A stretch of DNA of 62,712 nucleotides, counting the filler. It is 7 parts of 7 records of this genome, joined end to end, with 100 filler letters (N's around TTAATTAATTAA, not from the genome) between each part and the next. Parts side by side here need not be neighbours in the genome. Positions count along the whole stretch, not along the records: positions 41,535 to 51,615 come from SRR31156797_47529; 6 more parts are not named here. One strand, given 5' to 3'. Made by a program: the position numbers and the translations under genes. Below, piece after piece: positions 1 to 62,712 of this stretch. The notes beneath the pieces are model-generated. The model had not been told where the DNA came from. It did no database searches and saw only the letters and a program-made list of their open reading frames with translations. Positions within the stretch are counted from its first letter, which is position 1. Every line of letters starts with the position of its first letter.

Positions 1-162
1 GGGCGAGGAACCGGGCACAACAGGCCGGTGGGGGGTATGGGAAGAGATATCATGACATTTTGAATCCGGGGATGCCCGAAAGACCCCTTAGAATTCCGGT
101 CTTTACAATCTTGATCAACATTGATAGTTGTTGATTCCAGCGGGCAAACACAACCGGAGTTC

Positions 163-963
163 ATGATGGTCAGGAAAATCGTTTCAGGCGGGCAGACCGG
201 TGCTGATCGGGCGGCCCTTGATTTCGCGTTGGAATGGAACATTTCTCACGGTGGCTGGATACCCAAAGGGCGCAGGGCGGAAGACGGGAGACTGCCCGAA
301 AAGTACCGGCTAAAGGAAATGAACAGCACCGACTATGCCCGTCGAACGGAACAAAATGTCATCGATTCGGATGCAACCCTCATATTTTCCCACGGCAAAC
401 TGACCGGCGGATCCCTGTTAACCCGTAACATGGCTCTGAAACATGGACGCCCCCGGCTTCATGTGGACCTCCTGCAAACCAACAGCTTCAGTGCCGCCCG
501 GACCATTCATTCATGGATAAAGGCGCAACACATCGGTGTCTTGAACGTGGCAGGCCCCCGGCAAAGCCAGGATAAACGGATATACCGCGCCACCTTCGAC
601 ATACTGGAGGCCGCATTCCAATTGTCCATGATCAGTTCCCATATGAACCCATCCGTTGAACGGCGTTACCCCTTTCCCCAAAATGTGGATGAAGCCGTCG
701 AGCGCCTGCTGACCCAACTGACCCTTAAAGATAAAAGTAAAATTGCGCGGATGGGCGAAAAAGATCTACAGCCCCTGGACCACACCCTGGGCCGCTACAT
801 TGCGGACAATTTCGGCCTGTGGGAAGACAATGATGCGCTCATCTCATCCTGCGGCTTTATCCTGGGGAAAGGGTTCATCGAAGAAGCGGAAGCGATCTCT
901 CTCATCATCAAGAAACTCTGGGAAAAGCTGCAATTATCCCATGGCTTGAGGATCGTCCATTGA
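163..963 (+). CDS. Putative molybdenum-carrier / circularly permuted YpsA SLOG-family protein with a C-terminal DUF6794-like domain
   Basis: KIVSGGQTGADRAALD, GGWIPKGR, RTEQNVIDSDATL and LNVAGPR motifs; C-terminal PQNVDEAV...YIADNFGLW domain; GGAG RBS before ATG 163. Confidence 0.8.
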   Translation: MMVRKIVSGGQTGADRAALDFALEWNISHGGWIPKGRRAEDGRLPEKYRLKEMNSTDYARRTEQNVIDSDATLIFSHGKLTGGSLLTRNMALKHGRPRLHVDLLQTNSFSAARTIHSWIKAQHIGVLNVAGPRQSQDKRIYRATFDILEAAFQLSMISSHMNPSVERRYPFPQNVDEAVERLLTQLTLKDKSKIARMGEKDLQPLDHTLGRYIADNFGLWEDNDALISSCGFILGKGFIEEAEAISLIIKKLWEKLQLSHGLRIVH

Positions 964-988
964 CCCTTCCCGGAAACCTGGCCTTCAC

Positions 989-2614
989 ATGACCGCAACA
1001 GAAGAAGCCGTAGCGGAACAAAACGTCGGAAAACCAGGCTCCCTTTACAAAAAGGTCGGCATCGCATCCCTCATCATGATGGCCTCGGTCCTTCTGAGCC
1101 GGGTCATCGGCCTGCTTCGGGAAGTGGTCATTGCCTATGTGGGTGGGACCGGGGGTGAAGTGGATGCCTATCAGATGGCCTTCGTGCTGCCGGAAATACT
1201 GAATCATGTGGCGGCCACGGGGTTTCTCTCCATTACCTTCATCCCCATCTTCAACAAGTATCTGGTCAGTCATAGGGAAAGGGAGGGGTGGCGGATTTTC
1301 TCCCTTATCCTCTCCTCCTTTGGAAGTCTCCTGCTCCTTTTCATCGTGGCAGCCTGGTTTTATGCGGATCACCTGGTGGCACTGTTCACACCCGGCATTG
1401 ACGATCCGGCCATCAAGGCACTCACCATCCGAATGACCCGCATTGTCCTGCCGGCCCAGTTTTTTTTCTTTACGGGGGGCCTCTTCATGGCCGTTCAGTT
1501 TTCGAAGGAACATTTTCTCATCCCTGCATTGGCACCCCTCCTCTATAATCTGGGAATCATAACGGGGGGGATCTTTCTGGCACCCTGGATCGGCATTGAG
1601 GGGTTTGCCTGGGGCGTGCTGATGGGTGCTCTGGTTGGCAATTTCGCCATGCAGTGGTGGGGAGCCGCACGTCTCGGCATGCGATTCAAACCCTGTTTTG
1701 AATGGACACATCCGGATTTGAGACACTACACCCTTTTGACCCTTCCCCTTATCCTGGGACTCACCATGACCTTTTCAACGGAGTTTTTTTTCCGTTTCTT
1801 CGGTTCTTATATGCCCCGGGGGGCTATCGCGGCCCTCAACTATGGACTCAGGATCACGTTCATTCTCGTGGGCCTGTTCGGCCAGGCCGTCGGCACCGCC
1901 TCTTATCCCTTCATGTCCCGTCTGGCCACGGAAGGGCGCATGCTCGAAATGAACCGATTGTTGGATCGAACGGTACGTGCCCTATCCATTGTCATCCCTT
2001 TTTCCGTTTTCCTCATGGTCATTCGACATGAAGCCGTCTTCATTCTCTTCCAGAGGGGCCGCTTCGATGCCGCAGCAACAGCATTAACCGCCCATCTTCT
2101 GCCGTTTCTATTGCTGGGGGCGTTTGCCTTCTCGGCCCAGACGGTTGTGGTGCGGGGGTACTATGCGCTGCAGAACACCCTGTTCCCGGCACTTGTGGGA
2201 ACGGCGGCGGTGCTTTTGAGCATCCCGGTTTTCCTGCTGGGCATGCAACGGTTGGGTGCCTCCGGTGTGGCCCTGGGGGTTTCAATTTCCGCCTTTATGC
2301 AGGTGGCCCTGCTTTATATGTGCTGGAACCGGCGCACTCAAAACAGGGAGAGCGGCCGCGTCTACGGGGCGGTTTTCAAGATGCTGGTATTGAGCATCTT
2401 TCTGGGATCAGCCCTTGAAGCCATCAGACAATGCATTTTCACAAACCTTGGTGCCAACACCTTTTCCGGCGCGTTTTTGACGTGTTTCGGGCTGGGGGTC
2501 CTGTTTTTTTGCCTGCTTTATTCGGCTTGCAGGATCATGAAAATAGCGGACATCCTTGAGATTCTTGAAAAACCGATCCGGAAACGCATAAAACGCTTCC
2601 GCCCAAACCGGTAA
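989..2614 (+). CDS. murJ: Lipid II flippase MurJ (MviN)
   Basis: LLSRVIGLLREVVIA, DAYQMAF.LP, LFQRGRFD motifs; about 14 TM segments. Confidence 0.93.
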   Translation: MTATEEAVAEQNVGKPGSLYKKVGIASLIMMASVLLSRVIGLLREVVIAYVGGTGGEVDAYQMAFVLPEILNHVAATGFLSITFIPIFNKYLVSHREREGWRIFSLILSSFGSLLLLFIVAAWFYADHLVALFTPGIDDPAIKALTIRMTRIVLPAQFFFFTGGLFMAVQFSKEHFLIPALAPLLYNLGIITGGIFLAPWIGIEGFAWGVLMGALVGNFAMQWWGAARLGMRFKPCFEWTHPDLRHYTLLTLPLILGLTMTFSTEFFFRFFGSYMPRGAIAALNYGLRITFILVGLFGQAVGTASYPFMSRLATEGRMLEMNRLLDRTVRALSIVIPFSVFLMVIRHEAVFILFQRGRFDAAATALTAHLLPFLLLGAFAFSAQTVVVRGYYALQNTLFPALVGTAAVLLSIPVFLLGMQRLGASGVALGVSISAFMQVALLYMCWNRRTQNRESGRVYGAVFKMLVLSIFLGSALEAIRQCIFTNLGANTFSGAFLTCFGLGVLFFCLLYSACRIMKIADILEILEKPIRKRIKRFRPNR

Positions 2615-2699
2615 ACAACGGGATCTCCCTTGACATTTGGGGGGAATTCGGGCCAGTATTCCGACACCAAATTACGAAGGTCTCAAAAGGAGTCAACAG

Positions 2700-2951
2700 A
2701 TGAAAGATAAACTCGGGAAATACTATTATCCTTTTCCCCAAAATAAAAAAGTCCGCATGTATGTACAGGAAAAAGACGGCATGATCCATTTCAGGCTCTG
2801 GAATTCCGATGATCCCAAGCTGTGGGAGGAACATGACTGGATCCCCTATGAGGCCATACAGCAGGCTGCCGCCATGTATGAACAGAAGAATGATTTCAAC
2901 CCGAACCAGGCGTACAATCCGGATATTGCGATGGCGGTGCTGAAGGAATAA
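2700..2951 (+). CDS. Small conserved hypothetical protein
   Basis: AGGAG RBS before ATG 2700; globular aromatic-rich sequence (GKYYYPFPQNKKVRMYV, FRLWN, WIPYEAI). Confidence 0.7.
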   Translation: MKDKLGKYYYPFPQNKKVRMYVQEKDGMIHFRLWNSDDPKLWEEHDWIPYEAIQQAAAMYEQKNDFNPNQAYNPDIAMAVLKE

Positions 2952-2955
2952 TCCC

Positions 2956-4014
2956 TTACCGCAAATAAATGGGGTTTGAAAAAATCCAGGGACGACGGCC
3001 GAAAAATGGCGCTCGGCGGTAAACTTCCACACGATAGACGCCGGGTCGGTTGATGGCCATGGAAAAGCGCCGACCGGCCCGTCGTGCCACCGGAATACCA
3101 TTTTTTAACAAGCGGATTTCCCCCTTTTGCGGTGTCTCCACAAAAAAAGTGCCCGGCCGAAAGGGGCTTTCTTCCCCCATTTCCAGGGTCGTTCCCTCTT
3201 CTAAAACATAACGAAACCGGAAACCCCTTGAAGATGCCAGCCGGTCATGGGAAAGATGGAGCCGACCTTCTTTCATGGCGCCGTACACCTGTTTTCCCGC
3301 TTCAATCGGATCCCTTGCCAGGGGAGAATCCAGCAACACGTGGATATTGATGGATGAGAGCCCCCCACGGTAGGTCAGGGGGGTAAAGCAAAACGGCCCC
3401 CAGCGAAACAGAGCACCATGGGCATCGGAACCCCCGATGGCCACCACCCGACGGGTTACGCATGCTTTGTCCCAAAACAAAAGGGTTTGCCGGCTGGGAC
3501 CTTTCAGTGTCCAGGTTTTAAAGAGCAGAAAAAACAGGGCATGCACGGGTGTCTTTACCCGTTCTTTCCATCGGGATGAAAAATTCCAGATACAGATCCC
3601 GGTGTACCCGGTCACCGAAAGATCATTCCACGTGTAGGCGATGCTCTTTTCCCTAAAACGCATCCCTTTTTCAAAGGGATGGGCCAGGAAACCGAAACCC
3701 CCTTTCCGGTTCACAACATCAATAACCGATTGGGGCCCCAGACCTTTTCCACGCACCATCTCCCGCAAACCAAAGGCCAGGTAATGGTGAAACCTAGCTC
3801 CCAACTCGAGACCCACCAGGGCCAGTACGCCGTCATAATTCCCTTCATCTTCAAGATGAAGTATTTTTGTCATATAATCGTGATCATTTATAATAATAAA
3901 GTCAAGGTTTACGGCTTTGGCGTCTTGAACAATCCGGGCCACATCTCCCGATCCATCCGAATGGCGGGAATGGATGTGGACGTTGCCGGCATATTCAAAG
4001 TGATATTTACCCAT
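2956..4014 (-). CDS. PHP-domain metallohydrolase (CehA/McbA-like)
   Basis: GNVHIHSRHSDG, INDHD, LAHPF and GGSDAH PHP motifs. Confidence 0.85.
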   Translation of the reverse strand: MGKYHFEYAGNVHIHSRHSDGSGDVARIVQDAKAVNLDFIIINDHDYMTKILHLEDEGNYDGVLALVGLELGARFHHYLAFGLREMVRGKGLGPQSVIDVVNRKGGFGFLAHPFEKGMRFREKSIAYTWNDLSVTGYTGICIWNFSSRWKERVKTPVHALFFLLFKTWTLKGPSRQTLLFWDKACVTRRVVAIGGSDAHGALFRWGPFCFTPLTYRGGLSSINIHVLLDSPLARDPIEAGKQVYGAMKEGRLHLSHDRLASSRGFRFRYVLEEGTTLEMGEESPFRPGTFFVETPQKGEIRLLKNGIPVARRAGRRFSMAINRPGVYRVEVYRRAPFFGRRPWIFSNPIYLR

Positions 4015-4017
4015 TAT

Positions 4018-5724
4018 TTATTTCCGTACACGGGACATTACCAGCGCTTTATGGCCCAGCCCCATGGGTTTCAGCATGGCCGCAGCGGTCAAAACCAACA
4101 CGCCTGCAAAGGATAATACCATGTAGACCTGTTCCAGGATGGATATGGGTCTCCCTTTCATTTCAGACATAAACAGGAGGTACACGGGGCCGGCTTCCAG
4201 AACCACAACAGCGCCGATAAACAGAGCGCTCACCATCATATAGAGAAGGCCTCCGAATCCGGTTGCCACCTGTCCGATATTTTCATGGTCAAATCGGGGA
4301 TACATGGCCCCGAAGCCGATACCGAGAGACACGATACCGGATACCATCAGAATCATGGTGCCGGATGAGAGCAACATCATGAACCGGGTGGCCTCAAGAA
4401 AATCGTTGGTCACCACGATCAACAGGAGTCCCAGAAAAAGCATGGGAACCAGGAAGAAAAAATGTTTCCCCCACAGGTAACGCTTGAGCCTCACGGGAGA
4501 GGAACGCAGAATCCAGAATGCTTCACCTTCTGCACTCACGGCCGTAAAAACAAACCGGACCCCCACGGCCGCCAGGACAAAACCCGCCAGCCCCATGTTC
4601 AGAAAAGCCAGTCCATTTTGAAGAAAGTCCAAAGGTAACGGGCTTTTATCCAACGGAAGCACTTTAAAATTATAAACATACACCACCACCAGGGCAAAAA
4701 GGAGCAGCAACTGGGACCATTGGGTATTATCCCTGAAAAAAATCCGGATATCCTTGGCCATGATCACGGACAGATCCGGCTTAAACGGTTTTGTGACGAC
4801 CCGGATCAACAGATCAAGGAGACGCCCTCCGCCCATGAGCCTCTTTTTGGCCTCCTGGGCCTTGGAAAATCCGTCGAAATAGATAAATGATGCCGTCCAG
4901 ATATTAATGACCACCAGAGAGAGAGCGGTGGACCAGGTAAGGAGTAAATAAAACCCCTCTCCCCCCCTTTCACTTCCCTCTAAACGCCCCCACAGAATCT
5001 CCGTGATCCAATGGGTGGGTAGATAGGGTGAATCCGGTGCTTTGAGTGCCGATACGTAGTGCATGACCGACAGGGCGATCTCCGGATCGACCAGCCTTTC
5101 CGGTCTCAGGAACCGGAATAAAAGATAGAGTCCCACCACCATCAGGATGGACAGTAACAAAATCACGTCCCGTGTTCTATGGGCCGGAAAAACGCGAACC
5201 AGAATCATGGTCAGGAGAATCCCCAGGCCGGATGCAAGGAGACCCAAAGCCACCATCAGGTGCAGGAGGTTCAGGTAGAACCCCACACCGGGCCCATAAA
5301 CATAACCATAGGCCCCCAGAATGGGGACGGCAAAGATCAGTGCCATCCAGGAACTGTTTAAAAAAGTGCTGTAGGCCCGGGCCGCAAAAAGCACCTCCAC
5401 GGACACGGGCACCGAATGACAGAATTCAAGGTCTTTGGACAGGTACAGGGTGGAAAGGGAGGTGATGATATTGCTGAAGATGAGTAGCGAAAAAAACGTC
5501 AGAAACACCATGCTCAAGAGCTCTTTCGCCAGGATATCGCCGATCATCTCGACCGATTGAAAATAGACCAGCACCCGGGAAGAGAGCACAAACAGGACCA
5601 GGCCGAAGACAAGACCCAAGGCTCCCATAAAGCCCGGTTTTTTGAGTCCCGACCCATGGGTCCGACTCAGCCGGTTCCTAAACCCCAGAAAGCCGGGGCG
5701 CAACAGAAGGATCAGATGACCCAT
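4018..5724 (-). CDS. Putative ABC transporter permease (ABC-2-like, multi-TM)
   Basis: Multiple TM helices, SAEGEAFWILRSSP motif, follows an ABC ATPase. Confidence 0.8.
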   Translation of the reverse strand: MGHLILLLRPGFLGFRNRLSRTHGSGLKKPGFMGALGLVFGLVLFVLSSRVLVYFQSVEMIGDILAKELLSMVFLTFFSLLIFSNIITSLSTLYLSKDLEFCHSVPVSVEVLFAARAYSTFLNSSWMALIFAVPILGAYGYVYGPGVGFYLNLLHLMVALGLLASGLGILLTMILVRVFPAHRTRDVILLLSILMVVGLYLLFRFLRPERLVDPEIALSVMHYVSALKAPDSPYLPTHWITEILWGRLEGSERGGEGFYLLLTWSTALSLVVINIWTASFIYFDGFSKAQEAKKRLMGGGRLLDLLIRVVTKPFKPDLSVIMAKDIRIFFRDNTQWSQLLLLFALVVVYVYNFKVLPLDKSPLPLDFLQNGLAFLNMGLAGFVLAAVGVRFVFTAVSAEGEAFWILRSSPVRLKRYLWGKHFFFLVPMLFLGLLLIVVTNDFLEATRFMMLLSSGTMILMVSGIVSLGIGFGAMYPRFDHENIGQVATGFGGLLYMMVSALFIGAVVVLEAGPVYLLFMSEMKGRPISILEQVYMVLSFAGVLVLTAAAMLKPMGLGHKALVMSRVRK

Positions 5725-6457
5725 GCAAATCCTCCTTTTCTTCGGTCAATCTCAAAAAGACCTCTTCCAGATTACCGTCCACACCGGCCTGCTTGGATAG
5801 GCTTTCACCGGTCCCCTGGGCAATGAGTCGGCCGTCCTGAATAATGGCGATTTCTTCACAGATCTCCTGGGCCACATCCAGGGAATGGGTCGACATGAAC
5901 AGGGTGGCGCCGTTTTCAACCAGGGTATTGAAAATATTCTTAACCAGCCTGGCCCCCCTGGGGTCCAGCCCCACCATGGGCTCATCCACAATGAGCACCT
6001 TGGGCCGGTGCACCAGGGCCCCGCACATGACCAGTCGTTGTTTCATCCCGTGGGAATAGCCTTCAATCAATTCCTCCCCCCACCGGCTCAGGCCGAAAAG
6101 CGCCAGCAAATCATTGATGCGTCGGTTCAGCCTGCCGTTATGGGTGATACCGTAAAGTCCCGCCACGAAATGAAGAAATTCCAGTCCGGTGAGCTTTTCA
6201 TAGAGAAACGGCCGATCGGGTATGAATCCCACGCATTGTTTGGCAGCCACGGGATCTTTTGCCAGATCGTGGCCGTTAATGATGATCCGCCCGTCCGTGG
6301 GCATCAGAACACCCGCCATCATCTTGATGGTCGTTGTCTTTCCCGCGCCATTGGGCCCCAGGAACCCGAAACGGGCCCCTTGTTTTATCTCCAGATTGAT
6401 CCCATCAACGGCTCGAAGGGATTTGTACTTTTTGGAAAGATTGATCAATCGAATCAT
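5678..6457 (-). CDS. ABC transporter ATP-binding protein
   Basis: Walker A GPNGAGKT, signature YSHGMKQR, Walker B LIVDEP, H-loop STH. Confidence 0.95.
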   Translation of the reverse strand: MIRLINLSKKYKSLRAVDGINLEIKQGARFGFLGPNGAGKTTTIKMMAGVLMPTDGRIIINGHDLAKDPVAAKQCVGFIPDRPFLYEKLTGLEFLHFVAGLYGITHNGRLNRRINDLLALFGLSRWGEELIEGYSHGMKQRLVMCGALVHRPKVLIVDEPMVGLDPRGARLVKNIFNTLVENGATLFMSTHSLDVAQEICEEIAIIQDGRLIAQGTGESLSKQAGVDGNLEEVFLRLTEEKEDLHGSSDPSVAPRLSGV

Positions 6458-7955
6458 AAGTATAGTCCAGGATGTCCAATTGCAGGTTGCCCATGAGGGT
6501 CATCAGTTCAGCCTGCTTGTCCAGTCCCCCGTGGACCAGCTTGATATGGGTCGCATCGGTGGGCATCTGGTTGAGCGTACCATCCATGGAGATCCAGCGG
6601 CCCAAATACGCTTCGGTCCATGCATGATAGAAAAATCGTTGGTCCGTGTAAACAATCCCCACACACTCCCTGGCGGGGATGCCCGCAGCCCGAAGGAGCG
6701 CCGTCAACAATACCGCATGTTCGTTGCAGTCACCAACCTTTGTCTCCAAAACCGTCAAGGCGTCTGGAACGGTGACAACGGGCCGCTTTTCAACATTTTC
6801 ATACACCCACGCCATCAATTTTCGAGCCGCAACTTGTAAATCCCCATGAGGCCCGGCGATTTCCCGGGTTTTTTCAACGATGGCCTTATTATCGCTCTGG
6901 ATACCGATTCCGGGTAACAGAAAGGGCTTCATATCCTTTGCCGGATCCCCTTTTGATGCCTCCGATGAATCCTTCACATTTTCCTGGAAAATCTCCAGCA
7001 CATCCCCGCTCAGCTTCTGCCGCCCTTCATTGAGCTGTTGACGACTAAAACCGGTACCCCCAAGCCCCGTCACTTTCAGTTTCAGATAGGTGATTTCACG
7101 TGGACGTTTCAGGCTCCGCTTCACCGGAATAGCGGCGGCATCATAAAGATCGGCTCCGGCCGAACCGTCCATATCAAGGGGTGCACGTGTTTTGTCGGAA
7201 CGGACCAGGGTCAAGCCCATAAAGCCCTCTTCCTTCAACAAAACCCCTTTTTCATCCAGCCAGAAAACCAACGTCTGCCCCCATACCGTTGTTTCCAGAC
7301 GGAAAGCGGGATATTCTTTGCCGTTTACGGGGATGACCGTCTTGCCGGTGACCTTGATGAGCATTTCCTTGTGAGAAAGGATGGAGGGATCAAAGAGGGT
7401 GAATCGAAATACATCGCCTATGCTGAGGGCACGCCCCTTGAAAAATCCCGGAAGTCCGGCACCGATGGTCAGGGGTCCGGCGAGAGGGATCAGGTGTTCC
7501 CGCTTCCGGTCGCCTTCACCCATTTCCACGTGCATACGGTTCGATTCCACTTTTCCCGAGACGCGAAAACGGACCACGCCGGAATCGATTATCAGCTGAA
7601 ACCGCTTCAGCGCGAACCCTTTGTCCACAACGGCCCGGGTACTCATACGCATGACGCTCGGCTGCCCCATCAGATTCAGCGCCAACACCATTTTTTCCTC
7701 AATGAGGCGATCTTTGCCGAGAGGGCTGAGCCGGGTCTCGGAAAACCCCACCTTTTTCCCTTTGAGAAAGATCTCCATCCAATCATGGTGAAAAAGTCCG
7801 GAGGAATCGAGTCCAGCCCGAATCGGAATCCCCGCAATCTGATCGCCTTCATGGAAATGCGTTTTGCGAATCAGTAAAGCCACCATCACCAGCCAGAGTG
7901 CAACGACACCTGCACCCAGGAGATAGAACAGCTTTCTCTTTTTGATCAAAGCCAT
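6405..7955 (-). CDS. Membrane-anchored transglutaminase-like domain protein
   Basis: N-terminal TM; Cys-His-Asp triad GDCNEHA / YHAWTE / WISMDGT; start uncertain (7955 or 8042). Confidence 0.85.
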   Translation of the reverse strand: MALIKKRKLFYLLGAGVVALWLVMVALLIRKTHFHEGDQIAGIPIRAGLDSSGLFHHDWMEIFLKGKKVGFSETRLSPLGKDRLIEEKMVLALNLMGQPSVMRMSTRAVVDKGFALKRFQLIIDSGVVRFRVSGKVESNRMHVEMGEGDRKREHLIPLAGPLTIGAGLPGFFKGRALSIGDVFRFTLFDPSILSHKEMLIKVTGKTVIPVNGKEYPAFRLETTVWGQTLVFWLDEKGVLLKEEGFMGLTLVRSDKTRAPLDMDGSAGADLYDAAAIPVKRSLKRPREITYLKLKVTGLGGTGFSRQQLNEGRQKLSGDVLEIFQENVKDSSEASKGDPAKDMKPFLLPGIGIQSDNKAIVEKTREIAGPHGDLQVAARKLMAWVYENVEKRPVVTVPDALTVLETKVGDCNEHAVLLTALLRAAGIPARECVGIVYTDQRFFYHAWTEAYLGRWISMDGTLNQMPTDATHIKLVHGGLDKQAELMTLMGNLQLDILDYTYDSIDQSFQKVQIPSSR

Positions 7956-8053
7956 GGATCGAAATACGGAACGATGCTTGAAGTCGGCATGCACTCCCGC
8001 GTTGGAAGGTGGTAACGAGAAGATGATACGCTCAGGGCTCACTCATAATAACG

Positions 8054-8551
8054 TCACATTTTGTATTTTCCGAAGTCGTCGGGGTCCAGATTTTCCAGGA
8101 TCTCCTGCCACTTTTTCCCTTTTTCAGTCTTATCCTGGGCCTCGGGTTTCAAATCGATCTGGGTTGATCGGGTGATAACGTCTTCCGAGACAAAAATAGG
8201 CGCATCCAACCTGAGTGAAAGGGCGATGGCATCACTGGGTCTGGCGTCAATGGACATTGCCTCGCCGTTGAAATCAAAATTAATGCGTGCGTAGTACGTA
8301 TTGTCCTTAAGATCACAGACCTCAATTTTAGTAACACTGATATGAACCATATCCATCATGTTTTTCAGCAAGTCATGGGTCATGGGCCTGGAAAACTTAA
8401 TGCCTTCCAGTTCGCTGGCAATTGCAGTGGCCTCCAGCAAACCGATCCATATGGGAAGTGTACCATCCCCGTCAATCTCCTTGAGAATGACAATCGGACT
8501 GTTGGTGATGGGATCAACGGTCAAACCGGATATGGCCATAGGTGTATACAT
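8054..8551 (-). CDS. Bifunctional nuclease family protein (DUF151)
   Basis: LPIWIG..EA.AI, RPMTHDLL, IDARPSDAIAL motifs. Confidence 0.92.
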   Translation of the reverse strand: MYTPMAISGLTVDPITNSPIVILKEIDGDGTLPIWIGLLEATAIASELEGIKFSRPMTHDLLKNMMDMVHISVTKIEVCDLKDNTYYARINFDFNGEAMSIDARPSDAIALSLRLDAPIFVSEDVITRSTQIDLKPEAQDKTEKGKKWQEILENLDPDDFGKYKM

Positions 8552-8812
8552 AATTCCCCTCCGAAATTTTCAGCTTGACTAAACTGAATCATCGACTGTT
8601 ATTTTTAACCATACAATTGTTTTTGTCAACAACCGTATGGACAATCTGGAAAACGTTGCATACACCATACTGAAATAAAGATGAACCCCACGCGAACCAT
8701 TTGTTTCTTGCCAGAACCTTTCATGGATTGTAGAATTCATGTTAATCTTTTTCCCAAGACACCTATCCGGGGAACATTGAAACCGTACATAAACCGTTTA
8801 TTAAGGTACCCA

Positions 8813-11365
8813 ATGAAGAACAAAAAACCATATTTCCCCTTTGTGGTCGATTACAAACCGCGATTTCTCCTCAACTGGATTCTTTTCAAATTGTTCAAAC
8901 GGGTCCGTTATAACGAGAGCATGGCCCTGAAATTAAAAACAATGCACCGGGAAGGAACGGTGGTTTACGCCGTAAAATATCAGGGACGTCTGGATTATCT
9001 ACTTTACCACTACCGTTATTTAACCAGCCGCCTGCCCTACCCTAAAATCGCCTTCAACCTCAACATGGCCCTTGTCCTTCCCCTGGCCCAACTCTTCAAG
9101 GTCTTTAAATTCTATCTGTCCGGTCTTCTCAGTGAAGGCCGCTTTCCAAGCCCTTTCAAAACGGGTTTTTTTGAAAAAGCCATTTCTGAAGGGACCTCCG
9201 CGCTGGTCTGTCTGGTGGATCCCGTTGGATTCACAAGGCATTTCATCTACTCCGAAAAGGACCCCCTGGCTTTTTTGCTGGAAACCCAGGAAAAGATGGA
9301 TCGGCCCATCTTTGTGGTTCCCCAGTTGATTCTTTACAAAATGACCCCTGAAAAAAGCCGTCAAAACCTGTTTGATATTTTTTTCGGTTTTAAGGACAGG
9401 ATCGGTTTTCCCAGAAAAATCATCCTCTTTTTCAGACATAACCGTCGTGCGTTTATCGATTTTGGCGAGCCCATCAACCTGAAAGAATACCTGGCAAACA
9501 AACCCGATGATGTCTTACCCCAAGAGATGACGGCCCACGTCAGAAAAACACTGCTTGAAAGTATTGATCAGCAAAAACGGGTGATCCTCGGGCCGGTTAT
9601 AAAATCGAGAGATCAGTTCAGAGAAACCGTTTTACGCGACCGTAACATCATCGAAGCCATCAAGAAAAATGCCTCTGAAAAGAAAACCGGCATGAAACAG
9701 AGCAAGAAAAAAGCGGTCGCCTATTTCGATGAAATCGCCGCGGATTTCAACATTGCCTACATAGAATTCTCCTTTATTGTATTGCGCTGGGTCTGGAAAA
9801 AGATGTTCCAGGGCATCGATTTGAACCCGGAAGAGCTGGCCAATGTCAGAGAATGGAGTCGAAAAGGACCGGTGATCTATGTGCCTTCACATAAGAGTCA
9901 TGTGGACTATCTGGTTCTCAATTATGTCCTTTACGTGAACCATCTCCACATTCCCAGAACCGCCGCAGGCAAAAACCTCGCCTTCTGGCCCCTGGGAAAT
10001 TTCTTTAGAAAAACGGGAGCCTTCTTCATTCGAAGAACGTTTAAGGGTGCCAAGCTCTATTCAATGGTTTTTTCACGTTATATTAAGGCGCTCCTTCACG
10101 AGAACACCCCTCTGGAGTTTTTTATCGAGGGCGGCAGAAGCCGGAGCGGAAAGCTGATCCTGCCGAAAATCGGGTTCCTCTCAATCCTCGTCGACGCCTA
10201 CCGGGAGAAATATTGCAAGGACCTCATCTTTGTCCCCGTATCGATTGTGTATGATCGGATTCTGGAGGAACAGGCCTATTTGAAAGAACTGGGCGGGGGC
10301 AAAAAGGAAGCGGAGAACCTGCAACAGGTTGTGGGTGTCAGACGGTTCCTGAAAAAGAAATATGGTAAAATCTACATCCGTTTTGGTCAGCCCACTTCCT
10401 TCAAGCAATATTTGGCTGAAAAACCGAACCTGGAAGACAAAAGGCATAAACACCTGGCCTTTCACATCATCAGAAGCATCAACAACGCCACCCTGGTGAC
10501 ACCCATGGCCATTACGGCTTCGGCGATCCTGGCCAAACACCGCAGAGGCTTTCAAATCCATGAGATCATGGAAACCGCCGAAAGCTTTCTAACGTTCATT
10601 AAAACACGCGGAACACCCGTTGCCGATTCATTTCAACAATGTGAAAACGCCATTGAAGAAACCCTGAGTCTTTTGCTGAAAAGCCATGTTCTGGAAACCA
10701 TCAAGGATGTGGATGATACCGAGAAATTTTATTTTGCAAAAGAAGGGAAAATGCCTGAACTGGAGTACTACAAAAACAGCATTATCCACTATTTCATACC
10801 CCATGCCTTTGTCTCCCTATCGCTACTGACCGGAAACCGGGAAATCACGCCCCGTGAAGATGTGATCGTGGACTATGCCTTCCTTAAAAACGTTTTCAGG
10901 TATGAATTCATTTTTGAAGAAGAGACCCAACCCCCTGATGAGGAAGTCAACCGCATCCTGGATTATTTTTTTCAGACATCCCTTCTGGTCAAAAGCGAGG
11001 TCAGGGCGGGCTACAGTCTCACCCGGTCCGGCCTTGAACAAACAATGGTCTGGGCCAATCTGGCGAAAACATTCCTTGAATCCTACTGGATCGCAACGCG
11101 GGGTATTATTAAACGCCAGAAAGATGGTAAAAAGCGCTCGGACATGCTGAAAAGCATGACCTACCTGGGACAGCGCTATCGCAGGTTGGGGCTCATAGAC
11201 CATCTTGAAGCGGTTTCACAGATCTCTTTCAAAAACGCAATCCGCATGATCGGGGAAGACTTCCCACTGGCCGCGGACAAATCCGAAGAAGAACGGCGGC
11301 ATACCTGCGAGAACCTTGGCCTGTTCAGTAAACGGTTACATCAATTTTCCCAATACAATAAATAG
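8813..11365 (+). CDS. plsB: Glycerol-3-phosphate acyltransferase (PlsB-like)
   Basis: HKSHVD (HxxxxD), GAFFIRR, FFIEGGRSRSGK blocks; start uncertain. Confidence 0.85.
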   Translation: MKNKKPYFPFVVDYKPRFLLNWILFKLFKRVRYNESMALKLKTMHREGTVVYAVKYQGRLDYLLYHYRYLTSRLPYPKIAFNLNMALVLPLAQLFKVFKFYLSGLLSEGRFPSPFKTGFFEKAISEGTSALVCLVDPVGFTRHFIYSEKDPLAFLLETQEKMDRPIFVVPQLILYKMTPEKSRQNLFDIFFGFKDRIGFPRKIILFFRHNRRAFIDFGEPINLKEYLANKPDDVLPQEMTAHVRKTLLESIDQQKRVILGPVIKSRDQFRETVLRDRNIIEAIKKNASEKKTGMKQSKKKAVAYFDEIAADFNIAYIEFSFIVLRWVWKKMFQGIDLNPEELANVREWSRKGPVIYVPSHKSHVDYLVLNYVLYVNHLHIPRTAAGKNLAFWPLGNFFRKTGAFFIRRTFKGAKLYSMVFSRYIKALLHENTPLEFFIEGGRSRSGKLILPKIGFLSILVDAYREKYCKDLIFVPVSIVYDRILEEQAYLKELGGGKKEAENLQQVVGVRRFLKKKYGKIYIRFGQPTSFKQYLAEKPNLEDKRHKHLAFHIIRSINNATLVTPMAITASAILAKHRRGFQIHEIMETAESFLTFIKTRGTPVADSFQQCENAIEETLSLLLKSHVLETIKDVDDTEKFYFAKEGKMPELEYYKNSIIHYFIPHAFVSLSLLTGNREITPREDVIVDYAFLKNVFRYEFIFEEETQPPDEEVNRILDYFFQTSLLVKSEVRAGYSLTRSGLEQTMVWANLAKTFLESYWIATRGIIKRQKDGKKRSDMLKSMTYLGQRYRRLGLIDHLEAVSQISFKNAIRMIGEDFPLAADKSEEERRHTCENLGLFSKRLHQFSQYNK

Positions 11366-11432
11366 CAGTGTCCATCAAAAAATGATCAATCTGCGGACGA
11401 ACCGTAAAATTGAAAGAGCCGTCTACAATTTG

Positions 11433-12737
11433 ATGCTTGCGAATTTAATTCCCCAACCTGTAAAGTTTTTGGTTAAAACGCTCCAACGGGCGGATCATTC
11501 CGCCTATGTGGTGGGCGGCGCCGTCAGAGATCTCTGTTTAAGGCGGCCGGTAACCGACTGGGATCTAAGCACCTCAGCGTCGGTTCGGACTATCCGGAAA
11601 ATTTTCAGGAATACCCCCCATTACACACTGGGAGGTGCCACGGTCGCCATTATGGTCGGGGGCCGGCCTTATGAAATCACCCCATTCCGGGGCCGATCCA
11701 ACACTCTGGGGGAAGACCTTGAAAAAAGAGACCTGACCATCAATGCCATGGCCCTGGACCCTTTAACCGGAAGGCTGTTTGATCCCCACAATGGCCGCGG
11801 GGATTTGCGAAACAAAATCATTCGGGCAGTTGAAAACCCGGACAATCGTTTCCGGGAAGATCCTCTGAGACTACTGAGGGCCGTTCGTCTGGCCGCCCAA
11901 CTGGACTTTAAGATCCATAAAGAGACTTTCTCCGCAATGTCATCTCTGGCCCCCCTGCTTTCGACCGTGGCGCCGGAACGGATCCGGGAAGAGCTGCTGA
12001 AAATTCTCATGGTCCAAAACCCCTCCAAAAACTTCAACACCCTCATAAGAACCGGGCTTATCAAAACCTTCATGCCGGAGCTTCTGGAAGGGCACCTCAA
12101 AAGACAAAACAGGTATCATCGTTACACCATCTTAAAACATACGCTAAAAACCGTGGACCATGTGAAGCCCGACCCATTGCTGCGGGTGACGGCCCTCCTA
12201 CACGACATCGCAAAGCCCCGCATCCGATTTAAGAAAGATGGCATCTGGCGGTTTCACGGCCACGAAAAAGCGAGCGCCCTGCTCGCCGAAGAGATCATGA
12301 AACGATTGAAATTCAGCAACAACATGATCCGGGATGTGACCCATCTGATCAAAAACCATTTGATCGGATACAACTCCCAGTGGACCGACGCGGCCGTTCG
12401 GCGGCTGATTAAACGGGTTGGAAGCGACTTCATCGGGGACCTGGTGGTTTTTCGCAAAGCCGATATTCTGGCCCATGGAAAGGATATCGGGAATCAGGAT
12501 CTACTCTCTCAACTGGAGGGGAGGATCCGGGCGCAACTTTCATCGTCCCCCCCCATCCATGTGTCTGACCTGGCCATCGACGGCAAGGCCGTTATGTCAT
12601 CCACGGGGCTTTCCCCCGGCCCGGCCGTGGGAAAGATATTGAATGAACTCTGCGATGTGGTCCTTGAACATCCCCAATTGAATCGAAAAGAAAGGCTCCT
12701 GGAGATCATCAAAGACAAAGGGATGATTATTTTCTGA
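11433..12737 (+). CDS. Class II tRNA nucleotidyltransferase with HD domain (probably CC-adding)
   Basis: VGGAVRD, DWD, RDLTINAMA, EDPLR, LLHDIAKP; start approximate. Confidence 0.88.
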   Translation: MLANLIPQPVKFLVKTLQRADHSAYVVGGAVRDLCLRRPVTDWDLSTSASVRTIRKIFRNTPHYTLGGATVAIMVGGRPYEITPFRGRSNTLGEDLEKRDLTINAMALDPLTGRLFDPHNGRGDLRNKIIRAVENPDNRFREDPLRLLRAVRLAAQLDFKIHKETFSAMSSLAPLLSTVAPERIREELLKILMVQNPSKNFNTLIRTGLIKTFMPELLEGHLKRQNRYHRYTILKHTLKTVDHVKPDPLLRVTALLHDIAKPRIRFKKDGIWRFHGHEKASALLAEEIMKRLKFSNNMIRDVTHLIKNHLIGYNSQWTDAAVRRLIKRVGSDFIGDLVVFRKADILAHGKDIGNQDLLSQLEGRIRAQLSSSPPIHVSDLAIDGKAVMSSTGLSPGPAVGKILNELCDVVLEHPQLNRKERLLEIIKDKGMIIF

Positions 12738-12812
12738 TAATTCCGGAACACGGGCCCGTTGTTTCAAAACCGGATCAACCCATTTCCCTTATGGGAAATG
12801 AGTTGAAGCCTT

Positions 12813-14021
12813 TTAACCACGCGCCCGAGGAACCGGACTTTCTGAAACAGATCGCCAGAGAGCGCGAATAGCCCTCCAATTGTCCAAATCCGTACCATAG
12901 GAAATCCGGATATAAGTGGGCATCTCCCAATCCTTACCGCCGGCCACGAGAACATTTTGTTCCGCCATTCTTTCGACAATGATATCCGCATCCATGTGAA
13001 CATCGACCATAACGAAGGGGCCGGCCCCGATCACATGGGAAAATCCGAGTACCGGGAGCCATTCTTCATAAAAAGAGAGGGTTTTCCGTGCCTGCTCAAC
13101 AGATCTGGCAACAAACCGGGTATCCCTGAGAGCTGCCATTGCACCATAAAACCCTGAGGTATTCATGCTCAGGAAATCTTCGGCAAATTTTTGAAGGCGA
13201 CGGATAACATAAGGATGTGCGACACCATACCCGATTCTCAGCCCGGCGAGCCCATATACTTTTGAAAATGTTCGCGTAACGAGCACGTTTTCATAACCCC
13301 TCTGAATAAGGTCGAGCCCGTATTCCTGATCATCCCCCAAAAAATGAATGTATGCTTCATCTATCAACAACAGGACCGATGGCGGAAGCGAATCGGCCAT
13401 GTACTTCAATTGTTGGTAATTCAGCCAGGCACCGGTTGGGTTATTGGGATTTACCAAATATAAGAACCGTGTTCGGGAATCAACCCTTGCCAACAACCCA
13501 TCAACATCATACTGCCAGCGGCCTTCATGGTCGATGATGTGGTCTACCTTCCTGCTTGTAAGCCCTAGATTTTCCCAAAAAAACAAAGGTAGTTCAAAGG
13601 TTTCCCTGGTGGACACAAAATTTCCACCCGTTTCATAATACGGCAAAGGAACCGTGCAAAGGACCTCCCATGATCCTGTGCCCAGAAGAATCATATCCCG
13701 TGAAATACCATGGTGTTGGACCAGGGCACTGTACAACTTTTCAATTGAGGGATATAAATAAGCATTCGAACGATGGAGATTTTTCATGACCGCCAGCATG
13801 GCCTTCGGAGAAGGACCAAAAGGATTTTCATTCATATTGAGTCTGACCGCATGATCCCTCGTGCCATCCATATGGGGCGAAGCAAGCGTCTCCTGCACAT
13901 TATGGAAGAAAAACGGCGTCGCCGCGACTGATCCCAGCGCGGCACCCAGGAAATTGCGACGTGTGATGGGCTTATGCTCTTTGTTTGGTTTCGTTTTAAT
14001 CGTAACGCCTCCTGTTTTCAT
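12813..14021 (-). CDS. HisC-like class I/II PLP aminotransferase with a Tat signal peptide
   Basis: TRRNFLG twin-arginine motif; LNMNENPFGPS, NPNNPTG, IDEAY, TFSKVYGLAGLRIGY; AAGGAG before ATG 14021. Confidence 0.85.
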   Translation of the reverse strand: MKTGGVTIKTKPNKEHKPITRRNFLGAALGSVAATPFFFHNVQETLASPHMDGTRDHAVRLNMNENPFGPSPKAMLAVMKNLHRSNAYLYPSIEKLYSALVQHHGISRDMILLGTGSWEVLCTVPLPYYETGGNFVSTRETFELPLFFWENLGLTSRKVDHIIDHEGRWQYDVDGLLARVDSRTRFLYLVNPNNPTGAWLNYQQLKYMADSLPPSVLLLIDEAYIHFLGDDQEYGLDLIQRGYENVLVTRTFSKVYGLAGLRIGYGVAHPYVIRRLQKFAEDFLSMNTSGFYGAMAALRDTRFVARSVEQARKTLSFYEEWLPVLGFSHVIGAGPFVMVDVHMDADIIVERMAEQNVLVAGGKDWEMPTYIRISYGTDLDNWRAIRALWRSVSESPVPRARG

Positions 14022-14067
14022 TTCTCGCGATCTCCTTACAAATCGCAAGTCCCTTTCGAATCCCTCC

Positions 14068-14166
14068 TTCATTTTTAACCGGCCGGTTGCCTTCCCAGCG
14101 CCATACACTCCGATCCCTATTGACGAAAAAGCCATTATTACCATATACTTCATGGCTAAAAAAGGA
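14068..14166 (+). repeat. About 100-bp imperfect direct repeat, copy 1 (copy 2 at 15523-15622); contains TTGACG-N18-TATACT
   Basis: Direct visual alignment of the two segments. Confidence 0.9.
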
Positions 14167-14191
14167 TTTTAACCATGAGATCGGCTCCGGA

Positions 14192-15106
14192 TCATTGGTG
14201 GGGTACCAGCTCGATTTCATAAACCTTCGGCCAACATTTCCCCGTAACAAATATACGACCGGTCTCCTCATCGTAAGCGATACCGTTTAGAACGAATGGA
14301 TCTTTAAGAACGGTCGGATCCGGGTTAATCCCGCTCATATCTATCCAGCCGACCACGGCGCCCGTATCCGGAGCGATCCTTGCGATAAGTGCCGTCTTAA
14401 AAATATTGGCGTAGACCTCGCCATCGATATATTCAAGCTCGTTCAGGCTGCCCACGGGGCCCACAGGATCGGAAACAACCACGTATCGTGTTGCCGCCAT
14501 GGTTTCAGGATCAACAAAGATCAAAGCGGCCGATCCGTTACTCATGATGAGCTGAGTCCCATTGTCTGTGAGGCCCCAGCCCTGGTGCTGAAAGGAAAAG
14601 GCCCTTTTCAACTGGAAATCATCCTTTTGATACGCAAACCCGATACATGACTTGTAGGTTAACTGGAAAATTTCGTTGCCCAGGACCGTAATGCCCTCTC
14701 CAAAATGGGGGGGCGCCAGGTCGTGCCTCCTTTGGATCCCTCCCGTCCGAATATCAACAGCCGTCAGTCTGGACTGATCCCATAATCCGGCACTTTCATA
14801 GAAGAGACCGTCTTCCACTGTCAAGCCTTCGGTGAAAGAGGTTTCATCATGGTCAAACTCATTGAGCACCCTGTAGCTGTACACAGGAATCTCTTTTTGG
14901 GTCAGGATATCGTCATACCGCTCATTTTCCCAGGCCCCGGCCCTTTCGATCGCCGCTTCTCTCGGGCTTATGTAATGGGCGACTACCCTGATGTCTTTGT
15001 TGCAGCCCATGAGCATGAAAGAGAGTAGAAAGCAGCCCATCACACAGATACCACACACCTTTTTTTTAAATAAGCATCCAATCCGACTCAAATCGAATCT
15101 TTTCAT
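14192..15106 (-). CDS. Glutaminyl-peptide cyclotransferase (bacterial/plant type), probable lipoprotein
   Basis: FTEGL, YESAG, FGEGIT, QGWGLT, LNELEY, LNGIAYD, TGKCWP motifs; LMGC lipobox; AGGAG before ATG 15106. Confidence 0.9.
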   Translation of the reverse strand: MKRFDLSRIGCLFKKKVCGICVMGCFLLSFMLMGCNKDIRVVAHYISPREAAIERAGAWENERYDDILTQKEIPVYSYRVLNEFDHDETSFTEGLTVEDGLFYESAGLWDQSRLTAVDIRTGGIQRRHDLAPPHFGEGITVLGNEIFQLTYKSCIGFAYQKDDFQLKRAFSFQHQGWGLTDNGTQLIMSNGSAALIFVDPETMAATRYVVVSDPVGPVGSLNELEYIDGEVYANIFKTALIARIAPDTGAVVGWIDMSGINPDPTVLKDPFVLNGIAYDEETGRIFVTGKCWPKVYEIELVPHQ

Positions 15107-15290
15107 TTCCCACTCCTTTTGCACATGAAGAAATACGGCCATCAGTACAGCCGAACTCTGGAAGAGAGTTAACCCATTATCCCCTTGACCATCCGCAGCC
15201 CATTCTTTATACTCCAAAAACTTTAAATGGGTATACGAAATGGTACGCCCTGCTTTTCAATTCGGCGGAGAAAAAAGCGATTTCATTTAA

Positions 15291-15485
15291 GAAAAATCGA
15301 GCCAGGAACTGCTCGACTCGGCCCTCGAATTCTGCAATGCATCCAATGATTTCTGGGAACAGGGAGATCTGGATAATGCCATTGATGCACTGGACGAATC
15401 CTATGCCATCATATTGAAAATTGATCCTAACAAATCACCGGAAACCCAGCAACAGATAGATGATTTGCGGTTCACCATTTCCCAA
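15291..15485 (+). pseudogene. Start-less gene fragment resembling the N-terminal region of Desulfobacterota MltD/LysM lytic transglycosylases
   Basis: Reads SQELLDSALEFCNASNDFWEQGDLDNAIDALDESYAIILKIDP...QQQIDDLRFTISQ after an in-frame TAA; family recognised from memory only. Confidence 0.55.
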
Positions 15486-15622
15486 CCGCCGGCATGGCCT
15501 TTGGAGAAGGGCCAAAAGGATTTTCATTTTTCACAGGCCGGTTGCCTTCGCAGCACCATAAACTCCGATCCCTAATTGACGCAAAAGCCATTATCACCAT
15601 ATACTTCACGGCTAAGAAAGGA
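15485..15622 (-). pseudogene. Internally deleted remnant copy of the hisC-like gene 5' region and its upstream DNA
   Basis: 15485-15528 matches 13789-13832 (3 mismatches in 44 nt); 15523-15622 matches 14068-14166. Confidence 0.8.
15576..15605 (+). promoter_or_regulatory. Putative sigma70 promoter of the NCS2 permease
   Basis: TTGACG-N18-TATACT, 135 bp upstream of ATG 15740. Confidence 0.55.
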
Positions 15623-15739
15623 CTTCTGATCCATATTCAATGCTTTCGCCTGAAAGTGAGGAGGGTTTTCCCGATTTCCAGAATGGGATACTGAAATATG
15701 CATAACAGGAAAATCCCCCGAAAATTGAGAAAGGCATAA

Positions 15740-16935
15740 ATGACGGCAGGGTTTCTGGAACGCATATTCAAGCTCAAAGAAAACGGCACCCATGTAAAAA
15801 GGGAACTCTCGGCGGGACTGGCCACCTTTTTAACAATGGCCTATATCATCGTTGTAAATCCCCACCTTCTCGAAAAGGCCGGGATGCCGTTTTCAGGCGT
15901 TTTGTTTGCCACGGTTCTGGTCAGCTCCCTCAGTTCCATGGCCATGGGGCTTTACGCCAATCTCCCATATGCGGTTGCACCCGGCATGGGGATCAACGCG
16001 TTTTTTGCCTATCATCTGGTGGTGGGCATGGGGATCAGCTGGCAAACAGCCCTGGGAGGCGTGTTTATTGCCGGCATCGTATTCATTGTCCTTTCCATGA
16101 CCCGGGCAAGGACGGAAATCGTCAAGGCCATTCCCCCTTCCATCCGGCTTGGCATGGCCGCGGGAATCGGTGTGTTTTTATCCCTGATCGGCTTTAGCAG
16201 TGTGGGGTTTGTGGTTCCGTCCCAGGCTACTACCGTGGCTTTCGGCGGGTTCAATGCCACCACCATCCTCTTTTTGGCGGGCCTTTTCGGAACGGCCGTT
16301 CTTGTGTCAAAAAAAATCCGGGGCGCTTTCACCCTCAGTATTGTGGGAATGTCCCTTCTGCATCTGGCGGTTTCCCAACTGGGCCCATGGATGGGATGGC
16401 AGGGGGCGCCCCCCGTATCCGTACCGGAGAATGTCTTTTCCCTCCCCACAACCGACTGCCTGTTTCATCTGGATATTCAGGGAGCCCTGAAAATCGGTAT
16501 GATTCTGCCGGTCTTCGCTCTCTTGTTCGTGGATCTCTTCGATTCCATCGGAACATTCGTGGGCGTCTCCGAAGTGGCCGGATTTGTGGAAAAAGACGGC
16601 GCCCCAACCCGGATGGGTAAAGCACTGTTGGTGGACGCTTTTGCCACAACCGTTTCCGGACTGTTTGGGACCTCCGCGGGCACCGTGTATGTGGAATCCG
16701 TGGCGGGCATCAAAGAAGGGGGGCGAACCGGTCTGACCGTGGTAACAACGGGGCTGCTCTTTTTGCCCTTCATGTTCGTCTCTCCGCTGCTCTCTTTCGT
16801 GCCGGCCGTTGCCACGGCCCCGGTTCTGGTGTTGGCGGGGATCTTCATGACACGGCCCCTTCTCCGAATCGACTGGGAAAATTTTGAAGAAGCTTTTCCC
16901 GCCTTTCTGACCTTCGTTCTGATCCCCCTGACCTT
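15740..16935 (+). CDS. NCS2/AzgA-type purine permease (3' truncated at contig end)
   Basis: RELSAGLATFLTMAYIIVVNP, APGMGINAFF, YVESVAGIKEGGRTGLT. Confidence 0.92.
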
Positions 16936-17035
16936 NNNNNNNNNNNNNNNNNNNNNNNNNNNNNNNNNNNNNNNNNNNNTTAATTAATTAANNNNNNNNN
17001 NNNNNNNNNNNNNNNNNNNNNNNNNNNNNNNNNNN
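16936..17035. other. Artificial contig spacer (N44-TTAATTAATTAA-N44)
   Basis: N-run with a six-frame stop linker; abrupt GC shift across it. Confidence 0.98.
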
Positions 17036-18496
17036 AATATTTCCTATCATCTCACCCATTGAAGCAAGTTTTGATTGTTCGTATAAAAGTTTCTCTTTCT
17101 TTTTTATATCTGTGATATCTTGAAGAGTTAGTAAAATCTCATCTTTTGAGTTCATGGTAAGAGCAGTAATTGTAAAATCATAAATAATACCTTTATACTC
17201 TAAAGTTACATAATGATCCTCTTTTGAGTGTTCAGTAAGATAATTTGCCCACTGTGTTTTATAGATCTGCTTTAACTCCTGATCAAAAGGCTGTGCATCA
17301 ACACTTAAGAAAAATTCACAAATACATTTATATTTTTCTTTAAATTCATCTAAGGTATTAAATCCAAAAAACTCTAAAAATGTTTTATTTCCACTCATTA
17401 TTTCTGAGTCTTTAGTTACAAGGATAATACTTGGATTGGTGTCTAAAATAGTTTGAATATATTGTTTCTCGTTATGGAGTTCTTTTGTTCTTGTTTTTAC
17501 TTTTGTATCAAGTTCTAAGGTGTGTTTTGAGACAATTAGATAATACCCTATCAATGCTAATACTAAAAGGATCATCGCGATATAAAAGATCATATTTGAT
17601 TTGATATATTCCACATCATCCATTTGTAAAGTATCTAAAGATTTAAATGCAACAATTGTCCCCATAGGATACCCAAAGATATCAGGAATATTATAAATCA
17701 CTATAAAAAGATTGTTTTTTTCATCTAATCTGTAATGTTCATACTGATTAAAAAAACTCCCTACTCCCTTTTTTTGTAAATACTCCAAGAAATATGGTTT
17801 TGCATTAACATTTGCCACATAATAGTCATCGATAAATATTTTTGTTAAGGCTTTATCTAACTGTTGTCTATATTTCTTATCTACTAACACAACACAATCG
17901 ATTTCATCACTTGTTTTTAAGGTTTCTGATATGGAGTTAAAATGGGTAATAATCTCAAAAATACCAATAAACTCATTTTTATCATAAATTGGAACCATTG
18001 ATTTAAAGGTCATATCAAATCGACCTGTGCTAATTGTGTTCATCACCCTTGGAGAATCTATCATCTTTGAGATATCCATTCTTGAATTTTTAATAGGATC
18101 ACCCCGTTTAGCAGTCCAGCTCCTAAAAAATGAAATACCCTCTTTTGTAGTTATTTGAAACCAAGCATTTTTTAAACTAGTTGTTTGTGAAAGGTCTTTT
18201 GCAAACTCTTCTAGTTCTAAAAGCGATATATCGTTACTTCTTAAAGCCTGTATCAAAGAATAGTTTTTTGAGTATGCCAAAGCGATCGAATAAGTGAGTT
18301 CTTGCTTATTTAAAATAGTTTGTTTAATCTCTTGTTTTATATTTTCTGCATAAAGTTTATATTTTTCATTTTTTAAAACTTCTGTTTTGTTTTGAGTGAT
18401 CTTATCTGAAGCAATAAAAACTATAATAGCAACAACAAAAATAATCCCCAATACTTTAAAATCATACAGTCTATTTTCTGTCATTTTCATTGTCAC
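17036..18496 (-). CDS. Cache + PAS sensor histidine kinase (3' truncated)
   Basis: Two TMs flanking a periplasmic domain, a PAS domain, and EQSKLASMGEMIGNI leading into the H-box. Confidence 0.85.
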
Positions 18497-18570
18497 ACAT
18501 CTCCGTTCTTATCATTATTTATTATATGACAAAAACTTTAAAAACCTTATAATATTACTACTACTTATAT

Positions 18571-19920
18571 TTAAATACCTATTAAGTGTTTCTTTAATCT
18601 ATCTTTTACATACCAAAGTAAAAACCAAGCACTACTATAATTGATAAGACCTAATACGATCCAAATATAAAAAAGATCTACTTTATAAATATGCACCATA
18701 AAAGATACAACTAATAAAGGCATCACTATCTGTCTATAGCTGCTTACATAAGGGATTATATGAGGCTGTTTTATCCCTTGAAGTGTAGAGTTTGAGATAA
18801 AAATACTTACATAAGCAAAAAGGATAAAACTTTTTATCACTATATATTCATAAGCAATCTTAACCACCTCTACATCATCATCAAAAGCTATTATCACATA
18901 TTTTCCAAAGAGAATCAAAAGAAAAACTCCAACAGCACTCATAGTGTATCCAAGACGCAGTGCTTTTTGTCGTACCTCTTCAACCCTCTCATATTTTTTT
19001 GCTCCAAAATTATTAGCCACTATTGTAGTTACTGCTGCATTAAGCCCTAAAATTGGGAGTAAAATAATCTGTTCTACTCTAAACCCTATCCCAAAAGCTG
19101 CCACTGCTTTATACCCATATTCTGAGATAAAAAAGATCAATACCATTCCACCAAAAGAGATCATCAACATATTGATACTTACAGGTATCGCTTGCTTTAT
19201 CAGTTTTGAATATATTCTTTTGTTTGGAATAAATATCTTAAAAAGATCAAACTCAAAAAGTTCATTTTGATTAAGCTTATAAAAAATATAAAAAAAAGTA
19301 ACTAATTGAATGATCAAAGTGGCATATGCAACACCAACAAATCCAAAAGCAGGAATAATTCCATATCCATAGATAAATAAAGGATTTAATAAAAGATTTA
19401 AAAAAAAGCCTACAATTAAAGCATTTCTATAACTTTTCGTATCCCCTAAAGCAACTAATATCCCATTAGCACCTAAAGTGATCAAAGTAGGGATAGCTCC
19501 TAATAAAATAACATTGGTGTATTCTATAGCTAACTCTAAGCCCTCATCTTTAGCTCCAATAAAGATAAAAATATCTTCTAAAAAACTAAATCCGATAATT
19601 ACTAAAAAAATGGAAAAGTAACTGACGACCCCTACCCCTTTTAGGCTAAAAAACTTTGCAAGATTGTATTTTTTCGCTCCTAAAGAGTTTCCTACATTTG
19701 CTACAATAGCTGAAGAGAACCCAAAACTAGAACTTAGAAGTAAAAAATAGACCATAAAGCTATATGAAAGTGCCGTTATAGCTATAGTTGAGATTGTTCC
19801 CACATAAAAAGTATCTACTACATTGTACATGGTATTAAAAAATATTCCTATGCTTGATGGGATCGCTATTTGTTTAATAAGTGTAGAGATATCTTGACTT
19901 GTAAGCTCATTTTTCTTCAT
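18571..19920 (-). CDS. MATE family efflux transporter
   Basis: YNVVDTFYVG, GDTK, LNPLFI, AAFGIGFRVEQ; about 12 TMs. Confidence 0.92.
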   Translation of the reverse strand: MKKNELTSQDISTLIKQIAIPSSIGIFFNTMYNVVDTFYVGTISTIAITALSYSFMVYFLLLSSSFGFSSAIVANVGNSLGAKKYNLAKFFSLKGVGVVSYFSIFLVIIGFSFLEDIFIFIGAKDEGLELAIEYTNVILLGAIPTLITLGANGILVALGDTKSYRNALIVGFFLNLLLNPLFIYGYGIIPAFGFVGVAYATLIIQLVTFFYIFYKLNQNELFEFDLFKIFIPNKRIYSKLIKQAIPVSINMLMISFGGMVLIFFISEYGYKAVAAFGIGFRVEQIILLPILGLNAAVTTIVANNFGAKKYERVEEVRQKALRLGYTMSAVGVFLLILFGKYVIIAFDDDVEVVKIAYEYIVIKSFILFAYVSIFISNSTLQGIKQPHIIPYVSSYRQIVMPLLVVSFMVHIYKVDLFYIWIVLGLINYSSAWFLLWYVKDRLKKHLIGI

Positions 19921-19956
19921 TAGTGATTGTATCAAAAAAAGTATTTAGTTATGTTT

Positions 19957-19965
19957 TGTTATAAT
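19957..19965 (+). promoter_or_regulatory. Extended -10 promoter (TGnTATAAT)
   Basis: TGTTATAAT 38 bp upstream of ATG 20003. Confidence 0.55.
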
Positions 19966-20002
19966 CCTCAAATTTCACAAGTTTTATAAGAGGAAAATAT
20001 CA

Positions 20003-20776
20003 ATGTCTAAAAGAAAAACAGTTGTTATCACTGGTGCTACAAAAGGGATTGGGAAAGCGTGTGCTTACCGATTTGCAAAAGAGGGAATCAATATAGCGTT
20101 CACTTACAATTCAAATGAAGAGATCGCCAAAGAGATTGCAATAGATTTAGAAAACACTTATGGAATCACTGCTAAGTACTATCCATACAATATCCTAGAG
20201 CCAGAGAGTGCAAAAGAGCTATTTACACTCATCGATGAAGATTTTGAAACAATTGATTATTTTATCTCAAATGCTATGATCTATGGTCGAGCAGTAGTTG
20301 GTGGATATGGAAAATATATGAAACTAAAGCCACGTGGACTTAATAATATCTACACAGCAACAGTAGATGCTTTTGTATGTTGTTCACAACAAGCAGCAAA
20401 AAGAATGGATAAAAATGGCGGTGGAGCGATCGTAAGTCTAAGCTCAACTGGAAACTTAGTATATATCGAAAACTATGCAGGACATGGAACAAATAAAGCT
20501 GCTGTTGAAGCGATGGTACGGTATGCTGCAACTGAGCTTGGGTCTATGAATATTCGAGTCAATGCAGTAAGTGGAGGACCTATTGATACAGATGCACTCA
20601 AAGCTTTTACAAACTATGAAGAGGTAAAAGAGAAAACTGCTGCCCTTTCACCACTTGGTCGAATGGGACAACCAGAAGACTTAGCAAGTGCATGTTACTT
20701 TTTATGTTCTGATGAAGCTTCTTGGATCACTGGAACCACTTTAATCGTTGATGGTGGGACAACGTTCAATAAGTAA
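20003..20776 (+). CDS. SDR, enoyl-ACP reductase (FabL-like) of Campylobacterota type
   Basis: TGATKGIG, NYAGHGTNKAAVE, NAVSGGPIDTDAL. Confidence 0.82.
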   Translation: MSKRKTVVITGATKGIGKACAYRFAKEGINIAFTYNSNEEIAKEIAIDLENTYGITAKYYPYNILEPESAKELFTLIDEDFETIDYFISNAMIYGRAVVGGYGKYMKLKPRGLNNIYTATVDAFVCCSQQAAKRMDKNGGGAIVSLSSTGNLVYIENYAGHGTNKAAVEAMVRYAATELGSMNIRVNAVSGGPIDTDALKAFTNYEEVKEKTAALSPLGRMGQPEDLASACYFLCSDEASWITGTTLIVDGGTTFNK

Positions 20777-21315
20777 TGCAAAAATCATTTAACCTCCCAA
20801 ATACTTTAGCAACCGCACGAATAGCCATGGCTCCACTTATGCTATGGTTTATGATTGACCAAAACAACCCACTTTTTGCTGGATGGCATGAAAGCTGGTT
20901 TAACTACTTTGCTGGACTTATCTTTGTATTAGCCTCAGTGACAGATTTTTTTGACGGCTATATAGCAAGAAGCTGGGATCAGATGACAAAGCTTGGAAGT
21001 ATTTTAGATCCTTTAGCAGATAAAATGCTAGTTCTTGCAGGATTTTTAGGGCTTATTGTTCTTGATAGGGCTAATGCCTTTGCGGTTTTTTTAATTTTAA
21101 GTCGTGAGTTTTTTATCACAGGGCTTCGTGTTGTAGCAGTTGCTGAGGGTAAAAGTGTCGCTTCTACTATGGCTGGAAAAGTAAAAACTGTAGTACAAAT
21201 GATCGCTATTGGTTTTTTAATTATGCAATGGCCTTTTGGAGAAACCTTACTTTGGATCGCAGTTGCGATCACACTCTATTCTGGATATGAATATATCCGT
21301 GATTATATGAAATAA
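20776..21315 (+). CDS. pgsA: CDP-diacylglycerol--glycerol-3-phosphate 3-phosphatidyltransferase
   Basis: NLPN.L, TDFFDGYIAR, G.ILDPLADK. Confidence 0.93.
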   Translation: MQKSFNLPNTLATARIAMAPLMLWFMIDQNNPLFAGWHESWFNYFAGLIFVLASVTDFFDGYIARSWDQMTKLGSILDPLADKMLVLAGFLGLIVLDRANAFAVFLILSREFFITGLRVVAVAEGKSVASTMAGKVKTVVQMIAIGFLIMQWPFGETLLWIAVAITLYSGYEYIRDYMK

Positions 21316-21326
21316 AAGAGGATACA

Positions 21327-22379
21327 ATGGGATTTATTACTTTTTTATTAGTATTATCTGTTTTAGTTTTTGTACATGAACTTGGGCACTTTAGTGTAGC
21401 AAAGTTTTTTGGTGTAAAAGTATATGTCTTTTCTATTGGCTTTGGGAAAAAACTTTGGACGAAAGAGTGGAAAGGGACCCAGTGGGCTTTTTCTATGATT
21501 CCTCTTGGAGGCTATGTAAAGATGAAAGGGCAAGAGGATCTCAACCCTGCTCTAGCTAATCATGATACAGACAGCTACCAAAGTTTAACTCCATTTCAAC
21601 GTATCTTGATCCTCCTAGCTGGCCCTTTTGCCAATTTTATTTTGGCATTTATCCTTTATATTGCCATTGGTCTTTTAGGAAATAATCATATCTCTCCTAC
21701 TATTGGAAAAGTGGTTGAAAACTCTCCTGCTTTTCATGCTGGGATAAAAGCAAATGATGAAATCGTACGAATCAATCAAACTGATATCAAAACTTGGGAT
21801 GATTTAAGTGATATTATCAAAAACTCAAATGGAGCTTTACAGTTTTATATTAAAAGAGATGGAAAACTTCAAAGTTTTATTATCCATCCAAAACTAAGTG
21901 ACTCACAAAACATCTTTAGAGAACAGATAAAGAAAAAGATGATAGGGATAGCTCCTGCTCCAAAACTTGTAAAGATATATTACTCTCCACTTGATGCTAT
22001 TAGCTTTGCCTATGATAAAACAGCAGAAGCAAGTAAAATGATCTTTTTAGGGATCCAAAAACTTCTACAAGGAATCGTACCCCATTCTGAGATTGGAGGG
22101 GTAATAACTATAGGAAGTGTTATATCAGAAGCAAGTCAATCAAGTATAATAGCCCTCCTTACAATTACAGCCCTTATCTCTGTAAACCTTGGGGTTTTAA
22201 ACCTTCTTCCAATTCCAGCACTTGATGGTGGACATATAATGTTCAATCTTTATGAAATGATCGCACGAAGAGCTCCAAGTGAAAAAGTGCTTATAAACCT
22301 TACTATTGGGGGATGGGTTATCCTTATAGGTCTTATGGGATTAGGTCTTTATAATGATATTAATCGATTATTAGGGTAA
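21327..22379 (+). CDS. rseP: RIP metalloprotease RseP
   Basis: HELGH, PDZ domain, NLLPIPALDGG. Confidence 0.93.
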   Translation: MGFITFLLVLSVLVFVHELGHFSVAKFFGVKVYVFSIGFGKKLWTKEWKGTQWAFSMIPLGGYVKMKGQEDLNPALANHDTDSYQSLTPFQRILILLAGPFANFILAFILYIAIGLLGNNHISPTIGKVVENSPAFHAGIKANDEIVRINQTDIKTWDDLSDIIKNSNGALQFYIKRDGKLQSFIIHPKLSDSQNIFREQIKKKMIGIAPAPKLVKIYYSPLDAISFAYDKTAEASKMIFLGIQKLLQGIVPHSEIGGVITIGSVISEASQSSIIALLTITALISVNLGVLNLLPIPALDGGHIMFNLYEMIARRAPSEKVLINLTIGGWVILIGLMGLGLYNDINRLLG

Positions 22380-22432
22380 TTTTTGATAGACTAAAACACA
22401 TTTTATAAATTTTTTAAAAAGGTATATTATTT

Positions 22433-24034
22433 ATGGTAAAAGTTGTCAATCTTAAAAAATCTTTCGGATCTAGAGTTCTTTTCTCTGATATCAATCTCTC
22501 ATTAGATGCAGGGAAAAGATATGGTCTTATTGGTGCTAACGGTGCAGGTAAAACAACATTTTTAAAAATGTTAAGTGGTCAAGAGGATATCACAGAGGGT
22601 GAAGTACAAGTTCAAAGCGGTAAAAAAGTGGGAGTTCTTGGACAAAATCAATTTGCTTTTGAAGAGTTTACATTAATCGATGCAGTCCTTTATGGAAACA
22701 AAAGATTATACGATGCTATTAAAGAGAAAGAAAAACTCTATATGGAAGAGTACACTGATGAGATCGGTGAGAGACTAGGTGAGCTTGAAATTATTTGTGT
22801 TGAAGAGGATCCAACATATGAGTATGATGTAAAGATCACAAAAATCTTAGAATCTCTAGGATTTCCTGCTGAAGAGCATAATGAACTCATGTCTACAATC
22901 ACAGGTGGAGACAAGTTCAAAGTTCTTTTAGCACAAGTGCTTTTTCCAAAACCAGATGTATTATTTCTCGATGAGCCTACAAATAACCTTGATATGCAAA
23001 CTATCTCTTGGCTTGAAAACCAATTACAACACCATGATGGTACACTCGTTGTTATCTCTCACGATAGACACTTTTTAAATGCTGTTTGTACACATATTTT
23101 AGATGTTGACTTTAAAAAGATCAGGGAGTTTACTGGAAACTATGATGATTGGTATATCGCTTCAACAGTTATTGCTAAACAACAACAAGCAAATCACGAT
23201 AAAAAACAAAAAGAGAAAGCTGAGCTTGAAGCCTTTGTTGCAAGATTTAGTGCAAATGCATCTAAAGCAAAACAAGCAACTTCAAGACAAAAACAACTTG
23301 AAAAACTTGATATCCAAGCTATTGAAGTAAGTTCTCGTCGTGATCCATCAATTGTATTTCAACAAGAAAAACCAATCTCAAAAGAGATCTTAGAGCTTAA
23401 AGATGTATGTAAATCTTATGATGGTGAAGTGGTATTAAAAGATATCAGCTTTATGATGGAACATAAAGATAAGATCGCTCTTATTGGTCCAAATGGGGTA
23501 GGGAAAACTACTTTATGTAAAATCCTAATGGATGAAGTTAAACCAGATTCTGGTGAAGTAAAATGGGGAGCAACTGCAACGATCAGTTATTTCCCTCAAA
23601 ATACAACTGATCAAATTAAAGGGGATATCACTCTTTATGATTGGTTAAGAGATTTTGATAGACAAGCTGATATTGGTGAGATTAGAAACTGTCTTGGTCG
23701 TATGCTTTTTAGTGGAACAGAACAGGAAAAATCAATTAAAAACTGTTCAGGAGGAGAAAAACATCGTATGATGATCTCTAAGATCATGCTTGAACGAAGA
23801 AACTTTCTTCTTCTTGATGAACCTACCAACCACCTTGATCTTGAAGCTATTATCGCTTTAGGGGAAGCTTTACATAACTATGATGGAAACTGTATCGTTG
23901 TATCTCATGATAGGGAGTTACTTGATGCTTTTGCTACAAGAATCATTGAGATTCAAAGTGATGGAACGATCATAGACTTCGATGGAACGTATGAAGAGTT
24001 CTTAGAATCTAAGTCACCAACTGAAGATGAATAA
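22433..24034 (+). CDS. ABC-F family ATPase (YbiT-like)
   Basis: Two NBDs (GANGAGKT, GPNGVGKT; LDEPTN twice), no TM segments. Confidence 0.92.
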   Translation: MVKVVNLKKSFGSRVLFSDINLSLDAGKRYGLIGANGAGKTTFLKMLSGQEDITEGEVQVQSGKKVGVLGQNQFAFEEFTLIDAVLYGNKRLYDAIKEKEKLYMEEYTDEIGERLGELEIICVEEDPTYEYDVKITKILESLGFPAEEHNELMSTITGGDKFKVLLAQVLFPKPDVLFLDEPTNNLDMQTISWLENQLQHHDGTLVVISHDRHFLNAVCTHILDVDFKKIREFTGNYDDWYIASTVIAKQQQANHDKKQKEKAELEAFVARFSANASKAKQATSRQKQLEKLDIQAIEVSSRRDPSIVFQQEKPISKEILELKDVCKSYDGEVVLKDISFMMEHKDKIALIGPNGVGKTTLCKILMDEVKPDSGEVKWGATATISYFPQNTTDQIKGDITLYDWLRDFDRQADIGEIRNCLGRMLFSGTEQEKSIKNCSGGEKHRMMISKIMLERRNFLLLDEPTNHLDLEAIIALGEALHNYDGNCIVVSHDRELLDAFATRIIEIQSDGTIIDFDGTYEEFLESKSPTEDE

Positions 24035-24050
24035 TATATAAAGAGCAAAT

Positions 24051-24359
24051 ATGGAACTTTTCTTTTTTATCTCTATAGGAACACTTATCTTTCTTTTTAT
24101 AATAAGAAAATCTATTTCAGATTTCTTATTTGAAAAACTAGATATTATGGTAAGTACAAAAGCGGTTACTTATGTATTGATCTTTTGTATTGTTCTTGTG
24201 TTTGTGCTAGGAACTCTTTTATCTGATCAAAAAGCAAAATATGGTCATATTAGCTCAAGCTATGAACAAATGAGACCAGCTCCAGAGAATCCAACAAAGG
24301 ATGAAAAAGAGAAACCGCACCGTTGGTTTGATATAAATTTTAATATTTTTAATTTTTAA
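24051..24359 (+). CDS. Small membrane hypothetical protein
   Basis: Two hydrophobic helices; fits the operon. Confidence 0.6.
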   Translation: MELFFFISIGTLIFLFIIRKSISDFLFEKLDIMVSTKAVTYVLIFCIVLVFVLGTLLSDQKAKYGHISSSYEQMRPAPENPTKDEKEKPHRWFDINFNIFNF

Positions 24360-24419
24360 GAGCGGATTAAACTTTTTTTAGATAAAATTCCGAATAATTT
24401 TACACTCAAGGAAAAAGAT

Positions 24420-24608
24420 ATGGCAAGAAGATGTATGCTATCTGGTAAAGGTCCTATGTCTGGGAATAACGTAAGTCACGCGAAAAACAGAACTAGAAGA
24501 AAATTTTTACCAAATTTAAGAACTGTACGTATTACTCTTGATGATGGTACGACAAAGAAAATCAAAATTTCAGCTAAAGAACTTAGAACTCTTAAAAAGA
24601 ATTCATAA
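24420..24608 (+). CDS. rpmB: 50S ribosomal protein L28
   Basis: [32 protein letters not shown]. Confidence 0.97.
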
Positions 24609-24632
24609 GCTATTTCAGCTGAAGATGTTTTT

Positions 24633-25490
24633 ATGAAGCTCATACGAAACATCAAAAAAGCTATAGGTTGGGAGTATCGACGCTCCAAACCTGAGTTTAG
24701 TTTAGATAAAGAGATCTACTCTCAATTTAAACACTTTAGACTTCCTCTAATTTTACTTCAATTTATAATGATGGTTGGTACCTTAGGGTATATGATCATT
24801 GATGATTTTCCGATACTCGATGCTATCTATCAAACTGGTATTACTTTTACAACTGTTGGTTTTGGAGAGATCAGACCAATATCAAATGCTGGTAGATTAT
24901 TTACCATTACATTGATCATTTTTGGATTTTTAGTTTTTACCCTTGCTATTACTGCACTTATTCAAGTATTAGTCAAAGGAAAATTCTTAGACCTTTATAA
25001 GGAGAGAAATATGTTATATAAGATTTCAAGACTTCGAAACCACTTTGTTATCTTTAATCATAATGAATATACTGTTCAACTTGCAGAACAATTTAAACAA
25101 AATCATATCCCTTTTGTTATTGTTGATCCAAGTGATGATATGGAGCACATAGCCCATAAATACAACTACCCATACTTTGTAAAAGAGGAAACCTATACTG
25201 AGCGTGCCTTTTTAAAGTCACATCTCTCAAGTGCAAAAGGGGTGATCTCACTCTCACGTAATATCTCTGAAAGTATTACGATCATTGCATCTGTAAGACT
25301 GTATGAAAAAGAGCTAGAGCGAAAAAATCCTTATCTTATCATCTGTAATGCAGAAACACAAAAAGGATTAGAGAGACTTAAAAAACTTGGAGCTGATAAA
25401 GTTGTAGCTCCACCTGAACTTATGGCAAAAAGAGTAAGTGCTATGGCAATGAGACCCGATATGGAAAATGTACTTGAAGAGTTTTTATAT
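24633..25490 (+). CDS. Potassium channel protein (pore + TrkA-N/RCK), 3' truncated
   Basis: Selectivity filter TTVGFGE; RCK domain ending in LGADKVV. Confidence 0.9.
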
Positions 25491-25590
25491 NNNNNNNNNN
25501 NNNNNNNNNNNNNNNNNNNNNNNNNNNNNNNNNNTTAATTAATTAANNNNNNNNNNNNNNNNNNNNNNNNNNNNNNNNNNNNNNNNNNNN
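25491..25590. other. Artificial contig spacer
   Basis: N44-TTAATTAATTAA-N44. Confidence 0.98.
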
Positions 25591-25688
25591 TGATTCGCCA
25601 GCGACTTCAATCCCTGAAGCGCTGTTTTTGAGAATCCGTATTTTTTAAGAGCTTCAAACGACCGTTCAGTAAGTCGATAATCAGGCAT
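25591..25688 (-). CDS. 5' fragment of a hypothetical protein (MPDYRLTERSFEALKK...)
   Basis: GAGG RBS before ATG 25688; runs into the contig end. Confidence 0.45.
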
Positions 25689-26003
25689 TATTTGACCTCG
25701 CTTGAGAAGATTTCCGGCCCACAATAAAAAATGGGCTCTTTACCTCCCTGATGCAAAACGACTATTTAATTTCTTGAATTATGGTCTTTCTCCGAAACAG
25801 CTGTTCTCTAAATGACTTATATATCGTCTATTTGGCTGAAAAGGCAATGGATTTTTTTGCGGAAATTCAATATCTTTTGGAAAGCTCCCGCCACAAAGAG
25901 GTACGGATGCAGCCAAGCATCCGCACCGGTTTATTGTTTTGTTGAAACGGGAATGTTCCTGTATACTCCGAACAGGAGTTTCAACCTGTCTTGGAGAATT
26001 CAG

Positions 26004-28103
26004 ATGTTCAAAGCGGTTGCAGGACAAAGCGAAGGAATGGACACCCGCGAGGTGAGCCGGGCAGTTATCGCCCAGTGCCGGGAACAGCTGGACGCAGTTG
26101 CTCCCACGGCAGGCATCCTGTTCGCGGCGGCCCACTTTGATCACGCCCTTGCGCTAAAGGAAATTGCCGTGGCCTTTCCCGGGCTTGAACTTGCAGGATG
26201 CACGTCAAGCGGTGAAATGTCGTCCGCCATGGGGTTCAGCCAGGATTCCATGTGCCTGCTGCTCTTTGCTTCAGATACGGTTTCCATGGCCGCCGGCATC
26301 GGTCTTGGGATTTCGAAAGATCCGGACGGATCCGTCCGCCATGCCGTCCGGGACGCCTGTTCCCGGCTGGTTGGAAAGCCCGGGGTCTGCCTTATTTTTC
26401 CGGGCATTTTCGGCCGGGGAATCACCGCAATCCTTGCTTCCGCCCAGGAATCGCTGGGGCCTGGATGCAAATTGTTCGGCGGGGTGCCCGGGGCCGATGA
26501 ATTCGCCACCGATAAAATTTTTCAGTTTTACGGGGAAAGCGTCCATTGGGATGCGGTTTCGATCCTCTTGTTTGCCGGTGCCGTCAAGGTTGCTTCGGTG
26601 ATCTGTCACAGCTGGAAGCCTGTGGGCTACCGGTCGGTCATTGAGGAGGCTGACGGCAATCGGGTCAGGCGCATCGGAGGACGCACCGCCCTGCATTTCT
26701 ACCGGGAAGCGTTCGGTCCCTACACGGAACCGTTGCCCGAGATGCCCCTGGCCATCTTTGATGACAATGATCGATTTTATTTACGCAGCATCGTCAGCTT
26801 TGATGAGAAAGATGAAAGTGTCGAATATGCCACCCCCCTGCGGGAAGGCCTGGCGGTCCAGCTCACGGAAGCGACCCCCCGGCGCATTACCGCCGACCTG
26901 ATAGACCGCCTTCACGACCTGATGGCATCTGCCGGGGCTGACTGGTCGCCCCGGGCGGCCCTCCTGTTTTCCTGTAGCTCCCGGCGCTGGATCCTGGGCC
27001 TGCGGACCCGGGAAGAACTGGCCCTGGCGAGATCGGTTCTCCCGGAGAACATTCCCATTGCCGGGTTTTACACGTTTGGTGAAATCGCTCCCCTTGCCGG
27101 GGATCGGACGCCGAGACTGCACAACTGCACCCTGGTTGCCCTGCTTCTGGGGGAAGACAGATCCAGCCGGGCCGCCGATATCGGTGCGACCCGACACCAT
27201 GGACCAGCCAGGCAAACCGGAGAAGAACTGAAACTGCTCGCCCAAAAATTGTCCAGGGCCCACGCAGCCCAGGCCCGTCTGGAACGGCAAAAAGAATCCC
27301 TGACCAACATATTCAGGAGAATGAACGCGGATTTGACACGGGCAAAACAGAAAATCGAGGAACAGAACCTGATCCTCAAGGAGTCCCTGACCCTGGCCCA
27401 GGAAGTCCAGCAGAACCTCATTCCCGACCGGGCGCCGGAGATCGACGGCTTTGAAATTGCGGGCCGCAGTCTTTACTGTGATGAAACCGGCGGCGACTAT
27501 ATTGACTACCTGCCGGACAGGGACGGTACGGCGATCGTTGTCGGAGATGTTTCAGACCATGGCATCGCCGCAGCCCTGCTCATGGCCACCGCCCGGGCCC
27601 TGTTGCGGATGAGGGCCAGTTTCGAAGGAGCGCCCGTGGAGTTTGTAACCGATCTCAATCGTTTTTTGACCGATGATGTCCGGGACAGCGGACGTTTCAT
27701 GACGCTGATATATCTCCGGCTCAATTCAGCGGATCGAACCGTCACCTGGGTCCGGGCCGGCCATGATCCGGGCCTGCGCTACAATCCGGATACCGGCCGT
27801 TTCATCGAGCTCCGGGGCAAGGGAATGGCCTTGGGAGTCCTGGATGATGCCCAATTCCACGAGTACACCACCTCCCCCCTCTCTCCGGGGGAAATCATTC
27901 TCATCACCACGGACGGTATAACCGAAACCCGAAACGCAAAAGGCATTTTATTCGGCCGGGAACGATTGATGGATACGATCCGGAAAAACGCCGGGCATAG
28001 GGCATCGATGATTGTGGAATCGAGCCTGGCTGAAGTCCGCAAATTTCGTGAAGGCCTCCCCAGGGCGGACGACGAAACCCTGGTTGTCATCAAGGCCCGG
28101 TGA
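26004..28103 (+). CDS. FIST (NosP-like) sensor fused to a SpoIIE/PP2C phosphatase
   Basis: GCTSSGEM, FSC.SR, GFYTFGEIAP, LHNCT; coiled coil; GGDYID, GDVSDHG, TDGITE, DDETLVV; GGAG RBS. Confidence 0.88.
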   Translation: MFKAVAGQSEGMDTREVSRAVIAQCREQLDAVAPTAGILFAAAHFDHALALKEIAVAFPGLELAGCTSSGEMSSAMGFSQDSMCLLLFASDTVSMAAGIGLGISKDPDGSVRHAVRDACSRLVGKPGVCLIFPGIFGRGITAILASAQESLGPGCKLFGGVPGADEFATDKIFQFYGESVHWDAVSILLFAGAVKVASVICHSWKPVGYRSVIEEADGNRVRRIGGRTALHFYREAFGPYTEPLPEMPLAIFDDNDRFYLRSIVSFDEKDESVEYATPLREGLAVQLTEATPRRITADLIDRLHDLMASAGADWSPRAALLFSCSSRRWILGLRTREELALARSVLPENIPIAGFYTFGEIAPLAGDRTPRLHNCTLVALLLGEDRSSRAADIGATRHHGPARQTGEELKLLAQKLSRAHAAQARLERQKESLTNIFRRMNADLTRAKQKIEEQNLILKESLTLAQEVQQNLIPDRAPEIDGFEIAGRSLYCDETGGDYIDYLPDRDGTAIVVGDVSDHGIAAALLMATARALLRMRASFEGAPVEFVTDLNRFLTDDVRDSGRFMTLIYLRLNSADRTVTWVRAGHDPGLRYNPDTGRFIELRGKGMALGVLDDAQFHEYTTSPLSPGEIILITTDGITETRNAKGILFGRERLMDTIRKNAGHRASMIVESSLAEVRKFREGLPRADDETLVVIKAR

Positions 28104-28195
28104 CCCGTCAAACGCTCGTCAAAAGTTGCCCTCGATGGAATATCCCTCCTGAACTTAGATTCGTGGAGACGAATCACGGCAAAATTCATGAATGC

Positions 28196-28240
28196 TTGAC
28201 GCAATTAATGAACATATGTTAACTAAAAAATATTCATTAA
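28196..28240 (+). promoter_or_regulatory. Promoter with probable TetR operator(s)
   Basis: TTGACG -35; palindrome AACATATGTT; inverted repeat TTAATGAA...TTCATTAA upstream of tetR. Confidence 0.55.
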
Positions 28241-28289
28241 GCACCGTTTCGTTCTATCGCTTACTCTTTAAATTTAAGGCGGGATTCAA

Positions 28290-28973
28290 ATGCCCAGGGC
28301 ACCCATGGATGAAGCAGCAATATTAAAAAGGAAAGAAAAGATTCTTGATATCGCCGCGGAAATCATCATGGAAGACGGTTATCGAAGCCTTTCAATGAGG
28401 AAAATTGGAATTCGAAGCGGCATGACCGCAGCCAACCTTTACAATCATTACTCCAACAAGGATGAATTGAATATCGCCATCCGCATGCGGGCCGGCAGGC
28501 TCCTTTATAAAGATCTTTCAAAAGCCTATGAAACAGAAAATGATATTTCTGAAAAAATCTGGCTGATGGCCCGGGCATATATGAGATTCGGTCTTTTAAA
28601 ACCCAACTATTATTCAATCATGTTCGATATGCAAACGCCCAAATATGCGGACTATATCGATTCCTACCTGGAAACGCTTGCCAGGGAAGAAAAAGAATCC
28701 TCAGAGAAAAATATCGAGCTGTTAATGCAATGTGCAAGGGATTATGCCGAGCAGGGTTACGACACACCAAAAGACCCGAACCTCTTCCTGATCTTGATAT
28801 GGAGCCAGCTTCACGGCTTGGTTTCACTGTACAACAATAAACTTATTGCAGAAATTGATGAAACCCCTGATGAAACCATTGAGGAGGCAACCCGGCTTGC
28901 CTATGAAATGTTTATTGGTTTTTTCGGCAAAGAATCACCCGGGGGAAATATGTCAGACAACGGGGGGCGTTGA
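28290..28973 (+). CDS. TetR/AcrR family regulator (WHG-type C-terminus)
   Basis: HTH LSMRKIG..SGMTAANLYNHY.NKDEL; IWSQLHGLVSL. Confidence 0.92.
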   Translation: MPRAPMDEAAILKRKEKILDIAAEIIMEDGYRSLSMRKIGIRSGMTAANLYNHYSNKDELNIAIRMRAGRLLYKDLSKAYETENDISEKIWLMARAYMRFGLLKPNYYSIMFDMQTPKYADYIDSYLETLAREEKESSEKNIELLMQCARDYAEQGYDTPKDPNLFLILIWSQLHGLVSLYNNKLIAEIDETPDETIEEATRLAYEMFIGFFGKESPGGNMSDNGGR

Positions 28974-29007
28974 TAAACAAACACCCCAAAGGAAACTTGA
29001 AAAACGG

Positions 29008-29250
29008 ATGAAAACCATGGAGAAAGCAGGAATTCAGCCCCTTCAGGTGGGACAACTGAAATACGGCGGCGGTGTCACCAAAGTGGCCTATATGGATACC
29101 ATGGAAAGCGCCGGTTTTATCCTTGAACTGATCAAGACCAAAGCCTTTGACATAAATCTCGGTATGCCCCGGTGGCTGGTCCGTCTCGGCCGTATTACAG
29201 GGGATATTACCGGCATAAATAGAACGGCCACCGGCATGTTTCAGCCATGA
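29008..29250 (+). pseudogene. C-terminal remnant of a VOC/glyoxalase-family protein
   Basis: GIQPLQVG...KVAYMDT...GFILELI is the second VOC half; the N-terminal half is missing. Confidence 0.5.
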
Positions 29251-29302
29251 ATAATACGGACAACAGGTCATTTCATATACATCCCACTCTACGAGGTAAT
29301 TC

Positions 29303-30148
29303 ATGAAAGCATTTGACAATCAGATGGTTTATATAACCGGCGGCTCCAGCGGTATTGGCCTTGAACTTGCGAAACTTTTTTCCTCCCTTGGCGCGGACAT
29401 TCTCCTGATGGCCAGGAATAGTGAAAAGCTTGAGACAGCCAAAAAACTCGCAGAAAAAGCAACAAAGCGCAACGGACAAACAATCATGACCCTTTCCGTT
29501 GACGTCGGCGATCATCTTGATGTGTACGCCAAGATGCCACAGGCCGTAAAAGAAATCGGCGCACCCGACATTCTCATCAACAGCGCGGGCATCAATAAAT
29601 ACGCGGACCATTTTGAAAACATCAGTAATGAGATGTTCAATGAAGTGATGAATATTAATGTGAACGGCGTCAGGAATGTAACCCATGCCCTGCTGCCCGC
29701 CATGAAGAAGAAAAAAGGCCATGTGGTCATCCTTTCCTCAGCCGCAGCCTTGTTCGGCATGTTTGGCTATACGGCCTACGCTGCATCCAAGGCAGCCCTG
29801 ATGGGGTTTGCCGAAAGCCTCCGGTATGAATTGAAACCCCTTGGCATGCCTGTCACGGTCCTCTGTCCCCCGGAAGTGGATACGCCCATGAACCTAGATG
29901 AGGTCAAAACCCTTCCCAGGGAAGGAAGGGCGATGAAAAGCATGGGAGGATTCCTCATGCCCGACCATGTGGCAAAGGTCATCGTCAAGGCCATTGCAAA
30001 GAAAAAATATTTCGTAATCCCCGGCCGTTCAACGGCAGTACTCTATTTTTTCCACCGGATGTCCAATGGATTCCTGAGCCGGTTGGTATCCGATTTCGTG
30101 GTAAAAAGGACGACGAGAAAGGAAAACAGTCCCAGGAGACTGGCATGA
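29303..30148 (+). CDS. SDR oxidoreductase, 3-ketodihydrosphingosine reductase-like
   Basis: ITGGSSGIG, YTAYAASK, CPPEVDTPM. Confidence 0.85.
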   Translation: MKAFDNQMVYITGGSSGIGLELAKLFSSLGADILLMARNSEKLETAKKLAEKATKRNGQTIMTLSVDVGDHLDVYAKMPQAVKEIGAPDILINSAGINKYADHFENISNEMFNEVMNINVNGVRNVTHALLPAMKKKKGHVVILSSAAALFGMFGYTAYAASKAALMGFAESLRYELKPLGMPVTVLCPPEVDTPMNLDEVKTLPREGRAMKSMGGFLMPDHVAKVIVKAIAKKKYFVIPGRSTAVLYFFHRMSNGFLSRLVSDFVVKRTTRKENSPRRLA

Positions 30149-31491
30149 AACTATTTTCAGGCGAACGAAAGGTGATTATCAGGAAATGTGATACCTATGA
30201 CCATGAAACAATCAGGACAATCATCAAAGAAGGAATGGAGGAGCTCGGGAAGCGGCCCCGGGGCAACATCCTGATAAAGCCGAACATCGTAACGGCGAAC
30301 AAGGAATACATCCACCACAGTTATACGGAACCGGCCATGCTGGGTGCAATGGTCGACTGCCTTAAAAAGGATTTTCACCAGGACGAAATCACCATTGGCG
30401 AATCCGGCGGCATCGGTATGCCTTCAAGGATGTTTTTTGCGGAATCAGGCATCGGAAAACTTGCGCACAAACTGAAGGTACCCCTGGTGGATTTCAATGA
30501 GGAGCAGGCAAAAGTAGTCACCCTGGAAAAAGCGAAACTCCATAAAACAATGGAAGTTGCCAAATCCCTCCATGGGGCCGACTATAAAATCTGGATGCCG
30601 AAACTCAAATTCCATATTGTAACGGAGATCACCAACACCCTGAAACTGAATATCGGAATCCTGAACCACAGGGAACGGTTCCTGTACCACGATGACCGCC
30701 TGCACCAGAAAATAGTGGATATGCTGGAAGTCGGCTATCCGGATATCATTGTCTCGGACGCGGTGACCATCGGGAAAGGATTTGAATCAAGCCCCTACCC
30801 TGTTCATTTGGGTGCCATACTGATCTCAAACGACCCCCTGGCCTGTGACATGGTTGCCGCAAAAATCCTGGGGTATGAACCGGAAGAGGTGATGCATCTT
30901 GTGGAAGCAAGGGAACGGGGCTATGGCACCCTTGATTTTGATGATATTACCGTTTCGGGCGATATTTCCATTGAAACCCTTGGGGACCGGATCAAGGATG
31001 TCGAATCCCCTTTTCAGGATTTAAGCAGGCTGGATTCGCCGTTGACTTTTTATGAAGGCATCAACCGGTCCTCGGGCAACCTCTGCTACGGCGGTTGTAT
31101 CTGCTCCATCAAGGGGCTCCTCGGCACAGCCGAGAAAAAATATCCCGGCACCCTGAAAAACGCCCGAAAAGCCGCCATTGTCATGGGGTATTACCAGGGG
31201 GATGTGATTCACCCCAATGACCCTGTGGTCCTTGTGGGCACCTGCGCCGGTGTCAGCGGAAAGCTGGAAGCGTCAAAGATCATTCGCATGAAAGGCTGCC
31301 CGGTAACGGTCAAAGACATGATGCTGTTTCTTTTATTCCGGCTGAAAATCAAAAGCCCGGCCTTTGATCCCAGAAACATGGTGCTCCTGGCCTACCATTC
31401 CCTTGTATCCGCCTGGATGAAACTGACCATTCCATTTAGAAAAAAAGCAACATTTGAAAAACAGATCAGGCGGGGCAGGCTTTCACTATGA
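30145..31491 (+). CDS. DUF362 domain Fe-S protein
   Basis: ILIKPNIV, IGESGG, MPKLKFH, DPLACD; Cys-rich tail (CYGGCIC, GTC, KGCP). Confidence 0.82.
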   Translation: MKLFSGERKVIIRKCDTYDHETIRTIIKEGMEELGKRPRGNILIKPNIVTANKEYIHHSYTEPAMLGAMVDCLKKDFHQDEITIGESGGIGMPSRMFFAESGIGKLAHKLKVPLVDFNEEQAKVVTLEKAKLHKTMEVAKSLHGADYKIWMPKLKFHIVTEITNTLKLNIGILNHRERFLYHDDRLHQKIVDMLEVGYPDIIVSDAVTIGKGFESSPYPVHLGAILISNDPLACDMVAAKILGYEPEEVMHLVEARERGYGTLDFDDITVSGDISIETLGDRIKDVESPFQDLSRLDSPLTFYEGINRSSGNLCYGGCICSIKGLLGTAEKKYPGTLKNARKAAIVMGYYQGDVIHPNDPVVLVGTCAGVSGKLEASKIIRMKGCPVTVKDMMLFLLFRLKIKSPAFDPRNMVLLAYHSLVSAWMKLTIPFRKKATFEKQIRRGRLSL

Positions 31492-31520
31492 GATATTAAA
31501 TAAACAGCGGAACGATCGCA

Positions 31521-31757
31521 TTGGATTATATCAGAGGAAATCTAATGGATCTATTAAAGGGCCGCATATTGCCCCATGATATACCGGATCCGATTAATGA
31601 CATCATCGATTTCGTCCAACCCGAATTACAGGCAGCTATCAACAGGGGTGCGATAATTTATCTGTTTGGTGAGCCCTACAGTGATAAACAGGGCATTCAT
31701 GATGTTCATATGAATCAAGGGAGTCAAGCCGGTTTTGCGAGATTTAACGGTGTATGG
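31521..31757 (+). pseudogene. Internal fragment of a YukJ/DUF2278 family gene
   Basis: LDYIRGNL and FGEP....GIHDVHMNQGS...NGVW. Confidence 0.7.
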
Positions 31758-32042
31758 AACTACAAATACAAGAAACCTGCGTCAAACTATCTTGAAAGGT
31801 GGATCTTTTGGGCTAAAGAGTCTATTCTTGAGCCCTTTGTGAAGTATGCCAATGGACTTGACAGGGATCGGGCGGAAATTCTTTCATTTATCAAACACAG
31901 AATCACTTCGGGAAAGATTGAAGCCTTTAATGCTACCATTGGAAGAATTATAAGAAGAGCATGTGGCTATCAGGACCTGGAGTATCTCTATTTTTTAATA
32001 CGCCAGGAGGCATTGAAATCGTCTCAAACATGACGGAAACCC
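31755..32042 (+). mobile_element. ISL3-family transposase C-terminal remnant with a possible right end
   Basis: W...A.ES.LEPF..., ITSGKIEAFNATIGRIIRRACGYQDLEYL; candidate IR end ...CAAACATGACGGAAACCC. Confidence 0.75.
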
Positions 32043-32053
32043 AAAAATAGAAT

Positions 32054-32278
32054 TTGACGAAATTGCTGTACTGGATAACCCAATTCCTATTGCTTGATGA
32101 AATAGCCGGATTTATATATTGGGCGGTTGCAATATATAGTATTTACGAGATCATCAGAGCAAATGACAAACCAATTGTGACCGCAGTTTTCGTTTCGGCC
32201 TATATTGTTATAATCGTAATGATATATTTTATGGTTATAAAAAGGATTAAGGGCTTTTTCGACACAAAGAAAAAGTAA
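32054..32278 (+). CDS. Small AT-rich membrane hypothetical protein
   Basis: Two TM helices and a basic tail; TTG start. Confidence 0.45.
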   Translation: MTKLLYWITQFLLLDEIAGFIYWAVAIYSIYEIIRANDKPIVTAVFVSAYIVIIVMIYFMVIKRIKGFFDTKKK

Positions 32279-32781
32279 ATACTTTCATGACTCAATCGAA
32301 TCTCTCATCATGAATCGGAGGGGGAGGTTGACCCTGATAATCTGAAATAAGATAATGGTTCATCCAATTGAGCCCGCTCAAAACTTGTTGTTGCCTATGC
32401 CCCCTATGGGGCCACCCTGGCCTGCTCTTACCACCCCCTGCGGGGAATCTGTCGATCCCAAGGGTACAGCCCCAACAGCCCATCCCGGAAACCCGACAAA
32501 CACGATTCTGACGAACAAGGCTCCCAAGAGAAGCGCTCCCGGAGATCCAAACCGCCCCCACATGCCCCTTTGACCTGCCGCCCCAGGGGGACCAAGCCTG
32601 CTGCCAGCTCTGCCCGAACACCCAGTGCAGGGAGCACTAAACCAGGGCCAGGCCCCCCGCTCAAGCCGCAATCCAGGAGCCCAAGCATGATCATGCTCTT
32701 GACAATCCTTTGGAAAGATGACTATGGGTAATCAGTCTAATGATAATGCGAACAATCTAATCCCACTGCGAAAGGACTCTA

Positions 32782-33285
32782 ATGGAAACCATCGAACGCA
32801 AAAGAACGATAGTCTGGAATGATCCAAAAAACAGCGCAAGAGATGCCGCGTCAATTTCAGGACTGGATTACCTGAAAGGGATTAAACACGGCACAATCAG
32901 CCCGCCTCCGGTGGCCAAACTCCTGGGATACAAACTTTACAAGGTTAATAACGGCCATGCCGTGTTCGAACTTGCCCCCGGGGAACACCATTATAATCCT
33001 TTTGCAACGGTTCATGGCGGCATTATTTCAACCCTCCTCGATACCACCATGACAGCCTCAGTATTATCAACACTTCAGAAAGGACTCAGCTGCTCTACGG
33101 TTGAAATTAAAGTCAACTTTGTTCGACCGATAACCGCCAAAACCGAAGTTTTACGATGTGAGGCGCGACCAATTCATGTGGGGAAACGCCTGGCAACTGT
33201 GGAAGGCCGATTGAAAGATAAAAATGGCGAACTATATGCACATGGCGTAAGCACATGTTCGATATTTAAAATGAGTCCAATGTAA
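32782..33285 (+). CDS. PaaI family thioesterase
   Basis: HYNPFATVHGGIISTLLD, TVEIKVNFVRP. Confidence 0.92.
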   Translation: METIERKRTIVWNDPKNSARDAASISGLDYLKGIKHGTISPPPVAKLLGYKLYKVNNGHAVFELAPGEHHYNPFATVHGGIISTLLDTTMTASVLSTLQKGLSCSTVEIKVNFVRPITAKTEVLRCEARPIHVGKRLATVEGRLKDKNGELYAHGVSTCSIFKMSPM

Positions 33286-33420
33286 AAGTCCGAAAACACA
33301 ATATACGATGTATATTGTCAATACGAAAAAAATCAACGCTATTTATCGTAATTATAATTTTTTTCTTGACGGCCTGGGTTGATTTTGCGATAGCTTTTTA
33401 AAGCTCCATCAAAAATCCAC

Positions 33421-33510
33421 ATGATAAAGCCAAACCTGTAGCGATACTGGGATCAGTGCAAATTATAAATCTTGTTGTACAACATCTGGCTCCAGCGGCC
33501 GGCATTTCAG
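33421..33510 (+). ncRNA. Candidate (degenerate) c-di-GMP-I/GEMM-I riboswitch
   Basis: GATAAAGCCAAACC-TGTA-GCGA-TACT-GGGA matches the P2 arm with a GNRA loop; the 3' half deviates; TTGACG upstream at 33366. Confidence 0.4.
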
Positions 33511-33568
33511 AAGACATGTCACAATGCCCATAAAAAACTCAGTGATGTCCGGTTAGGTTTTTGCATGC

Positions 33569-33668
33569 NNNNNNNNNNNNNNNNNNNNNNNNNNNNNNNN
33601 NNNNNNNNNNNNTTAATTAATTAANNNNNNNNNNNNNNNNNNNNNNNNNNNNNNNNNNNNNNNNNNNN
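33569..33668. other. Artificial contig spacer
   Basis: N44-TTAATTAATTAA-N44. Confidence 0.98.
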
Positions 33669-36600
33669 AACCTGATAAATGAAAAGAATGAAGTTCTCTC
33701 CGGCGCCTCCCCCCGGGCTCAGCCATGGGGAACCTTCCCCCCCCTTGCATGTGTAAGTCGGATTCTGGGTAAAGGTTGCACCATCAGAAAGCTGGATTCT
33801 AAAATAACGGGTTTCTCCGGCTGAAGCATTAAACCCGAAAGGCACGGCTTCATTTACCGACTGGTTGTTGCGGTAGAAAGTCGGAGCAGGTAACCATGTA
33901 CAGTCCTCCGTTAGATTCAGCCAGTATCCATGCCATGGCTCTAAATTTACTAAAGAATTGTTTACAGCCCCGGCGGAATAAATATTCCAGGCATTATTTT
34001 TCAATCCCCAAACACTTGAATATTTTCCCTCAATGGAAGCCATCATATCGGCAACAGGTTTGGCTTTCGCTGACAGACAGCCAACCAGGTTCCATCCCGT
34101 AACCAGATCTATAGTCTCGGACGGATTTGTCCCTGCGACTTCAAGTGTCGCGGCAGCACTCATGTTGATCCAGTAACCGGAACCTGCATTCATTGACGAC
34201 AGGTCGCTAAAATTCGGATTCGCGGGATCATAGCTGAGCCAGCCGCCGTTTTCAAAGGCCCATACACTGTAATATTTGCCTGCTATTGAGGTTAGTACCT
34301 TTTCAACGCGGGCATCACCCGGTTGCAATGGCAAAGAAATCAAGTTCCAGCCTTTGGTAAGTTCCGTTTCCGCTGTTCCAATAATGAAGTCCTTACTCAT
34401 GGATAGAGACTTACCCCCGACCGTAACCGTTGCAACGGCAAGGTATTTCCCGCCCTCAAAGTCTTTGGGAATTTCCCAAACAAAAGAGCCGGCCTGAGAA
34501 TCACTCGGAGAGATGGAAAAAACCCTTGGAAGAAAATCAGCTTTTAAGGTGCTCCCTTGATAAATTGTCAGTGCGAAAGAAGCTTGGATATTTTTGTCAG
34601 AAATATTTTCATAGGTTACGCTAAATTCATTTCTGCTTCCAATTTTACAATCGGGAATGTCAATTTTTGTTATATTTCCTGTGTTAACATTTATAAGCTC
34701 TCTTGAGGTTCCAATCGTACTAGTTGAATCGTCTACGGAAGTTTCTACCCAGTAGCCGCCGCTGAGGGAAGGGGCTCTCAACTGAACCGTCTCCTGCACC
34801 ACGGTTGCCGGATCGCACTTGATTGTTGCGGTACTGTTTTGAAGAACCTGGCCGAGATTATCCTTAATCGCTACTGTGACATCAAAAAATGCAGTGGTGT
34901 CAACGATATTCTCCACCTCGAGCAAAACATTGACGGCCTCTCCCGAAGAATAACTCGTCTTTTCCGGTCCAGCGCTTATCAACACGCCTTTGTTGGCTGT
35001 ATCATATTCAATTTCGATCTCAAGATCGCTGTAAAGAGTTGCCTGACCGGTTCTTGTATCATATGCAACCGGAAACAGGTCTAAAACGACAATGAGATTA
35101 TCTTGAGTTGTATATGTGTAATAATCAAACAGACTATCGAACAAGCCAATACGTCCCGGAGCCTCCAGGTAGTCGGCCCAATCGGGATCAATTGAAGGCG
35201 GGGCCGGATTGGGTACCGGAATATTCACAGTTCCGACTTTAATTGGATCGGACTTGGTTAAAGAAATATTTTTTACGGACGATCCGGAAGGCAACGTGAT
35301 GTAATATCTTTTATGGGGCAGGACCGGCGTCTCTCCATCCCTTTCAAAACGGGAATACCCTTCCATGGTAATAAATTCAAATTCACCTTCTGCTTCAATG
35401 AAATAATCAGCTATAGTTTCGGATATTGTTTTTTTTGTGATGTTCTGTACTGACATCACCCGAACGTTTTTCTTTTCTTCAACTTTCTGAAGAGCCATAA
35501 TGGACTGGCTCTTTGGGGATTCATCTTCAGGCGCCGGATATTTATGCCATGGGGTACCATAAAGGACATAAATGGGCGCGCACGCCCTCGTATAATTTGG
35601 TTCAGCATTACCTTTGGCGGCAACCCGTGCGGCTTTTAAACTTTTTCCCAATGTCTCGGGCATAGCGTTGCCATACCCGATAACACTTCGAAAGTAGCTT
35701 TTAAGAAGGTCATTGTTCCTGGAACCATTTGAAACCGTAGTAGCCCCAATAACATCTCTAACATTATTCCTCAAAAGGGAATAAATCATCAAAGATTTTG
35801 CTGAAGATTCACGATCTCTGTCCAGCAAGCCGTTCAAACAGGATATCATCATAAAATGTGACGGATTTGCTCCGAATAAAGCGGATATATTTAATGAAAA
35901 GCCTAATATAGTTAAAGTCCCATCAAAATCCTTACCATCAAATCTGTAACAAGCCTGAGTTTTACTTCCATGACCTCTCCATATGAAATGATCAAACCCA
36001 TTTGCAAATTCCTTTTTTAGATCGGTAAATTGAAATGTGTCTGAATTATATAATTTTTCGCCATTCTTGAGGTTAACTTTATAACCAATTTTTTGTGCAT
36101 CCTTCACGGCCAGTTCCGCAGCTTGAGGGAATCTTAGTTGCTCTGTATTATTTTTGAAATTATAGGCACTGATAATGCAATTTTTAACGGATGTTCTATC
36201 CGTTGTTACAAGTTTTAATGCGCTCAACAATTCCGCTGAGTCCTCACCCACGATTCTTCCGGGATAAATATTCTCAACAGTTCCATTTTTGTAGCCCTTT
36301 CCATCGGTATCTGCATAGATCACATCCGAATATGCTAAAGAATGATCTGCAGCATGCTCGGTATACGTTGACGCATTGTAATGAGAGCTTGGCATAAGCC
36401 CCGGCGGGTCGTTAAAATAATTTGTTGGAAGTCCCTCCAATCGGTAGAATGGAATTATTGAATCCCCGCCAACAATAAGAAGATACCGGTCCTGATTCAA
36501 ACCACCAAGCCTTCCTGCCCAGTAATGGGTGTACTTATCAATGAAAGTACTTATCCTGCTGGCTGTGGCCTCGGAAGTATAATCGATATCAACATCCCTG

Positions 36601-38069
36601 TCCCATTTCTGGTTGCCGGGATCCCAGCCCCACCATTTTATTGGATTGTCATAATATTCTTTTTTGATTGATGTGTCTGTTTCATCGTTGATTCCGGTTC
36701 CGTTTGGATTCAATGAACACCCGTTGCCATCTTTGGCAAAATTATCATACTCATCCCACCAATCCACAAAAAAAACCGAGGCATTTCTGCTATGGGATAT
36801 TTTATATAGCTCCTTCAAAATATTATTTACATTATTCGTATCTGCATGCCTTTTGTATAGAAGATTCCGGTTGGTAAGAATAATATCTCCGGTACGGATC
36901 ATATTCACCGTGAACATATCTTCCTCGGTTGTAAATGAATTCCCTGAAATCTCTGCCGTGACAATAGAGCGTATCGATGTATTTTCATTTTCAGGGATAA
37001 TGACCTTTACAACATATTGATCTGTTTTGGCTTTTTTATTGAATGAAATAGTATCTATGGTTAATTTGCCCTTGGAAAAAATATAGTTTCCCTGCTCAAC
37101 CGGGATTTCATCAGCCGCCATATTCTTTCTTTTTACCACCGGATTATGGTCGACAAGATCCCAGGAACTGGGGAAATTAATTGACAGGCTCCCTGTATGA
37201 TCGCTGTCAGAACCGTTAGTCACTTCTGCGACCAGAAAAGCAATATCGCCGGCAATCTTATTGACATACCTGTCAGCACCTGTTTGGGCATAGGCATCAT
37301 CTATGTAAAGCTGAACTTTGACCTGATCAGATACGGGATTGTTTATTCCTTTGATGGAATCGACCACACCTTTCACCAGATCATCAGTAGGGGTTGTGGA
37401 AACAAACACTTTTCCCCAGCAATAATTGGCCAATTCCTTTGCGCCATTCAATATGCTTTGACTGTAACCGGAACAAACGACCGGAAAAACGGCCACCTGA
37501 TTGTCCTTGGCCGCTTTTTTCGCGCGGCTGATGACCGCAGTGTCTGCAGAATCCCAATTATCCCCATTTTCTGCACCTTCATCGCTCATCGGCATAACAA
37601 TTCTCACATACCCTGATTTCCATCTATATTGATTTGCAATATCTGCAACTGCAGGGCCCCAATCCTCATAATCATCGACTGTCGGACTTGAAACAATGGT
37701 GCTTACAGTATCCGTTGCGCAGTCTCTGGTATTCGTTATGCCCAGTATTTTGGATTCAACATGAATACCGTTATTTTGCAATCCAAGAATGATGTCACCC
37801 ATTTTACTGCACAAAACAGAGAACTCGTCATCCATCGATCCGGACGTGTCCATTAAAAACAGCAGTTCAACATTCGTTTGGTTCAGTATCGTAAGGCCAG
37901 TCCTTTTATTTGTTTCAATTGTGTCCTTGTGGACAACAATCTCATTGGGCGGTTCCCAGTTGTAGGCGTTTCCTTCATCATCTTGAACCATAATGGCTGA
38001 AACAGGCGGAATGAATAAGAAGAAGAAAATAAATGCTAACAATAAAACAACAATCGTTTTTTTAATCAT
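33669..38069 (-). CDS. Large secreted protein: vWA + peptidase C25 (gingipain-like) + C25 propeptide-like + Ig/CARDB + 2 GWNL repeats (3' truncated)
   Basis: Signal peptide; MIDAS DTSGSM; LLIVGGDSIIPF, SDVIYAD, GRIVG, RGHGS, ISCLNG, LYGTP. Confidence 0.75.
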
Positions 38070-38106
38070 AATTGTATTTCTCCATATGGTTTAATGTCTT
38101 TTGCAT

Positions 38107-41100
38107 TTACCGAAAAAAAAGCCAATACCCCCTCCCGGGTTCCATGTTCTCCAAATTACTCAACCCCGGATTTTTAGGATCGTAAACATACCAGTTTCCA
38201 CCCTTGTACCCCCAGATACTATCCACTTCCCCACCAATAAGAGGCAGGGCCTCCTCCAGGGGCATCCCCTGAAGGGAATTACCCCCAACCAAGTTCCAGC
38301 CTTCCTCCAAATTCAAAGCGGAGGAAGGTCTCTGCCCTTGAACCTTAAAATGAAGCCCTTTTTGAATCGTCTTAATCCAATAGCCTCTTCCCGGAGCCAG
38401 TTCCTGCAGATCTCCAAGCCCCGGATTTCGTGGATCATAAATATGCCATGTTCCGCTTTCAAAACTCCACACGCTTTCGATTCCCTGGTTCAGGCCCCCC
38501 AGAACCTGATTGACTTGATTATTGTTAAGTCTTACAGGAAAAGAAATCAGGTTCCATCCTAAATCAAGAGAAAAGGTGAATGATTGTTCCCGGGGGGTAA
38601 AAAGAATTGATTTAACCTCGGTTAATTGCCCGGCTTCATCATATCCGGAAAAATGATACTGACTGCCGTCTCCACGGGAAATACCAATGGTGGAAGACAG
38701 GTTGCTATTCCCTGAACCATAATTGAATTTGATACGGCCATCCTCGTACAGAACAGCTTCCACATTCACAGGCTCACCTGTTTCATATCGTTCTGCGCCC
38801 CACCTAAAGCAGACTGAATCAGAAGAAGGACTGCTGATATAGATATCTTCCCCCTGTTGGGAGAATCCGTTGGTAACCAGGTCTTCCCATAAAGGGGCAA
38901 TCATCGCCCTGTTTTTGAAATTTGCTTCAGAATTTGAATGAGACGCTGAGCCTTGGGTAAAGTCAAGGAATCCGTTTGAACATACATGAACGGTGTCATA
39001 TTCATCCTGAAAGAAAGGAAAAGAAAAGGGAAGCGAATACAGCCAGGATTGGTCATCAGCTTTCCACACCAGGGCCTGTCCTTCACCTTGAAATTCATTA
39101 TCGACCAATGTTTCGTTATACGATTTATGAAGAATGTTGATTTTGACAGCATTACTGATCCCTCTATCCGTTATGATTGTCACTTCACCTGTCCGGGCGC
39201 CTTCAGGAACCCGGCATACAATCCTAGAGTCGCTCCATGAAATTATATCCGCCGTCCTGTCAGGATAGAACCCCACACTGCAGTTTCCCCGGTTGACGCC
39301 AAAACAATCCCCTGTAATCGTAATCTGCTGCCCGCCATAAGCATCAACCTGGCTAAGGGAAAAGATATGGGGAAGATCAAAATTTACTGTCAGCCCCGTA
39401 TACGCATTGATTCTACCGGAAGAACCGCTTTTTCCATGAAGCTCCGGAATAATGTCCAAGGAACGAAGCATTCTGCTTTTAACCTCCAACGGACCGATGG
39501 AAGGGAAATGTGAAAAAAGCAGGGCCGCCACCCCGGCCACATGGGGCACAGCCATAGACGTACCACTCATATTGCAATAGGTATTGTTAAGACCGGTACT
39601 GAGAATGCTGACCCCCGGTGCGGATATGTCAACCCAGTCTCCGTAATTGGAAAAGGATGCGGCCTTGTCCCGGTTGTCAGTGGCGCCTACCGCCATTACA
39701 GCACTAATCCCGGATGCAGCAGGATATAAGAAATCAGATGTATTGTCATTTCCGGCAGCGGCACAAATAAGTGCTCCTTTCTCTGCCGCAAACGCCATGG
39801 CATCTTCAATTAAATTCGATTCTTGGTAATCCCCCCAGCTAAGGTTGACAACCCTGGCACCATTTTCAGCTGCATATATGATGGCGTGGGCGGCATCAAC
39901 GCTTTCCAATGCACCGTCCCCCGATGGCGTTCGGTAACTCGCCCTTACCGGCATAATCATGCAGTTTCTTGCAACACCGGCTATTCCCAAGCTATTGTTG
40001 CTTACGGCGGCTGCAATTCCTGCAATATGAGTCCCATGCCCATGCCTGTCCATTGGATCATTGTCCGGATTTTTATAATCTTCATCCGGGACTCCTCCCT
40101 GGGAATCCACAAAATCCCAACCCAGATGGTCATCAATATAGCCATTGCCATCATCATCCATTCCATTATCCGGAATTTCCCCTGGGTTGTTCCAGATATT
40201 GGCTGCAAGATCTTCATGGGTATAATCCACACCCGTATCAATTACAGCAATGACCACATCTCTTCTGCCTTGTTCAATATCCCATGCTTCAGGTGCATCA
40301 ATATCCCCGTCTCCGGTCCCGTTATGTTGACCTGTATTATTTAAAGCCCATTGTTTGAAGAATTTTGAGTCATCCGGTATGTCTTTTAAAGGAATGATAT
40401 AATTAGGTTCGGCTTTGTCCATAACACCCTGTTGATGAAACCGCTCCATGGCTTCATTCACCGAAAGATGAGGGGGAAGAGAAAGGACATAATAATTGAG
40501 TTGTCTGATCTGCTCTTTCTCGGTTGCACCAATAGAAGCCACCAGGTTGTCTATGATCTGTTTGGAAATAAGTCTCTTAAAACGGATGACCAGTTCACTT
40601 GAAACGAATTCTGATTTTACGCAATCTTTCTTGATTACGTTTTTATTATTGTTAATAGAATCATCGCTGGTGGTATTTGTTCTATTCTTGGTTCTAAATG
40701 TTAGATCTACATCCGGCTTTGTACTGTTTGAAAATTTGCATGCCTTGCTTTCAGCGACAGCTCTTTTAGAGCCCTTGAAAAAAAAGGCTTCCGAAACGTT
40801 GAATCTTTCTTCATTATCATATTTTTCGTATATAAGGGCTCGATTATGGGTCAGTTTTTTTAACGCATCATCCAATGGGAGTTTTTTAAAAGAAAGGGTA
40901 ACTTTTTCTAAGATAGGGGAATTTGAAATTTTTATGTTTGTCTTTTTCGAAATTCCCTTGAGAATATCCCCGACAGCAGCCCCCGTTGCATCAATTGAAA
41001 ACAACTCACCATCTATCGACAGGGTATAAGACTTCTTAATTCCATCTGACAAAGATGTTGAATTCTTAGGGCTTATGGTTTGCGTTGAAGCAGCAACGGA

Positions 41101-41157
41101 TATGCATATGAAACTAATTAAAAAAAATAAAATAATTTTATAACGCAGTTTTGTCAT
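38107..41157 (-). CDS. Secreted S8 subtilase with prodomain, IPT/TIG, nidogen-like domain and 2 GWNL repeats
   Basis: Triad VIDTGVD / HGHGTHIAG / SGTSMA; IISWSDSRIVCRVP (IPT); IAPLWEDL. Confidence 0.9.
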   Translation of the reverse strand: MTKLRYKIILFFLISFICISVAASTQTISPKNSTSLSDGIKKSYTLSIDGELFSIDATGAAVGDILKGISKKTNIKISNSPILEKVTLSFKKLPLDDALKKLTHNRALIYEKYDNEERFNVSEAFFFKGSKRAVAESKACKFSNSTKPDVDLTFRTKNRTNTTSDDSINNNKNVIKKDCVKSEFVSSELVIRFKRLISKQIIDNLVASIGATEKEQIRQLNYYVLSLPPHLSVNEAMERFHQQGVMDKAEPNYIIPLKDIPDDSKFFKQWALNNTGQHNGTGDGDIDAPEAWDIEQGRRDVVIAVIDTGVDYTHEDLAANIWNNPGEIPDNGMDDDGNGYIDDHLGWDFVDSQGGVPDEDYKNPDNDPMDRHGHGTHIAGIAAAVSNNSLGIAGVARNCMIMPVRASYRTPSGDGALESVDAAHAIIYAAENGARVVNLSWGDYQESNLIEDAMAFAAEKGALICAAAGNDNTSDFLYPAASGISAVMAVGATDNRDKAASFSNYGDWVDISAPGVSILSTGLNNTYCNMSGTSMAVPHVAGVAALLFSHFPSIGPLEVKSRMLRSLDIIPELHGKSGSSGRINAYTGLTVNFDLPHIFSLSQVDAYGGQQITITGDCFGVNRGNCSVGFYPDRTADIISWSDSRIVCRVPEGARTGEVTIITDRGISNAVKINILHKSYNETLVDNEFQGEGQALVWKADDQSWLYSLPFSFPFFQDEYDTVHVCSNGFLDFTQGSASHSNSEANFKNRAMIAPLWEDLVTNGFSQQGEDIYISSPSSDSVCFRWGAERYETGEPVNVEAVLYEDGRIKFNYGSGNSNLSSTIGISRGDGSQYHFSGYDEAGQLTEVKSILFTPREQSFTFSLDLGWNLISFPVRLNNNQVNQVLGGLNQGIESVWSFESGTWHIYDPRNPGLGDLQELAPGRGYWIKTIQKGLHFKVQGQRPSSALNLEEGWNLVGGNSLQGMPLEEALPLIGGEVDSIWGYKGGNWYVYDPKNPGLSNLENMEPGRGYWLFFR

Positions 41158-41434
41158 AATGCCGTTACTTGATAAGTAATAGGTGCGTAAAAAAGCACCA
41201 AACGGAATCCGACCATTAAAACAGGCAGTATCAAAACGCCCAAATAGGCGGAACTTTTAGCCAATCAACGATATAGGACATCATTCTTGCCAGGAAGCCT
41301 GAAATACCAACCACATTGCCATTACAGGCTTGAGTTCTGATCCATATTCAGCAATAAAACGGAATGTCATAGCCCGACTATGTAAACCGACGAATGCGGA
41401 TCAGGGCAACCAAGCAAATGATGCTTTGATATGG

Positions 41435-41534
41435 NNNNNNNNNNNNNNNNNNNNNNNNNNNNNNNNNNNNNNNNNNNNTTAATTAATTAANNNNNNNNNN
41501 NNNNNNNNNNNNNNNNNNNNNNNNNNNNNNNNNN
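41435..41534. other. Artificial contig spacer
   Basis: N44-TTAATTAATTAA-N44. Confidence 0.98.
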
Positions 41535-42846
41535 CATCAAGGATGCCAAGGGCAATATCAAGGGCGCCCTGGAGTATGTCCTCGATGTGACGGATGAGAT
41601 GAAGCAGAAGCAGGCCGCCGATGAAAAGATTGAAAACCTGAACACCATTCCCACCCCGATCCTCTCCATTGACACGGATTATAATGTTTCGTTCATCAAT
41701 CCGGCCGGAGCGGGCCTGGTGGGCATGACTCCGGATGAGGTGATCGGCCGGAAATGCTACGACCTTTTCAAGACCGAACATTGCCGGACCGATCAATGCG
41801 TGTGCGCCAAAGCCATGAAAACCGACAGCGTCGTTGACGGGCAGACGGTTGCCCACCCGGGTGGAAAGGAGATGCCCATCAAATATACCGGGGCCCCCAT
41901 CAAGGACGCCAAGGGGAACATCAAAGGCGCCCTGGAATATATTGCCGATATCACGGCGGAAAAAGAGGTTGAGCGGCTGATCGCCAATGCCGTCGGCGAA
42001 GTGGACGGCCTGGTGAACGCCTCCAGGGAGCAAATGGGGCAGGCCAACGAGAATGTCGAGAGCATGAACGATATGATCAATCAGGCGGTGAAACAGCTGG
42101 ATGAATCCATGGAAACGGTGCATACCATGCTGAACAGTTCCCAGGAGATGGTGGATCTTTCCCTCGAGTCAAACCGGCTTGCCGGAGACCTTGCCAGGGA
42201 AGCTGAAACCGGAAAGGTGGCCGGCCAGGATGCGGGTCGAAAACTGACCGGCATCAACGAGACCATGGAGAAAAACAACGAGATGGTAAACGGCCTGGTC
42301 AATCAGCTGGAAGAAATTTCCGGCTTTGTGGATATCATCAAGGATATCGCCTCCCAGACCAACCTGCTTGCCTTTAACGCGGCCATCGAGGCCGCACGGG
42401 CAGGGGACGCCGGCCGCGGGTTCGCCGTCGTGGCCGATGAGGTCCGTAAACTTGCGGAAAAAAGCTCCAAATCCGCCATCGACATCTCCACTATCGTGAA
42501 AACGGTGGAGAAGGAATCTCTCCAGACCATCTCCGCCATGCAGGACGGAATGAAAGGGCTTGCCGAGGGCGGAGTGGTCATCAATACCGCCCTTGAATCC
42601 ATGGAAACCATTTCCAAAGGCATTATCACCATCTCCGACTCGGTCAACAAGATGAGTGTAAAAGCCGACGGCCTCAGCGCCGATGGCAAAGAGGTAATGG
42701 AAAAAATCGACCAGGTTTCTTCCTCTTCGAAGAAGAACCAGGAATCGGCCGTGGCGGTCAATCAGACATTGTTCGATACGGCCGAGGCCTTGAACATGCT
42801 GGTTGAATCAAACAAGAACCTCCAGGACGCGGTGAAGAATCTGTAA
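41535..42846 (+). CDS. Multi-PAS methyl-accepting chemotaxis protein (5' truncated)
   Basis: [35 protein letters not shown]; repeated PAS/PAC end [14 protein letters not shown]. Confidence 0.92.
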
Positions 42847-42851
42847 GCGAC

Positions 42852-42887
42852 ACTCCCGGTTGAAGCTTTGGCCTTCAACCGGGAGTT
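42852..42887 (+). terminator. Stem-loop after the MCP gene
   Basis: ACTCCCGGTTGAAG / CTTCAACCGGGAGT 14-bp inverted repeat; no clear U-tract. Confidence 0.6.
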
Positions 42888-42898
42888 CCAGATAATTT

Positions 42899-43462
42899 AT
42901 GACTCTATACGGTAATGAATTTTTTACGCCACGGCTGCGGCTGCGAAGGGTAATGCTCAGGGATATTCCCATGCTTGCGGCCTGGAGCGGCAGCAAGGTT
43001 GCCCATGGTGAATATCTCACCCCCCACGCCATGGATGAGGAGACCGGGTATGCCCAGCTTGAAGCGGGTCTCCTATGGGGCAAGAAGACCAGGACCTTTA
43101 TCATTGATATCCGGGGCGGGACATCCATCGGGTCCATCCATTACTGGCTCAGGCCGGAACGAATGGATTGCGCCGTGGTGGCGCTGAAAATATCGGTGCC
43201 CGGGGCAAGAAGAAAAGGGTATGGAACCGAGGCGCAGAAATATCTCATTATCAACCTGTTTGAACGGCTTAAAATAAACGAAATCCAAATGTATACCGAT
43301 ATCAACAACATTGCCCAGCAGCGCTGCCTGGCAAAGCTTGGCTTTGAACAGGTGGAGTCCCTCACCTACGATGATCACCGGGTGACCCGCCTTGGATTCC
43401 TGTTCAGACTCCGTCGTTCTCAATATCAACAGTCTTCCGTCTACAAATACTATTATGAATAA
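42899..43462 (+). CDS. GNAT acetyltransferase (RimJ/RimL-like)
   Basis: TPRLRLR, RRKGYGTEA, NIAQQRCLAKLGF. Confidence 0.88.
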   Translation: MTLYGNEFFTPRLRLRRVMLRDIPMLAAWSGSKVAHGEYLTPHAMDEETGYAQLEAGLLWGKKTRTFIIDIRGGTSIGSIHYWLRPERMDCAVVALKISVPGARRKGYGTEAQKYLIINLFERLKINEIQMYTDINNIAQQRCLAKLGFEQVESLTYDDHRVTRLGFLFRLRRSQYQQSSVYKYYYE

Positions 43463-44480
43463 CCTCGGTATTCTCATGGATGACCGGTATTTTGATCATG
43501 CCGTCGAACCCCGGTCCCTGGAAAATCCCAAACGCCTCCGCCGGCTTTATCCCCTGATAAAAGAACGGTACGAGGGCGCGTTCACGAGCGTGGTCCCAAG
43601 GGAAGCCTCCTTTGACCAAATAGAGCAGGTCCATTCCAACTTCTACCTCAACCAGGTAAGGGAGCATGCCCTCAAGCCCGACCCGTTTTCCTATGATCGG
43701 GACACCTATTTGATGGACCAGTCCCTTGCCACGGCCCAGCTGGCCGCCGGCGGGTGTCTTGAGATGGCGGACCGGGTGATGGACGGCACCATCCGCAACG
43801 GGTTCGCGTTGATACGGCCCCCCGGCCACCATGCCGAGCCCGGCCGGGGAATGGGATTCTGTGTCCTGAATAATGTCGCCATTACGGCGAAATATCTCCA
43901 GGCCCGCTATCAGCTCAGCCGTATCCTGATCCTTGACTTTGATATTCACCATGGCAACGGCACCCAGGAGGTGTTCTATGATACGGACACGGTCATGTTC
44001 ATCTCCGTCCACCAGAAAGGCTTGTTCCTGTCCAGCGGCACCCCCGGGGAGATCGGGGAAGGCCCGGGCCGGGGGCATACCATAAACATCCCTGTCCACA
44101 GTCTGTTCGGGGATACCGAGTATACCTATCTGTTCGGACAGCTCCTCAACAACGTGGTGGAACAATACATGCCCCAGATCATCCTGGTGTCGGCGGGGTA
44201 TGACGGTCATGAAGCCGACCCCATCAGCGCCACCCTGCTGACCAGCCACTGGTATCACACCGTGACCACCATGATAAAACAATGTGCCCGGGATATCTGT
44301 GACGGCAGGCTGCTCTATCTCCTTGAAGGCGGATATAACCCGACATCACTGGCGGAAGCCGTCCTGGCGACCATCGATAGCCTGCTTGCGCCGAAACAGC
44401 CCCGGGTGGGCATCTTTCATTCCACACGGGCCCAGGCCCTGCTCAATCATCACCCCCTCACTGATTTTTGGACATTGTAA
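43455..44480 (+). CDS. Histone deacetylase family protein (class II / AcuC-like)
   Basis: RPPGHHA, GFC, DFDIHHGNGTQ, SAGYD, LEGGY. Confidence 0.92.
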   Translation: MNNLGILMDDRYFDHAVEPRSLENPKRLRRLYPLIKERYEGAFTSVVPREASFDQIEQVHSNFYLNQVREHALKPDPFSYDRDTYLMDQSLATAQLAAGGCLEMADRVMDGTIRNGFALIRPPGHHAEPGRGMGFCVLNNVAITAKYLQARYQLSRILILDFDIHHGNGTQEVFYDTDTVMFISVHQKGLFLSSGTPGEIGEGPGRGHTINIPVHSLFGDTEYTYLFGQLLNNVVEQYMPQIILVSAGYDGHEADPISATLLTSHWYHTVTTMIKQCARDICDGRLLYLLEGGYNPTSLAEAVLATIDSLLAPKQPRVGIFHSTRAQALLNHHPLTDFWTL

Positions 44481-44492
44481 AAGGAACCCGTC

Positions 44493-44933
44493 ATGACAAA
44501 CCCGGCCCCCGTTGACCATAGTGCGCTCAAGTCCATTTTCCATGAATGCAACCAGTGCGGCACCTGCTGCAAGCAATACCGGAAGATCACCCTCCATGAA
44601 GACGAGGTGGAATTTATTGAAAAAATGGGGGGGCATGTGGGGGTTGATTTGAATTTTACGGAAATCCGGGAAAAGGGCCTGGAACAGGCACGGGCTGATG
44701 CAATGAAAAGCGGCAAGATTTTCATGATTCACCCGGATGACAAGGGCTGTGTGTTTCTTCAGAAGCGGGACGGCAAGTATTGTTGTAAGATATACCATTA
44801 CCGTCCCAGGACCTGCCGGGGATTCAAGTGCAATCTTGCCGACGGGACCTTTCTTTCGCTCTTTGGGCAGGATTCCATGCATCTCCTTGGCCAGAACGCC
44901 TACGGCCTGCCCCTGAAGAACGATAAGGAGTGA
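44493..44933 (+). CDS. YkgJ family cysteine-cluster (CxxCxxCC) protein
   Basis: CNQCGTCC...GCVFL...CKIYHYRPRTCRGF.C. Confidence 0.88.
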   Translation: MTNPAPVDHSALKSIFHECNQCGTCCKQYRKITLHEDEVEFIEKMGGHVGVDLNFTEIREKGLEQARADAMKSGKIFMIHPDDKGCVFLQKRDGKYCCKIYHYRPRTCRGFKCNLADGTFLSLFGQDSMHLLGQNAYGLPLKNDKE

Positions 44934-44940
44934 TTGGGAA

Positions 44941-44990
44941 GATGCCCCCATACGAGCATGTTGTGTTCATATGGGGGCATCTTTGTTTTT
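44941..44990. terminator. Intrinsic terminator between convergent operons
   Basis: GATGCCCCCATA / TATGGGGGCATC inverted repeat followed by TTTGTTTTT. Confidence 0.7.
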
Positions 44991-44997
44991 AAAAAAT

Positions 44998-45309
44998 TCA
45001 ATCTTTGACCACAGGATAGTCCGTGGTGATTTTTTGCCAGTATTTAATATCCGTACCGCCCTTCATGACATCAATGAGCATCCATGTCTCTCCGGTTTTG
45101 GTATTCAGGCGGAACAGCTTCTGCTCCAGAAACTTGGTGGATTGATTTTTCTGAATCAATGCGGAATGATACACCGCATTATACAATACATAATCACCGC
45201 TTCCCTTGGACTGTTGGGGGGGCAGTGTCTTCAGATCCTTTGAAAAGGCCAGGGATCCATTGATTAACAGCCATAAGAAACAGGAGATGCAGCAGATGGT
45301 CTTTTTCAT
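44998..45309 (-). CDS. Small secreted hypothetical protein
   Basis: Signal peptide; LFRLNTKTGETW; last gene of the operon. Confidence 0.65.
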   Translation of the reverse strand: MKKTICCISCFLWLLINGSLAFSKDLKTLPPQQSKGSGDYVLYNAVYHSALIQKNQSTKFLEQKLFRLNTKTGETWMLIDVMKGGTDIKYWQKITTDYPVVKD

Positions 45310-45326
45310 ACAAAATTTCCTATACG

Positions 45327-47339
45327 TTAATTATCCATGATAATTGGCCCCATGACTTTATCGCTTTCACCGGGAGATCCTTTTAACTTATCTTTATCCG
45401 TTGCAAAAATGGAGTATTGATACTCTACGTTTGGTTTCACGTCCGAATCAACATATTCCAATGTTGCGGCGGACACCTCTTTTATTGTTGTCCATCCCAT
45501 ACTGCCCTTTTTTCGCAAAATGGTATAATGCTGAATATCCGGTTCGGGATTCCTTTGCCATTGAAGAACAATCGCATCTTTCCGCCCCTTCACGGAAATC
45601 TCACCGACCTTTTTCGGTACGGGTTTTGTCGTTGCACTGACCTTTTCAGAAAACTTGCCCTCAACCTTGAACAAATTAAACGTCGTTATGGTGTAGATGT
45701 AGGTTGTTCCGTCCTTGATGGCATGAATGACACTGCTTTTATCCTGATAACGCTTTTTTTGAGCCCCGGTCAGCGTTGCGATCTTTTGAAATGTATCTCC
45801 TTCTATTTGCCTGTAAATGGTGTATCCTCCAACATCCGTATCCTGAACGGGTTCCCATGTCAGCTCCACCCTTTTTACCAGCCCGCTCCGGGCCTTAAAA
45901 TTTTCCGGATAATCGATCGGCGCTTTTGTTTTTCCTTGAACCGCCCGGGACGGAGCGGTTTCGCCTTTGCCGTCAAATGCCGTCAATTGATAAAAATAAA
46001 CGGTATCATCAAGATTGTTCTTTGTATCTTGATAGCTGCAAGGCTTGTTGCCGGCAATTCTGCTTATTTTTTGCCAGTCTTCGCCATCTGTTTTTCTGTA
46101 GAGAATATAGGCTTCGGCTTCTTCCACAGGTTGCCATGCAAGATCAATGCGCCTTAGCATATTCTCCTTCACAAGGGTCAGTTCGGGAGAGGCCATGGTG
46201 GTTATTTCAACAGGCGGTGAAAGTTCGCTTTCCACCATTTTTTCATCAACACTGGAAACCGCGTAAAAATACGAAGTATTCTCTTTTAAATCAGATTGAT
46301 CCTCCACCGGGTAATTGTAACCCATGTTTGCGCTTTTTTTGTTTATGGTTTCAAGAAGTTTCCACTCTCCGCCCTTTTCTTTTCTGAACACTTTATAATG
46401 TTTGATCATAAAGTGTTCTTGCTGGTTCAACAGGGACGGTATGAATTCAAACGCCACTCTTTGGGCATACCCCTTTTTTCCCATGATCAGGGGGGGATAG
46501 GGCATGGCCAATGACGTTTTGGTGGCAGAGGCCGGCTTTTCAGTTCGAATTTCTTTGCCCGAAGCCAACAATGCACCAATACGATAAAAATATTCTTTGT
46601 CCTCGGTTACGGTTTCATCGTTGAATTCGGGTTTGGTTGCTTTGCCTATGAACTGGAACGGTCCTGTTGAATTTTCAGAACGATAGACATGATAACCAAC
46701 AATGGTTTCCGCTGAAGGGGTAAGACCCCAGGTTACCAGGATACCCTTTCTGGAGGGTTTTGCACTGACGGTTGAAACGATCTCGGATACCGCAACAGCT
46801 GACTCCGGAACAGCCGCCGGTTTCCCGGCCTCGACAACGCTTTCATCATGTTCCTTGATCACCGAGCCGATCTTCCGGGCCAATTCGGTCATCTGGTCTC
46901 GAATGGCGTTTTTTCCCAGGATATCGACCCCATCATTCAGCACGACTTCGCCGGTACGGAGATCCATTAATTTTAAAATGCAATGAATCACGGTATCGGA
47001 ATCCTTTTTTTCAATGCTGCCGAAGAAAACGTAGCTGACGCCTAAAACTTTCCCGGCCTTTGACACCTGTGATTCATTATCACTCTGTGTGATCCCATGT
47101 TTGAACAGCATCTCCTGCATTTCGCGCCTGGGCATGACAGTGATTGTCCCTTCCCGGGTCAGGGCCGAGATCAAATTATAGATTATTTCACTGTTGTATC
47201 CCATGACATCGATGCTGGCCGCCCGCAAATTAAAAAGGGCAAGGGCGCTTTGTCCCGGGAAAGAACTCGATGCACCCACCGTGTTCATCCACAGGCCGAT
47301 CAGGCAGAAACAGATAAAAGTCCTTTTTATGCACCCCAT
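45327..47339 (-). CDS. Secreted protein with a CsgG/TolB-N-like domain and about 5 fibronectin type III repeats
   Basis: Signal peptide; KAGKVLGVSYVFFGSI...LKLMDLRTGE; repeated L.W...Y.IYR...Y.D...Y.Y. Confidence 0.8.
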   Translation of the reverse strand: MGCIKRTFICFCLIGLWMNTVGASSSFPGQSALALFNLRAASIDVMGYNSEIIYNLISALTREGTITVMPRREMQEMLFKHGITQSDNESQVSKAGKVLGVSYVFFGSIEKKDSDTVIHCILKLMDLRTGEVVLNDGVDILGKNAIRDQMTELARKIGSVIKEHDESVVEAGKPAAVPESAVAVSEIVSTVSAKPSRKGILVTWGLTPSAETIVGYHVYRSENSTGPFQFIGKATKPEFNDETVTEDKEYFYRIGALLASGKEIRTEKPASATKTSLAMPYPPLIMGKKGYAQRVAFEFIPSLLNQQEHFMIKHYKVFRKEKGGEWKLLETINKKSANMGYNYPVEDQSDLKENTSYFYAVSSVDEKMVESELSPPVEITTMASPELTLVKENMLRRIDLAWQPVEEAEAYILYRKTDGEDWQKISRIAGNKPCSYQDTKNNLDDTVYFYQLTAFDGKGETAPSRAVQGKTKAPIDYPENFKARSGLVKRVELTWEPVQDTDVGGYTIYRQIEGDTFQKIATLTGAQKKRYQDKSSVIHAIKDGTTYIYTITTFNLFKVEGKFSEKVSATTKPVPKKVGEISVKGRKDAIVLQWQRNPEPDIQHYTILRKKGSMGWTTIKEVSAATLEYVDSDVKPNVEYQYSIFATDKDKLKGSPGESDKVMGPIIMDN

Positions 47340-47341
47340 GT

Positions 47342-49351
47342 CTATAGTCCTGCGGCTATTCGATAGTTGTAAATGATATCATGAAGTTTCGTTTTTGATT
47401 CAGCGGTTATTGGGGAACCGGAGATCATTTTCATTTTTTCATCAAAAATGGCATTGACATAATTCTCGGCGGCCGCAAGGTCGTTACGGCGTTTCAAGAA
47501 GCTTTCGGCCGTGTCAAAATAGCTCTTTTCCATATATTGGAGCGGGCTTAACGCTTCCCTGCCCAACTCGGCCACGGCCTTATCCGTCAAATCCTGAAGC
47601 AGGTCTATATCGGTGGTGATCTCCAGGGGATCATACTTGATGTTTGCCTCGGCAAGGCCCGCACTGCCTTGGTCCGCAACTTCCTTTTTGATTTCGATGG
47701 TATCCACCTTGATATTCTCACCGGTTGCAACATCAACGATCCTGAAGGACAATTGAACGAATCCGATTTTTTTATGCTGTGACACTTCATAATCTTTTTG
47801 GGTGAAAACATCCTCGATAACCTTGGCTTCAGGGGCCTTTGCCAGCTGTTCTTTTGTCGGCTTCGGATGCTTTGCCTTCCAGTTCAGATAATCGATATTA
47901 TCAATGATTTTTGTCCCGGTCTTATAACTGACGGTTTTTTTACCCTTTGTCAGGTACGATTCCACCTTGTATAAGAGGACACTTCCCATGATGGCCACGT
48001 TAATGCCGTAGACCTTTCCCATTTCCTGAGCGTACTCAGGGTTGACCACACCGACCTGGCCAAGCTTCATCTCTTCCAGTATGGATTTCAGATTTTCTCT
48101 TTCAAGAATCTTGATGTCTTTGCTGGCTGAGTTGAAAAGATAGGTGATCAAATTGTTGGCAACGATAACACCGGCATCTTTGGAATTTGAAGGACTGCCG
48201 AAATCAAACACGGCAATCGCTTTTTTAATCCTGCCATCGATTTCATCCTCCATGGTCTGTATTGAATAGAAAATATCCGGGTAGGAGGAATCGATGCTTT
48301 CAATTTTTTTATACCAATACCATGCGGAACCGAAATTTCCCTGTTCCTTGAGCATGGCGGCGGTATTGCCGGCCAATTGGGAAAGTCGCTGGCGAAGGCT
48401 TACAAGGGGATAACTATTCTTGAACGGGGCGTATTCCAACGCTTTTTCGTAATTTTCAAACCCCTTCAACAGGAGTCCACCATCAATGTTCCGGCCGGCC
48501 GTTTTGAGATAATATTCCGATGCAAGCGTGTAAACCTGATTGTTCAGGTTTTCAAGTTCTTCATTGGCAGGCTCATATTCCCGGGCCCGGTTATAGCAGG
48601 AGATGGCTTCCTCCCATTTTTTCCGGGATGCGGCTGCCGCTCCTTTTCCCAGGAAATATTGAATATTATCCCTTTCCCGGGCAAGCTCAAGGAGCTCCCG
48701 GGACGGGGCATGATCCATGTTCATTGCAAGGGCTTTGTTGGCATTGGCAATGGCTTCACCAATGTTGTCTTTGTCCAGATGGGCCGAGGCGGCCTTGTAA
48801 AAATGGTCCGTCCCCTTCTCCACCGTGGTTGCCATCAGCTGGAAGGTATCCTCATAGGATGGGAACCTGCTTTGCAGTTGCTGGAGTTTGAAGTAAGCGG
48901 CATCCCACTCCTCTGAAGCCATGTTTTGCTTTATTTGCTGATATTCTGCCTGTATTTCACTGTAAAAGTCTGATTCCTTCCTGGTGTATTCTTCTGAAGC
49001 CTTTGTTACCTTGTCGTTTCCCGCATCAATGTCCTGAGCCTTTGACAGAGCGTTTTTTGCCTCTGTCAGGGCGTCGATGGTAATCGGAGACGTGTCCAGA
49101 AGTGTCCTCACTTTTGACAAATTAATGTCAATCTGAGCGTTTTTAAGCTCTGCAAGGGCGGCAATATATTGTTGGTTCTTGGGTTCAAGCTTTATCGCTT
49201 CCTCGAGATAGGCAATGGCATTGCCGTGATTGCCCGCACGATTCAATTGCATTGCTAACTCATAATGTTTTGATCCGGATTGACAACCAACAATAAAAAA
49301 TGTGATCGCACCTGCGAGTATGAGTTTAGCTCCATTAACCTTCCTGCCCAT
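47342..49351 (-). CDS. TPR-repeat lipoprotein with a C-terminal CsgG/HfaB-family domain
   Basis: IVGC lipobox; TPRs; IAVFDF, ILERENLKSILEEMKLGQ.G, SFRIVDVATGE. Confidence 0.82.
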   Translation of the reverse strand: MGRKVNGAKLILAGAITFFIVGCQSGSKHYELAMQLNRAGNHGNAIAYLEEAIKLEPKNQQYIAALAELKNAQIDINLSKVRTLLDTSPITIDALTEAKNALSKAQDIDAGNDKVTKASEEYTRKESDFYSEIQAEYQQIKQNMASEEWDAAYFKLQQLQSRFPSYEDTFQLMATTVEKGTDHFYKAASAHLDKDNIGEAIANANKALAMNMDHAPSRELLELARERDNIQYFLGKGAAAASRKKWEEAISCYNRAREYEPANEELENLNNQVYTLASEYYLKTAGRNIDGGLLLKGFENYEKALEYAPFKNSYPLVSLRQRLSQLAGNTAAMLKEQGNFGSAWYWYKKIESIDSSYPDIFYSIQTMEDEIDGRIKKAIAVFDFGSPSNSKDAGVIVANNLITYLFNSASKDIKILERENLKSILEEMKLGQVGVVNPEYAQEMGKVYGINVAIMGSVLLYKVESYLTKGKKTVSYKTGTKIIDNIDYLNWKAKHPKPTKEQLAKAPEAKVIEDVFTQKDYEVSQHKKIGFVQLSFRIVDVATGENIKVDTIEIKKEVADQGSAGLAEANIKYDPLEITTDIDLLQDLTDKAVAELGREALSPLQYMEKSYFDTAESFLKRRNDLAAAENYVNAIFDEKMKMISGSPITAESKTKLHDIIYNYRIAAGL

Positions 49352-49365
49352 GGGACCTCCAAACG

Positions 49366-50442
49366 CTAGTTTAACATTAATAAAACAATATTGTTTCCCT
49401 TAAGGGTTTCCAACCGTGATTCGAAACCTGCATTGCGAAAATAGGACATCTCAAGTTCCGAGACCAGATGCTCAGGGCGTCCCCGGTACTGCAGGTTGTA
49501 CTCCCCCTTCTTTCCGTCAAACGACAAGAGGGAACATCCCACAACCCCTGAAACATCGGTTTTTAGAATTTCCGGAATTTCAATGGCCCTGGATTGAGAT
49601 TTAACGTTTTTCAACGTAATATAGATATCGCGTTCATTATAAAGCTCTTTTTCATACTGGATCAGCAGCTTATCCCTTAACCCTGTCCAGATGGCATCGA
49701 TGCATTGCCGGGCACCTTTATCGAGGATCGATAGACTGTTTTCTCCCGGAATCGACCGAACCGAGCTTGAAGACGCCAGCACTTCCTGATCGCCAGGCCT
49801 GTACATCTCCGCGGTCACCCCTATTTCATTGAGAGAGATGGACATGCCCTGGTAATCGGAGACTTTTGTGGTTTGTTCAAGGGTAAGCCCTACCAGCAAT
49901 CCGGCTTTTGCCTGGGATTCGTCGGAATATTTCAACACCGTAAAACCTGCCTGCTGAAGTTTGCCCGTCAAAAGATTTACGGTTTTGGCGGCAACCGGCA
50001 GGTATTTTGAATCGGTTCCCGGCTGAATGAAAATGCTGACCCTTGGGTTTCGCTGCCAGCTCAACATCTCTTTGAACCGTTCCAGGTCATTCTTAATGTC
50101 CGCAGATTCAACCTCCGCTTTGATGGTAACTTCCATGGTGCCGAAGTTGCTCTTTTTTTCATCAACCACGGTTACGTTTTTGACATAGCCGGAGGAGTGG
50201 CTGATGATTCTGTCTTCCTGCATCTGATAATTACGGACAACGCTCAATGAGCTGACGTAGCTTCCCATGACCTGCTGAATCGCGGCCCTTTTGGCTTCAT
50301 CTATCGCTTTTTCCCGTGCGACGATTTCTTTGCCTGGTTCAAAGAAACTCATCCCTTTTGCCGTTACCGTTTCCCCAGCCCACAGCGGCTGCGGTGCGAT
50401 CAAGACCATCAGTACTAAAAAACAAAAAGCTCTCATTTTCAC
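49366..50442 (-). CDS. Secreted protein with a FlgT N-terminal-like (LPP20-like) domain
   Basis: VTAKG....AREKAIDEAKRAAIQQVMG.YV.S...V....GYVKN. Confidence 0.75.
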   Translation of the reverse strand: MKMRAFCFLVLMVLIAPQPLWAGETVTAKGMSFFEPGKEIVAREKAIDEAKRAAIQQVMGSYVSSLSVVRNYQMQEDRIISHSSGYVKNVTVVDEKKSNFGTMEVTIKAEVESADIKNDLERFKEMLSWQRNPRVSIFIQPGTDSKYLPVAAKTVNLLTGKLQQAGFTVLKYSDESQAKAGLLVGLTLEQTTKVSDYQGMSISLNEIGVTAEMYRPGDQEVLASSSSVRSIPGENSLSILDKGARQCIDAIWTGLRDKLLIQYEKELYNERDIYITLKNVKSQSRAIEIPEILKTDVSGVVGCSLLSFDGKKGEYNLQYRGRPEHLVSELEMSYFRNAGFESRLETLKGNNIVLLMLN

Positions 50443-50527
50443 CTTGTGTTTTCATGTTTAAAAATCTTCCACGTCCATGGCCAGACGCCATAACGCATAT
50501 CCGCCTTCCCTTTCGGAAAGAGTCCTT

Positions 50528-51274
50528 TCATTCCTCCCCCGCCAAAAGATCCCCGACCCCGTCGATCTGGGAAATGATCCGTTTCGGTTCCCCGCTGTAA
50601 TAGATATCCCCCGCTCCCAGCAATGTCGCGTCGAGCTTTTTTGATGCGAAAACATGGGCGTCGCTTGAGCCGTCTGAGCGAATGGAAACGACCTCTGCCT
50701 TGAATCGGGTTGCATGGAGATCTCCGGCCCCGGAGAAATCAACATTAAAAAGGCGGGTCCTTCCGGTGATACGGAGATCGTTGGATCCCGCCATTTTCAG
50801 AGTAAAACGAGCGTTATCCATGGATTCAACGACGATATCGTTGGCGCCCCGGCAATTGAGTGTGTCAAGGTTGTTCAACTGAATGGTGAGGGTCAATCGG
50901 GATGTCGGACAAATGGATTCCGTGGCCGATATGAACAAACAGCCGTCTGAAACCATGGTCGAAATTTTGGAAACAAGGTTCTCTTCGCAAAGGAGCTTAA
51001 CGGATTGCTCCGGCTGGAATCCGATGTGAAGGTCAAACGCCCCATTGAGATCGATCTTGTCGAAACCGGGGAGATCTCTTTGTGTTTTTGCTGGAATGCC
51101 GTCCCCTACAATGCAAACAGTGTTCTTGTTTGGAGGCGGGTGGCCTGTATCTCGTGTTATTTCAATGGGGTCGTCGTTCATGTTGATGGACATGGCATAA
51201 GCATTGCAATAGAAGGAATAGATAGCCCCAAGAAGTATTAGTAAGATCCCCGACAACCGATTTATCTGTCTCAT
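50528..51274 (-). CDS. DUF2807 / head GIN domain beta-solenoid protein
   Basis: FDKIDLNG; repeated (S/A)G(A/S)(G/N)D(L/I) units; GAGDIYYSGEP. Confidence 0.85.
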   Translation of the reverse strand: MRQINRLSGILLILLGAIYSFYCNAYAMSINMNDDPIEITRDTGHPPPNKNTVCIVGDGIPAKTQRDLPGFDKIDLNGAFDLHIGFQPEQSVKLLCEENLVSKISTMVSDGCLFISATESICPTSRLTLTIQLNNLDTLNCRGANDIVVESMDNARFTLKMAGSNDLRITGRTRLFNVDFSGAGDLHATRFKAEVVSIRSDGSSDAHVFASKKLDATLLGAGDIYYSGEPKRIISQIDGVGDLLAGEE

Positions 51275-51303
51275 GTCGCCTCTTTTCCTTGCTTATTTTT
51301 GTT

Positions 51304-51344
51304 TTAAATCGCAGCGATTTTTATTTGCATTCCTTGCGATTTAA
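51304..51344. promoter_or_regulatory. Inverted repeat in the divergent intergenic region
   Basis: TTAAATCGCA-N21-TGCGATTTAA plus a nested AAATCGC-A-GCGATTT palindrome. Confidence 0.5.
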
Positions 51345-51413
51345 TAGTAGGTAGCACATAGCACAAAATTGGATCAGGAAAAAGTACTAATTAAAAAATG
51401 GGAGGAAAAAGCA

Positions 51414-51615
51414 GTGAAAAAAGTCTTACTGTTAACCGTTATTGGTAGTTTTATTCTGACAAGCTCCGCATTCGCGGATTCATCCGTGAAAGGTGCTGTC
51501 ATTAACAAGTCCAATGTAAAGAATGCCGCCAACATCGCCATTGGTAAAGGCAACAAAGCCAGCATGGGGTCGGTAAAAATTAAAGATTCATCGGTCAAGG
51601 GCGCGGTCATCAACA
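51414..51615 (+). CDS. Secreted 36-aa-repeat protein (Asn/Gly/Ser/Lys-rich), 3' truncated
   Basis: GGAGG RBS, GTG start, signal peptide ending AFA; DSSVKGAVIN recurs at a 108-bp period (51477, 51585). Confidence 0.8.
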
Positions 51616-51715
51616 NNNNNNNNNNNNNNNNNNNNNNNNNNNNNNNNNNNNNNNNNNNNTTAATTAATTAANNNNNNNNNNNNNNNNNNNNNNNNNNNNN
51701 NNNNNNNNNNNNNNN
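51616..51715. other. Artificial contig spacer
   Basis: N44-TTAATTAATTAA-N44. Confidence 0.98.
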
Positions 51716-51771
51716 CCATTTTGTGTGCGGTTTCATTGCCCCCCCCCCGATTAAGGGATTGGGGGATCGGC

Positions 51772-53031
51772 CTATACCCATCCTCGAGTTTTCATGGATT
51801 CCACAACCCGCGCCACCGCCACGGTGTAGGCGGCTTTGCGCATGTTGATCTTGAATTCTTCGGATTTGTCGAGCACTTCATGATAGGCCCTGGTCATCCG
51901 TCCGTCGAGTTTTTCATGCACTTCCGCTTCTTCCCAATAATACATGGCCATGTTCTGGACCATTTCAAAATAGGAGACCGTCACGCCGCCTGCATTGCAC
52001 AAAAAATCGGGAATCACGTGGACTCCCTTTTTGTAGAGGATTTCGTCCGCATCCGGCGTGGTAGGTCCATTGGCCAGTTCCACGATAATTTTCGCTTTCA
52101 CCCTGTCGGCGTTATCCTTGGTGAGAACGCCCTCCAGGGCCGCCAGCACCAGAACGTCCACATCCATTTCCAGGATTTCATCATTGCTCATGCATTCGCC
52201 GCCGCTGCAATTTACCACCGAGGAACTGTTCTGCTTGTGTTTATCCAGAGTATCCACGCAGATTCCATCCCGGCACACCACACCGCCCTTTGAATCGGAA
52301 ACCGCCACGATTCTACATCCGAACAATGATTCGGCAAGGGATGCGGCATAACTGCCGGCATTTCCGTATCCCTGAACGGCCACGGTGGCCCGGCTCAGGT
52401 CGATTCCCATTTTTTCTCCGGCTTCCCGAAGGGTGTACATGCCGCCCCTTGCGGTGGCGTCACCGCGGCCCGGGGATCCGCCCAGGGTCAAAGGCTTTCC
52501 CGTCATGACGCCGAACTGGTTTTTTCCTGCGATGGAAGAGTATTCATCCACCATCCAGGCCATGATTTGGGGATTGGTGTAGACATCGGGGGCCGGAATG
52601 TCCTTGTCCGGACCGATAAAGGGTTTGATGGCTTTGATATACCCGCGGCTGATACGCTCCAGCTCCTTTTGAGACATCTCCTTGGGGTTGCAGATCACGC
52701 CCCCTTTGCCGCCCCCCAGGGGCAGGTCCAGAAGGGCGCATTTCCAGGTCATCCAGGCGGCAAGGGCTCTCACGGTATCGATGGTTTCATCGGGATGAAA
52801 ACGGATGCCCCCCTTGGTGGGGCCTTTTGCGTCGTTGTACTGAACCCTGAATCCCTGGAACATCCGGGTGACACCGTCGTCCATGTGTACGGGAAAATTG
52901 ACGTGCAATTCCCGCATGGGGTGCAAGAGCGCTTCCCGGGTGCTGGGATTCAGCTCCAGGATATCAGCACAGGCATTGATTTGCTGTTGTGCGATTTTGA
53001 ACGGATTGTTGTGACCGTTGTCGGTTGACAT
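51772..53031 (-). CDS. gdhA: Glutamate dehydrogenase (Glu/Leu/Phe/Val family)
   Basis: GPTKGGIRF, MTWKCA, GGGKGG, DIPAPDV, VQGYGNAG, ELANGP, NAGGVTVSYFE. Confidence 0.93.
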   Translation of the reverse strand: MSTDNGHNNPFKIAQQQINACADILELNPSTREALLHPMRELHVNFPVHMDDGVTRMFQGFRVQYNDAKGPTKGGIRFHPDETIDTVRALAAWMTWKCALLDLPLGGGKGGVICNPKEMSQKELERISRGYIKAIKPFIGPDKDIPAPDVYTNPQIMAWMVDEYSSIAGKNQFGVMTGKPLTLGGSPGRGDATARGGMYTLREAGEKMGIDLSRATVAVQGYGNAGSYAASLAESLFGCRIVAVSDSKGGVVCRDGICVDTLDKHKQNSSSVVNCSGGECMSNDEILEMDVDVLVLAALEGVLTKDNADRVKAKIIVELANGPTTPDADEILYKKGVHVIPDFLCNAGGVTVSYFEMVQNMAMYYWEEAEVHEKLDGRMTRAYHEVLDKSEEFKINMRKAAYTVAVARVVESMKTRGWV

Positions 53032-53207
53032 ATCTTTTTTTCCTCCTCAACATTAAAGACCGATATGGGAAATTTGACACCATGGCCCCTGAACCCCAAA
53101 AATTTCCAGGATCCTGATTTATATTCCAGAGATAATGGATTCTTGTGCCCTTTGCGGCAGCCGGTATTCTAGCCGGGGATCAGGGGGGAGATGTTTGGGA
53201 CTCATCC

Positions 53208-53223
53208 AGCAATTTTTGTACCA
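53208..53223 (-). promoter_or_regulatory. Sigma54 (-24/-12) promoter of gdh
   Basis: Minus-strand TGGTACAAAAATTGCT (GG-N10-GC). Confidence 0.75.
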
Positions 53224-53400
53224 CAACATGAAAGGCCGCTTTCGGCCCGGCTCAGCCGAGGGCATGGGGACCCCGGCAAAGGCCCACATGTGAAAAAAAT
53301 AGAATAAAAACAAGGATAATGGAGGGTAATGCCTCAAGGAATCCGTGGCCCCCGTGTGCCGGGGCCCGGTTTGGGAGGAAGGATCGGCTTTCGAAGCAGA

Positions 53401-53437
53401 TGCTCAATGTTTGAACAGGCGTGGTTGAAATACAGCA
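53401..53437. promoter_or_regulatory. Candidate bEBP upstream activator sites
   Basis: TGCTCA-N5-TGAACA palindrome followed by GTTG-N5-CAGC, about 180 bp upstream of the sigma54 site. Confidence 0.5.
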
Positions 53438-53457
53438 GATTGCGACCGGGACCGGAT

Positions 53458-54900
53458 CTATTTTGGGGGCTGAGTGATGTTGAATTTTTTGATGCGGTGC
53501 CGCAGGGTATTGCGGCTGATACCCAGTATTTTTGCGGCCTTCACCTGGTTGTAGCGGCACTGTTTCAGACTTTTCAAAACAATACCCTGCTCCACCATTT
53601 CAATCATGTTGGCATGCACATTGTTATCGGAGAGCCTGAGCAGGTCCATGAACAGCGCATCCAGGGTTTTGTTGATCCTGTCGCGAAGCTGATCCGGCGT
53701 TTCAGGGGAAGCGGCGGATGGGGGGTCCGCCTCAAACTGAAAATGTTCCTGCAGGATCACGTCCCCCATGGAGAGCACCACGGCCCGCCGCACACAGTTC
53801 TCCAGTTCCCGGACGTTTCCCGCCCAGGAACAGGTTTTAAGCCGTTCAATGGCATTATCGTCCACATAACGGATGGGCGTATGATACTCCTCGCTGAAAC
53901 GGTTCACGAAATGGGTGACCAGATCGGGAATATCTTCCACCCGTTCCCGCAGGGAGGGGAGTTGGATGGAAATAATTTTCAGCCGCCAGTAGAGGTCTTC
54001 CCTGAACTTTCCCGCCTCGACTTCCTGTTGAAGATTCTTGTTGGTGGCCGCCAGGATTCGAACATCGGTCTTGATGGTCTGATTTCCTCCCAGCCTCTCA
54101 AATTCCCCGCTCTGGAGTATCCGCAATACCTTGGCCTGGGAGGAGAGGGGCATCTCGCCGATTTCGTCGAGGAAAACCGTACCGCCGTCGCACCTCTCGA
54201 ATTTTCCGATATGGATACGTTCAGCGCCGGTGAAAGCTCCCCGCTCATGACCGAACAGTTCGCTTTCAAAGAGGGTATCGGGAATGGCCGCGCAGTTGAT
54301 GGCCAGAAACGGGTTTTTCTTTCGGTGGCTGTGATGATAGATGGCCCTTGCCACCAGTTCCTTTCCGGTGCCTGATTCCCCGGTAATGAGGATGGTGACG
54401 TTTTTGTCGGCAACTTGCCCGATGAGTTTATAGACCTCCTGCATGCGCCGGTGATTCCCGATGATTTTGGCGACGCCCTTTGACTCCCGGGGGATGGACC
54501 TGCCAGGGCCGGGAAAACTGACCACCTCCTTCATCATGTGATTCACGGCCAGGGCATCGGTGACCAGGCGGTGGAGCTCTTCCCGTTCAAAGGGTTTACG
54601 CAGGTAATCGTAAGCCCCGATCTTCATGGCCTCGATGGCGGTATCCGTGGTGCCGTAGGCCGTCATGACGATCACGGGGGTTTTGACCTGGGACCGCCGG
54701 ATCTCCCGTAATGTGTCCAAACCGTTCATGCCGGTCATTTTGTAGTCCAGAAGAATCAAATCAAAGATCTCCCGGCCCACCAGGCCCAGGGCAGCCTCGC
54801 CGTTGCCGCAGGAACGGACATCATAGCCCTGCTTCACAAAATAACGGCAAAGAAAGTGAACCAACCCCTCGTCATCGTCAACAATCAGGATTTTCTCCAT
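53458..54900 (-). CDS. Sigma54-dependent NtrC/AtoC-family response regulator
   Basis: REC domain (LIVDDD, LLDYKM), GESGTGKE, GAFTGA, FLDEIGE, Fis-type HTH. Confidence 0.95.
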   Translation of the reverse strand: MEKILIVDDDEGLVHFLCRYFVKQGYDVRSCGNGEAALGLVGREIFDLILLDYKMTGMNGLDTLREIRRSQVKTPVIVMTAYGTTDTAIEAMKIGAYDYLRKPFEREELHRLVTDALAVNHMMKEVVSFPGPGRSIPRESKGVAKIIGNHRRMQEVYKLIGQVADKNVTILITGESGTGKELVARAIYHHSHRKKNPFLAINCAAIPDTLFESELFGHERGAFTGAERIHIGKFERCDGGTVFLDEIGEMPLSSQAKVLRILQSGEFERLGGNQTIKTDVRILAATNKNLQQEVEAGKFREDLYWRLKIISIQLPSLRERVEDIPDLVTHFVNRFSEEYHTPIRYVDDNAIERLKTCSWAGNVRELENCVRRAVVLSMGDVILQEHFQFEADPPSAASPETPDQLRDRINKTLDALFMDLLRLSDNNVHANMIEMVEQGIVLKSLKQCRYNQVKAAKILGISRNTLRHRIKKFNITQPPK

Positions 54901-54904
54901 GCGT

Positions 54905-56749
54905 CTAATCCTTCCTCTCCTTTGAAACCGGAATAAGAACACTGAAAACAGACCCTGCATTGGTATTGCTTTTCACCCTTATCTCGCCGCCGTGTCGTTT
55001 TATGCTGCTGTGGGCAATGGACAATCCCAGACCGGTTCCGGTGGCCTTGGTGGTGAAGAAGGGATCAAAGAGTTTTGAGATGTCGAGGGTGTGGATTCCC
55101 GGCCCCGTGTCCTTGACATCAACGCGAACAAACCGCCTGACGCCGGTTTCACCCGATTCTTCCTCCACCGTGACGCCAAGGGTGATTTTGCCCCGGGCCG
55201 TGATGGCTTCCAGGGCGTTGACCATGAGATTGACCAAAACCTCTCCCAGCTGGATTTTGTCGCCCATGATTTTCGGATAAATGTGCCCCATGTCAAGTAC
55301 GATAACGGTTTCCTGTTGTCTGGCCCTGGGTCCCACCACCAGCAGGGCCTCTTCAATCAACTCTTTGACATCGATCAGGGTAAAGACCGGGTCCAAAGGT
55401 CTTGCAAATTCCAGAAAACGGTTGATGGTGGTCTCCATGCGCTGAATCTGTTTCATTGCCACGGAAAAATCCTCTTCATACTCCAAAGAGATTTCAATTT
55501 CATTCTCCACGGACTCCAGAAAGAGCTTCAAGGAGGTCAGCGGCGTCCGGATTTCGTGTGCCACTCCGGCGGCCAATCGGCCCAGGGATGCCAGTTGTTG
55601 CGAGCGGATGACGGCCTGTCGGGTTTCCCGGAGTTTTCCGTCTGTTTCCTTGAGTTCCGCTTCCCTGAGCCCCACGGTCTCTTCGAGACTGTGTTGCCGG
55701 TTCCGCAATTGTTGGGCCATATGGGAAAAAGCGTGGTACAAAAGGCCGATTTCATCTCCCCTATCCGATTTCAGATCAACCCTTTCAAACTCTCCCCTGG
55801 CCAGGTGGTTGGCGGCTCGGGCCAGATCCTGAATGGGGCCTGCCACATACCGTGAAAGCAGAATGGCCGATAACAGGGCCCCGCAGGTGGACAGGGCAAT
55901 CATCAAATAGGCGTAGCGTCTCAAAAGATCGGCACTTTGAAACGCCTCGTCCCGGTCCTGCTCCACCACCAGGGCCCAGTCCGTCCCGTTCACCCGGGCC
56001 GATGCTCCGATTACATGGATGCCGCGGTAATCCACATAGGTCATTTTCTTTTTTTCAGCATTTAATATGTTTTTAAAGCTCTCGGACTGGGCGATGTTTT
56101 CCGTAAGTATGCGCCCGGGTTCCCGGTGCGCCAGGAACATGCCGTCCCGGTTCACCAGATAGCATTCACCGGTATCCCCCAGGGCCACCTGAAGAATTTC
56201 CGAGAGGATGGCGTTGGTGCCCACGGTGGCGCTGACCACGCCGTCGATTTTGCCGGAACCGTCCATCAGGGGCGCTGAAATCCTGAAAAATGAGACCTTC
56301 TGCACGGGATTGAAACAGATATCCGACAGGTACAATGCGCCGGCGGCTGCGGTTTTAAGCCATGTTCCAATTTCCGGGGTGAATTCTTTGTCAAAACTGT
56401 CATAAACCACGGTCCCTCCCGGGGTCACCACTGAAAATTCATCATAGACATGGTAATAATGGGTCACCAGTTCCAGATAGGCCCCGATCTTTTGGGGATC
56501 CATGGATTTAAGAATGGATGTGCCCGCTATGACCCTTATATCCGCTTTTCGTTCGGAAATCCACCGTTCCAAGAGCGCCGCTTTGTCCGCCACCACCTGT
56601 TGGATCTGATTTGCGGCCATGTCCAAAATAAGTTCTTCCGCCGTTCTGATGGAAAAGGCTCCAACGGCCCACAGGGGCACCAGGGCCACCAGGAAGAAAA
56701 AAAACATGAGTTTTACCTGCATGTTATTGAAAACTTTTTTGTTTATCAC
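54905..56749 (-). CDS. Cache-HAMP sensor histidine kinase
   Basis: Two TMs, HAMP, AHEIRTPL, NALEA, DTGPG, PFFTTK, GTGLGL. Confidence 0.95.
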   Translation of the reverse strand: MINKKVFNNMQVKLMFFFFLVALVPLWAVGAFSIRTAEELILDMAANQIQQVVADKAALLERWISERKADIRVIAGTSILKSMDPQKIGAYLELVTHYYHVYDEFSVVTPGGTVVYDSFDKEFTPEIGTWLKTAAAGALYLSDICFNPVQKVSFFRISAPLMDGSGKIDGVVSATVGTNAILSEILQVALGDTGECYLVNRDGMFLAHREPGRILTENIAQSESFKNILNAEKKKMTYVDYRGIHVIGASARVNGTDWALVVEQDRDEAFQSADLLRRYAYLMIALSTCGALLSAILLSRYVAGPIQDLARAANHLARGEFERVDLKSDRGDEIGLLYHAFSHMAQQLRNRQHSLEETVGLREAELKETDGKLRETRQAVIRSQQLASLGRLAAGVAHEIRTPLTSLKLFLESVENEIEISLEYEEDFSVAMKQIQRMETTINRFLEFARPLDPVFTLIDVKELIEEALLVVGPRARQQETVIVLDMGHIYPKIMGDKIQLGEVLVNLMVNALEAITARGKITLGVTVEEESGETGVRRFVRVDVKDTGPGIHTLDISKLFDPFFTTKATGTGLGLSIAHSSIKRHGGEIRVKSNTNAGSVFSVLIPVSKERKD

Positions 56750-57127
56750 GGGTTACGCCATAATTGAAAGATCCGGCAATACCATTCTTGAGTGTTTCAA
56801 GAAGCTTGCCAACGGGGAAACCTCGGACACCAAACTCCCGCACATATGTTATCAGACATTCAGAATAGACAGCCAAGACGTCAGTGAAGTGCCCCAGGCG
56901 CATTAAATAATGATACCCTTTTCTGATAATGAAGGCTCGTATTTTATTTAAGGCAGGACATAGGCCTTTCCAGGAGAACTTTATGAACGGAAGCATAACA
57001 AAGGGCTTTTTCCCATGAAAAGCCCCTGGAAGTGGTGTCGGTTGTCCGGTCTCGAGCAGCCGCCTTTATGATTCCTTGTTTAACCGCGGCGCCGTCTTCC
57101 GCCCGAAAAGAAGTTTCCATGCGAACT

Positions 57128-57196
57128 ACTCCGCTTTGAAGGTGACGCTGGCCCCTTCTTTAATGGTAACGCCGTTGCCGAGGGTCAGCGTTCCAT
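57128..57196 (-). CDS. C-terminal fragment of a probably secreted protein (GTLTLGNGVTIKKGASVTFKAE*)
   Basis: Open frame from the contig edge to TAG; beta-rich C-terminal module. Confidence 0.45.
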
Positions 57197-57296
57197 NNNN
57201 NNNNNNNNNNNNNNNNNNNNNNNNNNNNNNNNNNNNNNNNTTAATTAATTAANNNNNNNNNNNNNNNNNNNNNNNNNNNNNNNNNNNNNNNNNNNN
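57197..57296. other. Artificial contig spacer
   Basis: N44-TTAATTAATTAA-N44. Confidence 0.98.
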
Positions 57297-57746
57297 TGAG
57301 GGTGCCAAAATCTCTCAGTCCTCCGAATCTATCTTAGTACAAAAATCCATGTTCTTGGCAGATTTGCAAGAAAAATTTCAAACGGGAAGGGCGGCGCGGT
57401 CGAAAGACCCGCCGCCGGTCCCGGTGCGGCCTTTGGCGAACGCCCCTTCGGTCGACGGGCAGACGAGAAAATCCGGATATTTGCCCTTTGCTGTCCGTTG
57501 AAACCGCCGTTTGCGTCTAAATGGGATGAAAAGCGGCAAAATGCGGAAGTATGGAATAGGGGCGGCAATTCGCGAATGCCGCGTTTATTTACCCGTCACG
57601 GGCCTAGGCCTTTGTTAGGAAATAACATTTCACCGTATCCAGTAGCCGAATATTCGATATAATAAGCCGTTTTCTCCATAACAGTTTTATCCATGTTAGA
57701 GGGTATAATAATGCTAAATAAAACGTCGAAAAGGGGAGGTAACGCG

Positions 57747-59411
57747 ATGGTCGCCAAATCCGTAATCGGCCTGGATTTTGGCAGCGATTCGGTCCGTTCC
57801 CTGTTGGTTGATGCCGATACCGGCGAAGAGATCGCGTCCTGCGTTTCCGAATACCGCCAATGGGGCGAGGGCCGGTTCTGCCGGCCGGAACGGCACCAAT
57901 ACCGCCAGCACCCGCAGGACATTCTGGATTCCCTGACCGAATGCATCAACGGCCTGCAACAGGAGGTCGGTGCCGATGATTTGTCGTCGGTTTGCGCCAT
58001 CGGCGTCGATACCACCGGTTCGACCCCGATGGCGGTCGACGGCGACGGTGTCGCGCTGTCCCTGCACGATGCGTTCGCCGAAAATCCGAACGCCATGTTC
58101 GTTTTGTGGAAAGACCACACGGCAATCGCCGAGTCCGAGGAAATCACCGAGGCGGCGCACAACTGGAAGGTCGATTACACCCGTTTCGTCGGCGGCACCT
58201 ATTCGGCCGAATGGTTCTGGGCCAAGCTGCTGCATATTCTCCGCGACGATCCGGCCGTCGCCGCGAAAATCCACAATTTCGTCGAGATGTGCGATTGGGT
58301 GCCGGCGGTTCTGACCGATACGGTCGCACCCGGCCTTATCAAACGGTCGCGGTGTGCCGCCGGGCACAAGGTAATCTGGCACGAATCCTGGGGCGGTTTG
58401 CCGGCCGACGACTTTTTCACGTCGGTCGATCCTCTTCTCGGCGGAATCCGCGACCGCATCGGCCAGGACAGCCATACCAGCGATGTTCCGGCCGGTAATC
58501 TGACCGCCGACTGGGCGGCACGCCTCGGCCTGCCTGTCGGCATTCCGGTTGCCGTCGGGGCTTTCGACTGCCATATGGGCGCCATCGGCGCCGGCGTTGC
58601 CGACGGCATCCTGGTCAAGGTCATCGGCACCTCGACCTGCGACATCATGGTCGCCGAAAAATCGGCCATCGGCGCGCGTGCCATCGCCGGCATCTGCGGT
58701 CAGGTCGACGGCTCGGTCCTTCCCGGCATGATTGGGCTCGAAGCCGGGCAATCGGCCTTCGGCGATTGTTATGCCTGGTATTCCAAGATCCTGGGCTGGC
58801 CGCTGTCGCTTCTGTCCGATCGGGCGGCGGCGCAAAAGGCCGAAGACCAGATTTTGCAGAGCCTGGGCGAAAGCCTGCTCGATTATCCGCTGGCCGTCGG
58901 CAAGCCGATCGCCACCGATTGGATCAACGGCCGGCGCACGCCCAACGCCAACCAGCGACTGACCGGCACACTGGCCCAGTTCAACCTCGGCAGCGACGCG
59001 GTCGACCTATACCACGCCATCGTCGAGGCAACCGCCTTCGGATCGCACGCCATCAACCGCTGTTTCGAGGATCAGGACCTGCCGATCCGCGAGGTCTACG
59101 CCATCGGCGGCATCCCGAAAAAATCGGCCGGCGTCATGCAGATCTGCGCCGACGTTCAGAACAAACCCCTGGGCGTCATCGAATCAGAACAGTGTTGCGC
59201 TCTTGGCGCCGCCATCTGCGCCGCCGTTGCCGCCGGTGTTTATGCCGACGTTCCGGCGGCACAAAAGTCCATGGCCAGTCCGATCGAACACACCTATACG
59301 CCGCGGCCCGACAAGGTCGACCTCTATGCCGCACGCTACGCGCGCTATCTGGAACTGGGTCGCTTTACCGAGGATCGCATTGCCCGGGAGTCCGCCAATG
59401 ATTCTGGCTGA
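57747..59411 (+). CDS. araB: Ribulokinase
   Basis: IGLDFGSDSVR, GVDTTGSTP, LWKDHTA, YSAEWFWAK, DWINGRRTP; GGAGG RBS. Confidence 0.93.
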   Translation: MVAKSVIGLDFGSDSVRSLLVDADTGEEIASCVSEYRQWGEGRFCRPERHQYRQHPQDILDSLTECINGLQQEVGADDLSSVCAIGVDTTGSTPMAVDGDGVALSLHDAFAENPNAMFVLWKDHTAIAESEEITEAAHNWKVDYTRFVGGTYSAEWFWAKLLHILRDDPAVAAKIHNFVEMCDWVPAVLTDTVAPGLIKRSRCAAGHKVIWHESWGGLPADDFFTSVDPLLGGIRDRIGQDSHTSDVPAGNLTADWAARLGLPVGIPVAVGAFDCHMGAIGAGVADGILVKVIGTSTCDIMVAEKSAIGARAIAGICGQVDGSVLPGMIGLEAGQSAFGDCYAWYSKILGWPLSLLSDRAAAQKAEDQILQSLGESLLDYPLAVGKPIATDWINGRRTPNANQRLTGTLAQFNLGSDAVDLYHAIVEATAFGSHAINRCFEDQDLPIREVYAIGGIPKKSAGVMQICADVQNKPLGVIESEQCCALGAAICAAVAAGVYADVPAAQKSMASPIEHTYTPRPDKVDLYAARYARYLELGRFTEDRIARESANDSG

Positions 59412-60105
59412 CCTGCGCGCCGTCGTCTGCGACGCCAATGTCCAACTGGTCGATCACGATCTGGTCGTCTTCACCTGGGGCAATGTCAGCGGCTTCGATG
59501 TCGAAAGCGGCACCGTCGTCATCAAACCCAGCGGCGTCGCTTACGACGATCTTCGCCCCGAAAACATGGTGATCGTCACACTCGACGGCGCCATCGTCGA
59601 AGGCGATCTGCGGCCGTCGTCGGATACCGATACGCATCTGGCGATCTATCGTGCTTTCCCGCAATTGCGCGGCATCGTCCATACGCATTCGACCCACGCC
59701 ACGGCCTGGGCCCAGGCGGGAAGGGACATCCCGCCGCTGGGCACGACGCACGCCGATTATTTCTACGGCCCGATCCCGTGTACCCGCGCGCTGACGGACG
59801 CGGAAATCAACGGCGATTATGAAACCGAAACCGGCAACGTCATCATCGCCAATATCGGCGATGCCGATCCCATGAACGTGCCCGGCATTCTGGTTCGCGA
59901 ACACGGGCCGTTTGCCTGGGGGACCGACCCGCTGAACGCGCTTCACAATGCCGTCGTCATCGAACAGGTGGCGAAGATGGCCAGCCTGACGATGGCGCTT
60001 AATCCGGGGGCCGGGGCGGTCAATCAGACACTTTTGGACAAGCATTTTTTACGCAAACACGGGGCCGACGCCTATTACGGTCAGGACAAGGGAAAAAAAT
60101 CATGA
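59398..60105 (+). CDS. araD: L-ribulose-5-phosphate 4-epimerase
   Basis: TWGNVS, IKPSGV, PSSDT.TH, HTHS, GTTHADYF, KHG..AYYGQ. Confidence 0.93.
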   Translation: MILADLRAVVCDANVQLVDHDLVVFTWGNVSGFDVESGTVVIKPSGVAYDDLRPENMVIVTLDGAIVEGDLRPSSDTDTHLAIYRAFPQLRGIVHTHSTHATAWAQAGRDIPPLGTTHADYFYGPIPCTRALTDAEINGDYETETGNVIIANIGDADPMNVPGILVREHGPFAWGTDPLNALHNAVVIEQVAKMASLTMALNPGAGAVNQTLLDKHFLRKHGADAYYGQDKGKKS

Positions 60106-61493
60106 GCGAGAAGCCGACACTCGGCCTGTTGGGGATCATGCAGGAATTGTATGACGACATGTACCCCGACATCACCGAGCGGCAGGAAAATTACGCCCGC
60201 GAAGTCTGTGCCGTCCTCGACGGCGTCGCCGATGTCCGCTTTCCGGGCGCGGCGCGCAATCGCGACGATATCGAACGCTACGTGCGCGGTTTCAACGAAC
60301 AGAACCTGGACGGCATCATCGTCATCAACCTGACCTACGGTCCGGGCCAGCGCCTGGTCCGGGCTTTCCGCGAAAACCAGTTGCCGGTGATGGTCGCCAA
60401 TACCCAGCCCCTGTCCGAGGTCACGGACGATTGGGACATGTCGCACCTGACCTTCAACCAGGGCATCCACGGCGCCCAGGACACGGCCAACGCCCTGATG
60501 CGCCTTGGCCTCAATCCGCCGATCGTGACGGCCGATTGGCGCAGCGATTATTTCAGGGAATTCGTCGCCGATTTCGCCCACGCCGCCAAGGCTGTTCAGG
60601 CACTGAAATCATTGAAGGTCGCGACCGTCGGGCAGATGCCGGGCATGGGCGACATTCTGGCCGACAGCGCCGGCTTGATGCGCAATCTCGGCCCGCAGGT
60701 CGAATTCCGCGACATGGGCGATATCCACGCCTTCATGGAAAAGATCTCGGAGCCCGAGATCGACGCCCAAGTCGCGATCGACGCCACCAATTTCGAAATC
60801 GACCCAAATCTAAGCTCCGAATCCCACCGCTATGCCGCCAAGCTGCAGGTCGCCATCGAGAAGTACTTGGAAGCCGGCGGTTACGGGGCGTTCAGCATCT
60901 ATTTCGATTCCATCGGCAACGACGGCCGCTTCAAGCAGATCCACATGCTGGCGGCGTCGAACCTGCTGGCCAAGGGATACGGCTATGCCGCCGAAGGCGA
61001 CACTACCTGCGCCACCCTGATTGCCGCCGGTCACCGGATCGCGCCTGACGCCCATTTCACCGAGATGTACGCCATGGACTTCGCCCGCGACACCGTCCTG
61101 CAAAGCCATATGGGCGAGGGCAACTGGAAAGTGGCGCGGCGCGACAAACCGATCCGCCTGATCGACCGTCCACTCGGCATCGGCGGGCTGGACAATCCGC
61201 CGACGGTGCTGTTCCAGGCCCAGCCCGGCCCGGCCACCCTGGTGTCCCTGGTCGCCATCGGCAGCGATCGGTTCCGGCTGGTTGCCTGCACCGGCGAAAT
61301 TCTCGATACCGACGAGATGCCGAACGTCGAAATGCCCTATTTCCATTTCAAGCCGGCCAAGGGCGTCAGCACCAATCAGGAACGGTGGTTGGAAAACGGC
61401 GGCACCCACCATCAATGCCTGCACCTGGGCGACGTTACCCGGCGCTGGAAAATGTTCTGCCGGATACTGGGCATCGAATACGCCGAGGCGTGA
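60102..61493 (+). CDS. L-arabinose/L-fucose isomerase family protein (AraA-like)
   Basis: GYAAEGD, FTEMY, SHMGE and GGTHH metal/catalytic motifs; follows araBD. Confidence 0.85.
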   Translation: MSEKPTLGLLGIMQELYDDMYPDITERQENYAREVCAVLDGVADVRFPGAARNRDDIERYVRGFNEQNLDGIIVINLTYGPGQRLVRAFRENQLPVMVANTQPLSEVTDDWDMSHLTFNQGIHGAQDTANALMRLGLNPPIVTADWRSDYFREFVADFAHAAKAVQALKSLKVATVGQMPGMGDILADSAGLMRNLGPQVEFRDMGDIHAFMEKISEPEIDAQVAIDATNFEIDPNLSSESHRYAAKLQVAIEKYLEAGGYGAFSIYFDSIGNDGRFKQIHMLAASNLLAKGYGYAAEGDTTCATLIAAGHRIAPDAHFTEMYAMDFARDTVLQSHMGEGNWKVARRDKPIRLIDRPLGIGGLDNPPTVLFQAQPGPATLVSLVAIGSDRFRLVACTGEILDTDEMPNVEMPYFHFKPAKGVSTNQERWLENGGTHHQCLHLGDVTRRWKMFCRILGIEYAEA

Positions 61494-61622
61494 TCGGCAA
61501 TAGAGGAGTGATCGAAACGGGTTTTATCCGCGAGCAAGCCTGAAAACAGGCCCGCAAATTCAACAACGCCGGAAACAACGGCGGTGAAACAATGCGCAAA
61601 AACAGAGAAACAGGAGAGCGAC

Positions 61623-62612
61623 ATGATCAAAACCTTGATGAAAACCGCGGTCGCAAGCGCGGCCCTGTTGGCCTTCGGTTCGGCCGCCCAGGCCGCCGAC
61701 ATGAGCTGCGCCGGCAAGAAGTTCGTCTTCTTCCCGGGTGGCCCGGAAGGCGGAGCCTTCGCTTCGATCGTTTACAACGGTGCCGTCCTGGCGGCCGAAC
61801 AGACCGGTTGCAAAGTCGAATATGTCTGGTCCGACTGGAACCCCGAAAAAATGGTCCGGCAGTTCTCGGAAGCCATCGCCCGCCAGCCCGACGGCATCGC
61901 CCTGATGGGGCATCCCGGCGAAGCGGCACTGGGTCCGCTCGTCGACAAGGCCCGTGCCGCCGGCATCGTGGTCACCACGCAGAACGTCGAACTGCCGACC
62001 TATGAAGCGAAAAACGTCGCTTCCGGTTTCGGGTATGTCGGTGCCAAGAACTACTCCGCCGGCGTCAACCTCGGCAAAGGCACGGCGTCCATCTGCAGCC
62101 TCAAAAAGGGCGATGTCGCTTTTGTTTGGGGCCTGCTTGGACAGGAAGCGCGCGGCCTGCGCACCAAGGGCGTGATCGACGCCTTCAAGGATATCGGCGT
62201 CGAGGTCAAGTACCTGGAAATCGCCGACAACGTCAACAAGGACGCGGCGCAAGGCATTCCGACCTTCTCGGCATTCCTCGCCGCCAACCCGAAAATCTCG
62301 GTCGTCGTCACCGACCATGGCGCCCTGACCGCGACCCTGCCGGCCTATTTGAAAGCCGCCGGCAAGAAGCCGAAGGAAATCTGCGCCGCCGGCTTTGACG
62401 TCTCGGCCGCCACCGCTCAGGGCATCAAGGAAGGCTACGTCACGGTCGTTCTCGACCAGCAGCCCTTCCTGCAGGGCTTCCTGCCGATCATGCAGCTGTA
62501 TTTGTCGACCAAGTACGGCTTTGCCGGCATGAACATCGACACCGGCGCGGCTCTGATCTCGTCGGCCAACATCGCGGCGGTCGAAGGCCTGGCCAAGGAA
62601 GCGATCCGCTAG
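61623..62612 (+). CDS. Sugar ABC transporter substrate-binding protein (RbsB-like)
   Basis: Signal peptide; YVG..NY.AG, AGFD, LDQQPFLQG. Confidence 0.9.
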   Translation: MIKTLMKTAVASAALLAFGSAAQAADMSCAGKKFVFFPGGPEGGAFASIVYNGAVLAAEQTGCKVEYVWSDWNPEKMVRQFSEAIARQPDGIALMGHPGEAALGPLVDKARAAGIVVTTQNVELPTYEAKNVASGFGYVGAKNYSAGVNLGKGTASICSLKKGDVAFVWGLLGQEARGLRTKGVIDAFKDIGVEVKYLEIADNVNKDAAQGIPTFSAFLAANPKISVVVTDHGALTATLPAYLKAAGKKPKEICAAGFDVSAATAQGIKEGYVTVVLDQQPFLQGFLPIMQLYLSTKYGFAGMNIDTGAALISSANIAAVEGLAKEAIR

Positions 62613-62640
62613 GGCGAAAACCGCAAATCACGCTAAAATG

Positions 62641-62675
62641 CCCGGCCGTCTCCGCAATTCCGGGGGGCGGCCGGG
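62641..62675 (+). other. GC-rich stem-loop after the SBP gene
   Basis: CCCGGCCGTCTCCG / CGGGGGGCGGCCGGG; an ATG with a GGAGG RBS follows at the window end. Confidence 0.55.
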
Positions 62676-62712
62676 CCAAAGACAAGAACAGGTTCGGTTA
62701 GGAGGCTCCATG

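Follow-up and report, generated by a model that had tools for sequence, protein, structure and literature searches.

A CsgG-domain locus that may pair a conserved envelope gene core with the edge of a curli-like operon

Is a divergently encoded secreted repeat protein exported by the CsgG-domain operon beside it? A sequence-only reading of this locus had answered yes, taking five genes as an export and assembly machine for a new beta-repeat fibre. The window analysed here was a stretch of 62,712 nucleotides made of concatenated contigs, with all features under study on a single contig (Table 1). The five co-oriented, close-packed ORFs (gaps of 17, 2, 14 and 85 nt) and the divergent repeat ORF were found where that reading had placed them, and the shared region it gave as 140 bp measured 139 nt. 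No sigma-70 consensus site was identified in this intergenic region, and a promoter scan scored at chance (12 vs 10.4). Export of the gene 2 product was supported by its lipobox Cys23, conserved without exception across the 80 homologues aligned; the signal peptides of the other four products are a by-eye judgement.

These six genes fall into two separate gene sets, here called modules A and B, rather than a single system. With somewhat more confidence than doubt, we read them as independent: a three-gene core encoding a predicted PelC/FlgT-type ring, likely a scaffold between outer membrane (OM) and cell wall, together with the edge, here displaced, of a curli-like operon whose likely exporter is another CsgG-like gene not on this contig.

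Table 1. Features of the contig, in window positions
Feature	Position	Strand	Basis or remark
Host contig	41535..51615		10,081-nt record; N spacers at either side
Small exported protein, 103 aa	44998..45309	-	Locus comparison, hhalign
Module A gene 3, exported CsgG/LpoB/FlgO-like domain + Fn3 array, 670 aa	45327..47339	-	Pfam, synteny
Module A gene 2, lipoprotein, 669 aa	47342..49351	-	TPR stalk 26-375, CsgG/PelC/FlgT-type alpha/beta domain 376-605, C-terminal helices
Gene 2 CsgG-superfamily domain, residues 376-605	47537..48226	-	VIA structure comparison, complex prediction
Gene 2 predicted single very long beta-hairpin, strands 452-484 + 510-540	47732..47998	-	Structure model
Module A gene 1, exported FlgT_N/LPP20-domain protein, 358 aa, LipL46-like	49366..50442	-	Pfam, NF033164, synteny
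DUF2807 beta-solenoid protein, 248 aa	50528..51274	-	Pfam 1.6e-31
Divergent intergenic region, 139 nt	51275..51413		Between DUF2807 gene and repeat ORF
36-residue-repeat beta-solenoid protein, 5' fragment, 67 aa	51414..51615	+	ORF from GTG at 51414, cut at contig end

The three-gene core and its predicted ring

Where a locus extended far enough to tell, gene 1 lay immediately upstream of gene 2 (76 of 81 loci) and gene 3 immediately downstream of it (78 of 83). The core, which sulfate reducers share with marine bacteria, was intact in 71 of 77 informative loci from Desulfobacterota and Alteromonadales. Gene 1 matched Pfam FlgT_N (4.6e-8) and, under the cut-off, NCBIfam LipL46 (NF033164, 1.3e-9). 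Gene 3 matched Fn3 (4e-13) and, weakly, LpoB (1e-3) and CsgG (6.5e-3). Its homologues in Alteromonadales were 934-1269 aa long, and the length of the Fn3 array differed among lineages. Gene 2 combined TPR repeats with a Pfam CsgG match (1.4e-9) confined to profile positions 33-103 of 210. In its structure model, a TPR stalk of ~350 residues separated Cys23 from the alpha/beta domain.

By VIA, PelC (Z 14.8, rmsd 2.0) and FlgT (Z 14.7, rmsd 2.8) were the nearest structures to this domain, with CsgG behind both (Z 12.6, rmsd 4.5); Foldseek matched gene 2 to the CsgG structure 4uv2 at E 4.6e-5. A PDB sequence search with gene 2 returned TPR proteins only among the best 60 of 81 matches. The domain is thus modelled with a CsgG-type alpha/beta core fold, and gene 2 is a lipoprotein nearest in fold to the non-channel rings PelC and FlgT. 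The model contained one hairpin, with strands of 33 and 31 residues and a conserved helix-loop-helix at its tip, ~45 residues longer than CsgG hairpin 1; its length and tip were kept in Alteromonadales homologues. CsgG has two hairpins and four strands per subunit, whereas no second regular hairpin was seen in the gene 2 model. The CsgG N-terminal motifs, including the IxDxTG constriction-loop motif, were also missing, the consensus there being IAVFDFSSP. The distal hairpin face was moderately hydrophobic (mean hydropathy 1.1-1.4, as in CsgG strands; face V474-Y476-V478-T480-I482), so gene 2 may still form a membrane-spanning barrel.

The gene 2 domain was predicted to self-associate head to tail (complex score 0.56, best control 0.00), with runs sharing at least 73% of contacts and pLDDT of at least 71. 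Of 30 solved pairs, 21 passed the score mark, and none of 23 single chains did; the gene 2 run used four copies, unlike the calibration, and its pass may reflect memory of the solved CsgG, PelC and FlgT rings. In the predicted complex, hairpins of adjacent copies were in contact. From these predicted contacts, we infer that the domains would close into a ring. The predicted head-to-tail association agrees with the oligomer envisaged in the sequence-only reading. The lack of membrane-spanning hairpins, which that reading had named as a refuting outcome, was seen in part, with one helix-tipped hairpin in place of CsgG's two.

A gene resembling MltC was near the core in 24 of 25 Alteromonadales loci, and no MltC-family transglycosylase was found near it in 55 Desulfobacterota-type loci. 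For MlaE-like genes the counts were 13 of 25 and 6 of 55, respectively, and for a GNA1162/beta-helix lipoprotein 12 of 25 and 9 of 55. Flagellar genes were not conserved near the core, and a flagellar role for module A was rejected.

An unlikely alternative to a scaffold is that module A forms a trans-envelope conduit, in which one hairpin per subunit would build an extended beta-barrel across the wall or OM for the passage of lipid or protein, perhaps serving as outer partner to the neighbouring MCE transporter. The strand lengths, the touching hairpins, the hydrophobic face and the retention of hairpin length and tip across two phyla are consistent with this, as are the MlaE/F/D-like genes that adjoin the core in both phyla and the use of ring lipoproteins of the gene 2 fold by MCE systems, as described in PMC13631591. 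However, the hairpin tip is a charged helix-loop-helix, its hydrophobic residues sit within the predicted subunit contacts, a second regular hairpin is missing, and MlaD-like genes lay within 10 kb of the core in only 17 of 80 loci.

Less probable again is a surface adhesin or receptor complex with the Fn3 array outside, or a FecR/CHASE2 signalling input, instead of a wall scaffold. The lineage-dependent length of the Fn3 array would fit, as would the presence nearby, among 55 Desulfobacterota-type loci, of FecR in 9 and of CHASE2-family genes in 15; yet no OM barrel or surface-transport gene was conserved with the core, and FecR was missing from all 25 Alteromonadales loci, where peptidoglycan enzymes occur instead.

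Module A is, apparently, an undescribed envelope scaffold. In the scaffold reading, Cys23 would lipid-anchor gene 2 and the modelled TPR stalk would hold the alpha/beta domain off the anchor, while the predicted contacts suggest a ring with its long hairpins interlocked to form a stalk. Strict synteny points to co-assembly with the FlgT_N protein as a possible peptidoglycan-facing subunit and with the Fn3-array protein as a possible spacer. The process served may be wall opening and lipid transport, as suggested by the lytic transglycosylase and MlaE/F/D-like neighbours.

The repeat family and its likely exporter

The repeat ORF was cut after 67 residues, ~1.3 repeat units. In the assembly of the probable source run, the 10,081-nt contig stopped at the same point, and the repeat was also matched by five fragments of 32-122 nt and by a 14,216-nt contig of similar depth (88 vs 98) that began with it. 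The gene thus probably continues past the contig end, the assembly having broken within the repeat. A homologue search with the 67-aa fragment gave no match, and a full-length relative was found via synteny. The fragment was 62% alike to this protein (L036) and matched the repeat-family profile at E 4e-24. The window protein is a member of an unannotated secreted beta-solenoid family with a 36-residue unit, Asn-rich and with 3.5% Gln.

The repeat-protein model (pLDDT 91) was all-beta between signal peptide and C-terminus, as an uncapped beta-solenoid. The matches from structure comparison were beta-helices of a generic kind (best Z 15.7, rmsd 3.8), Foldseek gave nothing at E <=0.001, and a PDB sequence search gave no significant match for the repeat or for CsgG2, the other CsgG-like lipoprotein described below. 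Two Atlas look-ups returned unnamed clusters only. Curlin had no Pfam match in 75 scanned proteins, and QX10Q, of the ~22-residue curlin repeat, was missing from the family. Membership in DUF6488 or ExtJ was rejected, the matches being at signal-peptide level only. The repeat also occurred fused to FecR sensors and to proteases.

In 22 of 31 repeat genomes (by tally), the repeat gene was followed by a small secreted protein and then by CsgG2, usually with DUF2807. CsgG2 could be aligned to E. coli CsgG (P 9e-4) over a stretch that starts at the lipobox and takes in the IxDxTG and EIP motifs; it had four strands with a hydrophobic face, equivalent to two amphipathic hairpins at the sequence level, and carried a peptidoglycan-binding domain. 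With E allowed up to 1, Pfam CsgG matched 10 of the 24 members scanned (best 9.7e-5). Accessories of the operon were LPP20, DUF2807 and HtrA; CsgE was not found. The small protein aligned with CsgF over the 12-column N-x-x-F motif alone (P 0.43), and its C-terminus resembled one degenerate repeat (P 0.0065). CsgG2 is not on the window contig and is known here from other genomes. When contigs of the probable source run were compared with the repeat operon of a relative at 80% likeness, a 5.7-kb contig of depth 14 was the sole match among those listed, and the 14.2-kb contig was not among the listed matches to CsgG2. A plasmid search yielded no CsgG2 and one unrelated weak repeat match; in G232, a weak repeat match adjoined a divergent CsgG2.

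Module B has the make-up of a curli-like operon with a putative CsgG-like channel of two amphipathic hairpins, and CsgG2 is the likely exporter of the candidate repeat-family fibre. By analogy with curli, unfolded repeat subunits would pass through this channel and may stack on the small protein as nucleator to form a beta-solenoid fibre. The sequence-only reading's idea of a fibre suits this unannotated beta-solenoid family, placed as it is in a curli-like operon that has a CsgG-like gene, but the CsgG-like gene of the window is probably the wrong exporter.

Joint occurrence of the two modules

The two outer minus-strand genes showed affinity to module B. A DUF2807 protein was present in 15 of 22 repeat operons (by tally) and was fused to the repeat in P0152; it occurred in 4 of 87 core loci, every time as part of module B. 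The DUF2807 gene is an accessory of the repeat operon and not of the core. The 103-aa protein, with no Pfam family, accompanied module A in 10 of 87 loci as an accessory and was a remote relative of a ~99-aa gene in the repeat operon (hhalign P 9.4e-5).

The repeat family was found in 16 of 80 module A genomes (0 of 25 Alteromonadales) and not in the other 64, and just one of 87 loci had it within 10 kb of the core. Occurrence of the core mostly without the repeat protein is the first outcome that the sequence-only reading had named as refuting it. Neither repeat nor CsgG2 was present in four core genomes that are essentially complete, with the positive control matched. In the order sample, into which no close genome of the window lineage was drawn, 11 of 19 repeat genomes were without gene 2; the Fn3 gene was found in 0 of 5 repeat genomes tested, without a positive control. 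A 401-genome phylum sample held strong repeat matches in 3 genomes, all 3 with CsgG2, and TPR-CsgG in 23, the overlap with strong-repeat genomes being the seed alone. Set aside from this count were 14 weak repeat matches (E 9e-8 or worse), three of them 843-865 aa frames in core genomes G029, G163 and G347. Most searched genomes were incomplete.

Within the order, 7 of 18 repeat genomes carried both modules, an excess over chance (odds ratio ~5, P 0.003-0.004, nested samples assumed), and the co-occurrence label was clustered by clade (5 changes vs 15.7 shuffled). They were adjacent in two separate lineages, in differing arrangements (G001 and G438, probably also G432 and G428). This enrichment and adjacency, the divergent layout, the module B affinities of the outer genes and the predicted gene 2 oligomer would fit a single five-gene machine, which is nevertheless very improbable and largely refuted by co-occurrence already: most core genomes were without the repeat, most sampled repeat genomes were without gene 2, the repeat operon brings its own CsgG-like gene, and the window layout recurred at none of the 65 loci whose upstream sequence reached at least 3.5 kb.

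Relation to known systems

PelC, a dodecamer of Pel polysaccharide export, and FlgT, from the polar flagellar motor of Vibrio, were the top structural matches of the gene 2 domain, and gene 1 shares the FlgT_N domain with FlgT. According to PMC13631591 and PMC12141448, PelC is a ring lipoprotein on the OM's periplasmic side that works with a TPR scaffold. Gene 2 differs from both in having the TPR stalk fused to the ring domain and an extra, very long hairpin; module A further has an Fn3-array partner, and neither pel nor flagellar genes are conserved in its vicinity. PqiC and PA3214 are MCE-associated ring lipoproteins of the same alpha/beta superfamily encoded beside MCE transporters (PMC13631591), a situation resembled by the MlaE/F/D-like genes beside module A. 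In contrast to these, gene 2 has 669 aa with TPRs and most loci have no MCE genes; the structural matches listed did not include PqiC.

Module B resembles curli (CsgA, B, E, F, G) in its secreted Asn-rich, uncapped beta-solenoid subunits and in a small secreted gene immediately before a two-hairpin CsgG-like lipoprotein. It differs in its Gln-poor 36-residue repeat without QX10Q, the peptidoglycan-binding domain of its channel, the LPP20, DUF2807 and HtrA accessories, and the lack of any CsgE found. Module A departs from curli in its missing CsgG N-terminal motifs and second hairpin. Pseudomonas Fap (FapC/FapB) has a repeat of similar length with conserved Asn and Gly, and the Fap repeat has an NQQ motif; by contrast, NQQ occurred 0 times in 19,213 repeat-family residues, the family matched no solved structure by sequence, and repeat operons, read without Fap profiles, showed no recognisable gene for a Fap-type transporter. 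In searches of the openly accessible literature, neither module was the subject of a listed paper.

A bolder view, which we hold to be doubtful, is that module A represents a new CsgG-superfamily class: a TPR-suspended ring with single 30-residue hairpins zipped into a long barrel crossing the wall or OM, assembled with a lytic transglycosylase of its own and with FlgT-like and Fn3-array subunits, acting as trans-envelope conduit of an MCE transporter, and in some Desulfobacterales twice recruited beside an undescribed 36-residue beta-solenoid fibre system.

Pfam CsgG matches are mostly not curli channels (171 of 601 correct, PMC3521004). Among the remainder, module A is a strictly syntenic example across two phyla, with hosts available in culture (Pseudoalteromonas, Catenovulum, Desulfovibrio and Desulfobacula), an oddly shaped predicted oligomer and neighbours pointing to wall remodelling and lipid transport. 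The repeat family, for its part, is a candidate new bacterial fibre, to which this analysis gives a different, likely exporter in CsgG2, itself a candidate new nanopore.

Organisation of the locus and its conserved core

Within the window, in which N spacers set off one contig from the next, all genes of the finding lie on a single contig (41535-51615). The sequence-only reading described five minus-strand ORFs and a divergent gene; all six were present, with intergenic gaps of 17, 2, 14, 85 and 139 nt. The domain assignments agreed with profile scans, although the CsgG matches were partial (profile positions 33-103 of 210) or weak (6.5 × 10−3). The divergent repeat gene was truncated at residue 67. 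In X1, the probable source sequencing run, the contig end overlapped additional fragments of the repeat, and also a contig of 14,216 nt that begins with it, at similar depth, so the assembly break probably lies inside the repeat. GC content ranged from 0.30 to 0.63 between contigs of the window (1-62712), indicating that several organisms are mixed in it. On another contig, two secreted proteins shared, by eye, C-terminal repeats of the form GWNLISxP...YWI, which suggests a common surface-sorting domain.

Three of the ORFs, the FlgT_N gene, gene 2 (a TPR and CsgG-like lipoprotein) and the Fn3 gene, form a conserved core, here called module A. Of 8000 candidates scored, at least 369 were relatives of gene 2 at E 1 × 10−10 or better; the nearest of the matches listed came from Desulfobacula toluolica (75%). 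The comparison covered 87 loci, 7 from metagenome matches and 80 from the highest-scoring of 172 genome matches, including a few duplicates in which the same contig occurs twice (e.g. L006 = L044). The FlgT_N gene was immediately 5′ of gene 2 in 76 of the 81 loci with room and the Fn3 gene immediately 3′ in 78 of 83; both flanked it in 71/77. The three-gene order was seen in Desulfobacterota and 25 Alteromonadales alike. The 103-aa gene occurred at 10/87 loci, and DUF2807 at 4/87, each time downstream on the opposite strand.

An MltC-like lytic transglycosylase was encoded near module A in 24/25 Alteromonadales loci and 0/55 others. The corresponding counts were 13/25 and 6/55 for an MlaE-like gene, 13/25 and 4/55 for an MlaD-like gene, and 12/25 and 9/55 for a GNA1162/beta-helix lipoprotein. 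LPP20 proteins were recurrent neighbours, and the 55 non-Alteromonadales loci included a TPR-SLH lipoprotein (11), FecR (9) and CHASE2-family genes (15). Gene 2 was split at one locus (L007). Another module A locus (L024) came from a bin labelled as an archaeon, which also contained a repeat gene; since its protein grouped with Desulfobacterota, misbinning of the contig is probable.

Predicted structure of the gene 2 product

Gene 2 encodes a lipobox whose Cys23 was invariant in 80 of 80 aligned homologues. In the predicted model (pLDDT 86, pTM 0.56), residues 26-375 form a TPR stalk and residues 376-605 an alpha/beta domain, followed by terminal helices. The modelled alpha/beta domain displayed a single hairpin, with strands of 33 and 31 residues and a helix-loop-helix tip, and no regular second hairpin; the long hairpin was kept in Alteromonadales homologues. 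Foldseek returned a CsgG match (E = 4.6 × 10−5). On realignment of the domain, PelC scored best (Z = 14.8, rmsd 2.0, 115 aligned), followed by FlgT, which PDB titles place as a ring in the polar flagellar motor (Z = 14.7, rmsd 2.8, 147 aligned); CsgG ranked below both (Z = 12.6, rmsd 4.5, 164 aligned), with TolB-N and GNA1162 close to it. PMC13631591 describes four strands per subunit for CsgG, and PelC and PqiC-like rings without membrane-spanning segments.

Four copies of residues 368-606 were predicted to form a complex (0.56, best control 0.00). Of 30 solved pairs, 21 attained that mark, as did 0 of the 23 single chains. Runs shared at least 73% of their contacts, pLDDT was 71 or higher, and the custom alignment was omitted. 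One copy contacted two neighbours by different faces, in a ring-like manner. The passing score may reflect recall of solved rings by the predictor. One face of the distal hairpin was moderately hydrophobic, and the same residues were placed in the predicted subunit contacts. Of a CsgG-like ring with transmembrane beta-hairpins, head-to-tail self-association was predicted; the model has one long hairpin instead of CsgG's two, and this hairpin may or may not enter the membrane.

The repeat family and its operon

A relative of the repeat gene was recovered at full length (272 aa) from one locus. At a cut-off of E 0.001, the library-wide search gave 157 representatives; unrelated pentapeptide-type proteins were among the weakest. 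The repeat unit was 36 residues (146 units counted), with Ala, Val, Gly and Asn abundant and Gln scarce, and the protein was modelled as an uncapped beta-solenoid (pLDDT 91) with generic beta-helix matches only. Among 75 scanned proteins, no Pfam family covered the repeat itself; the fusion partner was FecR in 13, subtilase in 2 and DUF2807 in 1, and two more had unrelated matches. The FecR-domain proteins (e.g. P0128, P0148) carried two or three repeats at the C-terminus, and may be sensors templated by, or docking on, the putative fibre subunit. Across P0133, P0145 and P0152 the repeat was joined to subtilase proteases (N-terminal fusion) and to DUF2807 (C-terminal fusion), which suggests cargo display on the fibre.

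By hand tally, 22 of the 31 genomes with the repeat had a repeat gene followed by a secreted protein of ~110 aa and a lipoprotein of ~460 aa (CsgG2), an operon here called module B. Four of the other nine ended at contig ends, one had the operon without CsgG2, one had no operon nearby, and three had a single match, typical of a FecR fusion (one of three read). LPP20, a ~99-aa gene, DUF2807 (15/22) and HtrA often lay 3′. CsgG2 aligned with E. coli CsgG from the lipobox onward (P = 9 × 10−4), and its sequence contained four strands showing a hydrophobic face. Pfam CsgG was matched in 10/24 members and PG_binding_1 in 12/24 (E up to 1). In curli, according to PMC12822426, the CsgF N-terminus binds CsgG and its C-terminus anchors the nucleator. 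The small protein resembled CsgF at a short motif only (P = 0.43), and its C-terminal end corresponded to one degenerate repeat (P = 0.0065). Side observations are collected in the table; two of its clusters (L115, L227) indicate that the repeat operon repeatedly adjoins FlgT_N/CsgG-like clusters.

Coordinates of the features discussed (window positions, or positions within fetched loci L)
Feature	Location	Observation
103-aa protein gene	44998-45309 (−)	
Gene 2	47342-49351 (−)	669 aa
DUF2807 protein gene	50528-51274 (−)	
Repeat gene	51414-51615 (+)	
GWNLISxP...YWI proteins	33669-41434	1016-aa secreted subtilase; secreted protein of >1470 aa
Module A, Desulfothermus okinawensis	L083:6089-11277	many frameshifted pieces; assembly errors or decay
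FecR-repeat genes	L121:1872-2822; L187:8751-9857; L188:9401-10465; L190:8900-9847; L193:10142-11095	apolipoprotein N-acyltransferase-like gene directly 3′ in each
Long repeat proteins (three genomes)	L240:5125-7833; L241:12620-14677; L242:4686-6743	685-902 aa; converge on adenylate/guanylate cyclase-AAA-TPR gene, distant from export operon
Repeat operon without CsgG2	L191:2-2346	LPP20 gene split; possibly decaying
Divergent CsgG2, small proteins, degenerate repeat	L122:9703-18810; L126	beside ABC/FtsX fusion, FGE-sulfatase and glycine-zipper lipoprotein; reminiscent of TagQRST
Repeat operon, then FlgT_N + CsgG-like cluster	L115:6822-12932; L227:513-7849	cluster unrelated to module A

Relation between the two modules

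The five genes and the repeat gene had been read as one curli/Fap-like export system. Co-occurrence speaks largely against this: module A occurred without a detected repeat in 64 of 80 genomes (repeat present in 16), and the repeat gene was found at 1/87 module A loci. Among 25 Alteromonadales module A genomes the repeat was found in none, and four essentially complete module A genomes searched for both lacked the repeat and CsgG2. Across 401 genomes of the phylum, a strong repeat match occurred in 3, CsgG2 in 5 (those 3 included) and gene 2 in 23, overlapping with them in the seed genome only. Within the order, gene 2 was present in 42/401 genomes and the repeat in 19/251 (samples that appear nested), 11 of the 19 being without gene 2. 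The overlap within the order was enriched (P = 0.003-0.004), although it was concentrated in particular clades: a quick tree of 85 rows gave 5 changes, against 15.7 after shuffling. The modules were adjacent in two genomes (G001 and G438) and probably in two more (G432 and G428); in the window they were adjacent in a different arrangement, in a well-supported clade separate from G001/G438. The 103-aa protein was remotely related to the product of the ~99-aa gene in module B (P = 9.4 × 10−5). The two modules may share ancestry or be loosely tied in function; obligate coupling is not supported. Overall, the earlier observation is confirmed and its interpretation upheld in part.

No description of either module was found in the literature searched, and module A and its long-hairpin architecture appear undescribed. 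A 2012 survey counts true curli genes as about a quarter of Pfam CsgG matches (PMC3521004), so such paralogues are expected. We suggest that gene 2 would close into a ring, and that the three module A proteins would co-assemble in the periplasm. Module A may couple the outer membrane to the wall, helped by a transglycosylase or an MCE transporter, and CsgG2 would export the putative fibre.
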